Source: a virus
DNA: 48,214 nt
Reading direction: 5' to 3' (one strand)
Virus record (IMG/VR): IMGVR_UViG_3300006131_000280
Shown here: piece after piece, positions 1 through 48,214 of the stretch
How positions within the stretch are numbered: the stretch's first letter is position 1
How the letters are laid out: the number at the start of each line of letters is the position of its first letter
Position numbers and translations under genes: made by a program
Notes under the pieces: generated by a model
Databases searched by the model: none
What the model was told of the DNA's origin: nothing
The model's input: only the letters and a program-made list of their open reading frames with translations

Positions 1-77
1 TCATATGGTTTTACCATCTGTTTTTTTCACCTCCATTTACTCCTTCTGCTACTCTCTTACTTAACTCCACAATCTTC
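1..77. repeat. Terminal direct repeat, identical to 48138..48214 (circular closure overlap)
   Basis: The first 77 nt (tcatatggttttaccatctg...ccacaatcttc) recur exactly as the last 77 nt. The repeat contains the 5' end of minus-strand CDS 47927..48154. Confidence 0.95.
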
Positions 78-164
78 GTCTGTCCCTACACTGCTGGGCG
101 TTTTTCATCGTTTCTAGATGCCAGACGAACTGCCACATCAATTCATGCTTATTTGATAATCTGC

Positions 165-223
165 TTGCCCTTCCTTGTTTCCTTCCCTATACTGTATGTA
201 CAGGCTCCTGCCAGAGTCGAGTA
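165..223 (+). promoter_or_regulatory. Putative promoter plus conserved operator/leader, copy 1
   Basis: TTGCCC(165-170), 17-nt spacer, TATACT(188-193), then palindrome CTGTATGTACAG and hairpin GGCTC-N6-GAGTC. Block 188..223 matches 995..1030 at 34 of 36 positions. Confidence 0.45.
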
Positions 224-243
224 CGCAAGAAAGGAGAATATCT

Positions 244-513
244 ATGGGATCTTTACCAATTCCAGGAGAAATGTACTTGAATGATTTCCCCGACAAATCT
301 ACTTATTCCATCTACCGTTCAGGCAGCTTTATTGCCAAAGCGGAAGGACTTATTAACTCAGATGAAGACGGAAATCACATTGCATTTCTATATGGAACAG
401 ATGTTATTGTAGGCGATATGTTGCAAGCCAAAAACGGAAAATCTTATGCTGTCAGTTTCACTGACATAGATGAATACAACGGTAAACCCAGTATCATCAA
501 AGCTTATTACTAA
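244..513 (+). CDS. Hypothetical protein (89 aa)
   Basis: ATG at 244 is preceded by AGGAGA with a 7-nt spacer. It is the internal start of track ORF 175..513. The upstream region is shared with CDS 1051..1257. Confidence 0.55.
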   Translation: MGSLPIPGEMYLNDFPDKSTYSIYRSGSFIAKAEGLINSDEDGNHIAFLYGTDVIVGDMLQAKNGKSYAVSFTDIDEYNGKPSIIKAYY

Positions 514-695
514 TTATCGCTAGAGATTTTTCTGCCGAGGCTGAGATAGAAGTTGTGTGTACATCTTGCCACTTCATGGAGAATATCTTCCAAGTCAGTT
601 TTGTTCACATCTTTAATCTTGGCCTCAATTTCCAATTTTATTTTAGAGCCACCCCGTGTCTGAAATTCATATTCTTTCTTGTGTGATAATTCCAT
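510..695 (-). CDS. Hypothetical early protein (61 aa)
   Basis: Track ORF. AGGAGA lies about 10 nt upstream of the ATG on the minus strand. Confidence 0.55.
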   Translation of the reverse strand: MELSHKKEYEFQTRGGSKIKLEIEAKIKDVNKTDLEDILHEVARCTHNFYLSLGRKISSDN

Positions 696-781
696 CTATA
701 TATTGTTCTCCTTTTTTGTTTGTCCCTTTTTAAGATAGCGGTTGCTGATGATACTCCTTGGATTATCATGCCTCCTCCCCA

Positions 782-943
782 CTACACCGCCGGGCGTCCT
801 GCTGCCATTTTGTCCATCTCACATCTTACTTTTAAAATGTCTATATTGCTTTTTGCAATCATCAATGCATAGGGATCATTTTCTGCAAGATATTTTGCGG
901 TTTTTACCATCTCTGCCATCTCTTTTTTCTCTTTTTCGCTCAT
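782..943 (-). CDS. Small hypothetical protein (53 aa, below the track cutoff)
   Basis: Hand translation: MSEKEKKEMAEMVKTAKYLAENDPYALMIAKSNIDILKVRCEMDKMAAGRPAV, stop TAG. AGGAGG lies 7 nt upstream of ATG 943. Confidence 0.5.
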   Translation of the reverse strand: MSEKEKKEMAEMVKTAKYLAENDPYALMIAKSNIDILKVRCEMDKMAAGRPAV

Positions 944-971
944 CTAATCGCCTCCTTATTATTGCATTTAC

Positions 972-1030
972 TTGTGTTCCTCTCCTATTCGGCTTATACT
1001 GTATTTACAGGCTCCTGCCAGAGCCGAGTA
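972..1030 (+). promoter_or_regulatory. Putative promoter plus conserved operator/leader, copy 2
   Basis: TTGTGT(972-977), 17-nt spacer, TATACT(995-1000), then CTGTATTTACAG and hairpin GGCTC-N6-GAGCC. Paralogous to 165..223. Confidence 0.45.
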
Positions 1031-1050
1031 AAAAGGAAGGGAGAATGTTT

Positions 1051-1257
1051 ATGTCTTTACACAAGTACATGCTGGATTTTTCTGCACTTGCCACTGATGA
1101 AAGGGCTTCTCTGTTCGAGCGAATTGATGGAGTCACCTACAACGGTTTAGCTCTGAACCCCGAAACACAAACTGGAACCTTTTTGGTAGATGAATCTTTC
1201 AACGTTGATTCTCTGAAAATCCCAATTTGCTGTCATTTGACGCGGGTTCATCAATAG
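1051..1257 (+). CDS. Hypothetical protein (68 aa)
   Basis: ATG 1051 (or 1045) follows GGAAGGGAGA. It is the C-terminal part of the composite track ORF 742..1257. Its 3' end overlaps convergent CDS 1199..1633 by 59 nt, which lowers confidence. Confidence 0.4.
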   Translation: MSLHKYMLDFSALATDERASLFERIDGVTYNGLALNPETQTGTFLVDESFNVDSLKIPICCHLTRVHQ

Positions 1258-1633
1258 GTGAAAAAAAACAATAGTTTGTTTTCAAAGTTTCCGCATTGTA
1301 AAATAACTCCATGCGGAAGCTTTTTCTTTCCTGCGTTATCTGCCAGATCTGCTCCATCAGTGACATAAGAAATGCGATGGACTTTTCAAAGCCCTCTGTT
1401 CTGACACTGCTCATCCCAATAATTTCTTCCCCGTCCCTCGCCAACTTTCCGGCATCTTCCAAAGAAAACGGAATATATTTCTGTTCACTATGGAATCCAC
1501 CAGAATACTGTTTTACCAGCTTTTCAAATTCCTCTTGTGGTAAATCCAGGACATCCGTAACCATCTTTCCATCTGCCAGGCGATGAATAGTCGTGTGTAC
1601 TGGTATTCGGTCGTTCGGTTTATTATTTTTCAT
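1199..1633 (-). CDS. Hypothetical early protein (144 aa)
   Basis: Track ORF directly downstream of the Cro-like gene on the same strand. Confidence 0.6.
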   Translation of the reverse strand: MKNNKPNDRIPVHTTIHRLADGKMVTDVLDLPQEEFEKLVKQYSGGFHSEQKYIPFSLEDAGKLARDGEEIIGMSSVRTEGFEKSIAFLMSLMEQIWQITQERKSFRMELFYNAETLKTNYCFFSPIDEPASNDSKLGFSENQR

Positions 1634-1729
1634 AAATCAAATCCTTTCTTAAAGATAGTGGTTTCTGGCGATATTCTTTTCTATTCTGTTATCAATGTGC
1701 TGTGTTGCTATTCTGAACCACTCTCCTCT

Positions 1730-1912
1730 TTAAGCTCCTTTGCCATATGGAAATAAATAATCCAAAGACATATCTGGAAAAAACTTATCTCTAATCGCTA
1801 CACATTCATCAAATCCCCATTGCGATTCACCACAAAATCTTGAATTGACTGTCCTATATGAACAACCAATGCAATTTGCAATATCCATACGCGATATTTT
1901 ATTCCGTTTCAT
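1730..1912 (-). CDS. Cro-like small HTH regulator (60 aa from internal ATG)
   Basis: MKRNKISRMDIANCIGCSYRTVNS... is HTH-like. GGAGG lies 5 nt upstream of ATG 1912. The gene is divergent from the CI-like repressor across the operator region. Confidence 0.7.
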   Translation of the reverse strand: MKRNKISRMDIANCIGCSYRTVNSRFCGESQWGFDECVAIRDKFFPDMSLDYLFPYGKGA

Positions 1913-1970
1913 TTCTGCCTCCAGATTATTGCAATTCACCACAATCAATCTTTACTTACCTCCTCTCTTT

Positions 1971-1986
1971 TTGCGATATTTCGCAA
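1971..1986. promoter_or_regulatory. Operator site 1 (TTGCGA-TATT-TCGCAA)
   Basis: Perfect 6-bp inverted repeat with a 4-nt spacer, in the cro/cI intergenic region. Confidence 0.75.
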
Positions 1987-2003
1987 TTCATAATTACACT
2001 ATA

Positions 2004-2019
2004 TTGCAATATTTCGCAA
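2004..2019. promoter_or_regulatory. Operator site 2 (TTGCAA-TATT-TCGCAA)
   Basis: Second copy of the 16-mer, one mismatch to site 1. Confidence 0.75.
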
Positions 2020-2045
2020 ATGTCAATACCTAATCTTGAATTGGA

Positions 2046-2061
2046 TTGCAATATTTCGCAA
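2046..2061. promoter_or_regulatory. Operator site 3 (TTGCAA-TATT-TCGCAA)
   Basis: Third copy, identical to site 2. Confidence 0.75.
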
Positions 2062-2103
2062 TTTCCTATTTACTTTTCTCTTTACATATAGTAATATGAT
2101 GAC

Positions 2104-2901
2104 ATGGAGGTGATATTGGTGAAACGCTCTTTAATTTTACGGCAATTAATGGCAAACCGTGACATGAAAGTTTCGGATGTTTCAAAACAAAGTGGAATAG
2201 CCTATTCTACTGTAAAATCCATACTGGAAAATGGAACTGGAAAAGCCAGTTATATAAATATATGTAAAATATGTTCTTCTCTTGGAATAACACCTGATGA
2301 ATTAGAACATATGGCAAAAGAAAATACCATCAGTGAATTTCAAATATCCAAAAAAGATTCAGATTTATTAAATGAATATCATTCCCTCGACCCCTACGGT
2401 CAAGAAACCATAGACGCAGCCCTCACCAGAGAATCCAAACGTATAGAACAATATGGAAAATTAGGCAAAAGAAATGTTGTCATACTGGCAGAATACGAAG
2501 CCTCCAAAGCTCCCACTCACATTATCCCTTACTGGGAATATGGTGTCTCTGCCGGGAATGGAATCTACCAATTAAATGATACAACCTCTGTCATGATGAC
2601 CCTCTGGGCCACAGAAACTACAAAGCAGGCGGATTTCATCATAAAAGTAAGCGGCTCCAGCATGGAGCCAGATTACCATGACGGCGATAAGGTTCTTGTA
2701 GACAGAAAAGCTGTTGTTCAAAAAGGCGAAGTTGGTATCTTCGTAAAGAGTGGGGATACTTACATTAAAGAATTAGGAGAGAATGAGCTGATTTCAAGAA
2801 ACACTGAATTCCCTAACATTCCTGTTAAAGATTTTGAAAATGTGGTCTGTCTGGGGAAGGTTATCGGAATATTGACCGATTCTTTAATTGCTGAAGAATA
2901 A
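2104..2901 (+). CDS. CI/LexA-like repressor: N-terminal XRE-type HTH plus C-terminal S24 peptidase
   Basis: HTH region SDVSKQSGIAYSTVKSILEN. S24 signature VSGSSMEPDYHDGDKVLVD and downstream Lys (YIKEL). The true start may be GTG 2119, 7 nt after GGAGG. Confidence 0.85.
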   Translation: MEVILVKRSLILRQLMANRDMKVSDVSKQSGIAYSTVKSILENGTGKASYINICKICSSLGITPDELEHMAKENTISEFQISKKDSDLLNEYHSLDPYGQETIDAALTRESKRIEQYGKLGKRNVVILAEYEASKAPTHIIPYWEYGVSAGNGIYQLNDTTSVMMTLWATETTKQADFIIKVSGSSMEPDYHDGDKVLVDRKAVVQKGEVGIFVKSGDTYIKELGENELISRNTEFPNIPVKDFENVVCLGKVIGILTDSLIAEE

Positions 2902-3074
2902 ACAGAAAGCTTTATGGATGATCTTTTGAGTCATTATTTTACCCAGCAGCATTTTCATACTTCCATTTTAATTGATGGCATGATTTATGTTATTGGAAAT
3001 TGTTGGGAATATTTAGCAAAACTTTTTGTGAAGCTCACAAACATAATAAATTTTTAAATAGGAGGATTTTTATA

Positions 3075-3599
3075 ATGAAAAAAATATTATTACTTGCAGC
3101 CACAATATCACTGTCAACATACATGGGGCTCACTGCCTTTGCTGGCGAATGGAAACAAGATGCAAATGGTTACCAGTACGTAAATGATAATGGAGAATTA
3201 TTCTATAATGGATGGCAGTGGATTGATGGAAATAACGATGGAATTGCAGAATCATACTATTTCAACGAAACTGGATATTGCCTCCTGAACACAACTACTC
3301 CAGATGGCTTTGTTGTGAATTCCGATGGAGCCTGGGCCATAGACGGCATTGTTCAAACCAAATCCATCCGTACAGAAGAACCTGTATCTACTCAGACAGA
3401 AGCACCCACATCTACGAATAGCACAAACACATCAAGCCAGGAAACTGTTAATGTAGGCGATACAGTATATCTTCCAGCGTCTGGAGAAAAATATCACAAA
3501 ATTCCAAATTGTGGAAAAATGAACCCCGATAAGGCCCGCGCTGTTTCTGTCTCTGATGCGATAAAGAGAGGCTATCAGCCCTGTACAAAATGCTATTAA
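3075..3599 (+). CDS. Secreted protein with cell-wall-binding (choline-binding-type) repeats and a C-terminal Cys-rich motif
   Basis: ATG 3075 follows AGGAGG. Signal peptide MKKILLLAATISLSTYMGLTAFA. GW/YY-rich repeats. C-terminal YHKIPNCGK...QPCTKCY. Confidence 0.75.
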   Translation: MKKILLLAATISLSTYMGLTAFAGEWKQDANGYQYVNDNGELFYNGWQWIDGNNDGIAESYYFNETGYCLLNTTTPDGFVVNSDGAWAIDGIVQTKSIRTEEPVSTQTEAPTSTNSTNTSSQETVNVGDTVYLPASGEKYHKIPNCGKMNPDKARAVSVSDAIKRGYQPCTKCY

Positions 3600-3622
3600 T
3601 TCTGTGACTAAATAGAAATGCA

Positions 3623-3656
3623 AAAACCGCCTTCAGTTGGCGCTGAAAACGGTTTT
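3623..3656 (+). terminator. Hairpin terminator after the secreted-protein gene
   Basis: AAAACCGCCTTCAG-ttggcg-CTGAAAACGGTTTT, 14-position stem with one 2x2 internal loop. Confidence 0.55.
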
Positions 3657-3805
3657 ACATAGATTATTCCTGCCGGAATACTCTGGAAAGATATAAATTC
3701 ATCCAAACAAATTATATCATTCCCGGAGCGTCCTGGCAAGGGCGTATTTTTTATATACAAAAACCAGTTGCGGCATCGCAACCTGCAAATGAAAGGAATG
3801 ATATC

Positions 3806-5077
3806 ATGGGAGAACTCAGAACAAGAAAACGAGGAAGCAAATGGGAATACTCCTTCGAAGGAGCTCCGGTAAACGGAAAAAGAAAAAGTATATCAAAGTC
3901 TGGATTCCGGACGAAAGCGGAAGCCATTACTGCCGGAACATCAGCTATGAATCAATACAATAATTCTGGTTCCTGCTTTTCCCCAGCTGAATGTAGCATA
4001 TCCGATTATCTGGATTACTGGTTTGATAATTACTGCAAAGTGAACTTAAAGTATAATACTCAAATCGGCTATTTGCAGATCATTGAAAACCATCTGAAGC
4101 CGCGCTTCGGAATATACAAACTCAGGGCATTGACTACTGCGGCAATCCAGGAATACGTGAATGCCTTGAAACTCCAGGGACTGTCCAGAAACTCTGTGAA
4201 AGGTATTCTTTCCGTCCTTTCTGCATCATATGAATATGCCATCGAACCGCTAAATTACATTCAGGATAATCCCTGTCATCGTGTAAAAATACCAAAATTC
4301 GAAAAAAAACCGAAAGAGCGGTATATCATCACGCCGGAAGAGTTTAACCAAATCATCGCCAGATTCCAGGAAGGAAGCAGCTTCTATATTCCAATCATGA
4401 TTGGATATTACACCGGGCTCCGGATCAGCGAGGCCTTTGCGCTCACCTGGGAGGACATTGACTTAAAAAACAGAACTCTCACCGTCAATAAAACTGTAGT
4501 CAAACGGAATTATGGGGTTGACGTAAGAAAAGTTGCCAGTCAGAAGGGCAAGAAAGAAGAAAAGTCTGCGTGGTACTTTAGCACTCCGAAAACAGAAAGC
4601 TCCAACCGTACAATAAAATTCGGGGATGCCTTATATTCTGCCCTGAAACATGCACAAACCGTACAGAAAAAGAACCGGCTCCAGTATGGCGAGTATTATA
4701 CAGAGCATTACCTGAAACCTGAAAAGGACGAAAAAGGGAACACGATTTTCCGCATCATTCCTGTAGCACGCTGTGTTAATTGTGCCTTAAAACAGGTAGA
4801 TATGGTATGCGTCCGTGAGAATGGGGAATATATAAGCACGGATTCCATGAAATACTGTAACCGGGTCATTCATAATGAACTTAAGCTGGCTTTTGACTAC
4901 CATTCTCTTCGCCACACGCACGCGACGATATTAATTGAAAATGGCGCTGACATCAAAGATGTCCAGGCCAGGCTCGGACATTCTGATATCAGCACCACAC
5001 TGCAAATCTACACCCATGCAACGGACAAAATGTCCATGAAAAGTGTCGATATTTTTGAAAAGGCTGTCAATATCTGA
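3806..5077 (+). CDS. int: Tyrosine recombinase (phage integrase)
   Basis: N-terminal arm-binding-type segment ([11 protein letters not shown]...GFRTKAEA). Catalytic motifs [31 protein letters not shown]. Confidence 0.92.
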
Positions 5078-5080
5078 AAA
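4992..5080 (+). repeat. Direct repeat copy A (int 3' end)
   Basis: 89 nt matching 8737..8825. The first 53 nt are identical, followed by 5 mismatches in 36 nt. Confidence 0.9.
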
Positions 5081-5196
5081 ATGAAGCTTGTTCAAGACCT
5101 TAGATTGATAGTCGCCCTCGCCCCGAGACAACAGCCGTTTTTCCATCTTGTTTAATTTTCCATGTGAATCTCCATCCACTTGAAAATGAGTATAAA

Positions 5197-5227
5197 ATAT
5201 GCCATAGGTGGTTAACCTATGGCATAT
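5197..5227 (-). terminator. Terminator of the methyltransferase/GHKL operon
   Basis: ATATGCCATAGG-tggttaa-CCTATGGCATAT, 12-bp perfect stem. A T-rich tract follows on the minus strand (tttatactcatttt). Confidence 0.6.
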
Positions 5228-5316
5228 AAAAGAATATATAAATATTTTTTTATTGGTTTAAATTTTAGGCAGACAGAAATCGTCTTCCCTATAATAAGTT
5301 TATCAAGAGGTTGCTT

Positions 5317-5523
5317 ATGAAACAATATAAAACTACATGTATGTATGGCTATTCAATTTTGGGGGAATGCCCACCCAAATTAGATACTCAAACAAATTAT
5401 GTAATTATTGAACAATCTAGGTTTTTCCCACATTGTGTTATTATTCAACGGGCAGACGGTAAAATGTTTCAAGGTGAAAAAACTTGGATTGTTCCGCAAA
5501 GTAGCATATCAACCAATCTCTAA
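5317..5523 (+). CDS. Small hypothetical protein (68 aa), uncertain
   Basis: ATG 5317 lies 7 nt after AAGAGG. AT-rich. Its 3' end overlaps the convergent GHKL gene by 15 nt. Confidence 0.3.
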   Translation: MKQYKTTCMYGYSILGECPPKLDTQTNYVIIEQSRFFPHCVIIQRADGKMFQGEKTWIVPQSSISTNL

Positions 5524-7482
5524 TTCGTTAATAATATCACTCAATGTTGATATATTTTTATTTTGCTCCAAGAAATCACTATATAAATTTTGTGCATTTC
5601 TTAAAAGTTCATCATAATACATAATCCGACACTGGTAAGCTTTTAAGGCTTCTTTAGTAGCTTGATATACATCTTCATCATAATGTATTCCATCTAGGTG
5701 ATTCCCCAAGAGGACAATAATTTCAAATGGTTCAGGCTGATCTAAAATAGCCATTACTTTTTTTGTGGCAGAAAAATATTTATATACTTGGGTCGTTATT
5801 TCTTGTGATTTTACCGTCCTATCTCCTTTTTTTAATTCAATTATCAAATGCCTATTAGATGCTTTTTTATATCGAATATCCAGACGGGCATCTAATTCTT
5901 CTTGGGTGAGACCTGCATCTATAGTTTCAAATTGTGTTTTAAACGCTTGTTCTACGATTGGAGCTTCAGTTCCTCTATCCCATGAAGGATCAAGTAGCCA
6001 TAAATTTTTGCTCAAATGGTCTTGTATGACTTTTTCAAGGCTACCATCAGATACGACATCTTGCATTTTTCTGATAACAGCAAGACGCTCTTGCACAATT
6101 TGATAATACATAGTTGCTTCAATATCATCAAGTCGTCCTGCAACTTCTATAAATGTCGCAATATTTTCAGCAGAAATTTTTTCCAATTGGCTTAATTCAT
6201 TTTTTAATTTAAAAGACTCGAAAGCCAACACTCCATGCTTGAATAGTTCTTTTTTCTCTTCTTTTTCAACAGTTAACTGATTGATTTTACCGAATAATTT
6301 TTTTGCAGATCTTTTATCATCTCCTTTCAACTTGTTATACCAGTCGCTTACAACAACATATTTGCACGCCTCATCAACTCCACTAGCGCTTCTGGTTTCT
6401 TCCCAGTCGGTTCGAACTGAAGTAAGACTCTTTCTAACAAACTCTTTTAAAGCGATATAACGTTCATCGTCTTCAAAGAAATCCTGCCTGCTGCTTGTAG
6501 TTATATCTGCTTCATCGTCTAAATCTAAAAAATCCGCAGATAATTCTCCAAAAATATATTTTGAATATAGGGCGGTTGTTCCAATTTCAGAAAAAATATC
6601 TTCTTTTGCCATTTTCCCACGAACCATAATCACAATACGGTTTAAATTTTCATCATCATCTAGTTCCTTTGGCTCTGAGCAGGTAGCAATCCATCCTGTA
6701 ATGCGATAAGAAACTTCTCCAACCGTTATCATAGAGGGTAGTTCCTTTATAAGTTTAATTTTATCTGCTTTGGTTTGATTCTCCAAATCTTTTTTGAATT
6801 CATCAGGCTTATTCTCTGGAAGAAACATCCATACACATTGTGCTTTAGAGAGATAATTTCTATCAGATATGACTATTTCATCACCATTTATTGATACTTT
6901 AAAATCATGTTTTGCACCAATAATTGCAAATCTGCGAGCTAAACGCTGTCTTAAATGCGCCGCCAAAGAAGCAGTTCTTTTTTTCTTAAGATCATTTAAA
7001 ATAATTTTTGTACCATTCTCACAGAAAGTAATATTATCAGGTGATAACTCGGTAGGAAAATATGTATCGTTGGTTTTAATTGCCTCCTTCAAAGAATTGG
7101 TATCAATCTTAAAACCGTTAATTTCTCCATCTTTTTTAGAGTAAACCTCAACAACATTTGCAATTGAAAAAAGGGATAGCTTGCCAATTCCTTTTCTTCC
7201 CATTACTGGTCTATGAAGCATTGGTGACAGACCACTTTCACTACGTTTCTGATAACCTACAGTCAAATATTTATTGTTTATATCAGATAGGTTCATCCCA
7301 ATACCATTGTCAGTAATGGATATACTATCGCCATTAATTTCTATTAATACTTCTTGAGCATCTGCATCCCATGCGTTTGCAACTACTTCGGATAATACTG
7401 CAGAAGTATTGCTATAGAGATTTAATCCCAGATGATTTAATACCTGTAAATTTATAGACATTTGAAATTTTGGTTGATTCAT
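5509..7482 (-). CDS. GHKL (HATPase_c_3/MORC-MutL-type) ATPase fused to a C-terminal PD-(D/E)xK, DUF4263/Shedu-like nuclease domain
   Basis: N box SEVVANAWDA (aa 31-40), G1 DNGIGM (58-63), G2 GRKGIGKLS (95-103). C-terminal HLSKNLWLLDPSW...LDIRY(D535)...IIELKK(E549,K551)...QVYKY. GGGAGG RBS. ATGA overlap with the upstream methyltransferase. Confidence 0.8.
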   Translation of the reverse strand: MNQPKFQMSINLQVLNHLGLNLYSNTSAVLSEVVANAWDADAQEVLIEINGDSISITDNGIGMNLSDINNKYLTVGYQKRSESGLSPMLHRPVMGRKGIGKLSLFSIANVVEVYSKKDGEINGFKIDTNSLKEAIKTNDTYFPTELSPDNITFCENGTKIILNDLKKKRTASLAAHLRQRLARRFAIIGAKHDFKVSINGDEIVISDRNYLSKAQCVWMFLPENKPDEFKKDLENQTKADKIKLIKELPSMITVGEVSYRITGWIATCSEPKELDDDENLNRIVIMVRGKMAKEDIFSEIGTTALYSKYIFGELSADFLDLDDEADITTSSRQDFFEDDERYIALKEFVRKSLTSVRTDWEETRSASGVDEACKYVVVSDWYNKLKGDDKRSAKKLFGKINQLTVEKEEKKELFKHGVLAFESFKLKNELSQLEKISAENIATFIEVAGRLDDIEATMYYQIVQERLAVIRKMQDVVSDGSLEKVIQDHLSKNLWLLDPSWDRGTEAPIVEQAFKTQFETIDAGLTQEELDARLDIRYKKASNRHLIIELKKGDRTVKSQEITTQVYKYFSATKKVMAILDQPEPFEIIVLLGNHLDGIHYDEDVYQATKEALKAYQCRIMYYDELLRNAQNLYSDFLEQNKNISTLSDIINELEIG

Positions 7483-8603
7483 GGCTGTACCTCCCTATGT
7501 TCAGAAACGTATTCAAAATAAAGTCGTATTGCACGTCGAATTTGAGCACGTACAGACGGAACAATATCCTCAAACATGGATTCCTTATTTAATTTCTTTA
7601 AATAATATTCACAATCATCTGTGCCGAATTCTAAAATCCTTTTTGCACGACCTATTCTTGAAAGAGTATCTCCTGCTACTTCTGCAGAAAGTCTTTTTTC
7701 ATTCTTCAACCAATCAATAAACCGCAAGTTATGCAAATCGGTATTTCCTTTAATAAAGTGCATTAAACAAGTTGCTACATAATTAGCCAGGTTGACTGGA
7801 ACTGCATTTCCAATCATTTGTTCTGTTGAAGCAGATGAGTCATCCCAAATAAAACCAGGAGGAAAGGTTTGTATAAGGGAGCGTTCTAGGCAAGATAAGT
7901 TGCGTATTCCATCGGGAGCAATTACATCTCCATTATGCTTTTTATAGTTTCCTGGTTTAGGACGGTTAACGCCTCGTATTGTTGGAGAGGGCTCATCAAC
8001 AGAAAATATACCACGTCGTTTGTATGAACGAGGATGCCGATAATAATATTCTATTGACAAATCGTAATTTTCCTGTCGAAAGTATTCTCTTACTGTTAAA
8101 GGGAAAATGGACTGATTTGTTGATAACAAACCATCTAAAAAACTGTCTTGCCCATTTTTTAATCCAATACAAAAAAATCGCTTCCTCTTCTGAGGAACAC
8201 CGCAAAAACTAGCATCAAGAACTTTTTCTGTTAGCCCATACCCAGCCTCTTTAAAAATTACTCTTGCCTTTTTATATGCATCACTACTAGCTGCACGCTC
8301 CACATTTTCCATTACAAAATATTGGGGAGAAATTGCCTTTATTATTTTTGCATATGAAACAGTTAAATCTGCGCGATCTCCTTCAACTCTATTTCCTGCT
8401 CCAGAAAAATCTTGACAAGGAGGTCCCCCTATTATAATATCAGGATTATATTTTATGATATTCTGGACGGAAAGCTGTACATCTGAGAGGTCAATATCTT
8501 CAACCGGATGTGCGAAATTTTTCTTATAGCAAGAGATAGCAACATCCCAATGCTCAAATCCTGCCAAAATGTCAAATCCTGCTTTTTGAAAACCTAATGA
8601 CAT
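7479..8603 (-). CDS. DNA (cytosine-5) methyltransferase; the coding frame continues upstream to about 8645 without a canonical start
   Basis: Motif IV GGPPCQDFS, VI ENV, VIII QKRKRFF, X GNAVPV. Motif I (DLFCGCGG) is encoded in frame at 8604..8627, upstream of the first ATG. Confidence 0.85.
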   Translation of the reverse strand: MSLGFQKAGFDILAGFEHWDVAISCYKKNFAHPVEDIDLSDVQLSVQNIIKYNPDIIIGGPPCQDFSGAGNRVEGDRADLTVSYAKIIKAISPQYFVMENVERAASSDAYKKARVIFKEAGYGLTEKVLDASFCGVPQKRKRFFCIGLKNGQDSFLDGLLSTNQSIFPLTVREYFRQENYDLSIEYYYRHPRSYKRRGIFSVDEPSPTIRGVNRPKPGNYKKHNGDVIAPDGIRNLSCLERSLIQTFPPGFIWDDSSASTEQMIGNAVPVNLANYVATCLMHFIKGNTDLHNLRFIDWLKNEKRLSAEVAGDTLSRIGRAKRILEFGTDDCEYYLKKLNKESMFEDIVPSVRAQIRRAIRLYFEYVSEHREVQP

Positions 8604-8677
8604 TCCACCACAACCACAGAATAAATCTACAATGTTAATGTTGATCTCATCCTTTCCACCAGTCTATTTAATGGCTT

Positions 8678-8707
8678 ATTATAACATGCTGAAGTCCGTG
8701 AGCGCAA
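8678..8707 (-). promoter_or_regulatory. Putative promoter of the methyltransferase/GHKL operon
   Basis: On the minus strand: TTGCGC, 18-nt spacer, TGtTATAAT (extended -10). Confidence 0.5.
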
Positions 8708-8736
8708 TAAGATTTTCCCCTTATGGAAAATCATGT

Positions 8737-8825
8737 GCACCACACTGCAAATCTACACCCATGCAACGGACAAAATGTCCATGAAAAGTATTGACATTTT
8801 TGAAAGGGCTGTCAACATCTGAAAA
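8737..8825 (+). pseudogene. Integrase 3'-terminal fragment (last 28 codons plus stop), direct repeat copy B
   Basis: Encodes ...[28 protein letters not shown]-stop. Differs from int only by synonymous or conservative changes. No upstream integrase body. Confidence 0.85.
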
Positions 8826-9096
8826 TTCCGTTGACAAAACGTTGACAAAATCCAGTTTCGGGAGGACAAGACCTCCCGAATATCCTTATTTTATGCGGTT
8901 TAGCAGGCATACAGTCTCCACATGCACCGTTTGTAGCTACTTCTATCCAGAACATGTTAATTTATATTATAGCATGTCATATTATGTTTGTAAAATAAGC
9001 ATTCTTTAGGTACATGAAATCATTTTCAATTATACCTTTTTATTATTTTATATACTGATTTTTCCCCAATGTCGACAAATCGTTGACATTGACAAC
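8788..9096. promoter_or_regulatory. Putative attP region with repeated GTTGACA-type (arm-site-like) motifs
   Basis: Tandem CGTTGACAAAA at 8829..8839 and 8840..8850. TTGACATTTT near 8791, inverted GTTGACAG near 8809. GTCGACAAA, CGTTGACA and TTGACAAC at 9071..9096. These flank an AT-rich non-coding core downstream of the int end. Confidence 0.45.
8857..8880 (+). terminator. Hairpin after the integrase fragment
   Basis: TTCGGGAGG-acaaga-CCTCCCGAA, 9-bp stem, followed by T-rich sequence. Confidence 0.55.
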
Positions 9097-9274
9097 ATGA
9101 CTATACTGCAAACCGCCGTTACCTGTATTCTCCCCAGGCTTACTCCTGCCTCCAATTCAATTTCTGTTGCATCTTTTAGGAGCAGATAATTCTTGATTAT
9201 ATTGTAGGATATTTTGATGCGGCGGTTATACCCACTTAAAGCAAGAGAGCGGTGGCAAGTCCCGCTCTCTTGTT

Positions 9275-9430
9275 CTAATCCTCTAAATACTGCTGAATGT
9301 GTTCCAATACTCTGTCAATCTTGCTGTTTTTCTTCTCTATATCCTCGCTATCCCTTGCTTCTTTCAAGTCGTCTTTCACGAAGTTCATAAGAAGCTTCAT
9401 TTCTTTTTCGCTGATTGCCATTTCATCCAT
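9275..9430 (-). CDS. Small acidic hypothetical protein (51 aa, below the track cutoff)
   Basis: Hand translation: MDEMAISEKEMKLLMNFVKDDLKEARDSEDIEKKNSKIDRVLEHIQQYLED. GGAGG upstream. Followed by hairpin 9243..9271. Confidence 0.45.
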   Translation of the reverse strand: MDEMAISEKEMKLLMNFVKDDLKEARDSEDIEKKNSKIDRVLEHIQQYLED

Positions 9431-9540
9431 TACCTCCAACATTCTGTATTCTCCTTTCCGTTCATCAGATTTACTTGCCTCATCTGATAATACTATTATA
9501 AACTATATTTGGTTTATTGTCAATACTCTGATTAAACTTT

Positions 9541-9750
9541 TTATGGTTTATTTTCTACATATTTTATTATGTTTCCTGGCTGCATATCTAATAATTCACA
9601 AAGCTGATCTAATGTTTTTATACCTACCATTTCCCCTTTCCTTAATTTCTGCATAGCAGACTGACTAAGTACATTTTCCCTTAATATGCGAGTGCTATTA
9701 TACCCAGACTCTTTCAATGTTTCTATTACATCTATTTTATAAGTCAGCAT
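9541..9750 (-). CDS. XRE/Cro-C1-type HTH regulator (69 aa)
   Basis: MLTYKIDVIETLKESGYNSTRILRENVLSQSAMQKLRKGEMVGIKTLDQLCELLDMQPGNII is a typical small HTH_XRE layout. GGAGG RBS. Confidence 0.7.
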   Translation of the reverse strand: MLTYKIDVIETLKESGYNSTRILRENVLSQSAMQKLRKGEMVGIKTLDQLCELLDMQPGNIIKYVENKP

Positions 9751-9831
9751 GTACGAACCTCCTTTATTTAATTTTAATTTAATATTTAAAAAAAGTCAAG
9801 AAAAATAATCCAAAAAAAGTTTAAAAAGTCC

Positions 9832-9860
9832 TTGGCATTAAACTATTATTAGTTTATAAT
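9832..9860 (+). promoter_or_regulatory. Near-consensus sigmaA-type promoter
   Basis: TTGGCA(9832-9837), 17-nt spacer, TATAAT(9855-9860). Divergent from the HTH gene. Confidence 0.65.
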
Positions 9861-9892
9861 TAGACTTATCAAAGGAACGGAGGATATGGGAA

Positions 9893-10078
9893 ATGCTGAC
9901 TTTGGATGATAGCCAGTTAGAACAGGTTACTCCGGGTATGACGGTGAAGGAGATCCGGGAGATAAAGACATCACCGGCAAAAGAAATTCCGTATTTTGAA
10001 ATCCCGGGCCAAATCATTAAATGTTTTAGGCCAGTAATATACATCCCGTCCCTGCCGGGTAATGCAGGGAGAAAGTGA
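9893..10078 (+). CDS. Hypothetical protein (61 aa)
   Basis: Track ORF. GGAGG lies 9 nt upstream. First gene downstream of promoter 9832..9860. Confidence 0.5.
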   Translation: MLTLDDSQLEQVTPGMTVKEIREIKTSPAKEIPYFEIPGQIIKCFRPVIYIPSLPGNAGRK

Positions 10079-10085
10079 GAAGGGT

Positions 10086-10406
10086 ATGACGAGCGAAGAA
10101 AAATTATTACTTGAACGATATCAAAGCGATTTTGAAAAGAAAGATGGCCATTATGATGGGCGGAATATCTCCCCTGAAGGATTCGCCACAATTTGCAGAA
10201 TGAAAGACAGGACAAATGCCATGCTTGACAGACGCTTGCAAGCAGCCAAGGAGGTTATTGATTTAATTGCGGAGCGTGTTGGGATTAACCCGCAGGACAC
10301 CGGATTTTTCCTATACGCCCCAGATTATGATGATTCGTCTCCACTACTTAGAAAAATTGACGAATATTTCAGCCGAGGCGGTGACAAAGTAAAGATGAAA
10401 AAGTGA
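10086..10406 (+). CDS. Hypothetical protein (106 aa from internal ATG)
   Basis: Track ORF 10062..10406. ATG 10086 follows GAGAAGGG. Confidence 0.55.
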   Translation: MTSEEKLLLERYQSDFEKKDGHYDGRNISPEGFATICRMKDRTNAMLDRRLQAAKEVIDLIAERVGINPQDTGFFLYAPDYDDSSPLLRKIDEYFSRGGDKVKMKK

Positions 10407-10497
10407 ATAGATGAATTAGAGAATGAAAATCAGATATTACGGAAACTTATTGGAAAGTCTTAGTTGGAAAGCGGCGGAGAATGATCTCCGCCACTTT

Positions 10498-11295
10498 TTA
10501 CGCCACATACCATCGCTCCATGCCGCCTTTCCCTTTTGCATTCTCATGCCAGCAGGCGCCCTGGAGCTCTCCGGACTCCTCCAGATAGTACCAGTCTCCC
10601 GCCCCGGTCTTTTCGCCGTCCCACTGGACCCAACCAGTAAGCATATAACCGGATGCGCCAAACAGATACCAATGATGATCAATCAGTCTCCAGCACATCG
10701 CCGGCCAGGTGCCGTCCGCGTTCTGATACCACCAGCCATTGCCGTCCTTGTGCCATCCAGGCTCATACCCCGGTTCTTCTACCAGGCTCCAGTCTGGACG
10801 ACCATATCCGGCAATTCCAGCGTAGGAAAGGGCATAGGATTTTTCGCAGACTCCACCGCCGTTGGCCACCACTCTGGAGGCTCCACTAGTGTTACCTTCG
10901 ATGGTGTATACCCTGCCACCTGCCACGCGGACGACAATGCCGGTATGACAGATCCGGACAGAATTCTTAAAGAAAATCTGATCCCCCGGCTCCGGAGACG
11001 TATACCAACGGCCCTTGTTCTTGTAATACTGGGCAGAGGTGGGCGTGTAGGCGGAAAACCCGCCGCCGATCAGCTGCATGGCTTTCACCCTGCCGAACGC
11101 CTGCACATGGCACCAGTCCACAAACATATCACACCATGGTTGGCCCTGGAGGGACGGATACAGATCACGGGCATATTTGGTGTAGTTGGTGCTGCCGGCA
11201 TTGGCCGTCTTGCTGTCCAGATCCTTGTTGGATGCTTTTTCCAGATAGCCGATCTCAGTTCTGGCAATCTGGATTAACTTTTCTGCTGCTTTCAT
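10498..11295 (-). CDS. Endolysin: N-terminal CHAP-type amidase/peptidase plus C-terminal cell-wall-binding repeats
   Basis: QPWCDMFV (Cys) ... ICHTGIV (His) ... EGN. C-terminal GW/WY-rich repeats (GWHKDGNGWWYQNADGTW and similar). Confidence 0.85.
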   Translation of the reverse strand: MKAAEKLIQIARTEIGYLEKASNKDLDSKTANAGSTNYTKYARDLYPSLQGQPWCDMFVDWCHVQAFGRVKAMQLIGGGFSAYTPTSAQYYKNKGRWYTSPEPGDQIFFKNSVRICHTGIVVRVAGGRVYTIEGNTSGASRVVANGGGVCEKSYALSYAGIAGYGRPDWSLVEEPGYEPGWHKDGNGWWYQNADGTWPAMCWRLIDHHWYLFGASGYMLTGWVQWDGEKTGAGDWYYLEESGELQGACWHENAKGKGGMERWYVA

Positions 11296-11396
11296 AATGC
11301 ATTCCCCTTTCTTGAATTATGGGCGTAAAAGAACGCCCTTCGTTTGAAAGGCGTTCCGATTATCTTAATTATACTATTTTTGCTTTAATTCACCTC

Positions 11397-11425
11397 TTGG
11401 CAATACGTGTGGCACGTGTTATAAT
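11397..11425 (+). promoter_or_regulatory. Promoter of hicAB
   Basis: TTGGCA, 17-nt spacer, TATAAT. The spacer contains the direct repeat ACGTGT-GGC-ACGTGT. Confidence 0.65.
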
Positions 11426-11446
11426 ATATTTGTAAGGAAGTAGAAC

Positions 11447-11623
11447 ATGAAAGACAAAGACCTGCTAAAGCTTTTGAAGCAAAATGGATGGAGCGTAGTC
11501 AGAATCAACGGTAGCCACCATGTTCTTCAAAAAGATGGGAAAACCACAGTTGTTCCCTTACATGGCAAAGATGTTCCTATCGGCTTACTTAATAGTATTC
11601 TCAAGGAGGCAGGGCTGAAATAG
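11447..11623 (+). CDS. hicA: HicA-family mRNA interferase toxin (58 aa, below the track cutoff)
   Basis: Hand translation: MKDKDLLKLLKQNGWSVVRINGSHHVLQKDGKTTVVPLHGKDVPIGLLNSILKEAGLK. This is the classic HicA/YcfA pattern (GSHH...H.GK). Confidence 0.85.
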   Translation: MKDKDLLKLLKQNGWSVVRINGSHHVLQKDGKTTVVPLHGKDVPIGLLNSILKEAGLK

Positions 11624-11657
11624 CCCTCCTCATCTTAAACGATAAGGAGGTATCATT

Positions 11658-12038
11658 ATGTTGTTTGTGTATCCTGCCATCTTCCACAAAGAAGAGGGCT
11701 CCTACTGGGTTGAATTTCCCGATTTGGAAGGCTGCCATACTTATGGCAGTTCTATCAATGAAACTATGGAAGCAGCACAGGAAGCCTTAGCTGCTTATCT
11801 CCTCACCCTTTTAGAACAGGAAAAAGCAATTGCTTCTCCCTCAGATATCTCTTCCATTCATGCAGATGACGGTTTCTCCTCGCTTGTATCTTGCGACATC
11901 AACCAATATAAAGATACAAAAGCTGTGAAAAAGACGCTGACTATACCATCATGGCTGAATGACCGTGCCATTTCTATGGGGATTAATTTTTCCCAAGTCC
12001 TTCAGGATGCATTACTTGCTAAACTCCAGACCCATTGA
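11658..12038 (+). CDS. hicB: HicB-family antitoxin with C-terminal RHH-like DNA-binding tail
   Basis: YPAIFHKEEGSYWVEFPDLEGCHTYGSSINETMEAAQEAL is a typical HicB N-domain. Immediately downstream of hicA with an AGGAGG RBS. Confidence 0.85.
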   Translation: MLFVYPAIFHKEEGSYWVEFPDLEGCHTYGSSINETMEAAQEALAAYLLTLLEQEKAIASPSDISSIHADDGFSSLVSCDINQYKDTKAVKKTLTIPSWLNDRAISMGINFSQVLQDALLAKLQTH

Positions 12039-12044
12039 ACCTGT

Positions 12045-12081
12045 CTGGCCACTTATCAGCACGAAAAGTGGCCAGATTTTT
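12045..12081 (+). terminator. Rho-independent terminator of hicAB
   Basis: CTGGCCACTT-N11-AAGTGGCCAG followed by TTTTT. Confidence 0.7.
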
Positions 12082-12106
12082 ATGTGATACCATTGCGACA
12101 TCGCAA

Positions 12107-12604
12107 CTATTGTTCGTCAGAAATTTCCACGCCGGCGTGAATCAGCTTTTCCGTGACTGCCAGCCCTTTAATCAGGAAATCCGGCACGTTGCATCCGCAC
12201 TCCACCAGATTCTCTAAAATGCTGCGGATCTCATTCACCAGCAACGAAGCCAATGTAAACCAGCCAAGAAGCGTCAGAAATTTCAAATTCACTCCCAGCA
12301 CATCCTGGCCCAAATGGATAAAAAGAGAGGGAATTAAAAAAGCCACCAGGATAATTACCCAGTAGCCCATTTTCTTTAAGATTCCATTCAATCCTGCTCT
12401 GCTGCTCTCCTTTCCGAGCCTTCTCGATTTATACCACCCCGTCATCCAATCCAGGACATTACACAGAAGATATCCAGCAAAGACATACCAGTAAATGCCA
12501 AAAACAGCTGTCATGATAGTCACTGCTGCTCCAACTACTGCATTATAACGATCAATAAAACTTTTTGCCATGTTCAAAACCTCTCTTTTCATTCTTTCAT
12601 CCAT
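12107..12604 (-). CDS. Holin (phage_holin_4 / toxin-secretion holin type)
   Basis: Multiple TM segments. LDWMTGWYKS...GILKKMGYW...NEIRSILENLVECGCNVP matches the family pattern. The start may be internal (MAKSF...). Confidence 0.8.
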   Translation of the reverse strand: MDERMKREVLNMAKSFIDRYNAVVGAAVTIMTAVFGIYWYVFAGYLLCNVLDWMTGWYKSRRLGKESSRAGLNGILKKMGYWVIILVAFLIPSLFIHLGQDVLGVNLKFLTLLGWFTLASLLVNEIRSILENLVECGCNVPDFLIKGLAVTEKLIHAGVEISDEQ

Positions 12605-13230
12605 ATACTCTCTGTTCCATCCGCTCCAGGTTCCCAGACGTTATAATCAACAAGGGATTCCCAGGTCTCATTTTTATGTTTTACTTTATCTCCAGTCATG
12701 TAAGCATTTTCAGAAGAAGGTGATTCCCATTCAGGAATCATATCTGGATCGGGAATAAGGATTTTAGCAAACAGCGACGGAGATAGTTCCGGTATCCAGC
12801 CTTCCTGTGAGGTATGATCCTGTAAAACCTTATAAAGGCAATTTATATACCGCACTCTCTCTCCTGCTTTGTATCTTACCTCTTCAGGCGACCAGCTCTT
12901 GTACAGAGACGGCACCTGTACTGCCTGTTCGTCGGTGAAGTTTTCAGCCAGGAATCCACAGGCAAGGGAAACAGGCGCTACACTGCCTGTGATAAGCTGA
13001 TTGACGCCTTCAGAAAGATCGTCGATCTTCCTGCTGATGTGATCCAGTTCGGTCCCGGGTAATTCCTCAAACCTGGCAGCCGGTTCGCTGCCGGAAAGAT
13101 CAACTCCAAAAACGCTGCACCCCTCCGGGACATCTGTTACAATCCCGTTCAGTCCGACAGGAAGCGTATCTTCTCCGTATGTGACATTCCATATTCTTCC
13201 AGAACTGTCATAGATAATTAATGCATTCAT
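12589..13230 (-). CDS. Tail-fibre-associated protein (XkdW position) with two C-terminal carbohydrate-binding-like repeats
   Basis: Lies between the fibre and the holin. Repeats YKAGERVRYINCLYKVLQDHTSQEGW and YMTGDKVKHKNETWESLVDYNVWEPG. Confidence 0.6.
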   Translation of the reverse strand: MNALIIYDSSGRIWNVTYGEDTLPVGLNGIVTDVPEGCSVFGVDLSGSEPAARFEELPGTELDHISRKIDDLSEGVNQLITGSVAPVSLACGFLAENFTDEQAVQVPSLYKSWSPEEVRYKAGERVRYINCLYKVLQDHTSQEGWIPELSPSLFAKILIPDPDMIPEWESPSSENAYMTGDKVKHKNETWESLVDYNVWEPGADGTESIWMKE

Positions 13231-13242
13231 TTATCATTTCTC

Positions 13243-14892
13243 CTATATAAACTCAAGTTCCTTTATCTTTCCGCCCTTGTATGAAAGCTGGCTTAAACTG
13301 CCGTTCTCTTTGTAACTCCTACTGAAAAAAATGCTAAAAGTAAAGAACGATGGTTTTCCATAACTGCTTACCAGAGAGTTATAAAAACTTTCTCTGTTGG
13401 AAAAATCAACGGTATATGTTCCACTTGCAGTCATACGAAACAAGCTTGCAATACCATGTGCTACGTTGCCAGTCGATTGGAAACCCACATCGAATTCAAA
13501 GTATGCATCGGCATCTCCACGCTCAAAAACAAGCCTTATCTTTTTATATGTATTAAATAAGTCGAGACCAACTGGCTTCGTTGTACGGAATGGGGACACG
13601 TATTCGTTCCCGGATCCACTATAAGTCGCGTTTGTAACACCAAAATATTCGTTAGTAACACTCCCATATACAGTACTGGGATACCATATTAATCCATATG
13701 GATTATGGTCTTTTGCAAAGAACATGCCGGGTTTATGCAGCGTTTTCGCAGACAGATTATGGCTTGTCCCATTGCCAAGATTCGTAGTGTAACTGACACA
13801 GGTAAAGTAGTACGTAGTATTTGCACTCAGCCCGGTTATGTCCACATAGTTATTTCCCCCCGCCTGGCTGGGATTCGTTCCGGCTCCGGTATACTTCCGT
13901 GTTCCGCCGCTCACTCCCGGGGTTCCAGATGTACTTATCTGAATAAAAACACCCTGCCACGGACCCTTTGATGGATTTTTCCAACTGATCCTTATGGAGC
14001 TTGATGAGAGAGCGGCTGCACTAAAAGAAATTGCTGATTGGACTACAAGAGTTCCGGTGATCTTGGTACCATTGACCCAGGCCGTTTTCCCGGACAGAAT
14101 ATTGCCGGCGGCCGCAGTCGCCGAGGTTTGTGATGCCAGGCTGTTTGCTGTCACCTTTCCAGAGCCATTATGATAACCTGCGGGTATGGTATAGGAGCCT
14201 CCGCAGTTTAACGCCGAGGTCTTCGCGCCCTGGTTAGCCATACTTCCTGTGATTTTAGACCCATTTACCCATGCCTGATACCCTGTTAGAATCTGAGCCG
14301 CTGCTGCTGCCGTTTTTCCAGAATCCACTCCGGTCTGACTGGTCAGGCTGTTTGCCGTCACCTTTCCAGAACCGTTATGATATCCGGCCGGTATCGTGTA
14401 ACTGCCTCCGCAGTTTAGCGCCGAGGTTTTTGCGCCTTGGTTCGTCATGGTTCCTGTTCGTTTGGCTCCATCCTTCCAGTATGTCTTTCCAGACAAAACG
14501 TCCCCATCTGCGGCTGTAGCTCCTCCGGTCTGACTGGCCAAGCTGTTTGCTGTCACTTTTCCAGAGCCATTATGATAACCGGCGGGTATGGTATAGGAAC
14601 CTCCCGCATTAAGACCTTCAGGAGATACTGCTCCACGATTTACCATTTCTCCTGTTCGTTTAGTCTTTGCATCCGTACTATAATATGTCTTACCAGCAAG
14701 TACCTGGGAATCTGAAGCAGTTCCTGTCAGCTCCAGTGTCCCTGCAACCGCTTCATCATTACTGTCCGATGTTACTGCGGTCTTTCCCTTTAAAAGATCA
14801 TTGGCTGTCGCTGTCAGCTCATCCGAGGACACGCCGCCTCCTCCCTTTACCGCGATCAAAACATCGCTCACACACTCACCCCCTTCAGACAA
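13243..14892 (-). CDS. Tail fibre protein with internal tandem repeats and an FN3-like domain
   Basis: Three GGSYTIPAGYHNGSGKVTANSL units. FN3-like IRISWKNPSKGPWQGV...TTYYFTCVSY. Confidence 0.8.
   Translation of the reverse strand: MSEGGECVSDVLIAVKGGGGVSSDELTATANDLLKGKTAVTSDSNDEAVAGTLELTGTASDSQVLAGKTYYSTDAKTKRTGEMVNRGAVSPEGLNAGGSYTIPAGYHNGSGKVTANSLASQTGGATAADGDVLSGKTYWKDGAKRTGTMTNQGAKTSALNCGGSYTIPAGYHNGSGKVTANSLTSQTGVDSGKTAAAAAQILTGYQAWVNGSKITGSMANQGAKTSALNCGGSYTIPAGYHNGSGKVTANSLASQTSATAAAGNILSGKTAWVNGTKITGTLVVQSAISFSAAALSSSSIRISWKNPSKGPWQGVFIQISTSGTPGVSGGTRKYTGAGTNPSQAGGNNYVDITGLSANTTYYFTCVSYTTNLGNGTSHNLSAKTLHKPGMFFAKDHNPYGLIWYPSTVYGSVTNEYFGVTNATYSGSGNEYVSPFRTTKPVGLDLFNTYKKIRLVFERGDADAYFEFDVGFQSTGNVAHGIASLFRMTASGTYTVDFSNRESFYNSLVSSYGKPSFFTFSIFFSRSYKENGSLSQLSYKGGKIKELEFI
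14038..14703 (-). repeat. In-frame tandem repeats (about 195-207 nt units, 3 full plus 1 partial) inside the tail fibre gene
   Basis: Protein periodicity of 65 and 69 aa between GGSYTIPAGY motifs. Boundaries are approximate. Confidence 0.7.
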
Positions 14893-15638
14893 ATCCGAAA
14901 TGCCACAGTAGGCTTTTTATGCAAACAGCCCAGAGTCAGCTTTCCGTCTTCTAAAATTTTTGAGTAACTAATCATCGAAGCCATTTTATCCCACATCTTC
15001 GCATCTGCAGCCGTTGTTTCTTCCGACACTGCTGACCAGATCTCTGCTGGATCGCCAACCTTCAATCCAGCAACCGCAATCTCCTGAGTATACGGGGCCG
15101 TTTCCGTCCAAAACGCCGGAACCAAAACTGTTACCGTTCTGCGAAGGGTTCCCAGTTCCTTCCGAACGTCCTGTATCTCCTGTACTGTAATCGTTCCTGC
15201 TGGATTCACTGACACTGCAATGTCCGCCACCTGTGATACTGCCAGCTGGATATTATAAACAAAAGAAGATGGAGCAACGCCATTATAAGCCGGAACCTGA
15301 TCCGGTGTCTCTGCCCCCGATATTGAAAACAAAACCTCTGTATCTCCATCCATTGCGTACAATCCAATATTTTGTGTCAGGTAAGGTATCAGAATATTTT
15401 CATTTCCAAACATCGCACGCACACTGATGAAAGAATCACCTGTAACCCATACATCTGTTGGCAAAACACGTTGCTTCACTCCTTCAAGGACTGCCATTCC
15501 TTCAAAATCTGTCCCATCCGGATAGATATAATCAGAAGTACATACATGGGAAAACTGAATTATCTGTTCCCCTGCAACCGCCCTTGCCAGCATCATTCTT
15601 CCTGCGTTAGTAATGATTGCTTTTCTATAAACACCCAT
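14868..15638 (-). CDS. Tail fibre / tail-collar-type protein (XkdV position)
   Basis: N-terminal ITNAGRMMLARAVAGEQIIQFSHVCTSD resembles the DUF3751 tail-collar fibre N-terminus. Confidence 0.6.
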   Translation of the reverse strand: MGVYRKAIITNAGRMMLARAVAGEQIIQFSHVCTSDYIYPDGTDFEGMAVLEGVKQRVLPTDVWVTGDSFISVRAMFGNENILIPYLTQNIGLYAMDGDTEVLFSISGAETPDQVPAYNGVAPSSFVYNIQLAVSQVADIAVSVNPAGTITVQEIQDVRKELGTLRRTVTVLVPAFWTETAPYTQEIAVAGLKVGDPAEIWSAVSEETTAADAKMWDKMASMISYSKILEDGKLTLGCLHKKPTVAFRICLKGVSV

Positions 15639-15648
15639 ATGCTCTCCT

Positions 15649-16170
15649 TTAAATTGTCTGAATACAAATATTTGAGACGACTCCCCCTATATAAATCCCT
15701 CCGCCAACGTCATTCGTGACCTGATGATTTGCCGTCACCTCCATGTGTGCCGGAACAACATCCCAAATCAGGCTGTACAGCAAATCAACAGCCCCGTATC
15801 GGCTGGATGTAACCAGTACAAAAAGAGTACTGGCAACTGGATCCACTCGGAGCGTATAGTCTGCTCCGAACAAGCCAGTAAGACGGCTGCGGAGAAAACC
15901 AATAGAAAAAGGCGGAATAATGTTAAATTGCTGCAGAATCCGCTGCCTCCGGTATTCCAATGTGTCCCCTAGCTTGTAAGTCAGACCAAACAATTCTTCA
16001 TACGTCTTAATTGTGGCAGCATCCGCAGTCTGGACAAAACAATTTGCCTTTACCAGCCCAATGTTTTTCTCCAGTATATCCACAGCAGCGCCATGCGCCT
16101 TCATGATCTGCTCAAACTCCAAAACAGGCCGGAAATACTCTGGAAGAATGTCCATAAGATTAACTGCCAT
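15649..16170 (-). CDS. Baseplate protein, XkdU / DUF2313 (Mu gp48-like)
   Basis: LPEYFRPVLEFEQIM...YRRQRILQQF pattern. Follows the baseplate J gene. Confidence 0.65.
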   Translation of the reverse strand: MAVNLMDILPEYFRPVLEFEQIMKAHGAAVDILEKNIGLVKANCFVQTADAATIKTYEELFGLTYKLGDTLEYRRQRILQQFNIIPPFSIGFLRSRLTGLFGADYTLRVDPVASTLFVLVTSSRYGAVDLLYSLIWDVVPAHMEVTANHQVTNDVGGGIYIGGVVSNICIQTI

Positions 16171-17311
16171 TGATTACCACCTTCCCCAATTCAGGAATTT
16201 CCTGGAGCGTTGCATTTTCTGTCAGTATCAAATCCTTCCCAGAGCCATTAATCGTAATATTGGTCACATTGACAACCTCATCAATTCCAAGAATGGCAAC
16301 AGCAATGCGAGAAATATAGACCGATACGGCATACTCAATTTTCTGCCCTTTGATGGGAGTTCCCCAGGTTTGACACACTGAATCCAGATATGCCTGAATT
16401 TTTTCCATTATCTGTTCTCGATAGATGTCCTCTGCCCCAGCCGCCACGCCCTCAATAAATTGGATTTCGCATGATACATTCAGGGATAAAATCCGGGCAG
16501 TTACAATCTTCACCGCTGCCCCAATCGGCGCCAGTCCGTACCCATTTGGCGACGGAAAATCTTCGCCGGCCTCTGCTGGACAGATATATTCCTGTACCTT
16601 GGCAATTAGCCCATTATCTGCCGGCTTAAGCCGGCTGTTTAGAATGCTGCACAGAACAGTTCCCCCGCCCTGCCAGGCCGGGTAAATCTGCACTGCGCCA
16701 ACTCCCGCAATGGCGAGAATCGCCGTCCGATAGGAAACCATGTTCCCGCCAAATGCCTGCACGCCAAAAGTAGCAAAATATCTGGCCCTCAGAGAAGCAT
16801 CATCTTCCTCGTCACTTCCAGATAAAAGAATCTCACCGATTGTGGCTGAAGTAATGCCGTTTACCGCCGTAACAGGAAGAATGTTCCCTGTGTAGCTGTT
16901 CCCAACCGTCCCTGGAGTCTTGCAGGTCATTTCATAAATATAGGAGTTATCTGTTTTTTCTTTGAGCCGCTCTACGATAAACAATGCCGAATTTACGCCG
17001 TTAATGGTCTTAAAGAGGGCTCCTTCAGGCACCACGGTATTAAAGATTCCCTTGCGTTTTGCTGCCACTGCATCTTTTCGGTACACTCCGCGCTCTGCAC
17101 AGATAAAATCCAGCGACTGCCCCACGGCAGTATTAGCATATGCATTTTGCTGAACCTGATCCATCAGCATATAAAGCCCTTCCAGATACCATGCTACCGG
17201 CCCCAGGGCAGTCTGTATGATGCTCCCCTCCCTGGTATCTATGTCTTTTGGTACTTTATCTAACATGCTCTTTAAAATCGCCGCCTGCGTGTATCCCTCA
17301 AAATTAATCAT
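16160..17311 (-). CDS. Baseplate J-like protein (XkdT)
   Basis: 383 aa. Position and general similarity to the baseplate J family. Confidence 0.7.
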   Translation of the reverse strand: MINFEGYTQAAILKSMLDKVPKDIDTREGSIIQTALGPVAWYLEGLYMLMDQVQQNAYANTAVGQSLDFICAERGVYRKDAVAAKRKGIFNTVVPEGALFKTINGVNSALFIVERLKEKTDNSYIYEMTCKTPGTVGNSYTGNILPVTAVNGITSATIGEILLSGSDEEDDASLRARYFATFGVQAFGGNMVSYRTAILAIAGVGAVQIYPAWQGGGTVLCSILNSRLKPADNGLIAKVQEYICPAEAGEDFPSPNGYGLAPIGAAVKIVTARILSLNVSCEIQFIEGVAAGAEDIYREQIMEKIQAYLDSVCQTWGTPIKGQKIEYAVSVYISRIAVAILGIDEVVNVTNITINGSGKDLILTENATLQEIPELGKVVINGS

Positions 17312-17715
17312 ACTGCCATCTCCTCCCGAATTGTCCCAAATACCGTTATCACATCAAAGGCACAATGAAGGCTTCCGCTCCTTTCTTCAAATACAAAATT
17401 TTCAGCAGACAGAATCCGCCTGTCGACAGAGAAAGCATCAAGAATCCGGCGCGGCAGCTCACTCACGATAAAAGCGTATTCTTCTCCCACCAGCCCTTCC
17501 AGTTCGCTGCCAAAATTGCTCGTATAAATCTGCCAGTGATAACGCTCATTCTGTAAAATAATCTCCACTGCCTGGCGCATGGCATCCAGCCCGCTGTCCA
17601 TTCGGGAAACCTGTTTCGATGTCCAGTCAATAATAAATGTGTTCGTTGGCTGAGCCGCATATTTTAATTCTGTCCTCAGATCAACATTCTCAGGTAATAT
17701 TGACATACCACACAC
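17308..17715 (-). CDS. Baseplate wedge protein, XkdS / DUF2634 (gp25/W-like)
   Basis: IDWTSKQVSRMDSGLDAMRQAVEIILQNERYHWQIYTSNFGSEL. ATGA-type coupling with neighbouring genes. Confidence 0.65.
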   Translation of the reverse strand: MCGMSILPENVDLRTELKYAAQPTNTFIIDWTSKQVSRMDSGLDAMRQAVEIILQNERYHWQIYTSNFGSELEGLVGEEYAFIVSELPRRILDAFSVDRRILSAENFVFEERSGSLHCAFDVITVFGTIREEMAV

Positions 17716-17721
17716 ACCCCC

Positions 17722-18033
17722 TTATAACTTTGACAGAATAATGTACCTCTGTCCGTGGGATACCCGCAGCATCAAAACCTTGTCTCCAGCCTTTAGACTT
17801 TCATGGACCTGGACTGTGCCTCCGGCGCCTCCTTCAACATTAACGATCCTTTCTTTTACTTCACTAGTCAGGATAAGAGCCGCATTGGGAATGAACGGCC
17901 TCGATACATCTGTTTGTATCGACAGAGGGGAGACAGAAGTGACGGTCCCTGTTTCCATCTCCGCCATCCTTAATCCTTCCACGGTTTTCTGCACTATTTT
18001 CTGAATAACTCCCAAAAAACTCGCATCAGACAA
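17722..18033 (-). CDS. XkdR / DUF2577-like small baseplate/spike protein
   Basis: 103 aa, at the conserved position between the hub and wedge genes. Confidence 0.55.
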   Translation of the reverse strand: MSDASFLGVIQKIVQKTVEGLRMAEMETGTVTSVSPLSIQTDVSRPFIPNAALILTSEVKERIVNVEGGAGGTVQVHESLKAGDKVLMLRVSHGQRYIILSKL

Positions 18034-19084
18034 TACTCATCCCTCCCAGCCGCTGGAAATTTTTAACCTCAATTTTCATCGTATGTACATCTGCTTCAAA
18101 CTTATGAGTCACCTTTTCCGCCAGCAAAAGTCTTGATACGGAAAGTTCCTCTATATTCCCGAGATTTACAGGGACAATACTCCCCCCTCTCACGCCCGGA
18201 ACTCCCAAACTCTCCAGCGTAATCGTCTGAAGGACGCGATTATAGTACTGGAGATACTGTTTACACATCTCGTCGATCTGAGCATCATTCATGTTCTCGT
18301 CAACCTGGTCATAATACTGTAACAGGCCCCACCTCTTAATAGTTTCGCTGTCCTCGTGAATGTATGTATCAGCCTTTCCAGTCGTACTGTTAGCGCGAAC
18401 CAGCTTTATCCTGTTATAAGTATCTGAGTCGATATCCCGCTTATAGGTAAAATCTGTCACCAGGCTCCCATCTCCTATCAGTGTTGTCGTAAGCATATTT
18501 TTCACTTCCACCAATGTCAGAGCCCCGGAATCATCATAGAAATTGTAAATGCGCCCTGTCTGGATAATTGTCTGGGATAAAGCATCAAAAATAATATCCA
18601 GGCATCCCTCATTTTCTTTTATCAGACATGGGAACGCATATCCTGTGTCCTCCAATGTGCCGCAGACCAGACCAAAATCCGCCGCGATTTGCTGAATAAT
18701 CTGCCCCAAAGTCATATTTTCAAATGTATAGCTTGCATTCGCCTTAAGATATCTCAGCTGGTCATAGGCGGTATATGAAGTCTCACCACCGCGGTTTAAT
18801 TCTGCAGTAAACACATATCCCTTAAAGATGTTCTTCCCAGCAACAGACAGTTCGATAAGGCTTCCCTCCGGAATTCCGATCCCATCCTCCTCGACACAGG
18901 AAAACGTAAGCTTTCCCGGAGAATCATACCTTTGCGTCATAAACTCAATCTCCCTGGTACAATCCGTATAATCATATACGGATACCTGTGTGGTTCCATC
19001 CGGAGCTGCTTTTATAACCTGTATCTGCAACATAATATCCATAAGCGTTATCCTACAATCTGAAGCTGGCCTTCCTGTACCCAC
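18026..19084 (-). CDS. Baseplate hub, XkdQ / late-control-D-like
   Basis: 352 aa, at the conserved position after the XkdP-like gene. Confidence 0.6.
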   Translation of the reverse strand: MGTGRPASDCRITLMDIMLQIQVIKAAPDGTTQVSVYDYTDCTREIEFMTQRYDSPGKLTFSCVEEDGIGIPEGSLIELSVAGKNIFKGYVFTAELNRGGETSYTAYDQLRYLKANASYTFENMTLGQIIQQIAADFGLVCGTLEDTGYAFPCLIKENEGCLDIIFDALSQTIIQTGRIYNFYDDSGALTLVEVKNMLTTTLIGDGSLVTDFTYKRDIDSDTYNRIKLVRANSTTGKADTYIHEDSETIKRWGLLQYYDQVDENMNDAQIDEMCKQYLQYYNRVLQTITLESLGVPGVRGGSIVPVNLGNIEELSVSRLLLAEKVTHKFEADVHTMKIEVKNFQRLGGMSIV

Positions 19085-19755
19085 CCATAGGAACCCACAT
19101 GAACCGGGTACGGATTTCCAGTTACAATCCTGGTCACAGTCGTCCTGAGATTATTAGCAGTTCCATGAGGTTTGCTCCCATAGCTGTCATAACAATAGGC
19201 ACCATTAACAATCACCGGCGCTCCTACCCGGAGAACCGGGGTTTCCACTTCGCGCTCCTTCTCTGCTGATATCTGGACCGGTTCTGAAGACGCTGCGGAA
19301 GTTATAATAGCAGAAATGTTTTTGGGACCATAATCTCTGTACTCTGTAAATTCAACTGAGTAATACACATCTTTCGGTTCCCCGCCTTTATCCGTTGTCT
19401 CAAAATCTGAAATGATGCACCGCATATTTGTATCATACAACCCGGACCGTGCAATGATCAGACGGCATTTCTGCTTCTTTTCCCAGGCATTTCTGAACAG
19501 TTTCACATATCTGTCCGGAGCCTTCGCCCCTCCATTTACATAAGGTGCTCCTGTATTTCCCGGGAAAAAACATTCCCAGGAGACCACATTTAAAGAAGGT
19601 TTCCTGGGAACGATGATTTCTCCTTTCCCGAGAACATCATACGTTTTATGACTCGTTGGATACTTTATTTCTATTTCTTCTGGATTAACCGGAAGCCTTA
19701 TCTTAGTTCCACCAAAACTTACATAAACCGAATAATCGCTTTTCAGTTTTCCCAT
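19048..19755 (-). CDS. XkdP-position tail protein with C-terminal SH3-like segment
   Basis: Directly follows the tape measure gene. KIRLPVNPEEIEIKYP...VVSWECFFPGN. Confidence 0.55.
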   Translation of the reverse strand: MGKLKSDYSVYVSFGGTKIRLPVNPEEIEIKYPTSHKTYDVLGKGEIIVPRKPSLNVVSWECFFPGNTGAPYVNGGAKAPDRYVKLFRNAWEKKQKCRLIIARSGLYDTNMRCIISDFETTDKGGEPKDVYYSVEFTEYRDYGPKNISAIITSAASSEPVQISAEKEREVETPVLRVGAPVIVNGAYCYDSYGSKPHGTANNLRTTVTRIVTGNPYPVHVGSYGWVQEGQLQIVG

Positions 19756-19764
19756 TTCTGCCTC

Positions 19765-21996
19765 CTATCCATGAGATACTGCTGTCTGGGACGCTGCCTC
19801 CTCAATCAGCATAACTCGGATCCTGTCCACCACATCTTCAGCAGATAGATTTCCCGCTGCAGATTCCGGTATAGAAATATTGATATTCGGCGCCAGTGTT
19901 TTTAACTCGAGCCGGTTCATATATCGACTCTCTGCAAGATCCCGATACAGCTTCACATCCTCGTCAGATAACTTTACTTCGCCCTCCACATTTTTTACAC
20001 TGCCAACGCTTCCGACCTTCCCTATATCTCCTAATTCACCTGCTGTCGGCAGGGACGATGCGTCAAATCCACTCATGCTCTCTGCAATGTCAGAAAGGTT
20101 TAAATTCATATCATCAAGTTTGGCTCCAAGATTTCCGCCATACTGTCCCCACTGTTCAGATGTCTGGCGAACATCAAGGTTTGTCATCCGCTCAATTTTA
20201 ACCGCGTTTTCTCCGAAGGTATCCTTCACCCATCCAGAAAGTTCCTCTCTGAATCCGGCAACCGCGCCGGAAAGATTGGTTCCAAGAAGAGCATCTATAG
20301 CACCTGCTGTTGTTTCAACAATTCCAAGTATCGAATCAAATACGTCAAAAAACAGTCTTACTGTGGCGCCAAGAGGATCATCCCAGACATTCGCGAAGAA
20401 TTCAGCAAAAGCCGCAATCGTATTCCAAAGAGAAGCAAACACGTTATACCCTACCGCATAGAGCATACCAAATGTCATTCCAACCCATTCCCCTACAGAC
20501 TGCATATCCAGCCCAAACTGCTGTGCAGCAATCATAACAGCCGCGAATCCGGCGGCCAGAAGAAGCAGAGGCCAGTGCGCTGCTGCCCATGCTGCGGCAG
20601 TGGCCAATCCTCCTGCTACATTAGCGACAGCCGCCGCTATTGCCTGTGCATGCACCACTCCATATGCCAGACCGATAGCCGCAAGCACTGGAAGAATAAA
20701 ATCCAGATTATCCGCTACGAACAGGGCCCCCTGCCCCAGAAACGCCAACACATCACTACCAACCTCTGCAAGAGTCGAAAACAGGACAATCATTTCATTG
20801 AGAATCTTCTGTCCATCTGCGGAATTCATAAAGTCATTCCATTCCTTTGCGCTGTCCTGAAGGCTGTTCTGCACTTCATTCTTCACCAAAGTCATTGCCT
20901 GGCCCAAAGTCATTGGCATGGATGCAAACTGTTCATCAATTGTTTCCGCCGCGCTTAACATGGCGTTTTTAACAACCTCCGCACTGACTTTCCCGTCCTC
21001 TGCATACTGCTTGATGGATCCGGAAGCCCACCCCATATACTGCTCGATATCCCTGGCAATACCAGGCGCCGCATCCAAAATAGAGTTCAGCTCCTCTCCT
21101 CGTAAAACACCGGCTCCCATAGCTTGTGTCAACTGCAGCATTGCGGATCTTTGTTGATCCGCAGCGGTTCCGCCGATTGCAAATCGTTTATTAATGGATT
21201 CCATAAATCGGATAATCTCATCATTTGAGTTAAATGCCTGCCCCGCATTCAGCGCCATTTTTGCAATAGAATCGGCAGTATCCTCATAAGATGCCCTTGC
21301 CCGCTGTGCCGACTGAAATATCCCCTCCTGCAGCCTGGCCACATCTTCCAGATCATTCACCATCATAGAAAGTCTTGCGTTGGTCTGTGTTTGGGTATCC
21401 GACAAGTCCAGAAAAGATTTAATCCCGGCCATCACTCCAGTGACTGCAGCGACCCTTTTCAACGCAGATAGCAGCTTATTGGCCGAGTTTGCCGTTTCCT
21501 CTACCTTTCGCTTATGTTTTTCCTGCTCCCTTGCCGCGTCTCTGGTGGCCGCTCGCGCTGCATCCATTTTATTCGGGAATCTTTCAATTTCTTCATTCTG
21601 CCTGGCAATCATATCTGCAGTCCTGGATGCCTGTTTCAGGAGATTCGTCTCTGAAATCTGCGCCCTCGCAAGCGCCTCAGCTGCACGGATCGTTGCACTG
21701 GCCTCGGCTCCTTTGCTCTGAATCAGAAGATCATAGCTCTGCTGCAGTTCCTGAACCTTCTGCCTCTGGGCTTCCAGCCGCCGGTTCTGGGCTGCATAAA
21801 GCGACTGCTGGGCCGCCAGACCGCTTCGCATGGCATCGAGCTGCTGAGCTGCAAACGCGGAGGAATCAGCAAAGTCATGACTCGATGCTCCCAGTTTATC
21901 CAGACCGGAATTCGCAGCCTGGCCAAGCTGAAGGAATCTGGAAAACGTGCCACTAAATTGATCAGCCAGAATAAAATCTTCACGGATCTGCCCCAT
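19765..21996 (-). CDS. Tail tape measure protein (TP901-type core)
   Basis: 743 aa. Coiled-coil N-terminus. Core LQLTQAMGAGVLRGEELNSILDAAPGIARDIEQYMG. Hydrophobic middle segment. Confidence 0.88.
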   Translation of the reverse strand: MGQIREDFILADQFSGTFSRFLQLGQAANSGLDKLGASSHDFADSSAFAAQQLDAMRSGLAAQQSLYAAQNRRLEAQRQKVQELQQSYDLLIQSKGAEASATIRAAEALARAQISETNLLKQASRTADMIARQNEEIERFPNKMDAARAATRDAAREQEKHKRKVEETANSANKLLSALKRVAAVTGVMAGIKSFLDLSDTQTQTNARLSMMVNDLEDVARLQEGIFQSAQRARASYEDTADSIAKMALNAGQAFNSNDEIIRFMESINKRFAIGGTAADQQRSAMLQLTQAMGAGVLRGEELNSILDAAPGIARDIEQYMGWASGSIKQYAEDGKVSAEVVKNAMLSAAETIDEQFASMPMTLGQAMTLVKNEVQNSLQDSAKEWNDFMNSADGQKILNEMIVLFSTLAEVGSDVLAFLGQGALFVADNLDFILPVLAAIGLAYGVVHAQAIAAAVANVAGGLATAAAWAAAHWPLLLLAAGFAAVMIAAQQFGLDMQSVGEWVGMTFGMLYAVGYNVFASLWNTIAAFAEFFANVWDDPLGATVRLFFDVFDSILGIVETTAGAIDALLGTNLSGAVAGFREELSGWVKDTFGENAVKIERMTNLDVRQTSEQWGQYGGNLGAKLDDMNLNLSDIAESMSGFDASSLPTAGELGDIGKVGSVGSVKNVEGEVKLSDEDVKLYRDLAESRYMNRLELKTLAPNINISIPESAAGNLSAEDVVDRIRVMLIEEAASQTAVSHG

Positions 21997-21997
21997 A

Positions 21998-22156
21998 TTA
22001 CACCTTCCCCTCCTTTGCTGCCCTCTCCATCATCGAGTACATTAAAAGCTTTTCTCGTTCCGACCTCTGTTCAAAATCCTCAGGGAAGATTCCTAGGGAA
22101 ATAAAAGCAAAATATGCCGCCTCTACTTCCCAGTCTCTCCCCTCTAAGAGTTTTTT
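21998..22156 (-). other. -1 programmed-frameshift extension of the tail assembly chaperone (slippery A_AAA_AAC at 22150..22156)
   Basis: The heptamer is in the correct zero-frame phase (GCA AAA AAC). The -1 frame is open for 52 codons (KKLLEGRDWEVEAAYFAFISLGIFPEDFEQRSEREKLLMYSMMERAAKEGKV) and ends at TAA 21998..22000, one nt before the tape measure ATG. Confidence 0.8.
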
Positions 22157-22536
22157 GCTTCGTTTAGCTTCTTCCTTGCATCTTTAATATCATTGATATC
22201 CATAATGGCATCCTGGATAAGCTGCTTTTCTCCGATTGTAAACATAATGCCAGGAACCATTGCGGGATCAATCACCCCGTAAAATTTACAGATTTCACTA
22301 TCCTTCAAATTCGGTTCCTGCATGCAGGCAACAATCAATTTATTTCCGTATGCTGAAAAATCCAGGTTTCCGTTTGCATCCATGCAGGAATTTGAGATCT
22401 CCTCATTTTCCTGCGGAGAAATACTTTTAATAATGATTGGAGCAATGTTTCCCTCCTCATCTGTAAACCGGTCAATCACAAGCTTTTTTGTCTTTCCGAC
22501 CGGAGATGGTTTCAAAAACGCACTTAACTTTCCCAT
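22144..22536 (-). CDS. Tail assembly chaperone (XkdN-like), zero-frame product
   Basis: 130 aa, between the tube and tape measure genes. A frameshift site lies at its 3' end. Confidence 0.8.
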   Translation of the reverse strand: MGKLSAFLKPSPVGKTKKLVIDRFTDEEGNIAPIIIKSISPQENEEISNSCMDANGNLDFSAYGNKLIVACMQEPNLKDSEICKFYGVIDPAMVPGIMFTIGEKQLIQDAIMDINDIKDARKKLNEAKNS

Positions 22537-22545
22537 AAAATCCTC

Positions 22546-23013
22546 CTATCCAAGTTTTGACGGTGCAACAAAATGCTGAAGCGTTTCATAGTCTGTCGCT
22601 GTGAATGAGATTTCTTCCTGCAGAGAATCGGCAGAATCATCCAGCATTGCAATCGGTATCTTTGTCAGAACAACCCCATAAACAGCCGTAATCTGTTTTC
22701 CTACCGTTGAACCGGGGTCACCATTCTCTATCTGGAAACTGATCTCCGGAAAGCGCCCGGTTCTTTTATACTCTTCCAGAACCTTCCGGAATGCCGGTGT
22801 TCCATAATAAACCGTTGCATTGCCGGTATATTTGAGTCCCTTCGGCTTTGTTTGATCCACAAGAGCCCCGACTACTTTAAATTCAGCTGTCTGCACCTCC
22901 GCATAAAGCTCAAATTTTTTTAATCCAAACAGCTCCGTATTTTCCCCCGAGGAGGTCATAAAGGCCTTTCCGGCGGCGCCGCGAAGAGAATCCTGTGCAA
23001 GCAAATACGACAT
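22546..23013 (-). CDS. Tail tube protein (XkdM-like)
   Basis: 155 aa, immediately after the sheath gene. Confidence 0.75.
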   Translation of the reverse strand: MSYLLAQDSLRGAAGKAFMTSSGENTELFGLKKFELYAEVQTAEFKVVGALVDQTKPKGLKYTGNATVYYGTPAFRKVLEEYKRTGRFPEISFQIENGDPGSTVGKQITAVYGVVLTKIPIAMLDDSADSLQEEISFTATDYETLQHFVAPSKLG

Positions 23014-23025
23014 ATCCTACCTCCT

Positions 23026-24384
23026 TTACTCTGCTTCCGTATTGACAGATACTGCAACCGAAATGTAGATCTTTTCGATACTGTCAACAGGCTGCACAGC
23101 CACGTCGATCACAACGGAATCCACTGTATTTCCAGGCTTCACAGCCACGTCGTCCGGGGAGAAATTCTGTACTCCATTATTGGCCTGCATCTCATTCAGA
23201 TACCCCACAATCCAGGCTTTTAGCAGATTTCTCCCAGTATCGTTGTTGTCAGTCTTTCCAATGTAATAAAGGCTGAACTGCTTATATACATCATTACAGA
23301 ACTGGTTCAGGACACGCATTACACGGTTTTTCGAATACTCCTGCCCCTTTTCCACAGTAAAAGAGGTAAGAGTGTTAATATCTGTGCAAACCTTCGTGGT
23401 TCCGAAAGAATCAATAAAAACGATAGAACCGGCCTGAATCGCCGAGGTGATCTCTGTATCATTTAACTTCGGGTAAGACTCTGCCGCATCCGGGTACTGG
23501 GCATATGTCAGAGAATCATTATAGAGCGCTCCGGCTTCTGCACCGCCTAACCACCAGGTTGCCTGCTGCGGCGTCAGGATAGTTCCGTCAGAAAGCTTCA
23601 CTCCGTTGTTCACGGATATCACCCACTCACTATTGCAGGCTTCTGCCTCAGCCATCACGGCCTGACATTTTCTGCCCACATTGTTGGATATTCTCTTTAC
23701 AAAAGCCGCATAAGCCTGTATTACTGTCGGCTCTTTTCCATCATAGATCAGAACATCAAACGTGCATGGCTCCAGTGCAGTAAGAAATGCTGCGTAATCG
23801 GATGCTGCTACGGTTGGATCCCCACCTCCGGTCAAAGCTGTTCCGGCTGTTTCAGTAAAAACAGTTCCTGTCCCGGAAAAACTCACCCAGGCATTTTCCG
23901 TAAGCTTCGAGATGTCCGTAACGCTCTGCGTATCTGCAATTGAACCGTCTACCACCGTCTCTACGTCATAAACATTCTCGGAATCAGGATTTTCCTGCAC
24001 AATAACGGTAATATCGTTGCCTCTCTCACCCTCGTAACGGGCAGTTACAGTAACCGCGCCAATCGTCGCTGTTGCCTTTTCCCCTCCGGTTCCTGTTGGG
24101 CGGTAAAGTAAAATTTTAATCGGGCCCGGAGTCGTATCAGAACCTTTCATCATCTCACGCAAAAATGTTGCCCTTGCATGCGTCACATCATAGCCAATGA
24201 ACTTCCTTAGATCTTCTCCCGGGATAATCTCCTGAATCATGCCCACAGGCCCCCAGGAAAGCGGTTCTGCGAGTGCCACGATCCCTTTTTCTCCGACACT
24301 GGCCGCCAGATTGCCGCTGGATTTTGTATTAATATAAACTCCTGGCTGCACCTTATTCTGGCTTGTCCATATACCTCCTGCCAT
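23026..24384 (-). CDS. Contractile tail sheath protein (XkdK-like)
   Basis: 452 aa. N-terminal GIWTSQNKVQPGVYIN is typical of sheath proteins. Confidence 0.85.
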   Translation of the reverse strand: MAGGIWTSQNKVQPGVYINTKSSGNLAASVGEKGIVALAEPLSWGPVGMIQEIIPGEDLRKFIGYDVTHARATFLREMMKGSDTTPGPIKILLYRPTGTGGEKATATIGAVTVTARYEGERGNDITVIVQENPDSENVYDVETVVDGSIADTQSVTDISKLTENAWVSFSGTGTVFTETAGTALTGGGDPTVAASDYAAFLTALEPCTFDVLIYDGKEPTVIQAYAAFVKRISNNVGRKCQAVMAEAEACNSEWVISVNNGVKLSDGTILTPQQATWWLGGAEAGALYNDSLTYAQYPDAAESYPKLNDTEITSAIQAGSIVFIDSFGTTKVCTDINTLTSFTVEKGQEYSKNRVMRVLNQFCNDVYKQFSLYYIGKTDNNDTGRNLLKAWIVGYLNEMQANNGVQNFSPDDVAVKPGNTVDSVVIDVAVQPVDSIEKIYISVAVSVNTEAE

Positions 24385-24385
24385 G

Positions 24386-24577
24386 TTATCTGCCTCCCTT
24401 TAAAACTTCATCGAGAATCGTTATCGCCTCTTTAATGGTATACTCTGTTTCTGTCAGGATTACCCTGGCAAAGTCCCTTTGATATCCGGCCAGGTGCTTA
24501 CTGTTAAGTAGCTTTCTGGTAGGATACTTTTTTTCCTGCTGCGGCACCACAGCAGACTTCTCATTTAACTTTGGCAT
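24386..24577 (-). CDS. Small hypothetical structural-module protein
   Basis: Track ORF, tightly packed between neck and sheath genes. Confidence 0.5.
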   Translation of the reverse strand: MPKLNEKSAVVPQQEKKYPTRKLLNSKHLAGYQRDFARVILTETEYTIKEAITILDEVLKGGR

Positions 24578-25010
24578 TGTTCTCCTCCATTTCTCTCATT
24601 AGAACATTGTTTTCTGCTACTACAACCCTCTGGCGGATATGAAACTGATAATGAAGCTCTCCATCTTCTGACTGCCACTGTCGTTCATACGTCGGAATAT
24701 ATGCGAGTTCTCCAGAGCCGTCCGAATATGGAATTAGCTCCAGTCTTTCGTCCAGATAATCCGCGATCTCACGAATCCCGGCATTCCCATTGACGATATT
24801 TCTCTGCTGGACAAAGATGATATCCATGGCAAGATCTCTCAAAAACCTCCGATCCGTCTGGCACTCAATCGTAGATGGCAGAAAGAAAATAAAAAAGCAA
24901 GGAAACCTTGTCCCCTGCTGGTTTGCGCTGGTGTAGACAGGATAGCCGCCGTACCGTTCCTTCAATACTCCCGCCACACTGTTTATGATATTGTCCAGTG
25001 TAAATGTCAC
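24561..25010 (-). CDS. Neck / tail-terminator-position protein
   Basis: 149 aa. Position only. Confidence 0.5.
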   Translation of the reverse strand: MTFTLDNIINSVAGVLKERYGGYPVYTSANQQGTRFPCFFIFFLPSTIECQTDRRFLRDLAMDIIFVQQRNIVNGNAGIREIADYLDERLELIPYSDGSGELAYIPTYERQWQSEDGELHYQFHIRQRVVVAENNVLMREMEENNAKVK

Positions 25011-25507
25011 TTCAATGCCTCCCTCACGCGCTTATCCAGCTCTTTGCGAATGACAGATCGGTATTTCCCGACAGCTTTCTCCTTCATATATTTTCCTTCC
25101 ACGTATGAAGTCTTCGTACCGACCATAAGTCCGCCCTCTCCATCCGGATCCTGTTCCAGGAGATCACCATTCACAATAAGACCTGGAACAAAATGTTTAT
25201 CCATCCGGTGTCCGTCATTGACATAAGAGGCATACTGCATATCATTGGCAAGCTGTGTCCGCACGCTTCCCCCGATATATAATGGAATTGTCTGGCTGTC
25301 AGTCTCCCAGTGCTGTGACATATCTCCGCTTCGCATATTGGTTCCTGCGATAAGAGCTCCTCCATTTGGAGGCGTATTCTCTGTTGCAACACGGACAGCT
25401 TCAATCGTAGCGCCTTCCGCCACTTCCATCATAATCTTCGGCACATCCTCCCTGACTTTTCTGAGTTCTTCCAGCCGCTTTCTCATCTGGCTTCCAAAAC
25501 TCGACAT
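25007..25507 (-). CDS. HK97 gp10-like neck/tail-completion protein
   Basis: 166 aa. Position and weak family resemblance. Confidence 0.5.
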   Translation of the reverse strand: MSSFGSQMRKRLEELRKVREDVPKIMMEVAEGATIEAVRVATENTPPNGGALIAGTNMRSGDMSQHWETDSQTIPLYIGGSVRTQLANDMQYASYVNDGHRMDKHFVPGLIVNGDLLEQDPDGEGGLMVGTKTSYVEGKYMKEKAVGKYRSVIRKELDKRVREALK

Positions 25508-25525
25508 CTTATCACCCCGCAGTCG

Positions 25526-25945
25526 TTATTCCACGATATTTTCCTTCAGAAGTCCAATCTCCTGGTGCTCCAGACCGGTCAGAGCGCCTCCAACCGGATC
25601 ATAATAGTGCATCGGATCTCCGGCAAAATACCGCTCTTGCGGATTCAAATGTCCGAGATTCCCTCCACGTATGATCCGCAGCTCATCTCCCGCCCGGATA
25701 TCGGCAGAAAGATCACAGGCCACCTTTTCCGTTCCACGGTTCCTTGCTGCCGTAGGGCCTATAGACGGGCCGTCTTTTGATGCCTGGTAGATTCGACACG
25801 GGATAGGATACTCATTGACTTTTTTCCGTTCTTGTGTCTCTATATTGCCTTTTGTCACCGGCATTACGCGATACACATCAGCCGTGTCCGTATACCACCC
25901 TGAAAAAATCGGATTATCAGATAACATACATGCCTCCCATACCAA
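25526..25945 (-). CDS. Head-closure / head-tail adaptor protein
   Basis: 139 aa. Position. The start may be ATG 25927. Confidence 0.5.
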
Positions 25946-26426
25946 CCATACGAGCCAGTGTCACCAACTGTTGACCGTACTGGGTTGAATTCCATGCACC
26001 CCACTTTTCGATTCCTGATGTAATGGCGCTGTTATCATAGCTCACAGACGTATCGCCCATGACTGCCGTGCGGATCACGCCTGTGGGATTTGCCCGGACA
26101 GCCGCCTGCGCGGCGTTAACAGAAGAATCTGTGTAGGTTTTCAGATACATTGCAGAAAAATGAGCCACATACAGCCCAGCAGCATACCTCCATAAGCTGC
26201 CCCAGCGCGAAGGGATCACGCTGTCGTTTGCCTGAAAAAGGAACATATCCAACATGGAAATCGGGACCAGACTCTCCCGCATTCCTTTGTCGTCCTCTTT
26301 TAAGTTCCGGGAAAACTGAGAGAAATCTTCCGCAAACATCTCTGCAGTGTATGTCCCTCTTTCTCCCTCATACGGCACATTGGCCGCAGCTTCTTTTTCC
26401 CTTTCAAAGCACATACCAGACCACAT
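25917..26426 (-). CDS. Head-tail connector-position protein (DUF4054-like)
   Basis: 169 aa. Position after the capsid genes. Confidence 0.5.
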
Positions 26427-26438
26427 GCCGCTTACCTC

Positions 26439-26759
26439 CTATTCCGCTGCTTTGGTTTTCTTTTTCGCTGTTTCGGAATCAATCTTATCTGTTACTATAG
26501 TGGGGGATTTATTGTCCCCCTGAGCATCCGGGCGAATATCTGATTCCGCTTCTTTTCTGGATGCCAAAGCATCTGCTTCCTCAAGTGCTGCATCTTTCTT
26601 GTTCTGAGGTGCAGCGATGGTTCCGTCTTCCATGGCTGCTTTGATAAGCCAATGAGAGGCAATTCCTTCCGGAATCTCTCCCACAAAATCTTTTTCGATC
26701 TTATATGGTTCCTGTCCCTCCCTCGGAATCAGAAAATTTCTTTTTGCAATGATGAACAT
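26439..26759 (-). CDS. Hypothetical head-module protein
   Basis: 106 aa track ORF after the major capsid gene. Confidence 0.5.
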   Translation of the reverse strand: MFIIAKRNFLIPREGQEPYKIEKDFVGEIPEGIASHWLIKAAMEDGTIAAPQNKKDAALEEADALASRKEAESDIRPDAQGDNKSPTIVTDKIDSETAKKKTKAAE

Positions 26760-26770
26760 ATATTTCCTCC

Positions 26771-27817
26771 TTAGATTCCATCTACATACAGCATGGTCTG
26801 ATCGTAAAATACCTCCACCTCGGACAAGTTTCCAGCGTACGCAGTATCATAACAGAACTGTGCCGTGTTAGGACCAGTCATGGCCCTCGTCAACGGTACA
26901 AGCTCATCTATGGCCAGATATCTTTCCTTGTTACAGTAAACTGCCATTCTATCCTTTCCGGATACTCCGGCGCCTTTACACCAGATCGTTGCTCCGATGA
27001 ACAGATCAGCGCCGTTCTGCCTGGCCACATTGTTCTCCAAAAGGAATGTGAGAATAGTCTTTTCCGCCAGGCTGCTGACCCTGGTCGTTGCCAGGTAGTT
27101 ATATTGCTCATACGGCATAATAATGTGATTCGGAATAGCATCCCTGTCATATTCCGACGCCGCCCATGCAGCCAGAATTGCAGTGTTGATATCATCCAAG
27201 ATCTGATCTGGAGTCTTCCTCTTAAATGCTGTTGCCTTAGAGCTGGTTTCTCCAACTTCCGCCGCACTGGTTACCGTAACATCCGGATTATTTAACAGTC
27301 CATATGTGCCATACCTTGAAAAACCTGTATACGTGTTTTCGTCCATGTGTTTATCATAGGTCATACGAAGACCGTCACGAAGCAGGCTGTCCAGATTTCT
27401 TCCGGTCATATTGCCGCGCTGCATGTCGATCCACATCACGCGGGTGCCGGCTGCGATCATGTGAGTCTTATAAAGGCCCTTTCCAAAATCCGCTTGAACC
27501 ATCGGAATGCCATTAGCCCCGCCAGAGTGATGAAGATTATCTCCAGAGCCGCCGCTTACTCCATACCCCACCTGCATGGCAGATACGAATTCAGCCCATC
27601 CGCCGCCAACGCGGATCGGAATATCCCTGGAATATGTAAAGCTGGTTAACGGAGTCCGCACCAGCATATCACGCTTTTCCAGTTCAGACTGTAAAAATGC
27701 CTGCCCGGATGCAATCCCTGCATCATTCATGGCAAATGCCTGCGCGTTTCCTCTTTTTGCGGCCTGCCCTCCTACTGTTCCTAAATCAAAAGTTCCAACA
27801 TTCTTAAAAGCCATCAT
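26771..27817 (-). CDS. Major capsid protein (DUF2184-type, HK97-fold inferred)
   Basis: 348 aa. Position after the scaffold and decoration genes. Confidence 0.7.
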   Translation of the reverse strand: MMAFKNVGTFDLGTVGGQAAKRGNAQAFAMNDAGIASGQAFLQSELEKRDMLVRTPLTSFTYSRDIPIRVGGGWAEFVSAMQVGYGVSGGSGDNLHHSGGANGIPMVQADFGKGLYKTHMIAAGTRVMWIDMQRGNMTGRNLDSLLRDGLRMTYDKHMDENTYTGFSRYGTYGLLNNPDVTVTSAAEVGETSSKATAFKRKTPDQILDDINTAILAAWAASEYDRDAIPNHIIMPYEQYNYLATTRVSSLAEKTILTFLLENNVARQNGADLFIGATIWCKGAGVSGKDRMAVYCNKERYLAIDELVPLTRAMTGPNTAQFCYDTAYAGNLSEVEVFYDQTMLYVDGI

Positions 27818-27825
27818 TTACCTCC

Positions 27826-28335
27826 TTAAGCATGGCTGCGTGTTAAGATACACAGCTCCGCAACACCATTGGCATCTGCAGAACCTTTCCATTTCGCGTT
27901 GGTTAATGTCACACTATTGCTGGAATCCGCGGATGCCTCAAATCCCCCAATCACGGCATTGGGATGAGATTCGCTTTTTTTCGTACGTACATAAACAGTT
28001 CCGTCAGCTGTAGGTGAACCATTCTGACAGATCACATTAACGCATCCGCGTTTCATGACCGGTACGGCCTCACCGGGCTGATAACTGCCTGCATCCTGGT
28101 TAAAATAATCTGTCGCTGATTTTACCTCTTTTATAGCAATCCCAATAAAGTCAACTGCAGTTCCGGATTCTCCGAATGGAACCACTGCTCCGTTTGTGCC
28201 ATACAAAACAGCGGAGCCAAACTCCAGCTTCTCAGTGCCTCCCAGCGGATGAGTCTCCACAATCATATCCGGCTGTCTGGAATAACTCCCGGCATATCCA
28301 TGCGGCATGGTCTTTCCAATTGTCAGTCCCTTCAT
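27826..28335 (-). CDS. Head decoration/structural protein (DUF2190-like)
   Basis: 169 aa. Position between the scaffold and capsid genes. Confidence 0.5.
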   Translation of the reverse strand: MKGLTIGKTMPHGYAGSYSRQPDMIVETHPLGGTEKLEFGSAVLYGTNGAVVPFGESGTAVDFIGIAIKEVKSATDYFNQDAGSYQPGEAVPVMKRGCVNVICQNGSPTADGTVYVRTKKSESHPNAVIGGFEASADSSNSVTLTNAKWKGSADANGVAELCILTRSHA

Positions 28336-29558
28336 TCCTTGTTCTCCTTTCTGTGCGGGTTCATACTGTCGTATGCCTTCTGGATCGCATCCAGATTGAC
28401 CTCTGGCTTTCTATCTGTTGCTTTCTGTGCATTCTTCTGAACGGTCTGGATGAGCTTTGCAATGTCATTGTCCTCACCGGCTGTCACGCAGGCAATCAGG
28501 GCGTCTGCCACGGCCTTTCTCTCCTTTTCATCCTTAATAGCCGCCACAGACGGGCGGACGCTTTTTAAAATTGCCGCAGCAACCGCACTGTCCACTCCTG
28601 ACACTGTTTCAACTGCGTCGCCGGCCGGAACGATCTGAGCCTTTTTCTCCTCGTTCCTCTCCCTATCATCCCTTTCCAGCTTCTTAATTGCCGCGTCCAT
28701 GGGATTTTCTTCCTCTTCCGGATCCTTCTTCTCTCCCTCTTCCCCAATTTCAGCATCCAGAGCGGCCAGAAGGGCGTCAAGCTTCTTATCCAGAGCTTTT
28801 AAAAATGCAGCGTCCCTTATCGGTTTTTCATCAAGATTTGCCGCTGGCAATTTTCCCTCTCCTCCATTTCCTTCCCCGCCGCCCTCCTCCAGGGCATCAG
28901 CAGCATCCATAGCCATCTGTTCAATCTCTTCCGGGCTTTTATCCTTCGCGGCCTGCCCGAAGAGCTTCAGAAACAAACTGTTCTTTTTCATTTTCTTCCT
29001 TTCCGGCCGCTTCCCGGCCTGTTCTTTTTTTACTGTATCTGAATCTAAAATTGCGGCCCGTTTCCCTGCTCTTCCCCGGGTCACGACCGCAATATGATTC
29101 CCTCTGATATTCTTCTGGCTGTAAGTGCCGTCTCCATTATCGATATATTCACACTCATAGCCGCAACTGATCTCTCGTTTTCCGTTCTGTACAGCCTGAA
29201 TCAGGCTCTTATCGTGGATATGCAGATCAGCAATGACGTATCCTTCCCATCCCTCCGTTCCCCTCCGGATATTTTGTGCATGACCTCTTTCATACAAAGT
29301 GGCTGTTTCCGAAGAGATCAGTTCCGGCGGATGGTCATCCGTCACCGGTTTTCCCTCAAAGCTCGCAAGGGCGGCATCGGAAAAAACTTCCTCTGGAGAC
29401 CGATGCACCCTTACAATGCCCATACCCGGAAATCCCAGCTCACAGGACAGATATTCCATATCCCCGGTCCTGGCAACGGGAACATTCCGACAAATTAAAA
29501 AGCCCTCGCCAGTCTCGATCTGGTTAGGGCTTATCGTGTAGCCATAATAGGCGAGCAT
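28332..29558 (-). CDS. Prohead scaffold/protease (DUF2213-like) with acidic coiled-coil C-terminal half
   Basis: N-terminal GEGFLICRNVPVARTGDMEYL is typical of DUF2213. The C-terminus is rich in E/K/A. Confidence 0.65.
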   Translation of the reverse strand: MLAYYGYTISPNQIETGEGFLICRNVPVARTGDMEYLSCELGFPGMGIVRVHRSPEEVFSDAALASFEGKPVTDDHPPELISSETATLYERGHAQNIRRGTEGWEGYVIADLHIHDKSLIQAVQNGKREISCGYECEYIDNGDGTYSQKNIRGNHIAVVTRGRAGKRAAILDSDTVKKEQAGKRPERKKMKKNSLFLKLFGQAAKDKSPEEIEQMAMDAADALEEGGGEGNGGEGKLPAANLDEKPIRDAAFLKALDKKLDALLAALDAEIGEEGEKKDPEEEENPMDAAIKKLERDDRERNEEKKAQIVPAGDAVETVSGVDSAVAAAILKSVRPSVAAIKDEKERKAVADALIACVTAGEDNDIAKLIQTVQKNAQKATDRKPEVNLDAIQKAYDSMNPHRKENKE

Positions 29559-29603
29559 TCATATTCTCCCTTCTACATTTTTATGCATAAAAATACCAAC
29601 AGT

Positions 29604-29792
29604 CTAATTACTGCTGGTATACAATACTTTTTCAATATCATCAACTGTTTTATCATATAGAGTTTCCCAGTCTTTGGGTGAGCTTCCAATATCTATGATA
29701 AGATGAATGCCATCTGATGACACATCCATTACATCACCTTCTCTTCCATCCTTCAGCAAAACCCGATCAAATTCTTTCACTTTTCGCATCAT
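29604..29792 (-). CDS. Small protein coupled to the MuF gene (candidate immunity/antitoxin, DUF4926-like by recollection)
   Basis: 62 aa. ATGA overlap with the MuF stop. FDRVLLKDGREGDVMDV pattern. Confidence 0.55.
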   Translation of the reverse strand: MMRKVKEFDRVLLKDGREGDVMDVSSDGIHLIIDIGSSPKDWETLYDKTVDDIEKVLYTSSN

Positions 29793-31264
29793 TTCACCTC
29801 TGTTATATAAACCGATACCATTTTAATTTCTCCGGGAACAGTATCATCACTCCATGCTACCAGAACATTTGCAGGTCTTCCTTTTTTGCCATACAGAACT
29901 ATCTCCTGTTCATACCGTTTCCCATGCCCAGCACTTCCTTTATCAACCACTGGGTATAACGGAGCGCGCAAAAGGATTTCCTTTCTCAGCTCTTTCCAAT
30001 TATTTTCGTCATATCCCAAACGGCTTCTAAATGCCCTTCCTTTCGCCAAACCATCTGGGAAATCACCGCCAAATAGATAGTGCGTGAACTTCCTGTCAGC
30101 GGCTGTGGCCTTTTCTGCATTGGGCAGCCTAAGCTCCGGATGATGGAGGAGCTTACTCCTCCTGCGATGATCCAGTTCCATAAAACTAAAAGGCTCAGGA
30201 TTATTATACTTCATTTCCCGGAACTTTGCAAAATCTTTCGGAACCTCATTCCCTAATGTATTCCGGAACTCCTTATGCTGCCGCTTATCCCGGAGAAGCT
30301 GATTCCGTGCCCTTACCTTGTCTTGGTACGCCCGAATCTGTTTTTTTGTTCTTGGGTCCCGCGTGATCGGATTCTTTTCCGGATTTGAAAAGTCCTTGTC
30401 CTTTTGGATTTGTTTTTCTGATTTTCCAATAATCGTATATTTGATCAGACTATGTAAGCAGTTCGGATGAATGTTCAAGTATGTGTTGCTCAAATCTTCC
30501 GGTCCGCCAGGATCCACCTTTCCAAACGCCAGGGACAGCGCAGGGTATTCTGGATTCGTACCACTTTTACTGTATATCCGGCCCTCAAGAGGCGCACATA
30601 CTGGACACGTACTGCCGATTTTTACAATCTGCCAGAGGTCATGATCATCTGCCGTCAGAATTGCTGCCACTTCCGCCTGCCTTGCAGTTGTCCGGACTGC
30701 CATATTCCCATATTCCTGTAATGTCCATGTACGGCCAGCTTTGTCTACGAATGCCGAAATTCCCCGGTTCTGCAGCTCTCTCGCCACAGCCGCACTCCCC
30801 TTCTGCCAGGCAGATCCCGCTGCCTGCTGTCTGAGAACCTGTTTTAAAACCTCTTCCCGGAACGGATCCGCTTCCAGCCTCGCGATTGTAAAATATCGTT
30901 CCATGGTCCTCTTCGCTCCTGCGGCCGCTTCTGTAAGCTCTCCTAACAGGTTGTCAGACAAGCGCTGTATAACGGCTGTCTGAGCCGCTGTAAGCGTTCT
31001 GGCATTCCGATATCCGGCAGCGTCTTTATCGGTATGATAAAAGACCGTTTCGATCATTTGGGGGACGTACTCCCAGGACTCGTCTACCATATTCTGCAAC
31101 GTTTTCTGGACACGCTCCAGAGCTGCCACCTCGGCGTAATCCACATAGCCCTGATCTCTCTTTCTCATGATCTCACAGATCAGGTCCTGCTCTGTCTGCT
31201 GCAACAATACCCGCATGTATCTGGTTACATCTCCGGATACCGGTGGACGTATTTTTTCTACCAT
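29789..31264 (-). CDS. Head morphogenesis protein, MuF / SPP1 gp7 family, with a C-terminal extension of about 200 aa
   Basis: MuF core GSTCPVCAPLEGRIY...HPNCLHSL. Extension ends KFTHYLFGGDFPDGLAKGRAFRSRLGYDENNWKELRKEILLRA... Confidence 0.8.
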   Translation of the reverse strand: MVEKIRPPVSGDVTRYMRVLLQQTEQDLICEIMRKRDQGYVDYAEVAALERVQKTLQNMVDESWEYVPQMIETVFYHTDKDAAGYRNARTLTAAQTAVIQRLSDNLLGELTEAAAGAKRTMERYFTIARLEADPFREEVLKQVLRQQAAGSAWQKGSAAVARELQNRGISAFVDKAGRTWTLQEYGNMAVRTTARQAEVAAILTADDHDLWQIVKIGSTCPVCAPLEGRIYSKSGTNPEYPALSLAFGKVDPGGPEDLSNTYLNIHPNCLHSLIKYTIIGKSEKQIQKDKDFSNPEKNPITRDPRTKKQIRAYQDKVRARNQLLRDKRQHKEFRNTLGNEVPKDFAKFREMKYNNPEPFSFMELDHRRRSKLLHHPELRLPNAEKATAADRKFTHYLFGGDFPDGLAKGRAFRSRLGYDENNWKELRKEILLRAPLYPVVDKGSAGHGKRYEQEIVLYGKKGRPANVLVAWSDDTVPGEIKMVSVYITEVK

Positions 31265-31269
31265 TCACG

Positions 31270-32724
31270 TCACCCTTCCTCTGATTCCGTCTCTCCTGGA
31301 ACTGTAAAACCTGCCAAAGGATCCCGCATCTCACGGTTCTTTGAATATGTCCTTCCCCTTCCTGCCTCAATACTCTCATCCGGAATCTTACCGAACATGC
31401 CTGTCTCTTCCGCCATCGCCTGCAGTTCCTGCATAGCCGTAGCAGCATCCATCAAATCATTCTGATATACTGCCAGAATCGCATTCGTCTTTCGTTCTGC
31501 GATCTCTGCAATCTCCCTGGCATCCGGGGTCCACATCGGCGGAAAATCAATTTCCATATCATCCGGAATCTTTCCCCAGGCCGACAAAGCCATAACTGGA
31601 AGAAGCCGCTCAAGAATCCGGCGAAGAGTTGTTTCCCGCAGGCCATCGATATAATCATAATAATTCTGCATGTCTGATTCCCCAGTAGAATTAAGTCCCG
31701 CCGGCGAACGTCCGAACAGCTTTGTTACCGGTGTCCTTGCAGCTCCCGCAACATCCATCATAACCCGGTCATACACATCCGGCAGTCCGGTAAAGGTATA
31801 TTGCGTGTTATGGATCGCATCCCCTTTATTGATAATACGGGTTCCGAAATTGCTTTCTAAAATTGCCTGGGCCTGCATGGTATTCCAGAACCGACGCTGG
31901 ATTTCAGTGTTAGCGGTTCCCAAGAGCTGATCCAAACCGTCTGCCTCCATATAGTTCACATTCGCCCGGAAGGTAAGCGCTGCAATATTGCCAGAAACAT
32001 TATCCCGCTTGACAATCTCATTATAAATCGCCTCGATTTCCGATTCTCCCCAATAGGTTTCCGTCACCTGTTCCTGCCAGGGAAGTTCACGCCCCAGAAA
32101 GCGAAGAATCCTGCTGTGATGAACCTTGAGCATCATCTGTCCACTGTTTTCATCCCTTACTGTGTAATACGCCGGAAGGCCAAAATCCGGATCTTCTGGA
32201 TCCAATACAAGCTCCCCCTCCGGATAAACACCAGACCATCGGTCGAGGATCTGTAGCCCCAGAAAACTTCCCGGCATGACCGCGTCCAGATCAAGTGGTT
32301 CACTCATATCATTCTGTCCCTTGATCAGTATGACACCGACAGCACCGCCATATAGGCGTCCCCAGCACATGCCGTCCAAAACCTTCTTTCGAATCTGTGT
32401 TTTCCTTTCTAACTTTGCCATCTGGTCCATATACTCCGGCGCAAGTCCAGACTTGATCTCATACCACTTCCGGACCATGTCATTGGGGATCGTAGCAACA
32501 ATGTTCTGTACGATCCAGTTATCCCGGTACAGGCTGGTAAGCAGCTGATAATTCTGTGTCATGCGGGTCATCGGATATTCGGTAGCCTGAAGAAGGTCCA
32601 TGGTTCCAAAACCGATTCGCGCTGTAGGATTAGAAAAAGCGTCCATCGTACTGACATACGCTAAAGAATTTGTATTCTGTTTTGTATCCGCCCTTGTACG
32701 GCGAGATAGTTTTCGTTTAGACAT
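31270..32724 (-). CDS. Portal protein (DUF1073-type)
   Basis: 484 aa, directly after terL. LYRDNWIVQNIVATIPNDMVRKW. Confidence 0.8.
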   Translation of the reverse strand: MSKRKLSRRTRADTKQNTNSLAYVSTMDAFSNPTARIGFGTMDLLQATEYPMTRMTQNYQLLTSLYRDNWIVQNIVATIPNDMVRKWYEIKSGLAPEYMDQMAKLERKTQIRKKVLDGMCWGRLYGGAVGVILIKGQNDMSEPLDLDAVMPGSFLGLQILDRWSGVYPEGELVLDPEDPDFGLPAYYTVRDENSGQMMLKVHHSRILRFLGRELPWQEQVTETYWGESEIEAIYNEIVKRDNVSGNIAALTFRANVNYMEADGLDQLLGTANTEIQRRFWNTMQAQAILESNFGTRIINKGDAIHNTQYTFTGLPDVYDRVMMDVAGAARTPVTKLFGRSPAGLNSTGESDMQNYYDYIDGLRETTLRRILERLLPVMALSAWGKIPDDMEIDFPPMWTPDAREIAEIAERKTNAILAVYQNDLMDAATAMQELQAMAEETGMFGKIPDESIEAGRGRTYSKNREMRDPLAGFTVPGETESEEG

Positions 32725-34026
32725 TTATATCCCTGTCCTCCAACTTGGTAATGTTGTCTTCACATAATATCTTAATGCATCCGGACCGTGATCTAACTGC
32801 TTCACCGGCTTTTCCTCTCCATGTTCTGCCGCTTTGTCATCCCACACATAAGACTGCATTTCAGACCGCAGTCCCCTGCATGCTTTGTTGATCCGGATCT
32901 TTTTGTGCTCTAGCAAAGAAGACACGATACGGATTCCGTCCAGCACTTCATTATCCGCCAGTTTGACAATGAACCCACGGTTTCTGAGTTCTGCAATGAA
33001 CGATGCAGCAGATGGATCCACAATGATTATACACTGGTCTTCCGGCTTGTTCCCCATAAACTCAACCATATCATCTGCATACTGGGAATCTGTTTTATTC
33101 GGATTTCCTGTTCTTCTTGCCTCCTCAGATCTGCTGTCCCAGCGATATTCTTTGTCTACCCATACAGTATCACCATCATCCCAGATGTCTAAGAATACAC
33201 AGGGATTCGTCGTTCCGTAGTCCACAGCGATTGTCCTGACACCGATGCTCTTAAAACCTGCCGGCCGTTCTTCATCGGTATAATAATTTTCATCTGTACA
33301 CATGGTATAAATAAGCCCCTCAGCAACCGCCCACAGGCCCTTAATATAACGGAGGAAGAACACACCGGCATACATGCTTCGATACCTGGCCTTGATCTTC
33401 TCTGACAGGCTCAGATTATCTTCCATCGTGAAATGCAGATAAAGCAGCTTCTTATCTTTCCTCTTATCAATCCAGTTTACTTTAAACCAGTGCATCGGAC
33501 CTGCAGGATTACAGTTAAACCAGAATTTAGAACCATCCACAGAACACCGGCCGGTGGCCTGATTGACAAACGACTCCGGCATCAAAGCAACTTCATCAAA
33601 AAAAGCTCCCGCGGCTGTGATACCTTGTACCAGCTCCTGGGAACCTTCATCCTTACCGCCAAAGATGTAAAAGTAATTTGTTTTTCCACTTTTTGTGATC
33701 TCCAGCATGTTTGGAGTTTCTCCGGATATGTGATGGACGCAGCGATATCCCCGGCTCCGAAGCATCGTCTTAAGATTGGTGAGCACATTTCGTTGGAACG
33801 AACTGATTGTCTTTCCAGCCATGATAAAATTCTGTCCGTCAAATGTCTCCATGACCCAGAAGACAAATCCCAGAGACATGGAAACCGTCTTTCCCGAGCG
33901 AATCGCACCATCCGCGATGATACCGTCATAATCCCTGACCGGGCTGTTCGGCATCCACCAGTTCATAACTTTACGCTGCTTCTTCGAAAATGGCTTAAAA
34001 TTAAATACCGGTTTCTTTTTCTTCAT
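32725..34026 (-). CDS. terL: Terminase large subunit (PBSX family)
   Basis: Walker A ADGAIRSGKT. 433 aa. Follows terS. Confidence 0.88.
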   Translation of the reverse strand: MKKKKPVFNFKPFSKKQRKVMNWWMPNSPVRDYDGIIADGAIRSGKTVSMSLGFVFWVMETFDGQNFIMAGKTISSFQRNVLTNLKTMLRSRGYRCVHHISGETPNMLEITKSGKTNYFYIFGGKDEGSQELVQGITAAGAFFDEVALMPESFVNQATGRCSVDGSKFWFNCNPAGPMHWFKVNWIDKRKDKKLLYLHFTMEDNLSLSEKIKARYRSMYAGVFFLRYIKGLWAVAEGLIYTMCTDENYYTDEERPAGFKSIGVRTIAVDYGTTNPCVFLDIWDDGDTVWVDKEYRWDSRSEEARRTGNPNKTDSQYADDMVEFMGNKPEDQCIIIVDPSAASFIAELRNRGFIVKLADNEVLDGIRIVSSLLEHKKIRINKACRGLRSEMQSYVWDDKAAEHGEEKPVKQLDHGPDALRYYVKTTLPSWRTGI

Positions 34027-34825
34027 CCGTTATCTCCTCGATCTCCCAATCCTCTGGAGCACTTCCTTTCAGGGCATCAAGGAAGCCATCGTTCTGTTCG
34101 TCCTCATCGTCCTGTTCACCAAGTTTCCTCACGTCCAGATCCAGTCGTCTCAGTTCAATCTCCAGTCTGGCATCATCCACACCGTACCGATGCAAGGAAT
34201 CAATGGCAGCCTGCTTCCTAGTCTGTACTCTGGTTAAGGCATCCTCAATGCGCTGGATTTGGCCGAGTACGCCTTCATCTTCCGTTAGGACTGTATCTTT
34301 CCCTTTTTCAACCCCCGATTTGAATTTCACTGTGGTCATACCAGAAGGACGCTTTATGCCGCCTTCTTCAATCGGTTTCGCCTCTGCTTGTTTCAGATCC
34401 TCGATCCGTCTTAGCATCCTATGCTCCCGGACAGTCAGCAGACGGATTTCCTGCAAGAGGAGCTGCTCTTTATCCGCTGGCACAGCCTCGGCTAACCGTT
34501 TCTCCTCTGGTTTCAGGCAATCAAAAAGGAGGGTCTCAAACTCTCCCGTGGTAACTGCATTCTTATTTCCTTTTGGCGCAGCGCCGCCCTTGTTCCCCAC
34601 AGCATTTTGATTGCCGGCCGGAGCGCCCCTTGTTGCAATTTTTTTCTTTTTCGGTCGCAACTTTTTTTCCTGCTGGTTGCAACCATCTTTCCGCTTCCAG
34701 TATCGGCTGGCCCACGACTTCACGGCCGACAGGCTTACTCCGTACTTTTCGGCAATGTCTTTGTATTTCATGCCTTGCCGATAATCAGCAAAGGCCTGCT
34801 CTCTTGGTTCTAAGCTTTCACTCAA
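34001..34825 (-). CDS. terS: Terminase small subunit with N-terminal HTH
   Basis: YRQGMKYKDIAEKYGVSLSAVKSWASRYWK. TTG start after GAGGTGG. Confidence 0.75.
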   Translation of the reverse strand: MSESLEPREQAFADYRQGMKYKDIAEKYGVSLSAVKSWASRYWKRKDGCNQQEKKLRPKKKKIATRGAPAGNQNAVGNKGGAAPKGNKNAVTTGEFETLLFDCLKPEEKRLAEAVPADKEQLLLQEIRLLTVREHRMLRRIEDLKQAEAKPIEEGGIKRPSGMTTVKFKSGVEKGKDTVLTEDEGVLGQIQRIEDALTRVQTRKQAAIDSLHRYGVDDARLEIELRRLDLDVRKLGEQDDEDEQNDGFLDALKGSAPEDWEIEEITDEEKETGI

Positions 34826-34943
34826 GCATCACCACCTCATTTGAGTTTGATTTTTAACAAAGTGCGGGGGCAGGATTTGAAACCGGGACCCACGGGATAC
34901 AATCCCGGTGAGCTGCTGGCTGCTGCATACCGCAATAATGGGT

Positions 34944-34977
34944 AAAAGAAAAGGAACTGCCGCAGTGGACAGTCCCC
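34944..34977 (-). terminator. Terminator after the RHH gene
   Basis: Minus strand: GGACTG-N10-CAGTTCC (one bulge) followed by TTTTCTTTT. Confidence 0.5.
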
Positions 34978-34993
34978 TATCAAACGTTTTCAT

Positions 34994-35188
34994 TTACTTT
35001 TGTTTCTCGATAAAATCCTTCATCATTTTTGACAGCTGTGCAGCCTGGCTCACTCCCGCTCTGTCACAAGCATCCGCAAACTGGTCTACTACTTCACGCT
35101 TTAGCTTATACGATTTCGACATTAACCCTGCCTTTTCCTCATACTTTTTCGTCGCAATTGTTTGTGGTTTGGGGTTTCCTACTGGCAT
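34994..35188 (-). CDS. Ribbon-helix-helix (Arc/CopG-like) small protein
   Basis: ATG 35188 lies 6 nt after GGAGGG. KSYKLKREVVDQFADACDRAGVSQAAQLSKMMKDFI is RHH-like. Confidence 0.65.
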   Translation of the reverse strand: MPVGNPKPQTIATKKYEEKAGLMSKSYKLKREVVDQFADACDRAGVSQAAQLSKMMKDFIEKQK

Positions 35189-35284
35189 CTTTTGTCCCTC
35201 CACATCTCAAGCAAGCCGATTCCTGATTTAACGACTGCCAACACGATAAAGAACGTGCCCAAAAATTTCAATGCATTTGCCATA

Positions 35285-35314
35285 TTGATTTTATACAGAT
35301 GAGTGTGTTATAAT
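35285..35314 (+). promoter_or_regulatory. Strong promoter of the antisense sRNA
   Basis: TTGATT, 18-nt spacer, TGtTATAAT (extended -10). Confidence 0.65.
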
Positions 35315-35320
35315 ATTAGT

Positions 35321-35450
35321 TAAGAGAAGGGCTTACGCCCCTCTCTGCTACTCAAGTAGCTTTGAAATAAGCAGTAGGATAACTCCTACTACTAAGTCCG
35401 TTAGCACTCCGACCAGCCAAGTCTTAAGTTTGCTATCGGACTTTTTCTTT
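35321..35450 (+). ncRNA. Candidate antisense sRNA (type I antitoxin-like), about 130 nt
   Basis: Starts downstream of promoter 35285..35314. Four hairpins: GAGAAGGGC/GCCCCTCTC, GCTAC/GTAGC, AGTAGGA/TCCTACT, and GTCCGTTAGCA/TGCTATCGGAC followed by TTTTTCTTT. Fully complementary to CDS 35348..35467. Confidence 0.55.
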
Positions 35451-35467
35451 CGGCTTTCGCCTCTCAT
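35348..35467 (-). CDS. 39-aa membrane peptide (type I toxin-like)
   Basis: Hand translation: MRGESRKKKSDSKLKTWLVGVLTDLVVGVILLLISKLLE. AAGGAGGTGA lies 7 nt upstream of the ATG. Consensus promoter upstream. Confidence 0.6.
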   Translation of the reverse strand: MRGESRKKKSDSKLKTWLVGVLTDLVVGVILLLISKLLE

Positions 35468-35492
35468 CTGTATCTCACCTCCTTATGATTGT

Positions 35493-35521
35493 ATTATATC
35501 ATAAGGTGCACCATATGTCAA
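35493..35521 (-). promoter_or_regulatory. Perfect-consensus promoter of the peptide mRNA
   Basis: Minus strand: TTGACA, 17-nt spacer, TATAAT. Confidence 0.7.
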
Positions 35522-35540
35522 GCTCTTTTACTTTTATCTG

Positions 35541-35573
35541 GGTAAAGAAAAGAGATGGCGCAGGGCCATCTCT
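35541..35573 (-). terminator. Terminator of the AT-rich two-gene operon (T tracts on both sides)
   Basis: AGAGATGGC-N5-GCCATCTCT, followed by TTTCTTT on the minus strand. Confidence 0.65.
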
Positions 35574-35576
35574 TTT

Positions 35577-36041
35577 TTATTCTTCAACTATGAATCCATA
35601 CGACGCCACCAATTTACTATCATCCATATTATTAATATCTCCTGCGTCTTCCTCTGTTACTGGTTCTTCGTATTTATATACAACTAACTCATAATTTCCT
35701 GCTCCTGGCAAATATGCATCCTTGAAAAAAATGTTTGATATCTTCTGTGACGAACCATCATATCTGCTTTTTCCTAGTGCACTTTTTAAACTATCTGCTT
35801 TCTCATAATCAATTCTTCCCAACGATACCGCTTTATCGTCATCATTATCCCCTATCTTTATCAAAAATAATAAAAGAGTAAAATGTTTAGATAAATAATT
35901 TATTGTATTAATTAGAACAAATACAGTAAAGGATAATTTATTATCAAATATTCTTATTTTATCAAATATAGATGTTATATTGCTTGTAGAAGTTACTTCT
36001 CCCTCACATAACAAAATATTTATGTTAAATCTACTTTCCAT
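35577..36041 (-). CDS. Hypothetical protein (154 aa), AT-rich accessory gene B
   Basis: Track ORF. 11-nt overlap with the upstream gene. No recognisable motif. Confidence 0.65.
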   Translation of the reverse strand: MESRFNINILLCEGEVTSTSNITSIFDKIRIFDNKLSFTVFVLINTINYLSKHFTLLLFLIKIGDNDDDKAVSLGRIDYEKADSLKSALGKSRYDGSSQKISNIFFKDAYLPGAGNYELVVYKYEEPVTEEDAGDINNMDDSKLVASYGFIVEE

Positions 36042-36576
36042 TTGTATCCACTCTCCAGTCTTTATTAGTAATTTTATTTTTCATATTAGTACGATGTGGG
36101 GTATATGCGTCTTTACCTGTCATAGTTCCCATCTTTTTTGCTGTCTCTTCAGCTGTCTTTCCCGGTAAATCGTCAATCTTGCTCTGCAAATCACTCAAAC
36201 TAGCATTTAACTGATTAATATTACTTTCAATCCCTTCATTGATACCAGCTATTGACACTACTGTTTTATCTAATTCTTTCGCTGTCATTTCAATTTGCTC
36301 TTTAATATGTTCCGTTTTCCCCTCTCCTGTGATACTTAAAATTATTGCTAAAACAGACAATATTATTGAAGTTATTGTGCCTGCAAATGATACCCATTCT
36401 GGAAATTTTGGATGACTTGCCGTTTTAGTAGCTATCATCCATACAATAATTGCTATTGCAATACAAGATATGTAGCGCATATGTAATTTTATTCTCTCAT
36501 TTTCTAACTTTAAATTATATTCGTCGAATGTTTTAGGCACTTCTTTGCATTCACTACATTTCTTAAATCCAAACAT
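36031..36576 (-). CDS. Hypothetical two-TM membrane protein with coiled-coil C-terminus (181 aa), AT-rich accessory gene A
   Basis: TM segments ISCIAIAIIVWMIATKTA and VSFAGTITSIILSVLAIILSI. GGAGGG RBS. Confidence 0.7.
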   Translation of the reverse strand: MFGFKKCSECKEVPKTFDEYNLKLENERIKLHMRYISCIAIAIIVWMIATKTASHPKFPEWVSFAGTITSIILSVLAIILSITGEGKTEHIKEQIEMTAKELDKTVVSIAGINEGIESNINQLNASLSDLQSKIDDLPGKTAEETAKKMGTMTGKDAYTPHRTNMKNKITNKDWRVDTNGK

Positions 36577-36623
36577 AATAGTTTCCCTCCAATTTTATGT
36601 AAATTATCCTATCACAAAATCCG

Positions 36624-36656
36624 ACAAAAGAAAAGCACCTATCTATCGACAGGCGC
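36624..36656 (-). terminator. Terminator downstream of the tRNA-like element
   Basis: Minus strand: GCGCCT-N10-AGGTGC followed by TTTTCTTTT. Confidence 0.5.
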
Positions 36657-36685
36657 TTATTAAGGGGAGAAAATATTGTAACAAA

Positions 36686-36738
36686 CGGCAGCTCCAGGAG
36701 TCGAACCTGGTTCCAGGGCGTCACCCTGGCCATCTGCC
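36686..36738 (-). ncRNA. tRNA-like element lacking a D arm (anticodon-like loop GUGACGC)
   Basis: GGCAGAT-GG-CCAGG-GTGACGC-CCTGG-AA-CCAGG-TTCGACT-CCTGG-AGCTGCC-G. The T arm is canonical. The acceptor pairs at 6 of 7 positions. No D arm and only a 2-nt variable region. Confidence 0.3.
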
Positions 36739-36845
36739 CTGAATGGTGTGCTTCGATATTACCTAGCGGAGTCTCGGACTGTAAAGCGGGGGAGAGGAGC
36801 CCCCGGTTGCTTGCCTTTGGCTCCCATAATACACTCTACCAAATT

Positions 36846-37322
36846 TTATCGGGACATTGGGGGACATTTGCAAATTTTTTCAAAAAATCTTTGTCTTCGC
36901 TTCTTCACATTTTCATCCGTATACTTAATTTTCCGCTTTGGGAATATCTGATTCATCCGGTCGGCCACCTTGGCATCACTTAATCCGTCGATAAAATACA
37001 GCCGAAACATGATTCGAAGCTCTGCTTTCGGAATCGTTTCTATGTACTCCTCCGCCTGACAGGTCAGCTCTAAGAGCTCTGCCTCCTTTGCCTCCAGCCG
37101 CTTCCGGTATCGTTCCCGCAGTCCATACTTCCGGTAGTATTCCGGATTTGGGATACCGGAGATCTTGATCGGTCCAATCGTTCCGTCTCTTCGGGTCCCC
37201 CGTACGGTATCTGACACAATCGGAGGGTTCTGCAGGAACCGGTCCAACTTCTTGATTCGCTCCCTTAAATCTTTAATCTCTTCCATAAAGTCACTGTATT
37301 GGACTAATATGTTCTGGTCCAC
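36846..37322 (-). CDS. ArpU/RinA-type late transcriptional regulator (sigma-70 region-4-like HTH)
   Basis: C-terminal MFRLYFIDGLSDAKVADRMN is HTH-like. It sits in the usual position upstream of the packaging module. Confidence 0.6.
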   Translation of the reverse strand: MDQNILVQYSDFMEEIKDLRERIKKLDRFLQNPPIVSDTVRGTRRDGTIGPIKISGIPNPEYYRKYGLRERYRKRLEAKEAELLELTCQAEEYIETIPKAELRIMFRLYFIDGLSDAKVADRMNQIFPKRKIKYTDENVKKRRQRFFEKICKCPPMSR

Positions 37323-37338
37323 TGGTCTCCCCTCCTCG

Positions 37339-37752
37339 CTATTTCGCCCGCGGCTTGTATGTACGTTCTCCTTCCAAATACTCTTCCTCTTTCCTCTGGC
37401 GTCCCAGGAGTTGACGCATCTTGTTTAAGATTTTCCGATTCTCTGGATCCTCAAAGAACTTGACTACCTGCTCATCTCTCTTCATAAGATCCTTCATTCT
37501 GCGCCGCTGCTTTCTGCTAGTTTGTAATCTTGTGGCAACACGGTTCCTCCCAGCCCTGTCGCCGGCAAACTCCATCTCATGAAGCAGATCCTGCGGGCGC
37601 TTGTCTTCCTCTTCCATACCATCACACGCCCATCGATACTCCTGGGTACAGGCGTCCACGAAATTCAGAAAGCCGGAAATATTTTCTGAAGGATTTTTCC
37701 GTTTCTCTATGAGAGCCACCTCCTGTTCTCCGAGCATGTGCCTCCCGGACAT
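37339..37752 (-). CDS. Hypothetical protein (137 aa)
   Basis: Track ORF in the minus-strand operon. Confidence 0.55.
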   Translation of the reverse strand: MSGRHMLGEQEVALIEKRKNPSENISGFLNFVDACTQEYRWACDGMEEEDKRPQDLLHEMEFAGDRAGRNRVATRLQTSRKQRRRMKDLMKRDEQVVKFFEDPENRKILNKMRQLLGRQRKEEEYLEGERTYKPRAK

Positions 37753-37760
37753 CTATAATA

Positions 37761-37946
37761 TTACCAATACCATCCTTTCTCATCTACGATCGTAATCTTT
37801 CCCAGGATCCGCAGATGAAAGATTATGCACATCGCTTTTAGCATTTTCCGAAACAGGATCACATTTTCCGGCGGCCGATCTGCCCGCCGGATGGCAGCTT
37901 CTGCTGTCGGATCCGGATAACCCTCTTTGTTTTTATGCAATATCAT
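37761..37946 (-). CDS. Small hypothetical protein (about 60 aa)
   Basis: Track ORF. GAGGAGGA abuts ATG 37946, so TTG 37940 may be the true start. Confidence 0.5.
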   Translation of the reverse strand: MILHKNKEGYPDPTAEAAIRRADRPPENVILFRKMLKAMCIIFHLRILGKITIVDEKGWYW

Positions 37947-37999
37947 TCCTCCTCATACATTTTTCCTTAACTGCCCATACTATCTCTGGAGGTGATCTC

Positions 38000-38155
38000 A
38001 TGCAGCATAATTCAACGAATACCGACCGATATGGCGATGGTGATATCCCGGAAATCGATGTTGAGCCATACCGTGACGGAAGCCATGTTGTTACGCCGGC
38101 AGAACCAGCTTCTAAGTCGGCTCGCGAATGCCATAATGGCCCTTACGGGGAATAG
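38000..38155 (+). CDS. Possible small acidic protein (51 aa, below the track cutoff)
   Basis: GGAGGTGA lies 4 nt before ATG 38000. Hand translation: MQHNSTNTDRYGDGDIPEIDVEPYRDGSHVVTPAEPASKSARECHNGPYGE. It fills a 250-nt gap between minus-strand genes. No clear promoter. Confidence 0.3.
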   Translation: MQHNSTNTDRYGDGDIPEIDVEPYRDGSHVVTPAEPASKSARECHNGPYGE

Positions 38156-38194
38156 AGGCTTTATGCCTCTACTTCCTCCGGACAGCGCAAAATC

Positions 38195-38422
38195 TTACTT
38201 CTCCATTCCTGTCGCTTTTAACATCGCCTCCATTTCTTTCAGCTCACACATATTCAGATCGCCGATCCGCACAGCATTCCAGCTGCATCCATCGCAGTCT
38301 TTCCACTCACAATCTGCAAGTTCTGCCATCCTGACACACTCCGTATAGTCCTTCCTCATCTCATCTGACACATAAACCTTAAGCTCCAGATGTGGAGCCG
38401 GAAACAGTCTTATCCTCTTCAC
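38195..38422 (-). CDS. Hypothetical Cys-rich small protein (75 aa from GTG)
   Basis: GAGGGAG lies 6 nt before GTG 38422. ...ECVRMAELADCEWKDCDGCSWNAV... The 5' part of track ORF 38195..38518 overlaps the previous gene and is probably non-coding. Confidence 0.45.
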   Translation of the reverse strand: MKRIRLFPAPHLELKVYVSDEMRKDYTECVRMAELADCEWKDCDGCSWNAVRIGDLNMCELKEMEAMLKATGMEK

Positions 38423-38442
38423 TGGCTTCTCCCTCCATCTTC

Positions 38443-38784
38443 TTAAAACCCCATCTGGCCTTCCGAATCGCCAGAAGCTTCCCCATACTGTCTTTCTCCA
38501 TTTGGCACCGGCACCCACAAGGCTGGAGGTCTGTTGAGGGCAGTTTCCCCCAGCTGCCCTTCCTCTTTGCTGGGAGCCGGACCTTCAATCTCCTCTTTCA
38601 CCATAGGTACTTCCATTGCGGGTTCCTGACGAAGGAAAAGAACATCGCTTAACATGTTTTGTAACGTATCCGGTTCCATGTTCTCCCATCCGGTTCCCGG
38701 GCCAATCGGCGCCATTGTCTTGATTTCCATTCCCCTGGAAGCTAACTCAAATGCTGTCTTCATATCGATCTGCTTTATAAACAT
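38443..38784 (-). CDS. Hypothetical protein (113 aa from internal ATG)
   Basis: GGAGGG lies 4 nt before ATG 38784. Overlaps the sigma gene stop by 10 nt. Confidence 0.5.
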   Translation of the reverse strand: MFIKQIDMKTAFELASRGMEIKTMAPIGPGTGWENMEPDTLQNMLSDVLFLRQEPAMEVPMVKEEIEGPAPSKEEGQLGETALNRPPALWVPVPNGERQYGEASGDSEGQMGF

Positions 38785-39311
38785 AATTCCCTCCTGAGCT
38801 TTCTCCTGATTTTCCTCAAACATTTGGATACATAAGACTGGCTGCATCCAAGTCTCTCTGCATAATCACTCTGCGTCCTTCCCGGATTCCGGATAAGCTC
38901 CCTGAACAGTTTCTGCTCCATTCCGAAGAGTGTCTTGTCCATGTTTTCAACCGCCTCCCTGCAGTTCAACAGTCCTTCCAGCTCTCTTACAAATTGTTGC
39001 TTATCCGGCAACATGTCCTTCAGACAAATCCTTTCATCATCCAGACCAGCCGGCTCCTCAAAATGTACAAGTCCCAGATGCTTGTGTTCCTTCCGGTACC
39101 CCATCCGAATCTCATTCTTCATGGCGGCCGTGGCGAGGGTTGCAAACTTGATCCCTTTATCTGGATCATAGATTCCCGCTGCCTTGGTAAGCCCCAATAG
39201 CGCCAGCGACACCTTCTCCGCATTTTCCAGCGGAATCATGCTCCTATGCGCCACATAATAAGCCAGCCTGATATTTTCTTCTGCCAGTTTTTTCTGAACC
39301 TCTGTCAGCAT
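38775..39311 (-). CDS. Sigma-70 family (ECF-size) RNA polymerase sigma factor
   Basis: Region-2-like IRLAYYVAHR...GLTKAAGIYDP...FATLATAAMKNEI. Region-4 HTH RTQSDYAERLGCSQSYVSKCLRKIRRKL. Confidence 0.75.
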   Translation of the reverse strand: MLTEVQKKLAEENIRLAYYVAHRSMIPLENAEKVSLALLGLTKAAGIYDPDKGIKFATLATAAMKNEIRMGYRKEHKHLGLVHFEEPAGLDDERICLKDMLPDKQQFVRELEGLLNCREAVENMDKTLFGMEQKLFRELIRNPGRTQSDYAERLGCSQSYVSKCLRKIRRKLRRELCL

Positions 39312-39374
39312 AATCCTTTTTCAACGAGTGGCCACCCATTTACCGCGGATTATCTACTTCCTCCTATAACTGTC

Positions 39375-39590
39375 TTATCTTGACTCCTCTTCCAGAAGTG
39401 AAAACGCTGCCAGCATCAGCCTGGCACATATCGTTGAATTACTGTTCTTTCGCATGATGTCCGCAAACTCTCTGGTTGCTTCTTCCCACATTCCAGGCTC
39501 TGCCGGGCGCCCATGATATTTCTGGTAAAACACATAAGAGTCACACCATGCTGCTTTCGCCATGGCCGCCTGTTCTTCCCTTCTCGTCAT
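39375..39590 (-). CDS. Hypothetical protein (71 aa from internal ATG)
   Basis: ATG 39590 forms an ATGA overlap with the helicase stop. Confidence 0.5.
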   Translation of the reverse strand: MTRREEQAAMAKAAWCDSYVFYQKYHGRPAEPGMWEEATREFADIMRKNSNSTICARLMLAAFSLLEEESR

Positions 39591-40978
39591 AAGATGCACC
39601 CCGCTTTTCTGTAATGGGTTCTGCGCCTCCGGTACTGATTCTGGCAAAAAACGATATCATCAACATAATCATAACAGACCGCCTCTTCTTTTCCGTCAAA
39701 TACCCGGGCGACTCGGCCTACGCTCTGGGCCACAACCGCAAAATCTTTTTTCGGAGTGGTCATATAGAGACGGTCCAGCCTTGGGATATCCAGTCCCTCC
39801 TTGGCCAGTCCGAAAGAAGCAAACAGGAAATGCTTTTCCCCGGTCCTCATGTCCTCGATCGCCTGCTCTCGCGCCTTTCTCGCTCTCCCACTACTCATTT
39901 TTCCATCAATCATGGCAGCTCGGGACCTGCACTCCTCTGGAAGCATTTCCATTAACACCCGCAGGTGCTCCAGGCGATCCGAAAGAATCAGATTGTAATG
40001 GGCTGCATTATTTACCAGATCTTTTGCAACCATCCGGTTCCTTTCCAAATTTTCCGTGAGATACGGGATCAGTTTCGCATGATCCAGGGTTCCATCCGTA
40101 TCCAGACACTCACGTTTTACTTTGATTCCTGTATCCCTCTGGATAATCCGGACCCTGACCGTCTTTTCTGCAACTGCTTCATCCGAAATCTCATATCCCA
40201 CTGGTCCAATCACCGCGAACGTGCTTTTAATCAGGCCATCCGAGCGATGCACTGTGGCTGACAAGCCATATTTGTATCTCGCTGCCAGACTGTTTAACAC
40301 CTTATAAAACATCGTCACAGTAGTCGGAGTCCCTGCCAGTCGGTGACACTCGTCTACAATCACCACATCCCAAGTATTCCGGTACTTTTCCAGGTCGAGC
40401 TTGTACAGGGTCTGAATGGTGGCAAACGTCATGTGGCTTCCAATCTGCACTTTTCCTGCTGTGATTTTCCCCAGTGTCTCCTTTGGGAAATATTGTGCTG
40501 CCCGATCATAGGACTGAGATAGCAGGTCCTGTGTATGTGTGATCCAGAGTGTCCTCCGCGATATTTTCGCAGCCAGGGCAATTCCCATCTGTGTCTTCCC
40601 GGATCCACATGGACTCTTTAATATCCCGCAGCTGTTCCTGCTCATCTCTTCCACTGCCGGTACCTGATAATCATACAGAGGAACTTTTCCGCTATACGCA
40701 AGCTTCCCATTGTCTGCAAGTTCAACCCGGACCTGGTCTCCGGTTCCAAGAAACTTCCGGATATCCCGACCAACACCAACTGGAACCACCAGTTCATCTC
40801 CCTCTATCCGGTACAGCCAAAGATATTCCGGTGTGTTCCCTGTCCAGAAACCCCTCCTTTTTCGCTCCTCATACTCCTGGTTCTTAAGGAGCAGGTTTTC
40901 TCTGCACCAGTCCTGAAGTAACTTACTGGAATTTCGAATCCGGATTTCTGCCCCGATCACAACCTGCATTTTCATCAC
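39587..40978 (-). CDS. SF2 (DEAD/DEAH-box, ResIII-type) helicase
   Basis: Motif I SPCGSGKT, motif II VIVDECHRL, motif III SAT, plus a C-terminal helicase domain. Confidence 0.85.
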   Translation of the reverse strand: MMKMQVVIGAEIRIRNSSKLLQDWCRENLLLKNQEYEERKRRGFWTGNTPEYLWLYRIEGDELVVPVGVGRDIRKFLGTGDQVRVELADNGKLAYSGKVPLYDYQVPAVEEMSRNSCGILKSPCGSGKTQMGIALAAKISRRTLWITHTQDLLSQSYDRAAQYFPKETLGKITAGKVQIGSHMTFATIQTLYKLDLEKYRNTWDVVIVDECHRLAGTPTTVTMFYKVLNSLAARYKYGLSATVHRSDGLIKSTFAVIGPVGYEISDEAVAEKTVRVRIIQRDTGIKVKRECLDTDGTLDHAKLIPYLTENLERNRMVAKDLVNNAAHYNLILSDRLEHLRVLMEMLPEECRSRAAMIDGKMSSGRARKAREQAIEDMRTGEKHFLFASFGLAKEGLDIPRLDRLYMTTPKKDFAVVAQSVGRVARVFDGKEEAVCYDYVDDIVFCQNQYRRRRTHYRKAGCIL

Positions 40979-41399
40979 CTTCCTCTTCTGAACTCCATTC
41001 TAAGAGCCACTTTTCCAGCCTCACTCCCTGTGTTTTGCAAACGGTCTCATCAACTTTCTTAAAACCTGTATCTCGCATCTTTTTCAGTATCTGATAACCC
41101 ACCAGATAGATGTGTCCTGTCGGGAATCGAATTGCAAACATGCCAGGCGCATTGCCGAATATTTCAAACAGTGTCATAGCATTTAACTGATTTTCTTCCA
41201 TTCGACTTAACCAAAAATATTTCGTTTCACAATCCTTGCAGTCGATCAGGAATGCTTTTCCGTTCTTCGCTGCCACTACATCGCAAGGCTGACCATTTTT
41301 ATTCTCCTGAAATAGGTGGACCCAAAACCAGTTATCTGATAAAATGGAGGCAAAGTCTTTTTCAAAACCCGTGCCCGTACTTTTATTGCTCATAAGCAC
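40923..41399 (-). CDS. RecU/Hjc-like PD-(D/E)xK Holliday junction resolvase
   Basis: GFEKDF...CDVVAAKNGKAFLIDCKDC (D...D/E-x-K). Confidence 0.6.
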   Translation of the reverse strand: MLMSNKSTGTGFEKDFASILSDNWFWVHLFQENKNGQPCDVVAAKNGKAFLIDCKDCETKYFWLSRMEENQLNAMTLFEIFGNAPGMFAIRFPTGHIYLVGYQILKKMRDTGFKKVDETVCKTQGVRLEKWLLEWSSEEEGDENAGCDRGRNPDSKFQ

Positions 41400-41413
41400 C
41401 CCTTTTCATTGTT

Positions 41414-41687
41414 GTCTAACCCTTTTCCCCATCCGACTAACCGCATTTGGGGCTGAAAAGGGCCCGCAAACCCTTGATTTTACTGGATGGCTAACCGTCT
41501 AACCTAAAATCCGGTTGCATAACTATAAATTTTATGAAGAGAAAAAAATACACGTTTTTTTCCTCGCGCGTATATATATTAAAAATGGTTAGACAGGTTA
41601 GATGGTTAGACATTATATAAAAAAGCCTTATTTTATGCGGGTTTCAATGGCTAACCTTGTGACTAACCTTAAATGCTGTGGTTAGCC
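41414..41687. repeat. Iteron cluster, putative replication origin
   Basis: Ten copies of the 8-mer G[GTA]CTAACC or its complement GGTTAG[AC][CT], at 41414, 41435, 41489, 41497, 41587, 41596, 41604, 41649, 41661 and 41680. They flank an AT-rich core (41521..41586). Adjacent to the helicase/primase genes. Confidence 0.7.
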
Positions 41688-41693
41688 ATAATC

Positions 41694-43592
41694 CTAGTCA
41701 AAGGGCAAGGACCCTTGTACAAATTCAGCACTCACAAATTCTGTCTCTTCCTCCATCTTGTCCTCCTCTAGCAGAAGATTGAGCTTTATATAGCTGGATT
41801 TGATGCCATATACCCTTGTACTGTGAATAAACTTTCCCTGGGAATTTCGCACCAGATAACCTTTCTCTGACCACTTCTTACTGACCGCTGTATAGTCAAA
41901 TCCACTCTTATTCAGGTATTCCAGAAGTACATCCCGATTGACTACCAGGATATTTCCGTCAATCTTCCCCCAGACCTCCCCTTTGTTCGAAGAATCCGCC
42001 GCTTTCGGGTCTTCAAATCTCACCGGGTTTTTTGCCGCCCAGTTTAAAACGGACTGGTAAGCCCGCTCTGCCACATCCACTTCCATAGCGCTCTGCAGGT
42101 ATTTTTTTACCTGACTCACAGTTAACGGGGCTTCTCCCGGAAAGAACAGCTGTACAGCCAGTTCATCCGCCAGGAGAAGACATGCCATAGCCATCGCCTG
42201 CTTGTCAGTTGTATCCAGCCGGCATAGGGAATCAAACAGCTCCCGGTATCTGATAGTAAGCTTTCCTATCTCCGCATCCTGGATGTATTCAACTAGTTTT
42301 TTTCCCGCAAAGCCGTAGTTCTCCTGTACCACGCTGCTGACATAATGGCCATCATCCACAAGCGGTCCATCAATGGCAATCTCGATAACACGGTTCTTAC
42401 TCCCTCCCCCGGAGTTCACCTTCGTGATCGGTTCTTCTCCGGTGAACAGGAAGCTGTTTTTCCATGTTCTGGTTTCTTCCACGCCCCCGTAAGCCCTGGC
42501 ACGGCCTCTGTCCACGCCTTCTGTGATCTGGTAGATCAGCTGGTCAAAATTTCCTTGCCATTTATCCTTAATCGTCTGGAGCTCATCCCCGGCAAATGGA
42601 AGACTGCATAAAAAGGCAGCGTTCCGCATGATGGCATTCCGGGTCATGTTCATGGTCTTTACCAAACCACCCATCTTCGGATTCCCCCAGATACTCATGG
42701 CCACCATTAGTGCAACTGTTTTGCAGGTTCCCGTGATACCCCAGATATGCAGGACAAACGGAAGGACTCTTAAAGGCTCCAGCAGGACGGATGCGAAGCT
42801 GGCCGCCATCATCATACGGAGGGCAAGATTCTTTCGCAGAGAGGCACACAGGGCCTTCCAGGTATCAAAACTTCCGGCCTCCGCCACGTTCTTAAAGATT
42901 GCCTCATAGTCGATGTCTCCCTCATACCGGATATCCTCCGCATACGGGGTAAACGAATTTCCCACCCATCCCAGACGGTTAATGGACTTCTTCGGGTTCA
43001 GGGTCAAAGGATTCAGGCCTACACAGTCCGAGATGTACCGGACCAGACTTTTCGCATTGTCCGAGGTTACCTCAATCCCATACTGGCTCAACGCATCCAC
43101 AATCTTGCTCACATTAGCGCAGACGCTCCGGTCAACGGTGATCTTTTGCCACGCAGCAGACTTATAGTAAGCCAATGAGATCCGCTCTTCATAGGTATCT
43201 ACATTCTTTAAGATCTCCACAGGGAGGATCGGATGGCTGCATGCAAGGATCGGAATTGGATTAAAGTTCTTATCATACCGTGTAGTCTTTACCCCAAAAT
43301 CATTTGCGAGCCATTCTCCGCAGGCCAGTTCCACTGGCTGATCCGTAAACTTCGTCTTGTTTCCGGTTTGCTTCATTCTCTGCATATAATCCAGTTGATA
43401 CTGCTTGAAGAGATTGTTGAACTCCGTGATCCGCTTCAATTCCCTGGCTATATTCCTAAGAGACTCTATGTACCGCTGTCTTTCTACACTGTCTTCCATT
43501 TCAAAAATGGCATAGAACAACTCATCCGGAAATGGTTCCGTCCGTTTCAGTGCAGTCATACCAGTCAATAACTCGTCTTTCGATCTCTCCAA
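41694..43592 (-). CDS. DUF927-type SF3 replicative helicase / primase-associated protein
   Basis: Walker A GITGTCKT followed by SIWGNPKMGGLVKTMNMTRNAIMRNAAFLCSLPFAGDELQ, the DUF927 pattern. Confidence 0.7.
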   Translation of the reverse strand: MERSKDELLTGMTALKRTEPFPDELFYAIFEMEDSVERQRYIESLRNIARELKRITEFNNLFKQYQLDYMQRMKQTGNKTKFTDQPVELACGEWLANDFGVKTTRYDKNFNPIPILACSHPILPVEILKNVDTYEERISLAYYKSAAWQKITVDRSVCANVSKIVDALSQYGIEVTSDNAKSLVRYISDCVGLNPLTLNPKKSINRLGWVGNSFTPYAEDIRYEGDIDYEAIFKNVAEAGSFDTWKALCASLRKNLALRMMMAASFASVLLEPLRVLPFVLHIWGITGTCKTVALMVAMSIWGNPKMGGLVKTMNMTRNAIMRNAAFLCSLPFAGDELQTIKDKWQGNFDQLIYQITEGVDRGRARAYGGVEETRTWKNSFLFTGEEPITKVNSGGGSKNRVIEIAIDGPLVDDGHYVSSVVQENYGFAGKKLVEYIQDAEIGKLTIRYRELFDSLCRLDTTDKQAMAMACLLLADELAVQLFFPGEAPLTVSQVKKYLQSAMEVDVAERAYQSVLNWAAKNPVRFEDPKAADSSNKGEVWGKIDGNILVVNRDVLLEYLNKSGFDYTAVSKKWSEKGYLVRNSQGKFIHSTRVYGIKSSYIKLNLLLEEDKMEEETEFVSAEFVQGSLPFD

Positions 43593-44142
43593 TCCGTCTC
43601 ACCGCCTTCTGGTCTTTGTACACATCTTCCGGGCAGGAATCCAGGCATTCCAATAGGTAATCCACATGATCCAAGTTCTGTAGGCTTTCTGCAAAATGCC
43701 GGTCCCGTACATCCCGCCGCGCCTCACATAACAGGATCCGGTACATCTGAAGGAACAGCTTTGCATGCCGAATAAACTGGTCCATGGCACAGCGGCGGTT
43801 CCTGGCAAGCGCTGCCTCTCTCTTCTCCCGATATGTGGCAGGCTCCTGCAGGGGCACATGGAATGCCCCTGCAAGCTCTTTTGCAGCTTCTTCATTGCGG
43901 ATGCCGCGGTACAGTGCTGTAAACTTGATCTGGTCCCCGCCGGCGCCGCAGGTAAAGCAGTAAAACCCCTTTCCATTAGGATAAATCTTCATACTGGGAT
44001 GTTTGTCTTGATGGAAAGGGCATAAACACAACCCCCTCCGGTCTACCTGCAATCCAAAATATTCCACCGTCTGCTGCATGGTCATGGATTCCTTCACCTT
44101 TCGGAACAGCTCCGGGTCCTTACATGAACGGGATTCCCTCAT
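43522..44142 (-). CDS. CHC2 zinc-finger DNA primase-like protein
   Basis: CPFHQDKHPSMKIYPNGKGFYCFTCGAGGD. Confidence 0.75.
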   Translation of the reverse strand: MRESRSCKDPELFRKVKESMTMQQTVEYFGLQVDRRGLCLCPFHQDKHPSMKIYPNGKGFYCFTCGAGGDQIKFTALYRGIRNEEAAKELAGAFHVPLQEPATYREKREAALARNRRCAMDQFIRHAKLFLQMYRILLCEARRDVRDRHFAESLQNLDHVDYLLECLDSCPEDVYKDQKAVRRIGEIERRVIDWYDCTETDGTISG

Positions 44143-44746
44143 CTCCCACCCCTTCCGGAATGCTCATGAATCCGTTAGAATCCACAGCTGAACCACTGGT
44201 ACGTACTGGTCCTACCGCCGGGCTGGATGGCAGCCTCTTATCTTCTGGAACCTTTGCATCCTTCAAACCATCCAGGCTTCTCACCTGCACACATTTAGTC
44301 GCTATTTTACGCTGTCCATCGGAAGTCTCAAATTCCTCACGCTGGAAGATTCCGCCAAAAAATTTCCCTACAAGACTTTTTTCTTCCCAGTTCCAGCGGT
44401 AACCAGGATTTGATTTTTCCACCGATGTCATAACACCTTTAAAAAATGGAAGAGAATCTCCATGAGTAAGCTGGCGATAGGTCCCGCCCCATTTCGTATT
44501 GGGATCCGCCTGCCTACGGGAATCAAACTGCTTTTTGTAAAAATCCTTGTATTCTCCTGTAGCCCCGGCATATCCATCTTTCTGGGTTCCTTCCACAATA
44601 TCGAAACAGATTACCATCTGTTCCCGCTGCTTGTTGTCCTGGATCACATTGACCTGCTTAATCACGCATTTATAGAGACCCGCTGGCAAGGACATGGTCT
44701 CCCCTGTATATGCCGGCGCCTGCTCGTATCCTTCAATCGGTCTCAT
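44120..44746 (-). CDS. DUF669 (SSB-like) protein
   Basis: 208 aa, directly downstream of the Sak4-like ATPase. Typical pairing, with an acidic C-terminal tail ...DEGIPFM. Confidence 0.6.
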   Translation of the reverse strand: MRPIEGYEQAPAYTGETMSLPAGLYKCVIKQVNVIQDNKQREQMVICFDIVEGTQKDGYAGATGEYKDFYKKQFDSRRQADPNTKWGGTYRQLTHGDSLPFFKGVMTSVEKSNPGYRWNWEEKSLVGKFFGGIFQREEFETSDGQRKIATKCVQVRSLDGLKDAKVPEDKRLPSSPAVGPVRTSGSAVDSNGFMSIPEGVGDEGIPFM

Positions 44747-44747
44747 C

Positions 44748-45410
44748 CTAATTCATTTCCTCCTTGTCCTTATTCTTTGGGTTCTGGATCCCGTAATACT
44801 CCCGAATTGCGTTATCTACCAGAAGTAAGTCATTCGGAATTTCCATATCCTCGAACATTCCTTCCGGTGACTTGCTGATCGCACTGCCGTTCGACTGTGT
44901 GATGAACTTGTGCTCTGTCATGTTATTCACACACCGGAGGACGACCGTGCAGAGGCCCTCCAGGCAAATCTTATCATCCAGAAGCTTCCCTATCGTCTTA
45001 GCTTTCACATTGCCATAATCGTCTGTGTCCTCATGCATGACAAGATATACAATCTTATCTGCCGGAAGTACATCCACAATCGTGTCCTGAATCAGTCTCC
45101 AGAAATCATCTGCCATCTGGTTATACAGACCGAATACATCATTACCCTTTCCCTTGGTGCTGTGGTTACGCATGAAGAAGTTTGTGATCAGATAACCAGC
45201 ATCATCAATCACGATTGATTGTGCCGGTGCCTGATTTAACCACTTCTTGATTGTCTGGTATTCATCCGAACAGTTCCCCGGGATCTGTCCCTTAAACGGC
45301 AATGGCTTCTTTAAAACGCGGATCAGGTTAAAATCTTTTCCCACACATGTCTTCATACTGGCAGATTTTCCACTGCCGGATTTACCAATGATCATTACAG
45401 GAATTGCCAT
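44748..45410 (-). CDS. Sak4-like / AAA_24 recombination ATPase
   Basis: Walker A GKSGSGKS, Walker B SIVIDD. Confidence 0.65.
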   Translation of the reverse strand: MAIPVMIIGKSGSGKSASMKTCVGKDFNLIRVLKKPLPFKGQIPGNCSDEYQTIKKWLNQAPAQSIVIDDAGYLITNFFMRNHSTKGKGNDVFGLYNQMADDFWRLIQDTIVDVLPADKIVYLVMHEDTDDYGNVKAKTIGKLLDDKICLEGLCTVVLRCVNNMTEHKFITQSNGSAISKSPEGMFEDMEIPNDLLLVDNAIREYYGIQNPKNKDKEEMN

Positions 45411-45413
45411 ATA

Positions 45414-46046
45414 TTAATCCTCCTCATCAAACGGCAGGCAGCCGGTGTCTCTCAGTTTTACTTCATTCTCAAAACAATCCAAAAACGCCAGGTTCGGGAG
45501 TACATCTGTTTCAAACCCCTCACCCAAGGTAGCTGTACCCGCCCAGTAGATCATCGTATCGTTTTTCCAGTACAGCACACTATCCAGGTAACAAGGCCGT
45601 CCCGGCATGCTCTCGACCGCGTGGTCCAGGTCCTTGATGCTGATTAAATCAGTAAAGACCCTGTTAATGGGACGCAGCTCCATAGTGCTATGTATCTGCA
45701 ATAGAATGTATTCTGTATGTGCATACCGAAGAATAAAAGGAGTCTGCACTGCATAATCCCTGGCCTGCTTCCACTTTACATAAAAGTCAAACTGGCTCAG
45801 ATCCATCTCACTTTGGATACCTTCCGGCTGATAGTTTAAAACCTCTCCTTTCTCCGGAAGATCTCCGATCAGCTCGACCATGGCCGCCTTCAACTTATTT
45901 GGTATAAATCCATCTGTAATTTGAATTCCCCATGTTCCCGATGCACTCATAAGCACCATATGCTCACCAATGCTTCCGACAATCAAGCCAGACCCTTTGT
46001 ATGCCGATTTTAGAAATTTCTTAAATTCTGTTATATTTAAGAACAT
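45414..46046 (-). CDS. Hypothetical early protein (210 aa)
   Basis: Track ORF, tightly packed in the operon. Confidence 0.6.
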   Translation of the reverse strand: MFLNITEFKKFLKSAYKGSGLIVGSIGEHMVLMSASGTWGIQITDGFIPNKLKAAMVELIGDLPEKGEVLNYQPEGIQSEMDLSQFDFYVKWKQARDYAVQTPFILRYAHTEYILLQIHSTMELRPINRVFTDLISIKDLDHAVESMPGRPCYLDSVLYWKNDTMIYWAGTATLGEGFETDVLPNLAFLDCFENEVKLRDTGCLPFDEED

Positions 46047-46240
46047 ACTTTTGTTTCCTTCCTCTTGTCATTCTTATCCCGTGATTCCTCGATTCCAAGT
46101 CGAATCATGTTTAAAACGATCTCCATCTCGTCATAAGACATCTGGAGTGCACCTCCTACCATCGTATCCACAACTTTAGAAGCGATTTTCGTCAACTGAT
46201 TGAACCGGTACGGAGGAATCTCATCTACAAAGTTTCCCAT
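46037..46240 (-). CDS. Hypothetical early protein (67 aa from internal ATG)
   Basis: ATG 46240 shares one nt with the upstream TAA (TAATG coupling). Confidence 0.5.
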   Translation of the reverse strand: MGNFVDEIPPYRFNQLTKIASKVVDTMVGGALQMSYDEMEIVLNMIRLGIEESRDKNDKRKETKVCS

Positions 46241-46734
46241 TATCGTATCCTCAGACTTTCCCCGCGCGGCTCCAGATGTGCCCATTCCACTTGCTTTTCA
46301 GCAAGCAGTCTGCGGATCTTCTCGTTATCCGGAACTGGCGGCTGCGGAATCAGAAACCTTCCAGGAATGTCATCAATATTTCCATCGATCACCAGGGGTT
46401 CCAGACCACCGTTTTTCTGAATGTTAAAGGAGAACATGGCTGTCTTAAACTTCCACTTTCCGAGCGCCCGCATATTCGCCTCCAGGTTGTCCTTTAACCA
46501 TCTGGAGCGTTCCTCCAGATGCTTTCTGCGGGCATTTAAGCGCGCCTCCTCTTCCTTCAGAATTTCGATATCTAACTTCATCCCCATAACGATTTTGGCA
46601 TATCCGTCGGCCTTATCCTCGATCTCTCCCCAGACAGCCTCCATGGTATCCCTTAAGGTCTGTTCATCCACCTCCGGGTCATAGCACATTTCCTGCAGTA
46701 CTGCATATTCCTCTGTCAGCTCATATAATTTCAT
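46240..46734 (-). CDS. Siphovirus Gp157-like protein
   Basis: MKLYELTEEYAVLQEMCYDPEVDEQTLRDTMEAV is a typical Gp157-family N-terminus. Confidence 0.65.
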   Translation of the reverse strand: MKLYELTEEYAVLQEMCYDPEVDEQTLRDTMEAVWGEIEDKADGYAKIVMGMKLDIEILKEEEARLNARRKHLEERSRWLKDNLEANMRALGKWKFKTAMFSFNIQKNGGLEPLVIDGNIDDIPGRFLIPQPPVPDNEKIRRLLAEKQVEWAHLEPRGESLRIR

Positions 46735-46797
46735 GATGATTTCTCCTTCCTAATCTTATCCTTTCATTTGAACATTTGAACAATTCCTTTTACCATC

Positions 46798-46826
46798 TTG
46801 CATTTCTTCGAAAAATCCCTTAAAAT
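46798..46826 (+). promoter_or_regulatory. Putative promoter of a short plus-strand RNA
   Basis: TTGCAT, 17-nt spacer, TAAAAT. Confidence 0.45.
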
Positions 46827-46832
46827 ATAAGA

Positions 46833-46893
46833 GTAAGTTATTTTCAGTTATTTGGAAACCCTAGCGGCTCCCTCCGCTGGGGTTTCCGTTTTT
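46833..46893 (+). ncRNA. Candidate short (about 60 nt) antisense RNA ending in a strong terminator
   Basis: 14-position hairpin GGAAACCCTAGCGG-ctccct-CCGCTGGGGTTTCC (one G-T pair) followed by GTTTTT. No plus-strand CDS lies upstream. Confidence 0.35.
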
Positions 46894-46954
46894 AGCTGTC
46901 CCCTCAGCTTCAAATATTGTCTCCAGATGTCCGGCCTCACCCCTTTCTTTGCCA

Positions 46955-47356
46955 TTAGAACAGGAAATCATAACCATAATTCCCGCCATCCTCCAATCCG
47001 GCTATATACTTTTCCGCCTCCTCCTGGCTATCAAATCGGATTCCGGTATCTTCCCAATCGTCTCCAGCTTCTTTCTCTTTAAATCGGATAAGCCGCGCCT
47101 GATGCCCCTTGATATGTCTGTTATAATATTCCTCTGTAACCGGAGTTCCCTTCTCATCATGGTATGGACTTACATGCCCTTCAACTTCCAGCTGGGGAAC
47201 AGCCCCTGAATGTACCGTCCATCCATAATACCGGATCCCATTCACCTGAAACCGAACATGCCATAGTCCACAGGATTCTGCATTCTGGATCAGCTCCCTC
47301 TTAAACCCATAAACTCTCTCGATATCTTCCTTTAACGTTTCTTCGCTGTATCCCAT
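46955..47356 (-). CDS. Hypothetical early protein (133 aa)
   Basis: Track ORF. GGAGGA RBS. Confidence 0.6.
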   Translation of the reverse strand: MGYSEETLKEDIERVYGFKRELIQNAESCGLWHVRFQVNGIRYYGWTVHSGAVPQLEVEGHVSPYHDEKGTPVTEEYYNRHIKGHQARLIRFKEKEAGDDWEDTGIRFDSQEEAEKYIAGLEDGGNYGYDFLF

Positions 47357-47499
47357 AATTTCCTCCTGTATCGTTAAGTATTTCCCCCAGTATCTCTTGT
47401 CAAAATAAACAACCAGAATACAATCAGTATTAGAATAACTGACACAATAACTTCACTCTTCCCATGCCAACCCGCACATTTTGCATTTTTTTCTTCATC

Positions 47500-47919
47500 T
47501 CACGATCCGGCTTTCATCGGCCCCAATATGTCGTTCAAATATGCATAGATTGCGAATCTCAGCTCCTTATTCAACGTGTGATTTTCCGCTTCACCGAGCT
47601 CTCTGTAATATTCGTTCTGTTTGTCCACCTCATGTTGTAGTCTATTGACTTGTTCTTCCGTCAAATACAGAATCTCTTTTTCGCCGTTTTCCATAACAAT
47701 CGCTACTTTCATCATCACATCTCCTTTATTCAGATATACATGCGCTGCTGCCATCCCGCATCCCACGATCATTCCCGCTATAATAACTGAAACAATCAGC
47801 AGCAGCATGTAATATCCATACAGGAATCTTTGTTCCCTCTTATGCCGCGCTCTGGCTCTTCGTACACGCCGGATTCCACTTTTCATTGTTCTTCTTCCTG
47901 ACTCCGGATATCTCTCCAT
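47500..47919 (-). CDS. Hypothetical early protein with one TM segment (139 aa; start possibly ATG 47886)
   Basis: Basic N-terminus, TM YYMLLLIVSVIIAGMIVGCGMAAA, soluble C-terminal half. Confidence 0.55.
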   Translation of the reverse strand: MERYPESGRRTMKSGIRRVRRARARHKREQRFLYGYYMLLLIVSVIIAGMIVGCGMAAAHVYLNKGDVMMKVAIVMENGEKEILYLTEEQVNRLQHEVDKQNEYYRELGEAENHTLNKELRFAIYAYLNDILGPMKAGS

Positions 47920-47926
47920 ACCTCTT

Positions 47927-48154
47927 TTATTTTGGAGTATCCCGAACTACTCCATCCAGTTCATTGTTCTCGTGCCGATCTGCCGGGAACGTCATAATAA
48001 ACCGTTCCAGATCTGTACCCCTGATCTTCTTACGCCCTAATGTCAGCGCCGGAAGCTGACCAGTATTAATAAGGTCATATACTCCACCAGGGTTCATCTT
48101 AAGCACCTTTGCAACCTCGCTTACCGTATACAAAGGTTCATATGGTTTTACCAT
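47927..48154 (-). CDS. Excisionase-family (MerR-like) HTH DNA-binding protein
   Basis: LYTVSEVAKVLKMNPGGVYDLINTGQLPALTLGRKKIRGTDLERFI. The start lies inside the terminal repeat. Confidence 0.7.
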   Translation of the reverse strand: MVKPYEPLYTVSEVAKVLKMNPGGVYDLINTGQLPALTLGRKKIRGTDLERFIMTFPADRHENNELDGVVRDTPK

Positions 48155-48214
48155 CTGTTTTTTTCACCTCCATTTACTCCTTCTGCTACTCTCTTACTTA
48201 ACTCCACAATCTTC
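48138..48214. repeat. Terminal direct repeat, identical to 1..77
   Basis: Exact 77-nt match to the window start. Confidence 0.95.

Follow-up and report, generated by a model that had tools for sequence, protein, structure and literature searches.

The window analysed in this study (the whole stretch of DNA, 48,214 nucleotides) is the genome of a temperate phage of gut-bacterial Lachnospiraceae, in which a predicted, complete Type II restriction-modification (R-M) unit lies between two copies of the 3' end of the integrase gene, int. We propose, with a probability of about 0.72, that this unit was captured illegitimately into the int-attP junction with a long target duplication and was then spread as a block. 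It would be a clean natural example of a defence system that enters a temperate phage without mobility genes of its own while the integration module is spared, and that is afterwards passed on, as an unchanging block, between related phages of gut Lachnospiraceae. This mode of defence-gene movement has been described before; what is presented here is a new instance of it and no novel type of system. The assembly of the window is circular, its terminal repeat being 77 nt long (positions 1-77 are the same as 48138-48214), and the features of the region are listed in Table 1.

Table 1. Features of the int-attP region of the window and of the cassette inserted in it
Feature	Position	Strand	Basis or remark
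int, tyrosine integrase of 423 aa with an N-terminal arm-binding domain	3806..5077	+	Pfam PF00589, PF14659, PF14657
Copy A, functional int 3' end with stop and AAA	4992..5080	+	Repeat finder, pairwise alignment
DUF5720-like stub, first 22 codons MEKRLLSRGEGDYQSKVLNKLH, cut at the int junction; left end of the fragment	5081..5146	-	
Hairpin within the cassette, 13-bp stem, terminator-like on the minus strand	5197..5227		
ORF of 68 aa, convergent with the restriction gene, the 3' end of which it overlaps	5317..5523	+	
Restriction endonuclease, BbrUII/HgiDII family, N-terminal GHKL ATPase and C-terminal domain	5509..7482	-	
C5-cytosine DNA methyltransferase	7479..8636	-	PF00145 196 bits; PADLOC MTase_II E = 5e-119
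Putative extended -10 promoter TGTTATAAT, upstream of the methyltransferase	8678..8686	-	Read from sequence
Cassette right end, …CCCCTTATGGAAAATCATGT			
Copy B, non-coding remnant of the int 3' end, now in the putative attP P arm	8737..8825	+	Repeat finder, pairwise alignment
Two perfect tandem CGTTGACAAAA units, candidate arm-type integrase-binding sites, P arm	8829-8850	+	
Hairpin, 9-bp stem with 6 G-C pairs, terminator-like on both strands	8857-8880		
Attachment-site identity block	about 8886-8924	-	Last 36 nt and stop of the host RlmD-like gene
Further TTGACA-type repeats GTCGACAAATCGTTGACATTGACAACA, candidate P' arm sites, one GTCGAC included	9071..9100	+	

Integrase tails and cassette-free siblings

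The repeat finder returned just four families of long direct repeats in the window, one of which joins positions 4992-5080 and 8737-8825 over 89 nt, with 84/89 positions identical (94%). The original prediction was that the last 28 codons and the stop of int recur downstream of the gene, on which the repeat finder and pairwise alignment agree, and that 53 identical nt are followed by 36 nt with five synonymous or conservative mismatches, which the alignment also reproduced. Homology between the copies begins abruptly at 4992/8737 and ends after TGAAAA. Read in the int frame from copy A to copy B, the codon changes are GTC to ATT (V to I), the synonymous GAT to GAC, AAG to AGG (K to R) and the synonymous AAT to AAC, and the stop is kept. 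If the five mismatches were placed at random over the 89 nt, the chance that all of them would fall in the last 36 nt is (36/89)^5 = 0.011. Copy A supplies residues 396-423 of the integrase, including the presumed catalytic Tyr402 (LQIYTH), and int is therefore intact; Tyr402 is presumed to be the nucleophile from the conserved C-terminal motif of tyrosine recombinases. Homologues of the integrase likewise have 423 aa. In Pfam, PF00589 was matched with 95 bits over residues 175-408, alongside PF14659 and PF14657, the latter with 27.6 bits against a cutoff of 22.3.

Two sibling phages, L062 and L069, are without the cassette, and their single int tail runs directly into the sequence that begins at 8826 in the window, which is the arrangement that had been anticipated for cassette-free relatives. 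Where aligned, the int body left of the repeat is 99.3-100% identical between the siblings and the window; right of the repeat, the identity is 99.95% for L062 and 98.2% for L069, and over 3947-4990 and 8796-13594 there is no difference between L069 and the window. In the more distant relatives that were aligned (integrases of 73-88% amino acid identity), int ends in GTTGTCAAA-type repeats, a hairpin and CCTTATTTTAyGCGG, and this post-int sequence resembles what follows copy B, not what follows copy A. A motif scan gave a spacing of about 100 nt from tail to core wherever both were found. When the int ends of 36 relative loci were compared with themselves, a second tail copy was seen in L039 only, and no other insert like the R-M cassette was detected. 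Cassette-free L060 is a prophage in the host gene that the cassette-bearing phage also uses, and 64 nt separate its int stop from that of the host gene. From the siblings and the relatives, it follows that copy B and the sequence after it are the ancestral int end, that copy A restored int and that the insert is foreign and AT-rich; the first reading of this locus had assigned the two copies in the same way.

The cassette-free tail agrees with copy A at 85/89 positions and with copy B at 86/89. Compared with the cassette-free allele, copy A differs at 5047, 5061 and 5071, copy B at 8790 and 8795, and both of them at position 5005/8750, where A and B have CAA and the cassette-free allele has CAG. 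Because the cassette-free allele is matched in full by neither copy, a plain duplication of a single target needs a further step, which could be later divergence, allele exchange or a joint formed between two slightly different co-resident phages. Break-associated hypermutation at the repeats was also considered, given that the two copies (2 x 89 nt) differ from the cassette-free allele at seven positions whereas about 5.8 kb of flanking DNA shows no difference. It was dropped because the 4992-8880 block is imported DNA that is identical in all carriers, which means that the flanks are no valid clock.

The same positions bear on the opposite polarity, in which the cassette would be ancestral and L062 and L069 would be deletion derivatives that arose by recombination between A and B. 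Direct repeats of 89 nt with a perfect stretch of 53 nt are a substrate for deletion, and at the five variable positions the cassette-free tail has A-type or B-type bases only (G, T, T, G, C); however, this pattern requires three switches within 36 nt in addition to the CAG at 5005. The cassette-free tail matches the outgroup tails (L059, L060 and L032) at four of the five variable positions, with position 4 varying among the outgroups, and for that reason looks ancestral. Moreover, the more distant relatives are all without any insert, and the cassette has a foreign composition and, at its left end, a truncated gene of foreign origin. We therefore consider an ancestral cassette highly improbable.

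The cassette and its copies outside phages

The cassette (5081-8736) is 3,656 bp long and has a GC content of 34.7%, whereas the genome has 44.9% and int has 42.8%. It is approximately the lowest-GC interval of 3.66 kb in the genome; 0.35% of such intervals are as low, and the lowest non-overlapping one has 38.2%. The tetranucleotide distance from the genome is also largest at the cassette, where it reaches 0.38 (mean 0.20, sd 0.05). Beyond the right end of the cassette, the DNA at 8826-9900 is just as AT-rich (34.0% GC), and the GC step is therefore sharp only at the left edge. The flat profile that had been named as evidence against a foreign origin was thus not found for the cassette, which deviates in both GC and tetranucleotides, but its right flank is just as AT-rich.

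Searches of Pfam, PADLOC and NCBIfam detected no recombinase in the insert, as had been expected. The insert was thought to carry a methyltransferase/GHKL operon and nothing else; both genes are there, but so are a 68-aa ORF and the DUF5720-like stub. The GHKL protein does have a GHKL domain (Pfam HATPase_c_3) and can be specified as a restriction enzyme of the BbrUII/HgiDII family (NCBIfam NF050001 equivalog, 769 bits vs a cutoff of 550; PADLOC REase_II, E = 2e-99), which, with its m5C methyltransferase partner, makes the insert, as far as its genes indicate, a complete Type II R-M unit. The predicted specificity is probably GTCGAC; the genome has two GTCGAC sites against 4.5 +/- 1.9 expected, which is no significant avoidance. 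The first ATG of the methyltransferase is at 8603, but motif I (DLFCGCGG) is encoded further upstream in the same frame, and translation therefore probably begins at a non-ATG codon near 8627-8636; the upstream frame is the same in L063, L065 and L070. The 68-aa ORF accompanies the R-M genes in every context seen and was called as a gene in all loci. Its protein, which is conserved in L063, L065 and L070, had no match in Pfam, PADLOC or NCBIfam. The putative TGTTATAAT element is kept in the non-phage copies of the cassette and is absent from the promoter-scan matches; an Rfam scan of 3000-10500 (E <= 0.1) returned nothing. Copy B was also considered as an evolved promoter of the R-M operon, given a TTGACA-17-AATACT arrangement at 8815-8787, the -10 of which would be improved by the B-specific G to A change at 8790. 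With a conserved TGTTATAAT element retained in the cassette itself, there is no need for this idea.

DNA of the cassette, from 5081/5084 to 8707/8725, was found with 89-92% identity in the ICE-like L063/L064, L065-L068 and L070. The non-phage contexts are three, an ICE-like element and two others, and none of them has homology to the int tail. The DUF5720-like frame extends beyond the phage junction in L063, where it encodes a DUF5720 protein of 173 aa, and in L065, and the nucleotide similarity among L063, L065 and L070 also continues beyond the left junction of the phage. Since the DUF5720-like gene continues elsewhere, the phage appears to have captured a fragment by illegitimate joining. 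At the left joint, no microhomology of more than 1-2 nt could be read. No donor above 92.5% nucleotide identity was found, and because of this the right-hand junction (8726-8736) cannot be dissected; GGAAAATCATGT in a donor would locate the right joint.

Other searches for relatives were likewise empty: GenBank phages yielded no megablast match to 3000-10500, the restriction enzyme was absent from the IMG/VR viral contigs searched, two DNA-pattern scans of a metagenome collection (tails joined to the arm; the cassette right end) gave nothing, and the right-end pattern was not seen in viral contigs. An exact look-up of the window's Int protein retrieved no record, and a homology search was used to reach relatives. 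No intact int with an A-type or B-type tail and no cassette was found, nor was a closer donor, since the collections scanned are evidently without close relatives of the window.

These contexts can be set against a Campbell-type entry, in which a circle carrying the R-M genes and a related int tail would have entered by a single homologous crossover inside the 53-nt stretch, with copy A being recipient on the left and donor on the right, and copy B the reverse. The sharp switch from 53/53 identity to five mismatches in 36 nt fits such an event, the differences are all synonymous or conservative, as expected of two live alleles, and a repeat-flanked cassette can in principle loop out as a circle. 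However, one crossover into the allele of the cassette-free siblings cannot give the patterns of both copies. Homology to the int tail is absent from all three non-phage contexts and a gene is interrupted at the left joint, and thus the first capture had to be illegitimate in any case. We judge Campbell-type entry to be unlikely, though it may apply to an earlier, unsampled recipient allele. It corresponds to one of the two routes in the initial proposal, recombination within the int 3' end; the proposed cassette gain is supported, but a single crossover in the 53-nt identity is insufficient alone.

Under illegitimate capture, the R-M unit would have been cut from an ICE or a genomic-island context together with the first 22 codons of the neighbouring DUF5720-like gene and with what resembles its own extended -10 promoter. 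The fragment would then have been joined by illegitimate, non-site-specific recombination at the int-attP junction of a temperate Lachnospiraceae phage. The joints would have been 89 bp apart in the target, the left one just past the int stop and the right one at codon 396, and the last 89 bp of int would thus have been duplicated. Copy A would keep Int at full length, including the segment with the catalytic tyrosine, while copy B would keep the original sequence beside the arm-type repeats, the hairpin and the core, leaving attP intact. Because Int is preserved by copy A and attP by copy B, it is the duplication that would make the insertion viable.

Attachment site and probable spread of the block

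The 9-bp-stem hairpin that had been predicted after copy B is real, and it is the ancestral terminator of int and, in the lysogen, of the host gene. In the relatives, a hairpin is present at the equivalent place, as are repeats equivalent to the CGTTGACAAAA units, and the attachment-site identity block is conserved. The host gene encodes an RlmD-like (uracil-5) RNA methyltransferase, the end of which is replaced by the phage on integration. Similarity to the window stops at 8924 in the integrated L021, L024, L026, L028, L029 and L031 and at 8930 in L022; the called end of the host gene, position 8597 of L021, corresponds to 8886 of the window. GTTGACA occurs in seven copies in the genome, 4/7 of which are within 8810-9088, and, to judge from this placement, the repeats probably serve the P arm as arm-type sites. 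The GTTGACA cluster had been taken for attP; the two tandem units do follow copy B, but the core itself is at about 8886-8924. One of the four heptamers lies inside copy B (8810-8816, minus strand) and is lost in copy A. A look-up of the 55-aa gene near the other phage end gave no second prophage junction or exact core because this gene is a mosaic module in unrelated phages, one of which has a serine recombinase.

Integrated forms of the cassette-bearing phage, beside the host U5-methyltransferase gene, are represented by L021, L022, L024, L026, L028, L029 and L031, and excised forms, in which the cassette is joined to the phage lysis side, by the window, L023, L027 and L030. The occurrence of both forms indicates that the cassette-bearing phage is still active.

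The insert lies at most about 100 nt from attP and is flanked by direct repeats, and copy B holds an arm-type heptamer, all of which would suit a site-specific insertion in which the repeats would be att-like and the phage integrase or another recombinase would have used a secondary att site in the int tail. However, the identity block shared with the host gene (8886-8924) is outside the repeat, neither such repeats nor att-like ends accompany the cassette in its other contexts, the left joint falls within a gene, the insert is without a recombinase and an 89-nt repeat is far longer than a typical crossover region. We give this explanation next to no weight. With its att block outside the repeat, no recombinase and other copies without repeats, the insert also differs from att-flanked or integron-type cassettes.

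Following illegitimate capture, the block (tail A, the R-M genes, tail B and the arm) would have passed by homologous recombination to several related phages with a shared int/att module, with homology provided by int at one end and by the tail-B/arm/core stretch at the other. The ten cassette-bearing contigs compared show no difference over 4992-8880 and up to 37 differences (about 3%) in their int bodies, in a sample that is biased toward the invariant block, as most cassette-bearing loci were retrieved via an identical restriction-enzyme protein; L031, which was found through int instead, carries the identical block too. Since the block is identical in differing int backgrounds, its spread by homologous recombination appears likely. 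In the lysogen, the block would be located at the prophage end beside the host rlmD-like gene and would provide restriction defence and self-methylation, probably at GTCGAC. More tentatively, and with some doubt on our part, the P arm of attP may extend into the int 3' end, given the GTTGACA at 8810-8816 that is kept in B and lost in A, in which case only an insertion that duplicates this segment would be viable. The package of tail A, R-M genes, tail B and arm could then be a recombinase-less hitch-hiker with its own homology handles, sweeping through phages with a shared int/att module.

Comparison with known systems

The insertion of R-M genes with a long target duplication was reportedly described by Nobusato et al. 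in 2000. Criteria for such insertions were given by Furuta, Abe and Kobayashi (2010; PMC2853133), and in the window we found R and M homologues in an insert of 3,656 bp (<20 kb) without mobility genes, a direct repeat of 89 nt (>30 bp) and empty-site relatives (L062 and L069), with the single tail of which both repeat copies align. Like the published cases, the insert has an R and M pair without a recombinase or transposase, a deviant GC content and slightly imperfect repeats, for which the published tables list, e.g., 44/46 (PMC2853133). In contrast, the target here is a phage and not a chromosome, the duplicated part is the phage's own int 3' end beside attP, the repeat mismatches are clustered at one end and the whole block, including the repeats, is identical in several phage backgrounds. 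With this case, R-M mobility by long target duplication, as surveyed in bacterial genomes (PMC2853133), would extend to an active temperate phage, at its int/attP junction.

R.HgiDII has a domain architecture with a GHKL N-terminal domain (PMC2441816), and M.HgiDII is an m5C methyltransferase (PMC5867850). The unit described here resembles the HgiDII/BbrUII Type II systems (SalI isoschizomers, GTCGAC) in that its enzyme passes the equivalog model and has a GHKL N-terminus and an m5C partner, whereas the additional convergent ORF of 68 aa and the seemingly non-ATG start of the methyltransferase set it apart. Prophages carry morons and lysogenic-conversion or defence cargo at the int-attP end, e.g., in P2/P4-like hotspots and as phage-borne R-M systems, and the defence hotspots at this end usually show plain presence or absence between conserved genes. 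The cassette is similar in being AT-rich, autonomous and, by prediction, independently transcribed defence cargo by int that is missing in siblings. It is different in that the joint is inside int and was repaired by duplication, and no recurrent hotspot was seen among the relatives examined.

The attachment region shares with the lambda-type attP an Int with a predicted arm-binding domain and, on both sides of the mapped core, heptamer repeats that are candidate arm sites; these motifs flank the core that was placed by the 8924/8930 break between integrated and circular forms. It also shares the transcription of int toward attP, with a stop that, in the ancestral arrangement, is separated from the core block by about 65 nt, and integration into the 3' end of a host gene for which the phage supplies a replacement end. 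It would differ in the reach of its P arm into the int coding tail, which is suggested by one heptamer. The isolate Lachnospiraceae bacterium 45-P1 carries the cassette element on contig JBCLRB010000021, through which questions on attP arms that overlap int and on the stability of repeat-flanked cargo become tractable.

The duplicated integrase end and the genes between its copies

Repeat finding and pairwise alignment showed that the 3' end of the tyrosine integrase gene (int) occurs twice in the circular phage assembly (48,137 unique bases; positions 1-77 recur at 48138-48214), as an 89-nt direct repeat with 84 of 89 positions identical. The homology sets in abruptly at 4992/8737 and extends through TGAAAA; copies A and B are the same over their first 53 nt, and all five mismatches fall within the last 36 nt, for which random placement gives (36/89)^5 = 0.011. 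Reading both copies in the int frame revealed V>I, where two mismatches share a codon, K>R and two synonymous differences, with the stop codon retained, which confirmed the original prediction of a duplicated int end with synonymous or conservative differences. The DNA between the copies had also been described as AT-rich. This holds for the insert, whose 3,656 bp have a GC content of 34.7% compared with 42.8% in int and 44.9% in the genome, and which is essentially the lowest-GC window of its size with the most deviant tetranucleotide use. However, the phage DNA to the right of copy B (8826-9900) is equally low at 34.0%, so composition defines the left edge of the insert but not the right one.

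Features of the phage genome around the insert and further observations
Feature	Position	Strand	Remarks
Direct repeat, early region	188-246 and 995-1053		59 nt, 85% identical; both copies terminate in ATG with a ribosome-binding-site-like GGAGA; part also matches locus L010
int	3806..5077	+	423 aa
Copy A	4992-5080		functional int 3' end
Insert	5081-8736		R-M unit
DUF5720-like gene fragment	5146 to 5081	-	first 22 codons
Small ORF	5317-5523	+	68 aa; overlaps the end of the restriction gene, convergent with it
GHKL ATPase-domain protein		-	657 aa; restriction enzyme
C5-cytosine methyltransferase	7479-8603	-	PF00145, 196 bits
Methyltransferase upstream region	8604-8636	-	motif I in frame
Copy B	8737-8825		non-coding int-tail remnant
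Promoter-like match	8787-8815	-	TTGACA-17 nt-AATACT, aimed at the R-M operon
GTTGACA in copy B	8810-8816	-	putative arm-type site
Putative attachment identity block	~8886-8924		some 60-100 nt right of copy B
GTCGAC site	9071-9076		inside putative P' arm repeats of attP
HTH (69 aa) and 55-aa gene pair	9275-9750		beside attP
CHAP/choline-binding endolysin gene	10500-11250		GC peak (56-57%)
HicA/HicB toxin-antitoxin pair	11447-12038		between endolysin and holin genes; also in the cassette-free siblings
~128-nt unit, three times	14137-14666		~200 nt spacing; 80% and 61% identical; within the gene of a 549-aa fn3-domain protein, tail/baseplate region

The methyltransferase/GHKL operon predicted in the insert is present and, judging by family matches, is a Type II restriction-modification (R-M) system. 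The GHKL protein matched PADLOC REase_II (E = 2e-99) and passed the NCBIfam equivalog 'BbrUII/HgiDII family restriction enzyme' (769 bits; cutoff 550). R.HgiDII has a GHKL domain at its N-terminus and a C-terminal domain whose fold is unassigned (PMC2441816), and M.HgiDII is an m5C enzyme that acts on GTCGAC (PMC5867850). The phage enzyme shares the family model and the GHKL domain with the former, its partner is an m5C methyltransferase like the latter, and the specificity of the unit is probably GTCGAC. Two GTCGAC sites were found in the phage genome, with no significant avoidance. The small ORF, possibly a regulator, recurs in conserved form (65-68 aa) wherever the R-M unit was seen and had no Pfam, PADLOC or NCBIfam match. 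A recombinase was sought in the insert and none was found, as had been stated originally. Motif I of the methyltransferase (DLFCGCGG) is located upstream of the first ATG, and there is no ATG, GTG or TTG in its frame between the preceding stop codon and the motif; it seems likely that translation starts at ATT or ATC after the GGAAAGGA Shine-Dalgarno sequence. The same arrangement recurs in the non-phage copies L063, L065 and L070.

Cassette-free relatives and the source of the insert

Cassette-free relatives in which int runs straight into the 8826.. sequence, which the original prediction had proposed as a check, were obtained by an Int homology search. The Int proteins of these two phages, L062 and L069, belong to the same 90%-identity cluster as that of the window (99% identical in L062). 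L062 aligned with the window over 3243-5080 at 99.35% and over 8737-18822 at 99.95%, while L069 was identical over 3947-4990 and 8796-13594. Each has a single integrase tail, followed directly by two CGTTGACAAAA units, a 9-bp hairpin and CCTTATTTTATGCGG. In the aligned distant relatives (int 73-88% aa identity), the int end also leads directly to equivalent repeats, a hairpin and the same conserved block, and a motif scan of all loci placed the tail ~100 nt from this block wherever both were found. These single tails support the proposal that copy B, together with the sequence that follows it, is the ancestral int end.

Self-comparison of the int ends in 36 relative loci revealed a second tail copy only in L039 (Lacrimispora defluvii), with a different geometry. 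An intact int in this locus has its own tail, arm and core adjoining the host U5-methyltransferase gene, and 1.5 kb upstream of this int is a decayed copy of tail, arm repeats and core (L039:5330-5484; 76% over 157 nt), which looks like a remnant of a tandem or older element. In the 17-kb locus L059 (region 9272-10760), the closest Int outside the cluster of the window (P0002; 90% aa identity) is immediately followed by two other genes, for a 129-aa ORF and a GerE/sigma-70 region 4 protein of 287 aa, and neither arm repeats nor a core could be recognised anywhere in the locus, which indicates that the int-downstream region is variable in another manner there.

The original prediction explained the cassette as a gain by recombination within the int 3' end or by insertion. 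The gain stands, and its source can be refined to a fragment from an ICE or island context. Contigs with restriction-enzyme homologues at 94-96% aa identity share DNA corresponding to window 5081/5084 to 8707/8725 at 89-92.5% nt identity. They represent three contexts, none related to phage and none with integrase-tail sequence: an ICE-like element (L063, L064) with HTH_17, DUF5720, DUF6017, Toprim and LPD1 genes; loci with cell-wall protein genes as neighbours (L065-L068); and L070, which also carries Vsr and second m5C methyltransferase genes. In all three, the gene region beside the small ORF extends beyond the position of the phage joint; in L063 it is a complete 173-aa DUF5720 gene, only the start of which is retained in the phage. 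This comparison indicates that the phage captured a fragment and that the left joint is an arbitrary cut within a gene, which points to illegitimate joining. At the right end, the L070 contig stops at 8707; in the contexts that continue further (L063/L064 and L065-L067), similarity to the phage and among themselves is lost within ~10 nt (8714-8725). This divergence is upstream of a conserved TGTTATAAT element, and hence the R-M unit seems to come with a promoter of its own. The promoter-like match inside copy B, whose -10 hexamer is bettered by the copy-B-specific G>A at 8790, may be coincidental.

Origin of the duplication and spread among phages

Furuta, Abe and Kobayashi described the 'insertion of R-M genes with long target duplication' by the presence of both R and M, an insert of <20 kb without mobility genes, a repeat of >30 bp and an empty site in a related genome that aligns with both copies (PMC2853133). 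All of these features are present here. The observation behind the original prediction is confirmed and its interpretation supported with refinements; it is a well-documented new instance of an already known mode of R-M gene mobility, sited where int meets attP in a phage.

The cassette-free tail shares 85/89 positions with copy A and 86/89 with copy B; A differs at 5047, 5061 and 5071, B at 8790 and 8795, and both at 5005/8750. One Campbell-type crossover in the 53 identical nt, with the allele of the cassette-free siblings as recipient, cannot give this pattern, and recombination within the int 3' end in such a simple form is insufficient because both copies differ from that allele. By comparison with outgroup tails (L059, L060, L032), the cassette-free allele has the ancestral-like state at four of five variable positions, the outgroups themselves being variable at the fourth, and the siblings have CAG at 5005 while both A and B have CAA; this argues against an origin of the siblings by deletion. 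The A/B differences predate the spread of the block and come from earlier unsampled history; they may have arisen by divergence or allele exchange after duplication, or at the outset, if the joining involved two co-resident phages that differed slightly.

Among ten cassette-bearing loci compared, most of which were retrieved via the identical restriction-enzyme protein, which favours invariant copies, 4992-8880 showed zero base differences; L031, retrieved through int, agrees with this invariant block. Since up to 37 differences separate their int bodies, and the adjacent phage genes are altogether different, we infer that homologous recombination carried the block with both repeat copies into at least three phage backgrounds. 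Import of an identical block explains why the repeats seem to have more changes than their spotless flanks.

The attachment site

When the phage is excised (window, L023, L027, L030), the cassette connects to its lysis side, while in the integrated form (L021, L022, L024, L026, L028, L029 and L031, the last of which comes from the isolate Lachnospiraceae bacterium 45-P1) the cassette is next to a host RlmD-like uracil-5 RNA methyltransferase gene. The similarity of the integrated forms to the window ends at 8924 (8930 in L022) and the host gene stop codon corresponds to 8886-8888, which indicates that the host gene receives its final 36 nt and stop codon from the phage, and delimits the identity block. 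The attP that was originally placed after copy B does adjoin the int end, although its core appears to lie further right. In the cassette-free relative L060, integrated in the same host gene, only 64 nt separate the stop codons of int and of that gene.

Four of the seven GTTGACA heptamers of the genome are within 8810-9088, on both sides of the core, and because Int has an arm-binding domain, they are best read as putative arm-type sites. One of them lies in copy B, while copy A has lost it through the synonymous C>T at 5071, which suggests that the P arm overlaps the int end. If so, the duplication let both functions survive. One of the genome's only two sites for the presumed R-M target is also found in this region.

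In a lysogen the R-M unit sits at the prophage end behind the bidirectional hairpin. Going by the gene families, its putative promoter should drive expression there, and the enzymes would cut incoming DNA and methylate that of host and phage. R-M systems are known for post-segregational killing, by which the unit may stabilise the prophage.

The GC peak of the endolysin gene adjoining the AT-rich attP region is a further hint of mosaic origin. The HTH/55-aa pair is a mosaic module that also occurs at the ends of unrelated phages (L071, L074, L078), one of which has a serine recombinase and an AcrIC5-like gene.

Follow-up and report, generated by a model that had tools for sequence, protein, structure and literature searches.

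A phage-borne methylase-nuclease cassette, very probably a restriction-modification module of the BbrUII/HgiDII family

Described relatives of the nuclease

The GHKL N terminus of the restriction enzyme R.HgiDII was described in 2008 (PMC2441816), and M.HgiDII is an experimentally characterized m5C methylase with the motif GTCGAC (PMC5867850). In Bifidobacterium breve, the BbrII methylase gene was found to be essential by Tn-seq, and the authors inferred that the nuclease is active in vivo; according to the same authors, in vitro activity of R.BbrII was never shown (PMC5514069). Plasmid methylation raised transformation in this same relative, and M.BbrUII contributed little to the transformation of one plasmid. 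M.BbrUII is described in one paper as acting on N6-adenine, which conflicts with the m5C assignment (PMC5867850). In the literature searched, no biochemical work on any member of the BbrUII/HgiDII family was found.

Iyer et al. described paraMORC3 as a GHKL plus S5 module with a C-terminal RE-fold domain carrying E-D-ExK, associated with DNA methylases, mainly proteobacterial and Bacteroidetes in distribution and partly stand-alone, and they emphasized the parallel with MutL-Vsr (PMC2292703). VcSduA of Vibrio cholerae, a Shedu type I-D protein, gives >10,000-fold phage protection, and either E27A or K557A abolishes the defense, so both ATPase and nuclease residues are needed. It works as a stand-alone gene, and a methyltransferase is nowhere mentioned in that paper (PMC12137116). 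Gu et al. (2025) place HATPase_c_3 plus a middle domain among the Shedu N-terminal classes.

The prophage cassette and its nuclease

The window, that is, the whole 48,214-nt stretch of viral DNA that was analyzed, contains a methylase-nuclease cassette that is cargo of a temperate Lachnospiraceae phage and lies between its attP and int. This moron position, proposed in the original prediction, was supported by the attP core, the integrase gene, and identity with an integrated form (L006).

3806..5077 (+), tyrosine integrase of the prophage (Pfam Phage_integrase on the identical-length gene in L006 to L009; XerC/XerD-type NCBIfam)
4992..5080 (+), left copy of a direct repeat of 89 nt, which is the genuine int 3′ end with its stop (repeat search)
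8737..8825 (+), right repeat copy, left over from an int 3′ end (repeat search)
8857..8925 (-), attP core region, where sequence identity with the integrated form L006 begins

The two repeat copies are 94% identical, lie 3745 nt apart, and bracket the cassette, which is low in GC. The attP core mimics the 3′ end of a host rlmCD-like (RNA uracil-5 methyltransferase) gene, with a terminator hairpin at 8880..8857. An isolate scaffold, JBCLRB010000021.1, starts at window position 8924.

The nuclease gene and the domains of its product are as follows.

5509..7482 (-), restriction endonuclease of the BbrUII/HgiDII family, 657 aa (NF050001, PADLOC REase_II, PHROG 6203)
6973..7461 (-), GHKL (Bergerat-fold) ATPase domain, aa ~8 to 170 (HATPase_c_3, motif conservation, PDB and Foldseek matches)
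within 6973..7461 (-), GHKL motifs E32/N36 (I), D58xGxG (II), G95xxGxG (III), and G157-T158 (IV)
6478..6972 (-), middle (transducer/S5-like) domain, aa ~171 to 335 (AlphaFold model, Foldseek)
6043..6477 (-), all-helical linker, aa ~336 to 480 (model secondary structure, at a lower confidence of pLDDT 54 to 85)
5512..6042 (-), predicted PD-(D/E)xK nuclease domain, aa ~481 to 657 (sub-threshold SduA_C, motif order, model)

The equivalog model NF050001, "BbrUII/HgiDII family restriction enzyme," matched the 657-aa protein end to end (residues 6 to 654 on profile positions 1 to 659 of 659) with 769.1 bits and an E value of 4.1e-231, against a curated cutoff of 550 bits. PADLOC REase_II (2.4e-99) and PHROG 6203 (9e-166) matched as well, and PADLOC, whose use had been proposed from the start, called REase_II plus MTase_II and so labeled the two genes as type II REase and MTase. 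The protein has 6774 homologues and is found in identical form on at least 23 contigs. The original prediction had described the operon as uncharacterized. That description does not hold: the protein belongs over its full length to a family that is curated and named, and the GHKL N terminus of R.HgiDII was described in 2008. Moreover, GHKL plus an RE-fold domain is the paraMORC3 of the very paper cited there, and the architecture has been tested experimentally in VcSduA. The cassette is very probably a real defense module, but one of an ordinary, already catalogued kind.

The sequence motifs quoted earlier were each found at their quoted residues: SEVVANAWDA (31 to 40), DNGIGM (58 to 63), GRKGIGKLS (95 to 103), HLSKNLWLLDPSW (489 to 501), LDIRY (534 to 538, with D535), IIELKK (547 to 552, with E549 and K551), and QVYKY (565 to 569). 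Since the quoted motif residues were invariant in 61 homologues of 55 to 96% identity, the motifs are not due to chance.

The GHKL ATPase assignment of the N terminus was borne out by HATPase_c_3 at 8.4e-18 (Pfam) and by structure matches to TRAP1, Hsp90, and MORC (Foldseek). Residues E32, N36, D58, G60, G62, G95, G98, G100, and T158 were invariant among the 61 homologues, and the PDB sequence matches of the domain were Hsp90 N-domains. The middle domain, modeled by AlphaFold with a pLDDT of 82 to 93, contains an invariant loop, VRGKMAK (K290, K293). With Foldseek, the N-terminal two thirds matched TRAP1, Hsp90, GRP94, and MORC structures at E values from 4e-12 to 2e-10, and the alignments to TRAP1, GRP94, MORC2, and MORC3 spanned 400 to 450 columns, which corresponds to the N-domain plus the middle domain. 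A MutL identity was rejected; the weak matches were limited to the N-terminal ~110 residues and lay far below cutoffs, and the C terminus is PD-(D/E)xK-like.

The C-terminal domain was assigned to the PD-(D/E)xK fold from sequence matches below threshold and from the order of its motifs. The putative motifs follow one another as E511 (I), D535 (II), E549-x-K551 (III), and Q565 (IV); in an alignment of 27 diverse C-terminal domains, the D, ExK, and Q residues were invariant and E511 was at least 90% conserved. Models of the domain gave the order helix (E511), strand (D535), strand (ExK), helix (Q565), strand. SduA_C (PF14082), the nearest Pfam family, scored 22.3 bits (1.6e-4) against the isolated domain and 15.1 bits against the whole protein, both below its gathering cutoff of 27 bits. 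This family was matched at an E value of <0.01 by 29 of the 61 close relatives and 11 of the 27 diverse ones, seven of the latter matched PDDEXK_4, and two homologues carried a precomputed PF14082 match. None of the PADLOC SduA models matched at an E value of ≤0.1 (whole protein) or ≤0.01 (isolated C-terminal domain); among the 27 diverse domains, three of these models had one match each, at 6e-4 to 6e-3. The C-terminal model had a pLDDT of 77. Its best PDB match in Foldseek, Nt.BspD6I, was not significant (E value of 0.023), other weak matches were to cap-snatching endonucleases and XisH, and those in BFVD, also weak, were to restriction endonucleases and Mrr. A profile search of PDB sequences with the C-terminal domain was negative. 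Thus, the Shedu/DUF4263-like C terminus originally proposed stands as a probable PD-(D/E)xK domain with SduA_C as its nearest family, but the PF14082 score stays below threshold. Of the MORC and SduA structures named for comparison, MORC2 and MORC3 were matched by the N-terminal two thirds, and no Shedu chain was among the top 50 PDB matches of the C-terminal model.

Methylase start, small convergent gene, and linkage

The methylase lies directly upstream of the nuclease gene, and the nuclease ATG overlaps the methylase TGA by 4 nt (ATGA), in agreement with the coupling noted originally.

7479..8639 (-), C5 cytosine DNA methyltransferase, ~386 aa with the probable start at ATT 8639 (PF00145, PADLOC MTase_II)
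8650..8657 (-), Shine-Dalgarno-like GGAAAGGA, 10 nt upstream of ATT 8639 (sequence)
8678..8686 (-), extended -10 promoter TGtTATAAT of the methylase-nuclease operon (sequence, conserved in relatives)

The product was matched by PF00145 DNA_methylase (1.8e-57, Pfam) and PADLOC MTase_II PDLC03270 (4.7e-119), and contains motifs DLFCGCGG (I), GGPPCQDFS (IV), MENVE (VI), QKRKR (VIII), and GNAVP (X). The C5 methyltransferase identity in the original prediction was therefore correct, but the 374-aa ORF (ATG to stop, 7479..8603, minus strand) is most likely not the whole gene; its ATG sits inside motif I with DLFCGCGG upstream, and motif I is part of the product only with a non-canonical start codon. 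In the window, L016, L018, and L001 to L005, the stretch from the in-frame stop to motif I contains no ATG, GTG, or TTG, and in L013 the sole canonical-type codon there is a TTG one codon ahead of motif I. Judging from the sequence, the start is probably ATT 8639, with ATC 8645 and ATT 8633 as alternatives. The gene call for a C. scindens homologue in its NCBI record begins at ATT. In the clade that lacks a canonical start, the methylases are 64 to 100% identical and the reading frame, RBS, and extended -10 have been kept, which argues for ATT/ATC initiation rather than decay. At the position equivalent to the Shine-Dalgarno-like site, L001 has GGAAGGAGGAG.

The extended -10 agrees with the operon having its own promoter, as first proposed, and TGnTATAAT occurs at the equivalent place in L001, L011, and L013. 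It was not listed by a consensus scan because it has no -35 match. The three loci that keep TGnTATAAT upstream of the methylase are diverged loci.

At the other end of the operon, the following features were found.

5197..5227 (-), terminator-like 13-bp hairpin closing the methylase-nuclease transcript (sequence scan)
5317..5523 (+), conserved 68-aa gene, function-unassigned product (conserved position in relatives, hmmsearch)
5266..5295 (+), promoter-like TAGGCA-18-TATAAT for the small gene, then RBS AAGAGG (consensus match only, 10/12)

The hairpin agrees with the operon having its own terminator, as first noted. The ~280 nt between the nuclease stop and the terminator do not form an empty 3′ UTR; they hold the conserved 68-aa gene on the opposite strand, which converges on the nuclease gene and shares 15 nt with its 3′ end. 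Homologues of equal place and orientation are present in L001, L006, L010, and L013, and the position is also held in L142 to L144; hmmsearch with the small protein detected it in 16 loci, at 1e-13 to 2e-43. The proteins (~65 aa) form 84 clusters, 0 of them named, and no Pfam, PHROG, or NCBIfam family matched. Because the hairpin would end the operon transcript, the operon 3′ UTR would be antisense to the whole small gene.

Across the family, at least 62 of the 80 species-level loci have a C5 methylase a short distance upstream on the same strand; it lies within 300 nt in 53 of the 80 species-representative genomes and within 1.5 kb in nine more. By tblastn it was not detected in 12 to 16 of the 80 loci, two of which have one on inspection, and every locus inspected by gene calls has one directly upstream. 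The methylase-then-nuclease order is kept from 100% to about 37% nuclease identity in bacteria and archaea, and loci of the family were found in phages, plasmids, and defense islands. Some adjoin Vsr genes (L010, L011, and L052). One protein, from a P2-like phage of E. coli, carries the annotation ParaMORC3; it shows 35.6% identity across 98% of the query length, adjoins a Dcm gene, and scores 751 bits on NF050001. In L143, the nuclease gene is disrupted and the methylase is intact; such a state is the usual decay route of restriction-modification systems.

The partner methylases fall into two clusters, that of the window (PDLC03270) versus a haloarchaeal and P2-like one (DrmMII/PDLC03378-like), and their target-recognition regions do not align. 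Therefore, the window methylase need not be specific for GTCGAC. There are two GTCGAC sites in the window compared to 3.4 expected, a difference without diagnostic value. The small convergent gene, the methylase without a canonical start, and the two methylase clusters had all been missed in the original prediction.

Restriction-modification and other readings

We regard the cassette as very probably a BbrUII/HgiDII-family restriction-modification module of a type II-like kind, which the temperate phage carries between attP and int as cargo. The evidence from this locus consists of family membership, domain identity, intact catalytic residues, the conserved linkage of methylase and nuclease, and the mobile cargo context; published relatives suggest, by analogy, restriction in vivo (BbrUII) and a need for ATPase and nuclease residues (VcSduA). 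The methylase would set 5-methylcytosine on a specific short DNA motif (GTCGAC for the prototype M.HgiDII) and so mark lysogen DNA and prophage as self. The 657-aa protein, with its GHKL ATPase, transducer, helical linker, and putative PD-(D/E)xK nuclease, would presumably be ATP gated. By analogy with MutL, MORC, and Hsp90, the ATP-bound N-domains may dimerize into a clamp, and the C-terminal nuclease (D535, E549, K551) would then cut DNA in which the motif is unmethylated.

It is improbable that the protein is a Shedu type I-D single-protein immune nuclease, in which the GHKL domain would sense an infection signal and the methylase would be unrelated or co-traveling. SduA_C as the nearest Pfam family, the N-terminal class of Gu et al., the stand-alone action of VcSduA with no methyltransferase mentioned (PMC12137116), and the family loci without a detectable C5 methylase favor such a nuclease. 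However, the ATGA overlap makes both genes one translationally coupled unit, their order persists to about 37% nuclease identity in bacteria and archaea, the BbrII methylase is essential as a cognate pair predicts (PMC5514069), and the protein fell below the SduA_C threshold and matched no PADLOC SduA model. Hence, of the Shedu framing in the original prediction, the C-terminal likeness stands, but plain restriction-modification is a better fit than a single-gene sensor nuclease, since members of the BbrUII/HgiDII family are as a rule linked to a methylase; here the C5 methylase is translationally coupled, and the linkage is conserved.

Neither ORF is truncated, the catalytic residues are all present, and the exact nuclease protein recurs on at least 23 contigs, which makes it very unlikely that the cassette is decaying or silent, its methylase start codon lost and the pair non-functional for want of an active methylase. 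The lack of ATG, GTG, or TTG ahead of motif I, the placement of the start downstream of motif I by gene callers, and disrupted nuclease genes among relatives (L143) are what such decay would predict. However, the same missing start is shared by a clade that preserves frame, RBS, and extended -10, the C. scindens homologue is called from ATT, and selection would act against an intact nuclease that lacked a working methylase. A MutL/Vsr-like repair role, in which the GHKL-nuclease would process T:G mismatches from deaminated 5-methylcytosine of the neighboring methylase rather than foreign DNA, is hardly credible. It would account for the weak MutL matches of the GHKL domain, the Vsr genes next to L010, L011, and L052, and the parallel drawn by Iyer et al. 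(PMC2292703), but the window has neither a Vsr nor a domain for mismatch recognition, the family is entered in NCBIfam as restriction enzymes and travels in phages, plasmids, and defense islands, and VcSduA protects against phage (PMC12137116). In addition, the essential methylase of B. breve implies a toxic partner.

Beyond this locus, it is possible, though doubtful, that HgiDII/BbrUII (REBASE, NCBIfam), paraMORC3, and GHKL-Shedu type I-D are one family without cross-reference, that the large GHKL-Shedu clade is mostly methylation-controlled, probably ATP-gated restriction rather than a stand-alone sensor nuclease, and that the Firmicutes unit is a three-gene module. If so, a need for ATP could be the reason that standard assays, which are ATP-free, never revealed any R.BbrII activity. 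The Firmicutes module would comprise the ATT-initiated methylase, the nuclease, and the undescribed ~65-aa protein, and the ATT start together with the convergent antisense small gene could set the methylase-to-nuclease balance on prophage entry into a new host.

Comparison with known systems

The closest systems are the BbrUII/HgiDII enzymes (R.HgiDII of Herpetosiphon and R.BbrUII of B. breve UCC2003), which share end-to-end homology via the family HMM, a GHKL N terminus as in R.HgiDII, and a C5 methylase gene immediately upstream. The window member differs from them in its methylase cluster (PDLC03270), so that its motif may differ from GTCGAC, in being phage-borne, in the probable ATT-type start of its methylase, and in the additional small convergent gene. 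It resembles paraMORC3 in the fusion of GHKL and S5/transducer modules to a C-terminal RE-fold with E-D-ExK, an equivalence drawn from the annotation label of the P2-like homologue and its HMM score rather than from Iyer's sequence list; unlike paraMORC3, it is from Firmicutes and methylase-coupled. VcSduA (Adams et al. 2025; class by Gu et al. 2025) is alike by description, with a GHKL ATPase, a clamp-like middle, and a DUF4263-type PD-(D/E)xK domain, and its catalytic Glu and Lys are at nearly the same positions (E27/K557 compared to E32/K551 here). However, VcSduA acts alone, whereas the window protein is below the PF14082 threshold and methylase-coupled. Canonical Shedu SduA (Bacillus cereus, E. 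coli) shares the motif order E, D, ExK, Q and a WLxDP-type segment ahead of the core, but has a different N-terminal sensor, is a tetramer, and forms a single-gene system. Finally, MutL, MORC, and Hsp90 share the Bergerat fold and transducer, with TRAP1, Hsp90, GRP94, MORC2, and MORC3 as the best structural matches; in place of the MutL C-terminal endonuclease or the chaperone C-domain, the window protein has a predicted PD-(D/E)xK domain fused to these modules.

Layout and expression signals of the cassette

The two coupled minus-strand open reading frames named in the original prediction were confirmed, with the ATG of the 657-aa frame overlapping the TGA of the methylase by four bases. Two corrections apply to the operon as first described: the start of the methylase and a small convergent gene.

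7479..8603, minus strand, methylase open reading frame as first listed (374 aa, open reading frame call)
5509..7482, minus strand, 657-aa open reading frame, the nuclease gene
5317..5523, plus strand, 68-aa gene convergent with the nuclease gene and overlapping its end by 15 nt

The pair has its own extended −10 element, as proposed (TGtTATAAT at 8686..8678, minus strand), and three diverged loci retain a TGnTATAAT ahead of the methylase gene. The proposed terminator is likely the 13-bp hairpin at 5227..5197 (minus strand). The G+C content of the cassette is 33 to 37% compared to 44 to 51% across most of the phage.

The upstream gene encodes a C5 methyltransferase (DNA_methylase of Pfam at 1.8e-57), but its motif I, DLFCGCGG, lies upstream of the first ATG, and no ATG, GTG, or TTG occurs between the in-frame stop and motif I. 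The methylases of the relative loci L016, L018, and L001 to L005 likewise have no canonical start before motif I, and in locus L013 the sole canonical codon is a TTG one codon before it. The methylases of this clade without a canonical start are 64 to 100% identical to that of the window, whereas the other family loci have an ATG 8 to 12 codons ahead of motif I. In the gene call taken from its NCBI record, the Clostridium scindens homolog begins at ATT. Because GGAAAGGA is found 10 nt upstream of ATT 8639 (minus strand), this codon is the likely start of the methylase, and such a conserved weak start codon may keep its translation low or regulated. A short ATG open reading frame (MRSTLTL*) just upstream in another frame prompted a reading of the gene as a frameshifted pseudogene. 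This reading was rejected because the missing canonical start is conserved in the clade and the frame, ribosome-binding site, and promoter are preserved. Past motif X, the methylase carries a helical C-terminal extension of ∼85 aa (7479-7742, minus strand), which is common to the C. scindens homolog and missing from the PADLOC model (309 positions); family searches with these ∼85 aa gave insignificant matches only.

The 68-aa gene has its own promoter-like site and ribosome-binding site. Since the terminator of the operon lies beyond it, the 3′ untranslated region of the nuclease mRNA would be antisense to the entire small gene. All Firmicutes-type loci examined contain a homolog equivalent in position and direction, and the family of these ∼65-aa proteins has 84 clusters, none of them named. 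No family match was obtained in Pfam, PHROGs, or NCBIfam, and the loci of other phyla at ∼40% identity yielded no copy of the gene. One weak homolog is solitary in a phage, near a terminase gene (locus L145). In another relative locus, L143, the nuclease gene is broken into 439-aa and 130-aa pieces (4695-6667), while both the methylase gene and the small convergent one are whole; transposase genes lie nearby. The small gene and the ATT-initiated methylase offer cheap, testable leads on the regulation of a toxic pair; like the cross-naming of the family discussed below, these leads are modest.

Domains and family of the nuclease protein

The predicted GHKL ATPase N terminus was borne out by a match to HATPase_c_3 at 8.4e-18 (Pfam), and each of the motifs quoted in the prediction was located at its residue. 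An alignment of 61 homologs, 55 to 96% identical, shows no variation at these residues. An AlphaFold model of the whole 657-aa protein has a mean pLDDT of 78.5. Its first ∼400 to 450 residues, modeled as a Bergerat fold plus a transducer-like middle domain, align with TRAP1, Hsp90, GRP94, MORC3, and MORC2 (Foldseek E values of 4e-12 to 2e-10), and the matches of the full-length model were limited to the GHKL and middle domains.

Residues about 336-480, nuclease protein, all-helical linker in the model

The C-terminal ∼180 residues contain E511, D535, E549-x-K551, and Q565 on a helix-strand-strand-helix arrangement in the models, in the order of Shedu motifs I to IV. The isolated domain scored 22.3 bits (1.6e-4) against SduA_C, the Shedu nuclease core, which is below the cutoff of 27. 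SduA_C was matched at E < 0.01 by 29 of the 61 close relatives and by 11 of the 27 diverse ones; 7 of these 27 matched PDDEXK_4, and Mrr_cat and NucS_C had one match each. PADLOC gave a few SduA, LmuA, and Cas4 matches among the relatives' C-terminal domains. Against PDB sequences, the whole protein matched Hsp90-type N domains only, and a profile of the 27 diverse C-terminal domains found nothing significant, the BpuSI nuclease aligning over the D...ExK segment at an insignificant E of 0.2. Foldseek with a separate C-terminal model was not significant either (best E of 0.023 in the PDB and 8.8e-4, to an uncharacterized protein, in BFVD); its weak matches lean to PD-(D/E)xK nucleases, which taken alone is no evidence. 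The sequence signal is thus consistent with a Shedu-like PD-(D/E)xK domain but weak. Given this and the insignificant structure and profile searches, the proposed Shedu/DUF4263-like assignment stands as remote homology, PD-(D/E)xK with Shedu as the nearest family, and not as membership in Shedu.

The 657-aa protein matches NF050001, the NCBIfam equivalog model of BbrUII/HgiDII family restriction enzymes, over its full length at 769 bits (curated cutoff, 550). In PADLOC, it falls under a type II REase model (2.4e-99) and the neighboring methylase under a type II MTase model (4.7e-119); the PHROGs family of the nuclease is labeled "unknown function". The family comprises 6774 matches among the candidates scored, and clustering of the C-terminal domain alone at the 50% level gives 455 clusters, almost all of them from proteins 640 to 690 aa long. 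Both bacteria and archaea carry members of the family, and some genomes of sponge symbionts encode several. For instance, single sponge-associated genomes of an uncultured Cenarchaeum (OY282369.1) and a Latescibacteria MAG (OY282377.1) carry four (L043, L061, L073, and L080) and three (L038, L046, and L072) nuclease paralogs, respectively.

Phage context and mobility

The window encodes an S24-peptidase repressor, an integrase, a CHAP endolysin, a terminase, and a DUF927 replication protein, in agreement with the temperate phage originally proposed. The exact nuclease protein is present on at least 23 contigs, and the gene order in integrated copies is the host rlmCD-like gene, methylase, nuclease, int, and repressors.

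8857-8925, attP core, copying the 3′ end and terminator hairpin of the host RNA uracil-5 methyltransferase (rlmCD-like) gene
4992-5080 and 8737-8825, 89-nt direct repeat of the int 3′ end, 94% identical, 3745 nt apart

The window and the integrated form become identical at ∼8925, a point inside the stretch copied from the 3′ end and terminator of the host gene, and the first base of an isolate scaffold (JBCLRB010000021.1, Lachnospiraceae bacterium 45-P1) corresponds exactly to window position 8924. These two boundaries place the cassette between attP and int, as had been claimed. The 89-nt repeat bracketing the cassette is likely a scar of its insertion or exchange. No cassette-less int-attP junction was found by exact-pattern scans of viral and metagenome contigs, the integrase protein has no exact sequence on record, and a megablast search of GenBank phages with 22 kb of this phage gave no match.

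Other features were seen around the att core. A near-consensus promoter-like site (TTTACA-17-TATAAT with TG, 11/12; 8966-8994, minus strand) on the phage side of attP points through the core to the hairpin at 8880-8857, so that a transcript of ∼100 nt is possible in the circular form only. TTGTCAAC, TGTCAA, and TGTCGAC-like motifs are repeated at 8760-8880 and 9060-9100, on both sides of the core. They could serve as arm-type sites for the integrase, and this region includes one (9071) of the only two GTCGAC sites of the window. Elsewhere, a second low-GC island (35000-37000; 36 to 38% versus ∼48%) contains two minus-strand open reading frames with no Pfam match (35577-36041 and 36031-36576) and may be another moron.

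Mobility extends to the relatives. The C. scindens relative is carried on a conjugative element, that of locus L011 is on a Mob_Pre plasmid or element beside an NgoMIV-type system, Vsr, and an OLD-like ATPase, and further relatives are on 43 plasmids and 46 IMG/VR viral contigs. Both L010 and L011 lie within defense islands, and L010 additionally encodes another HATPase_c_3 protein, of 687 aa, together with Vsr and an AspBHI-like/Mrr enzyme.

Probable restriction-modification function and known systems

In 80 loci from species-representative genomes searched by tblastn, a C5 methylase was found ≤300 nt upstream on the same strand in 53, within 1.5 kb upstream in 9 further loci, and downstream in 2. 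On inspection, at least 2 of the 16 loci negative by tblastn turned out to carry a C5 methylase, and an N4/N6-type methylase lies nearby in one. The methylases of the window, L011, and L013 belong to PADLOC cluster PDLC03270, and in the haloarchaeal and P2-like loci the methylase is of the DrmMII/PDLC03378 type, with a target-recognition region that cannot be aligned with that of the window. The window system may therefore recognize a sequence other than GTCGAC, the target of the experimentally characterized m5C methylase M.HgiDII (PMC5867850). The 2 GTCGAC sites in the 48-kb window compared to 3.4 expected are uninformative on specificity, nor does any 6-bp palindrome show significant depletion over this length.

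A restriction-modification pair is the best-supported reading of the cassette. The analysis itself established membership in the family, catalytic residues that are intact, linkage of the two genes, and mobility. The methylase would place m5C on a short motif, and the nuclease would cleave DNA without this mark, probably as a dimeric ATP-operated clamp by analogy with other GHKL proteins and VcSduA, a Vibrio cholerae relative. For the window system, we infer the ATP gating, the oligomeric state, and the recognition motif; restriction in vivo and its need for the ATPase and nuclease residues would follow from relatives. A stand-alone Shedu sensor would share the motif order of the C-terminal domain and is disfavored, the nuclease gene being translationally coupled to a methylase. 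MutL/Vsr-like repair, for which a GHKL ATPase would also serve, is disfavored for a full-length member of a restriction enzyme family. A decaying cassette, to which the noncanonical methylase start might point, is disfavored with the catalytic residues invariant. As one more prophage-borne restriction-modification system, the cassette would be a case of temperate Lachnospiraceae phages arming their gut hosts against phages and plasmids, and it would hinder transformation of the Lachnospiraceae strains carrying it.

The pair had been taken to be uncharacterized, which did not hold: the nuclease is a full-length NF050001 member, and its architecture was already described as paraMORC3 and VcSduA. 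ParaMORC3 proteins combine GHKL, S5, and a C-terminal RE fold with E-D-ExK in restriction-modification contexts (Iyer et al. 2008, PMC2292703), and the N-terminal classes of Shedu include HATPase_c_3 plus a middle domain (Gu et al.). VcSduA (GHKL plus DUF4263) protects against phage, and protection is lost with E27A or K557A; its architecture was equated with paraMORC3 and Shedu type I-D (Adams et al. 2025, PMC12137116). For BbrII, the facts come from later papers that are in part mutually contradictory. In Tn-seq of Bifidobacterium breve, the gene of the BbrII methylase proved essential, from which the authors infer a nuclease active in vivo, although by their account its in vitro activity was never shown (PMC5514069). 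M.BbrUII is termed an N6-adenine enzyme in one paper, in conflict with PMC5867850.

The best GenBank-phage match of the 657-aa protein is the "ParaMORC3" of the Escherichia coli P2-like phage PhiR44_1, which shares 35.6% identity with it across 98% of the query, adjoins a "Dcm protein" gene, and reaches 751 bits on NF050001. From this identity and score, the names BbrUII/HgiDII, paraMORC3, and GHKL-Shedu appear to cover one family, that of a classical restriction enzyme, with VcSduA, R.HgiDII, and R.BbrUII judged by description. None of the papers searched names both "HgiDII" and Shedu. The value of the comparison is one of tidying: in 2008 the nuclease part of R.HgiDII was listed with no assigned fold, and it can now be read as a Shedu-like PD-(D/E)xK domain.
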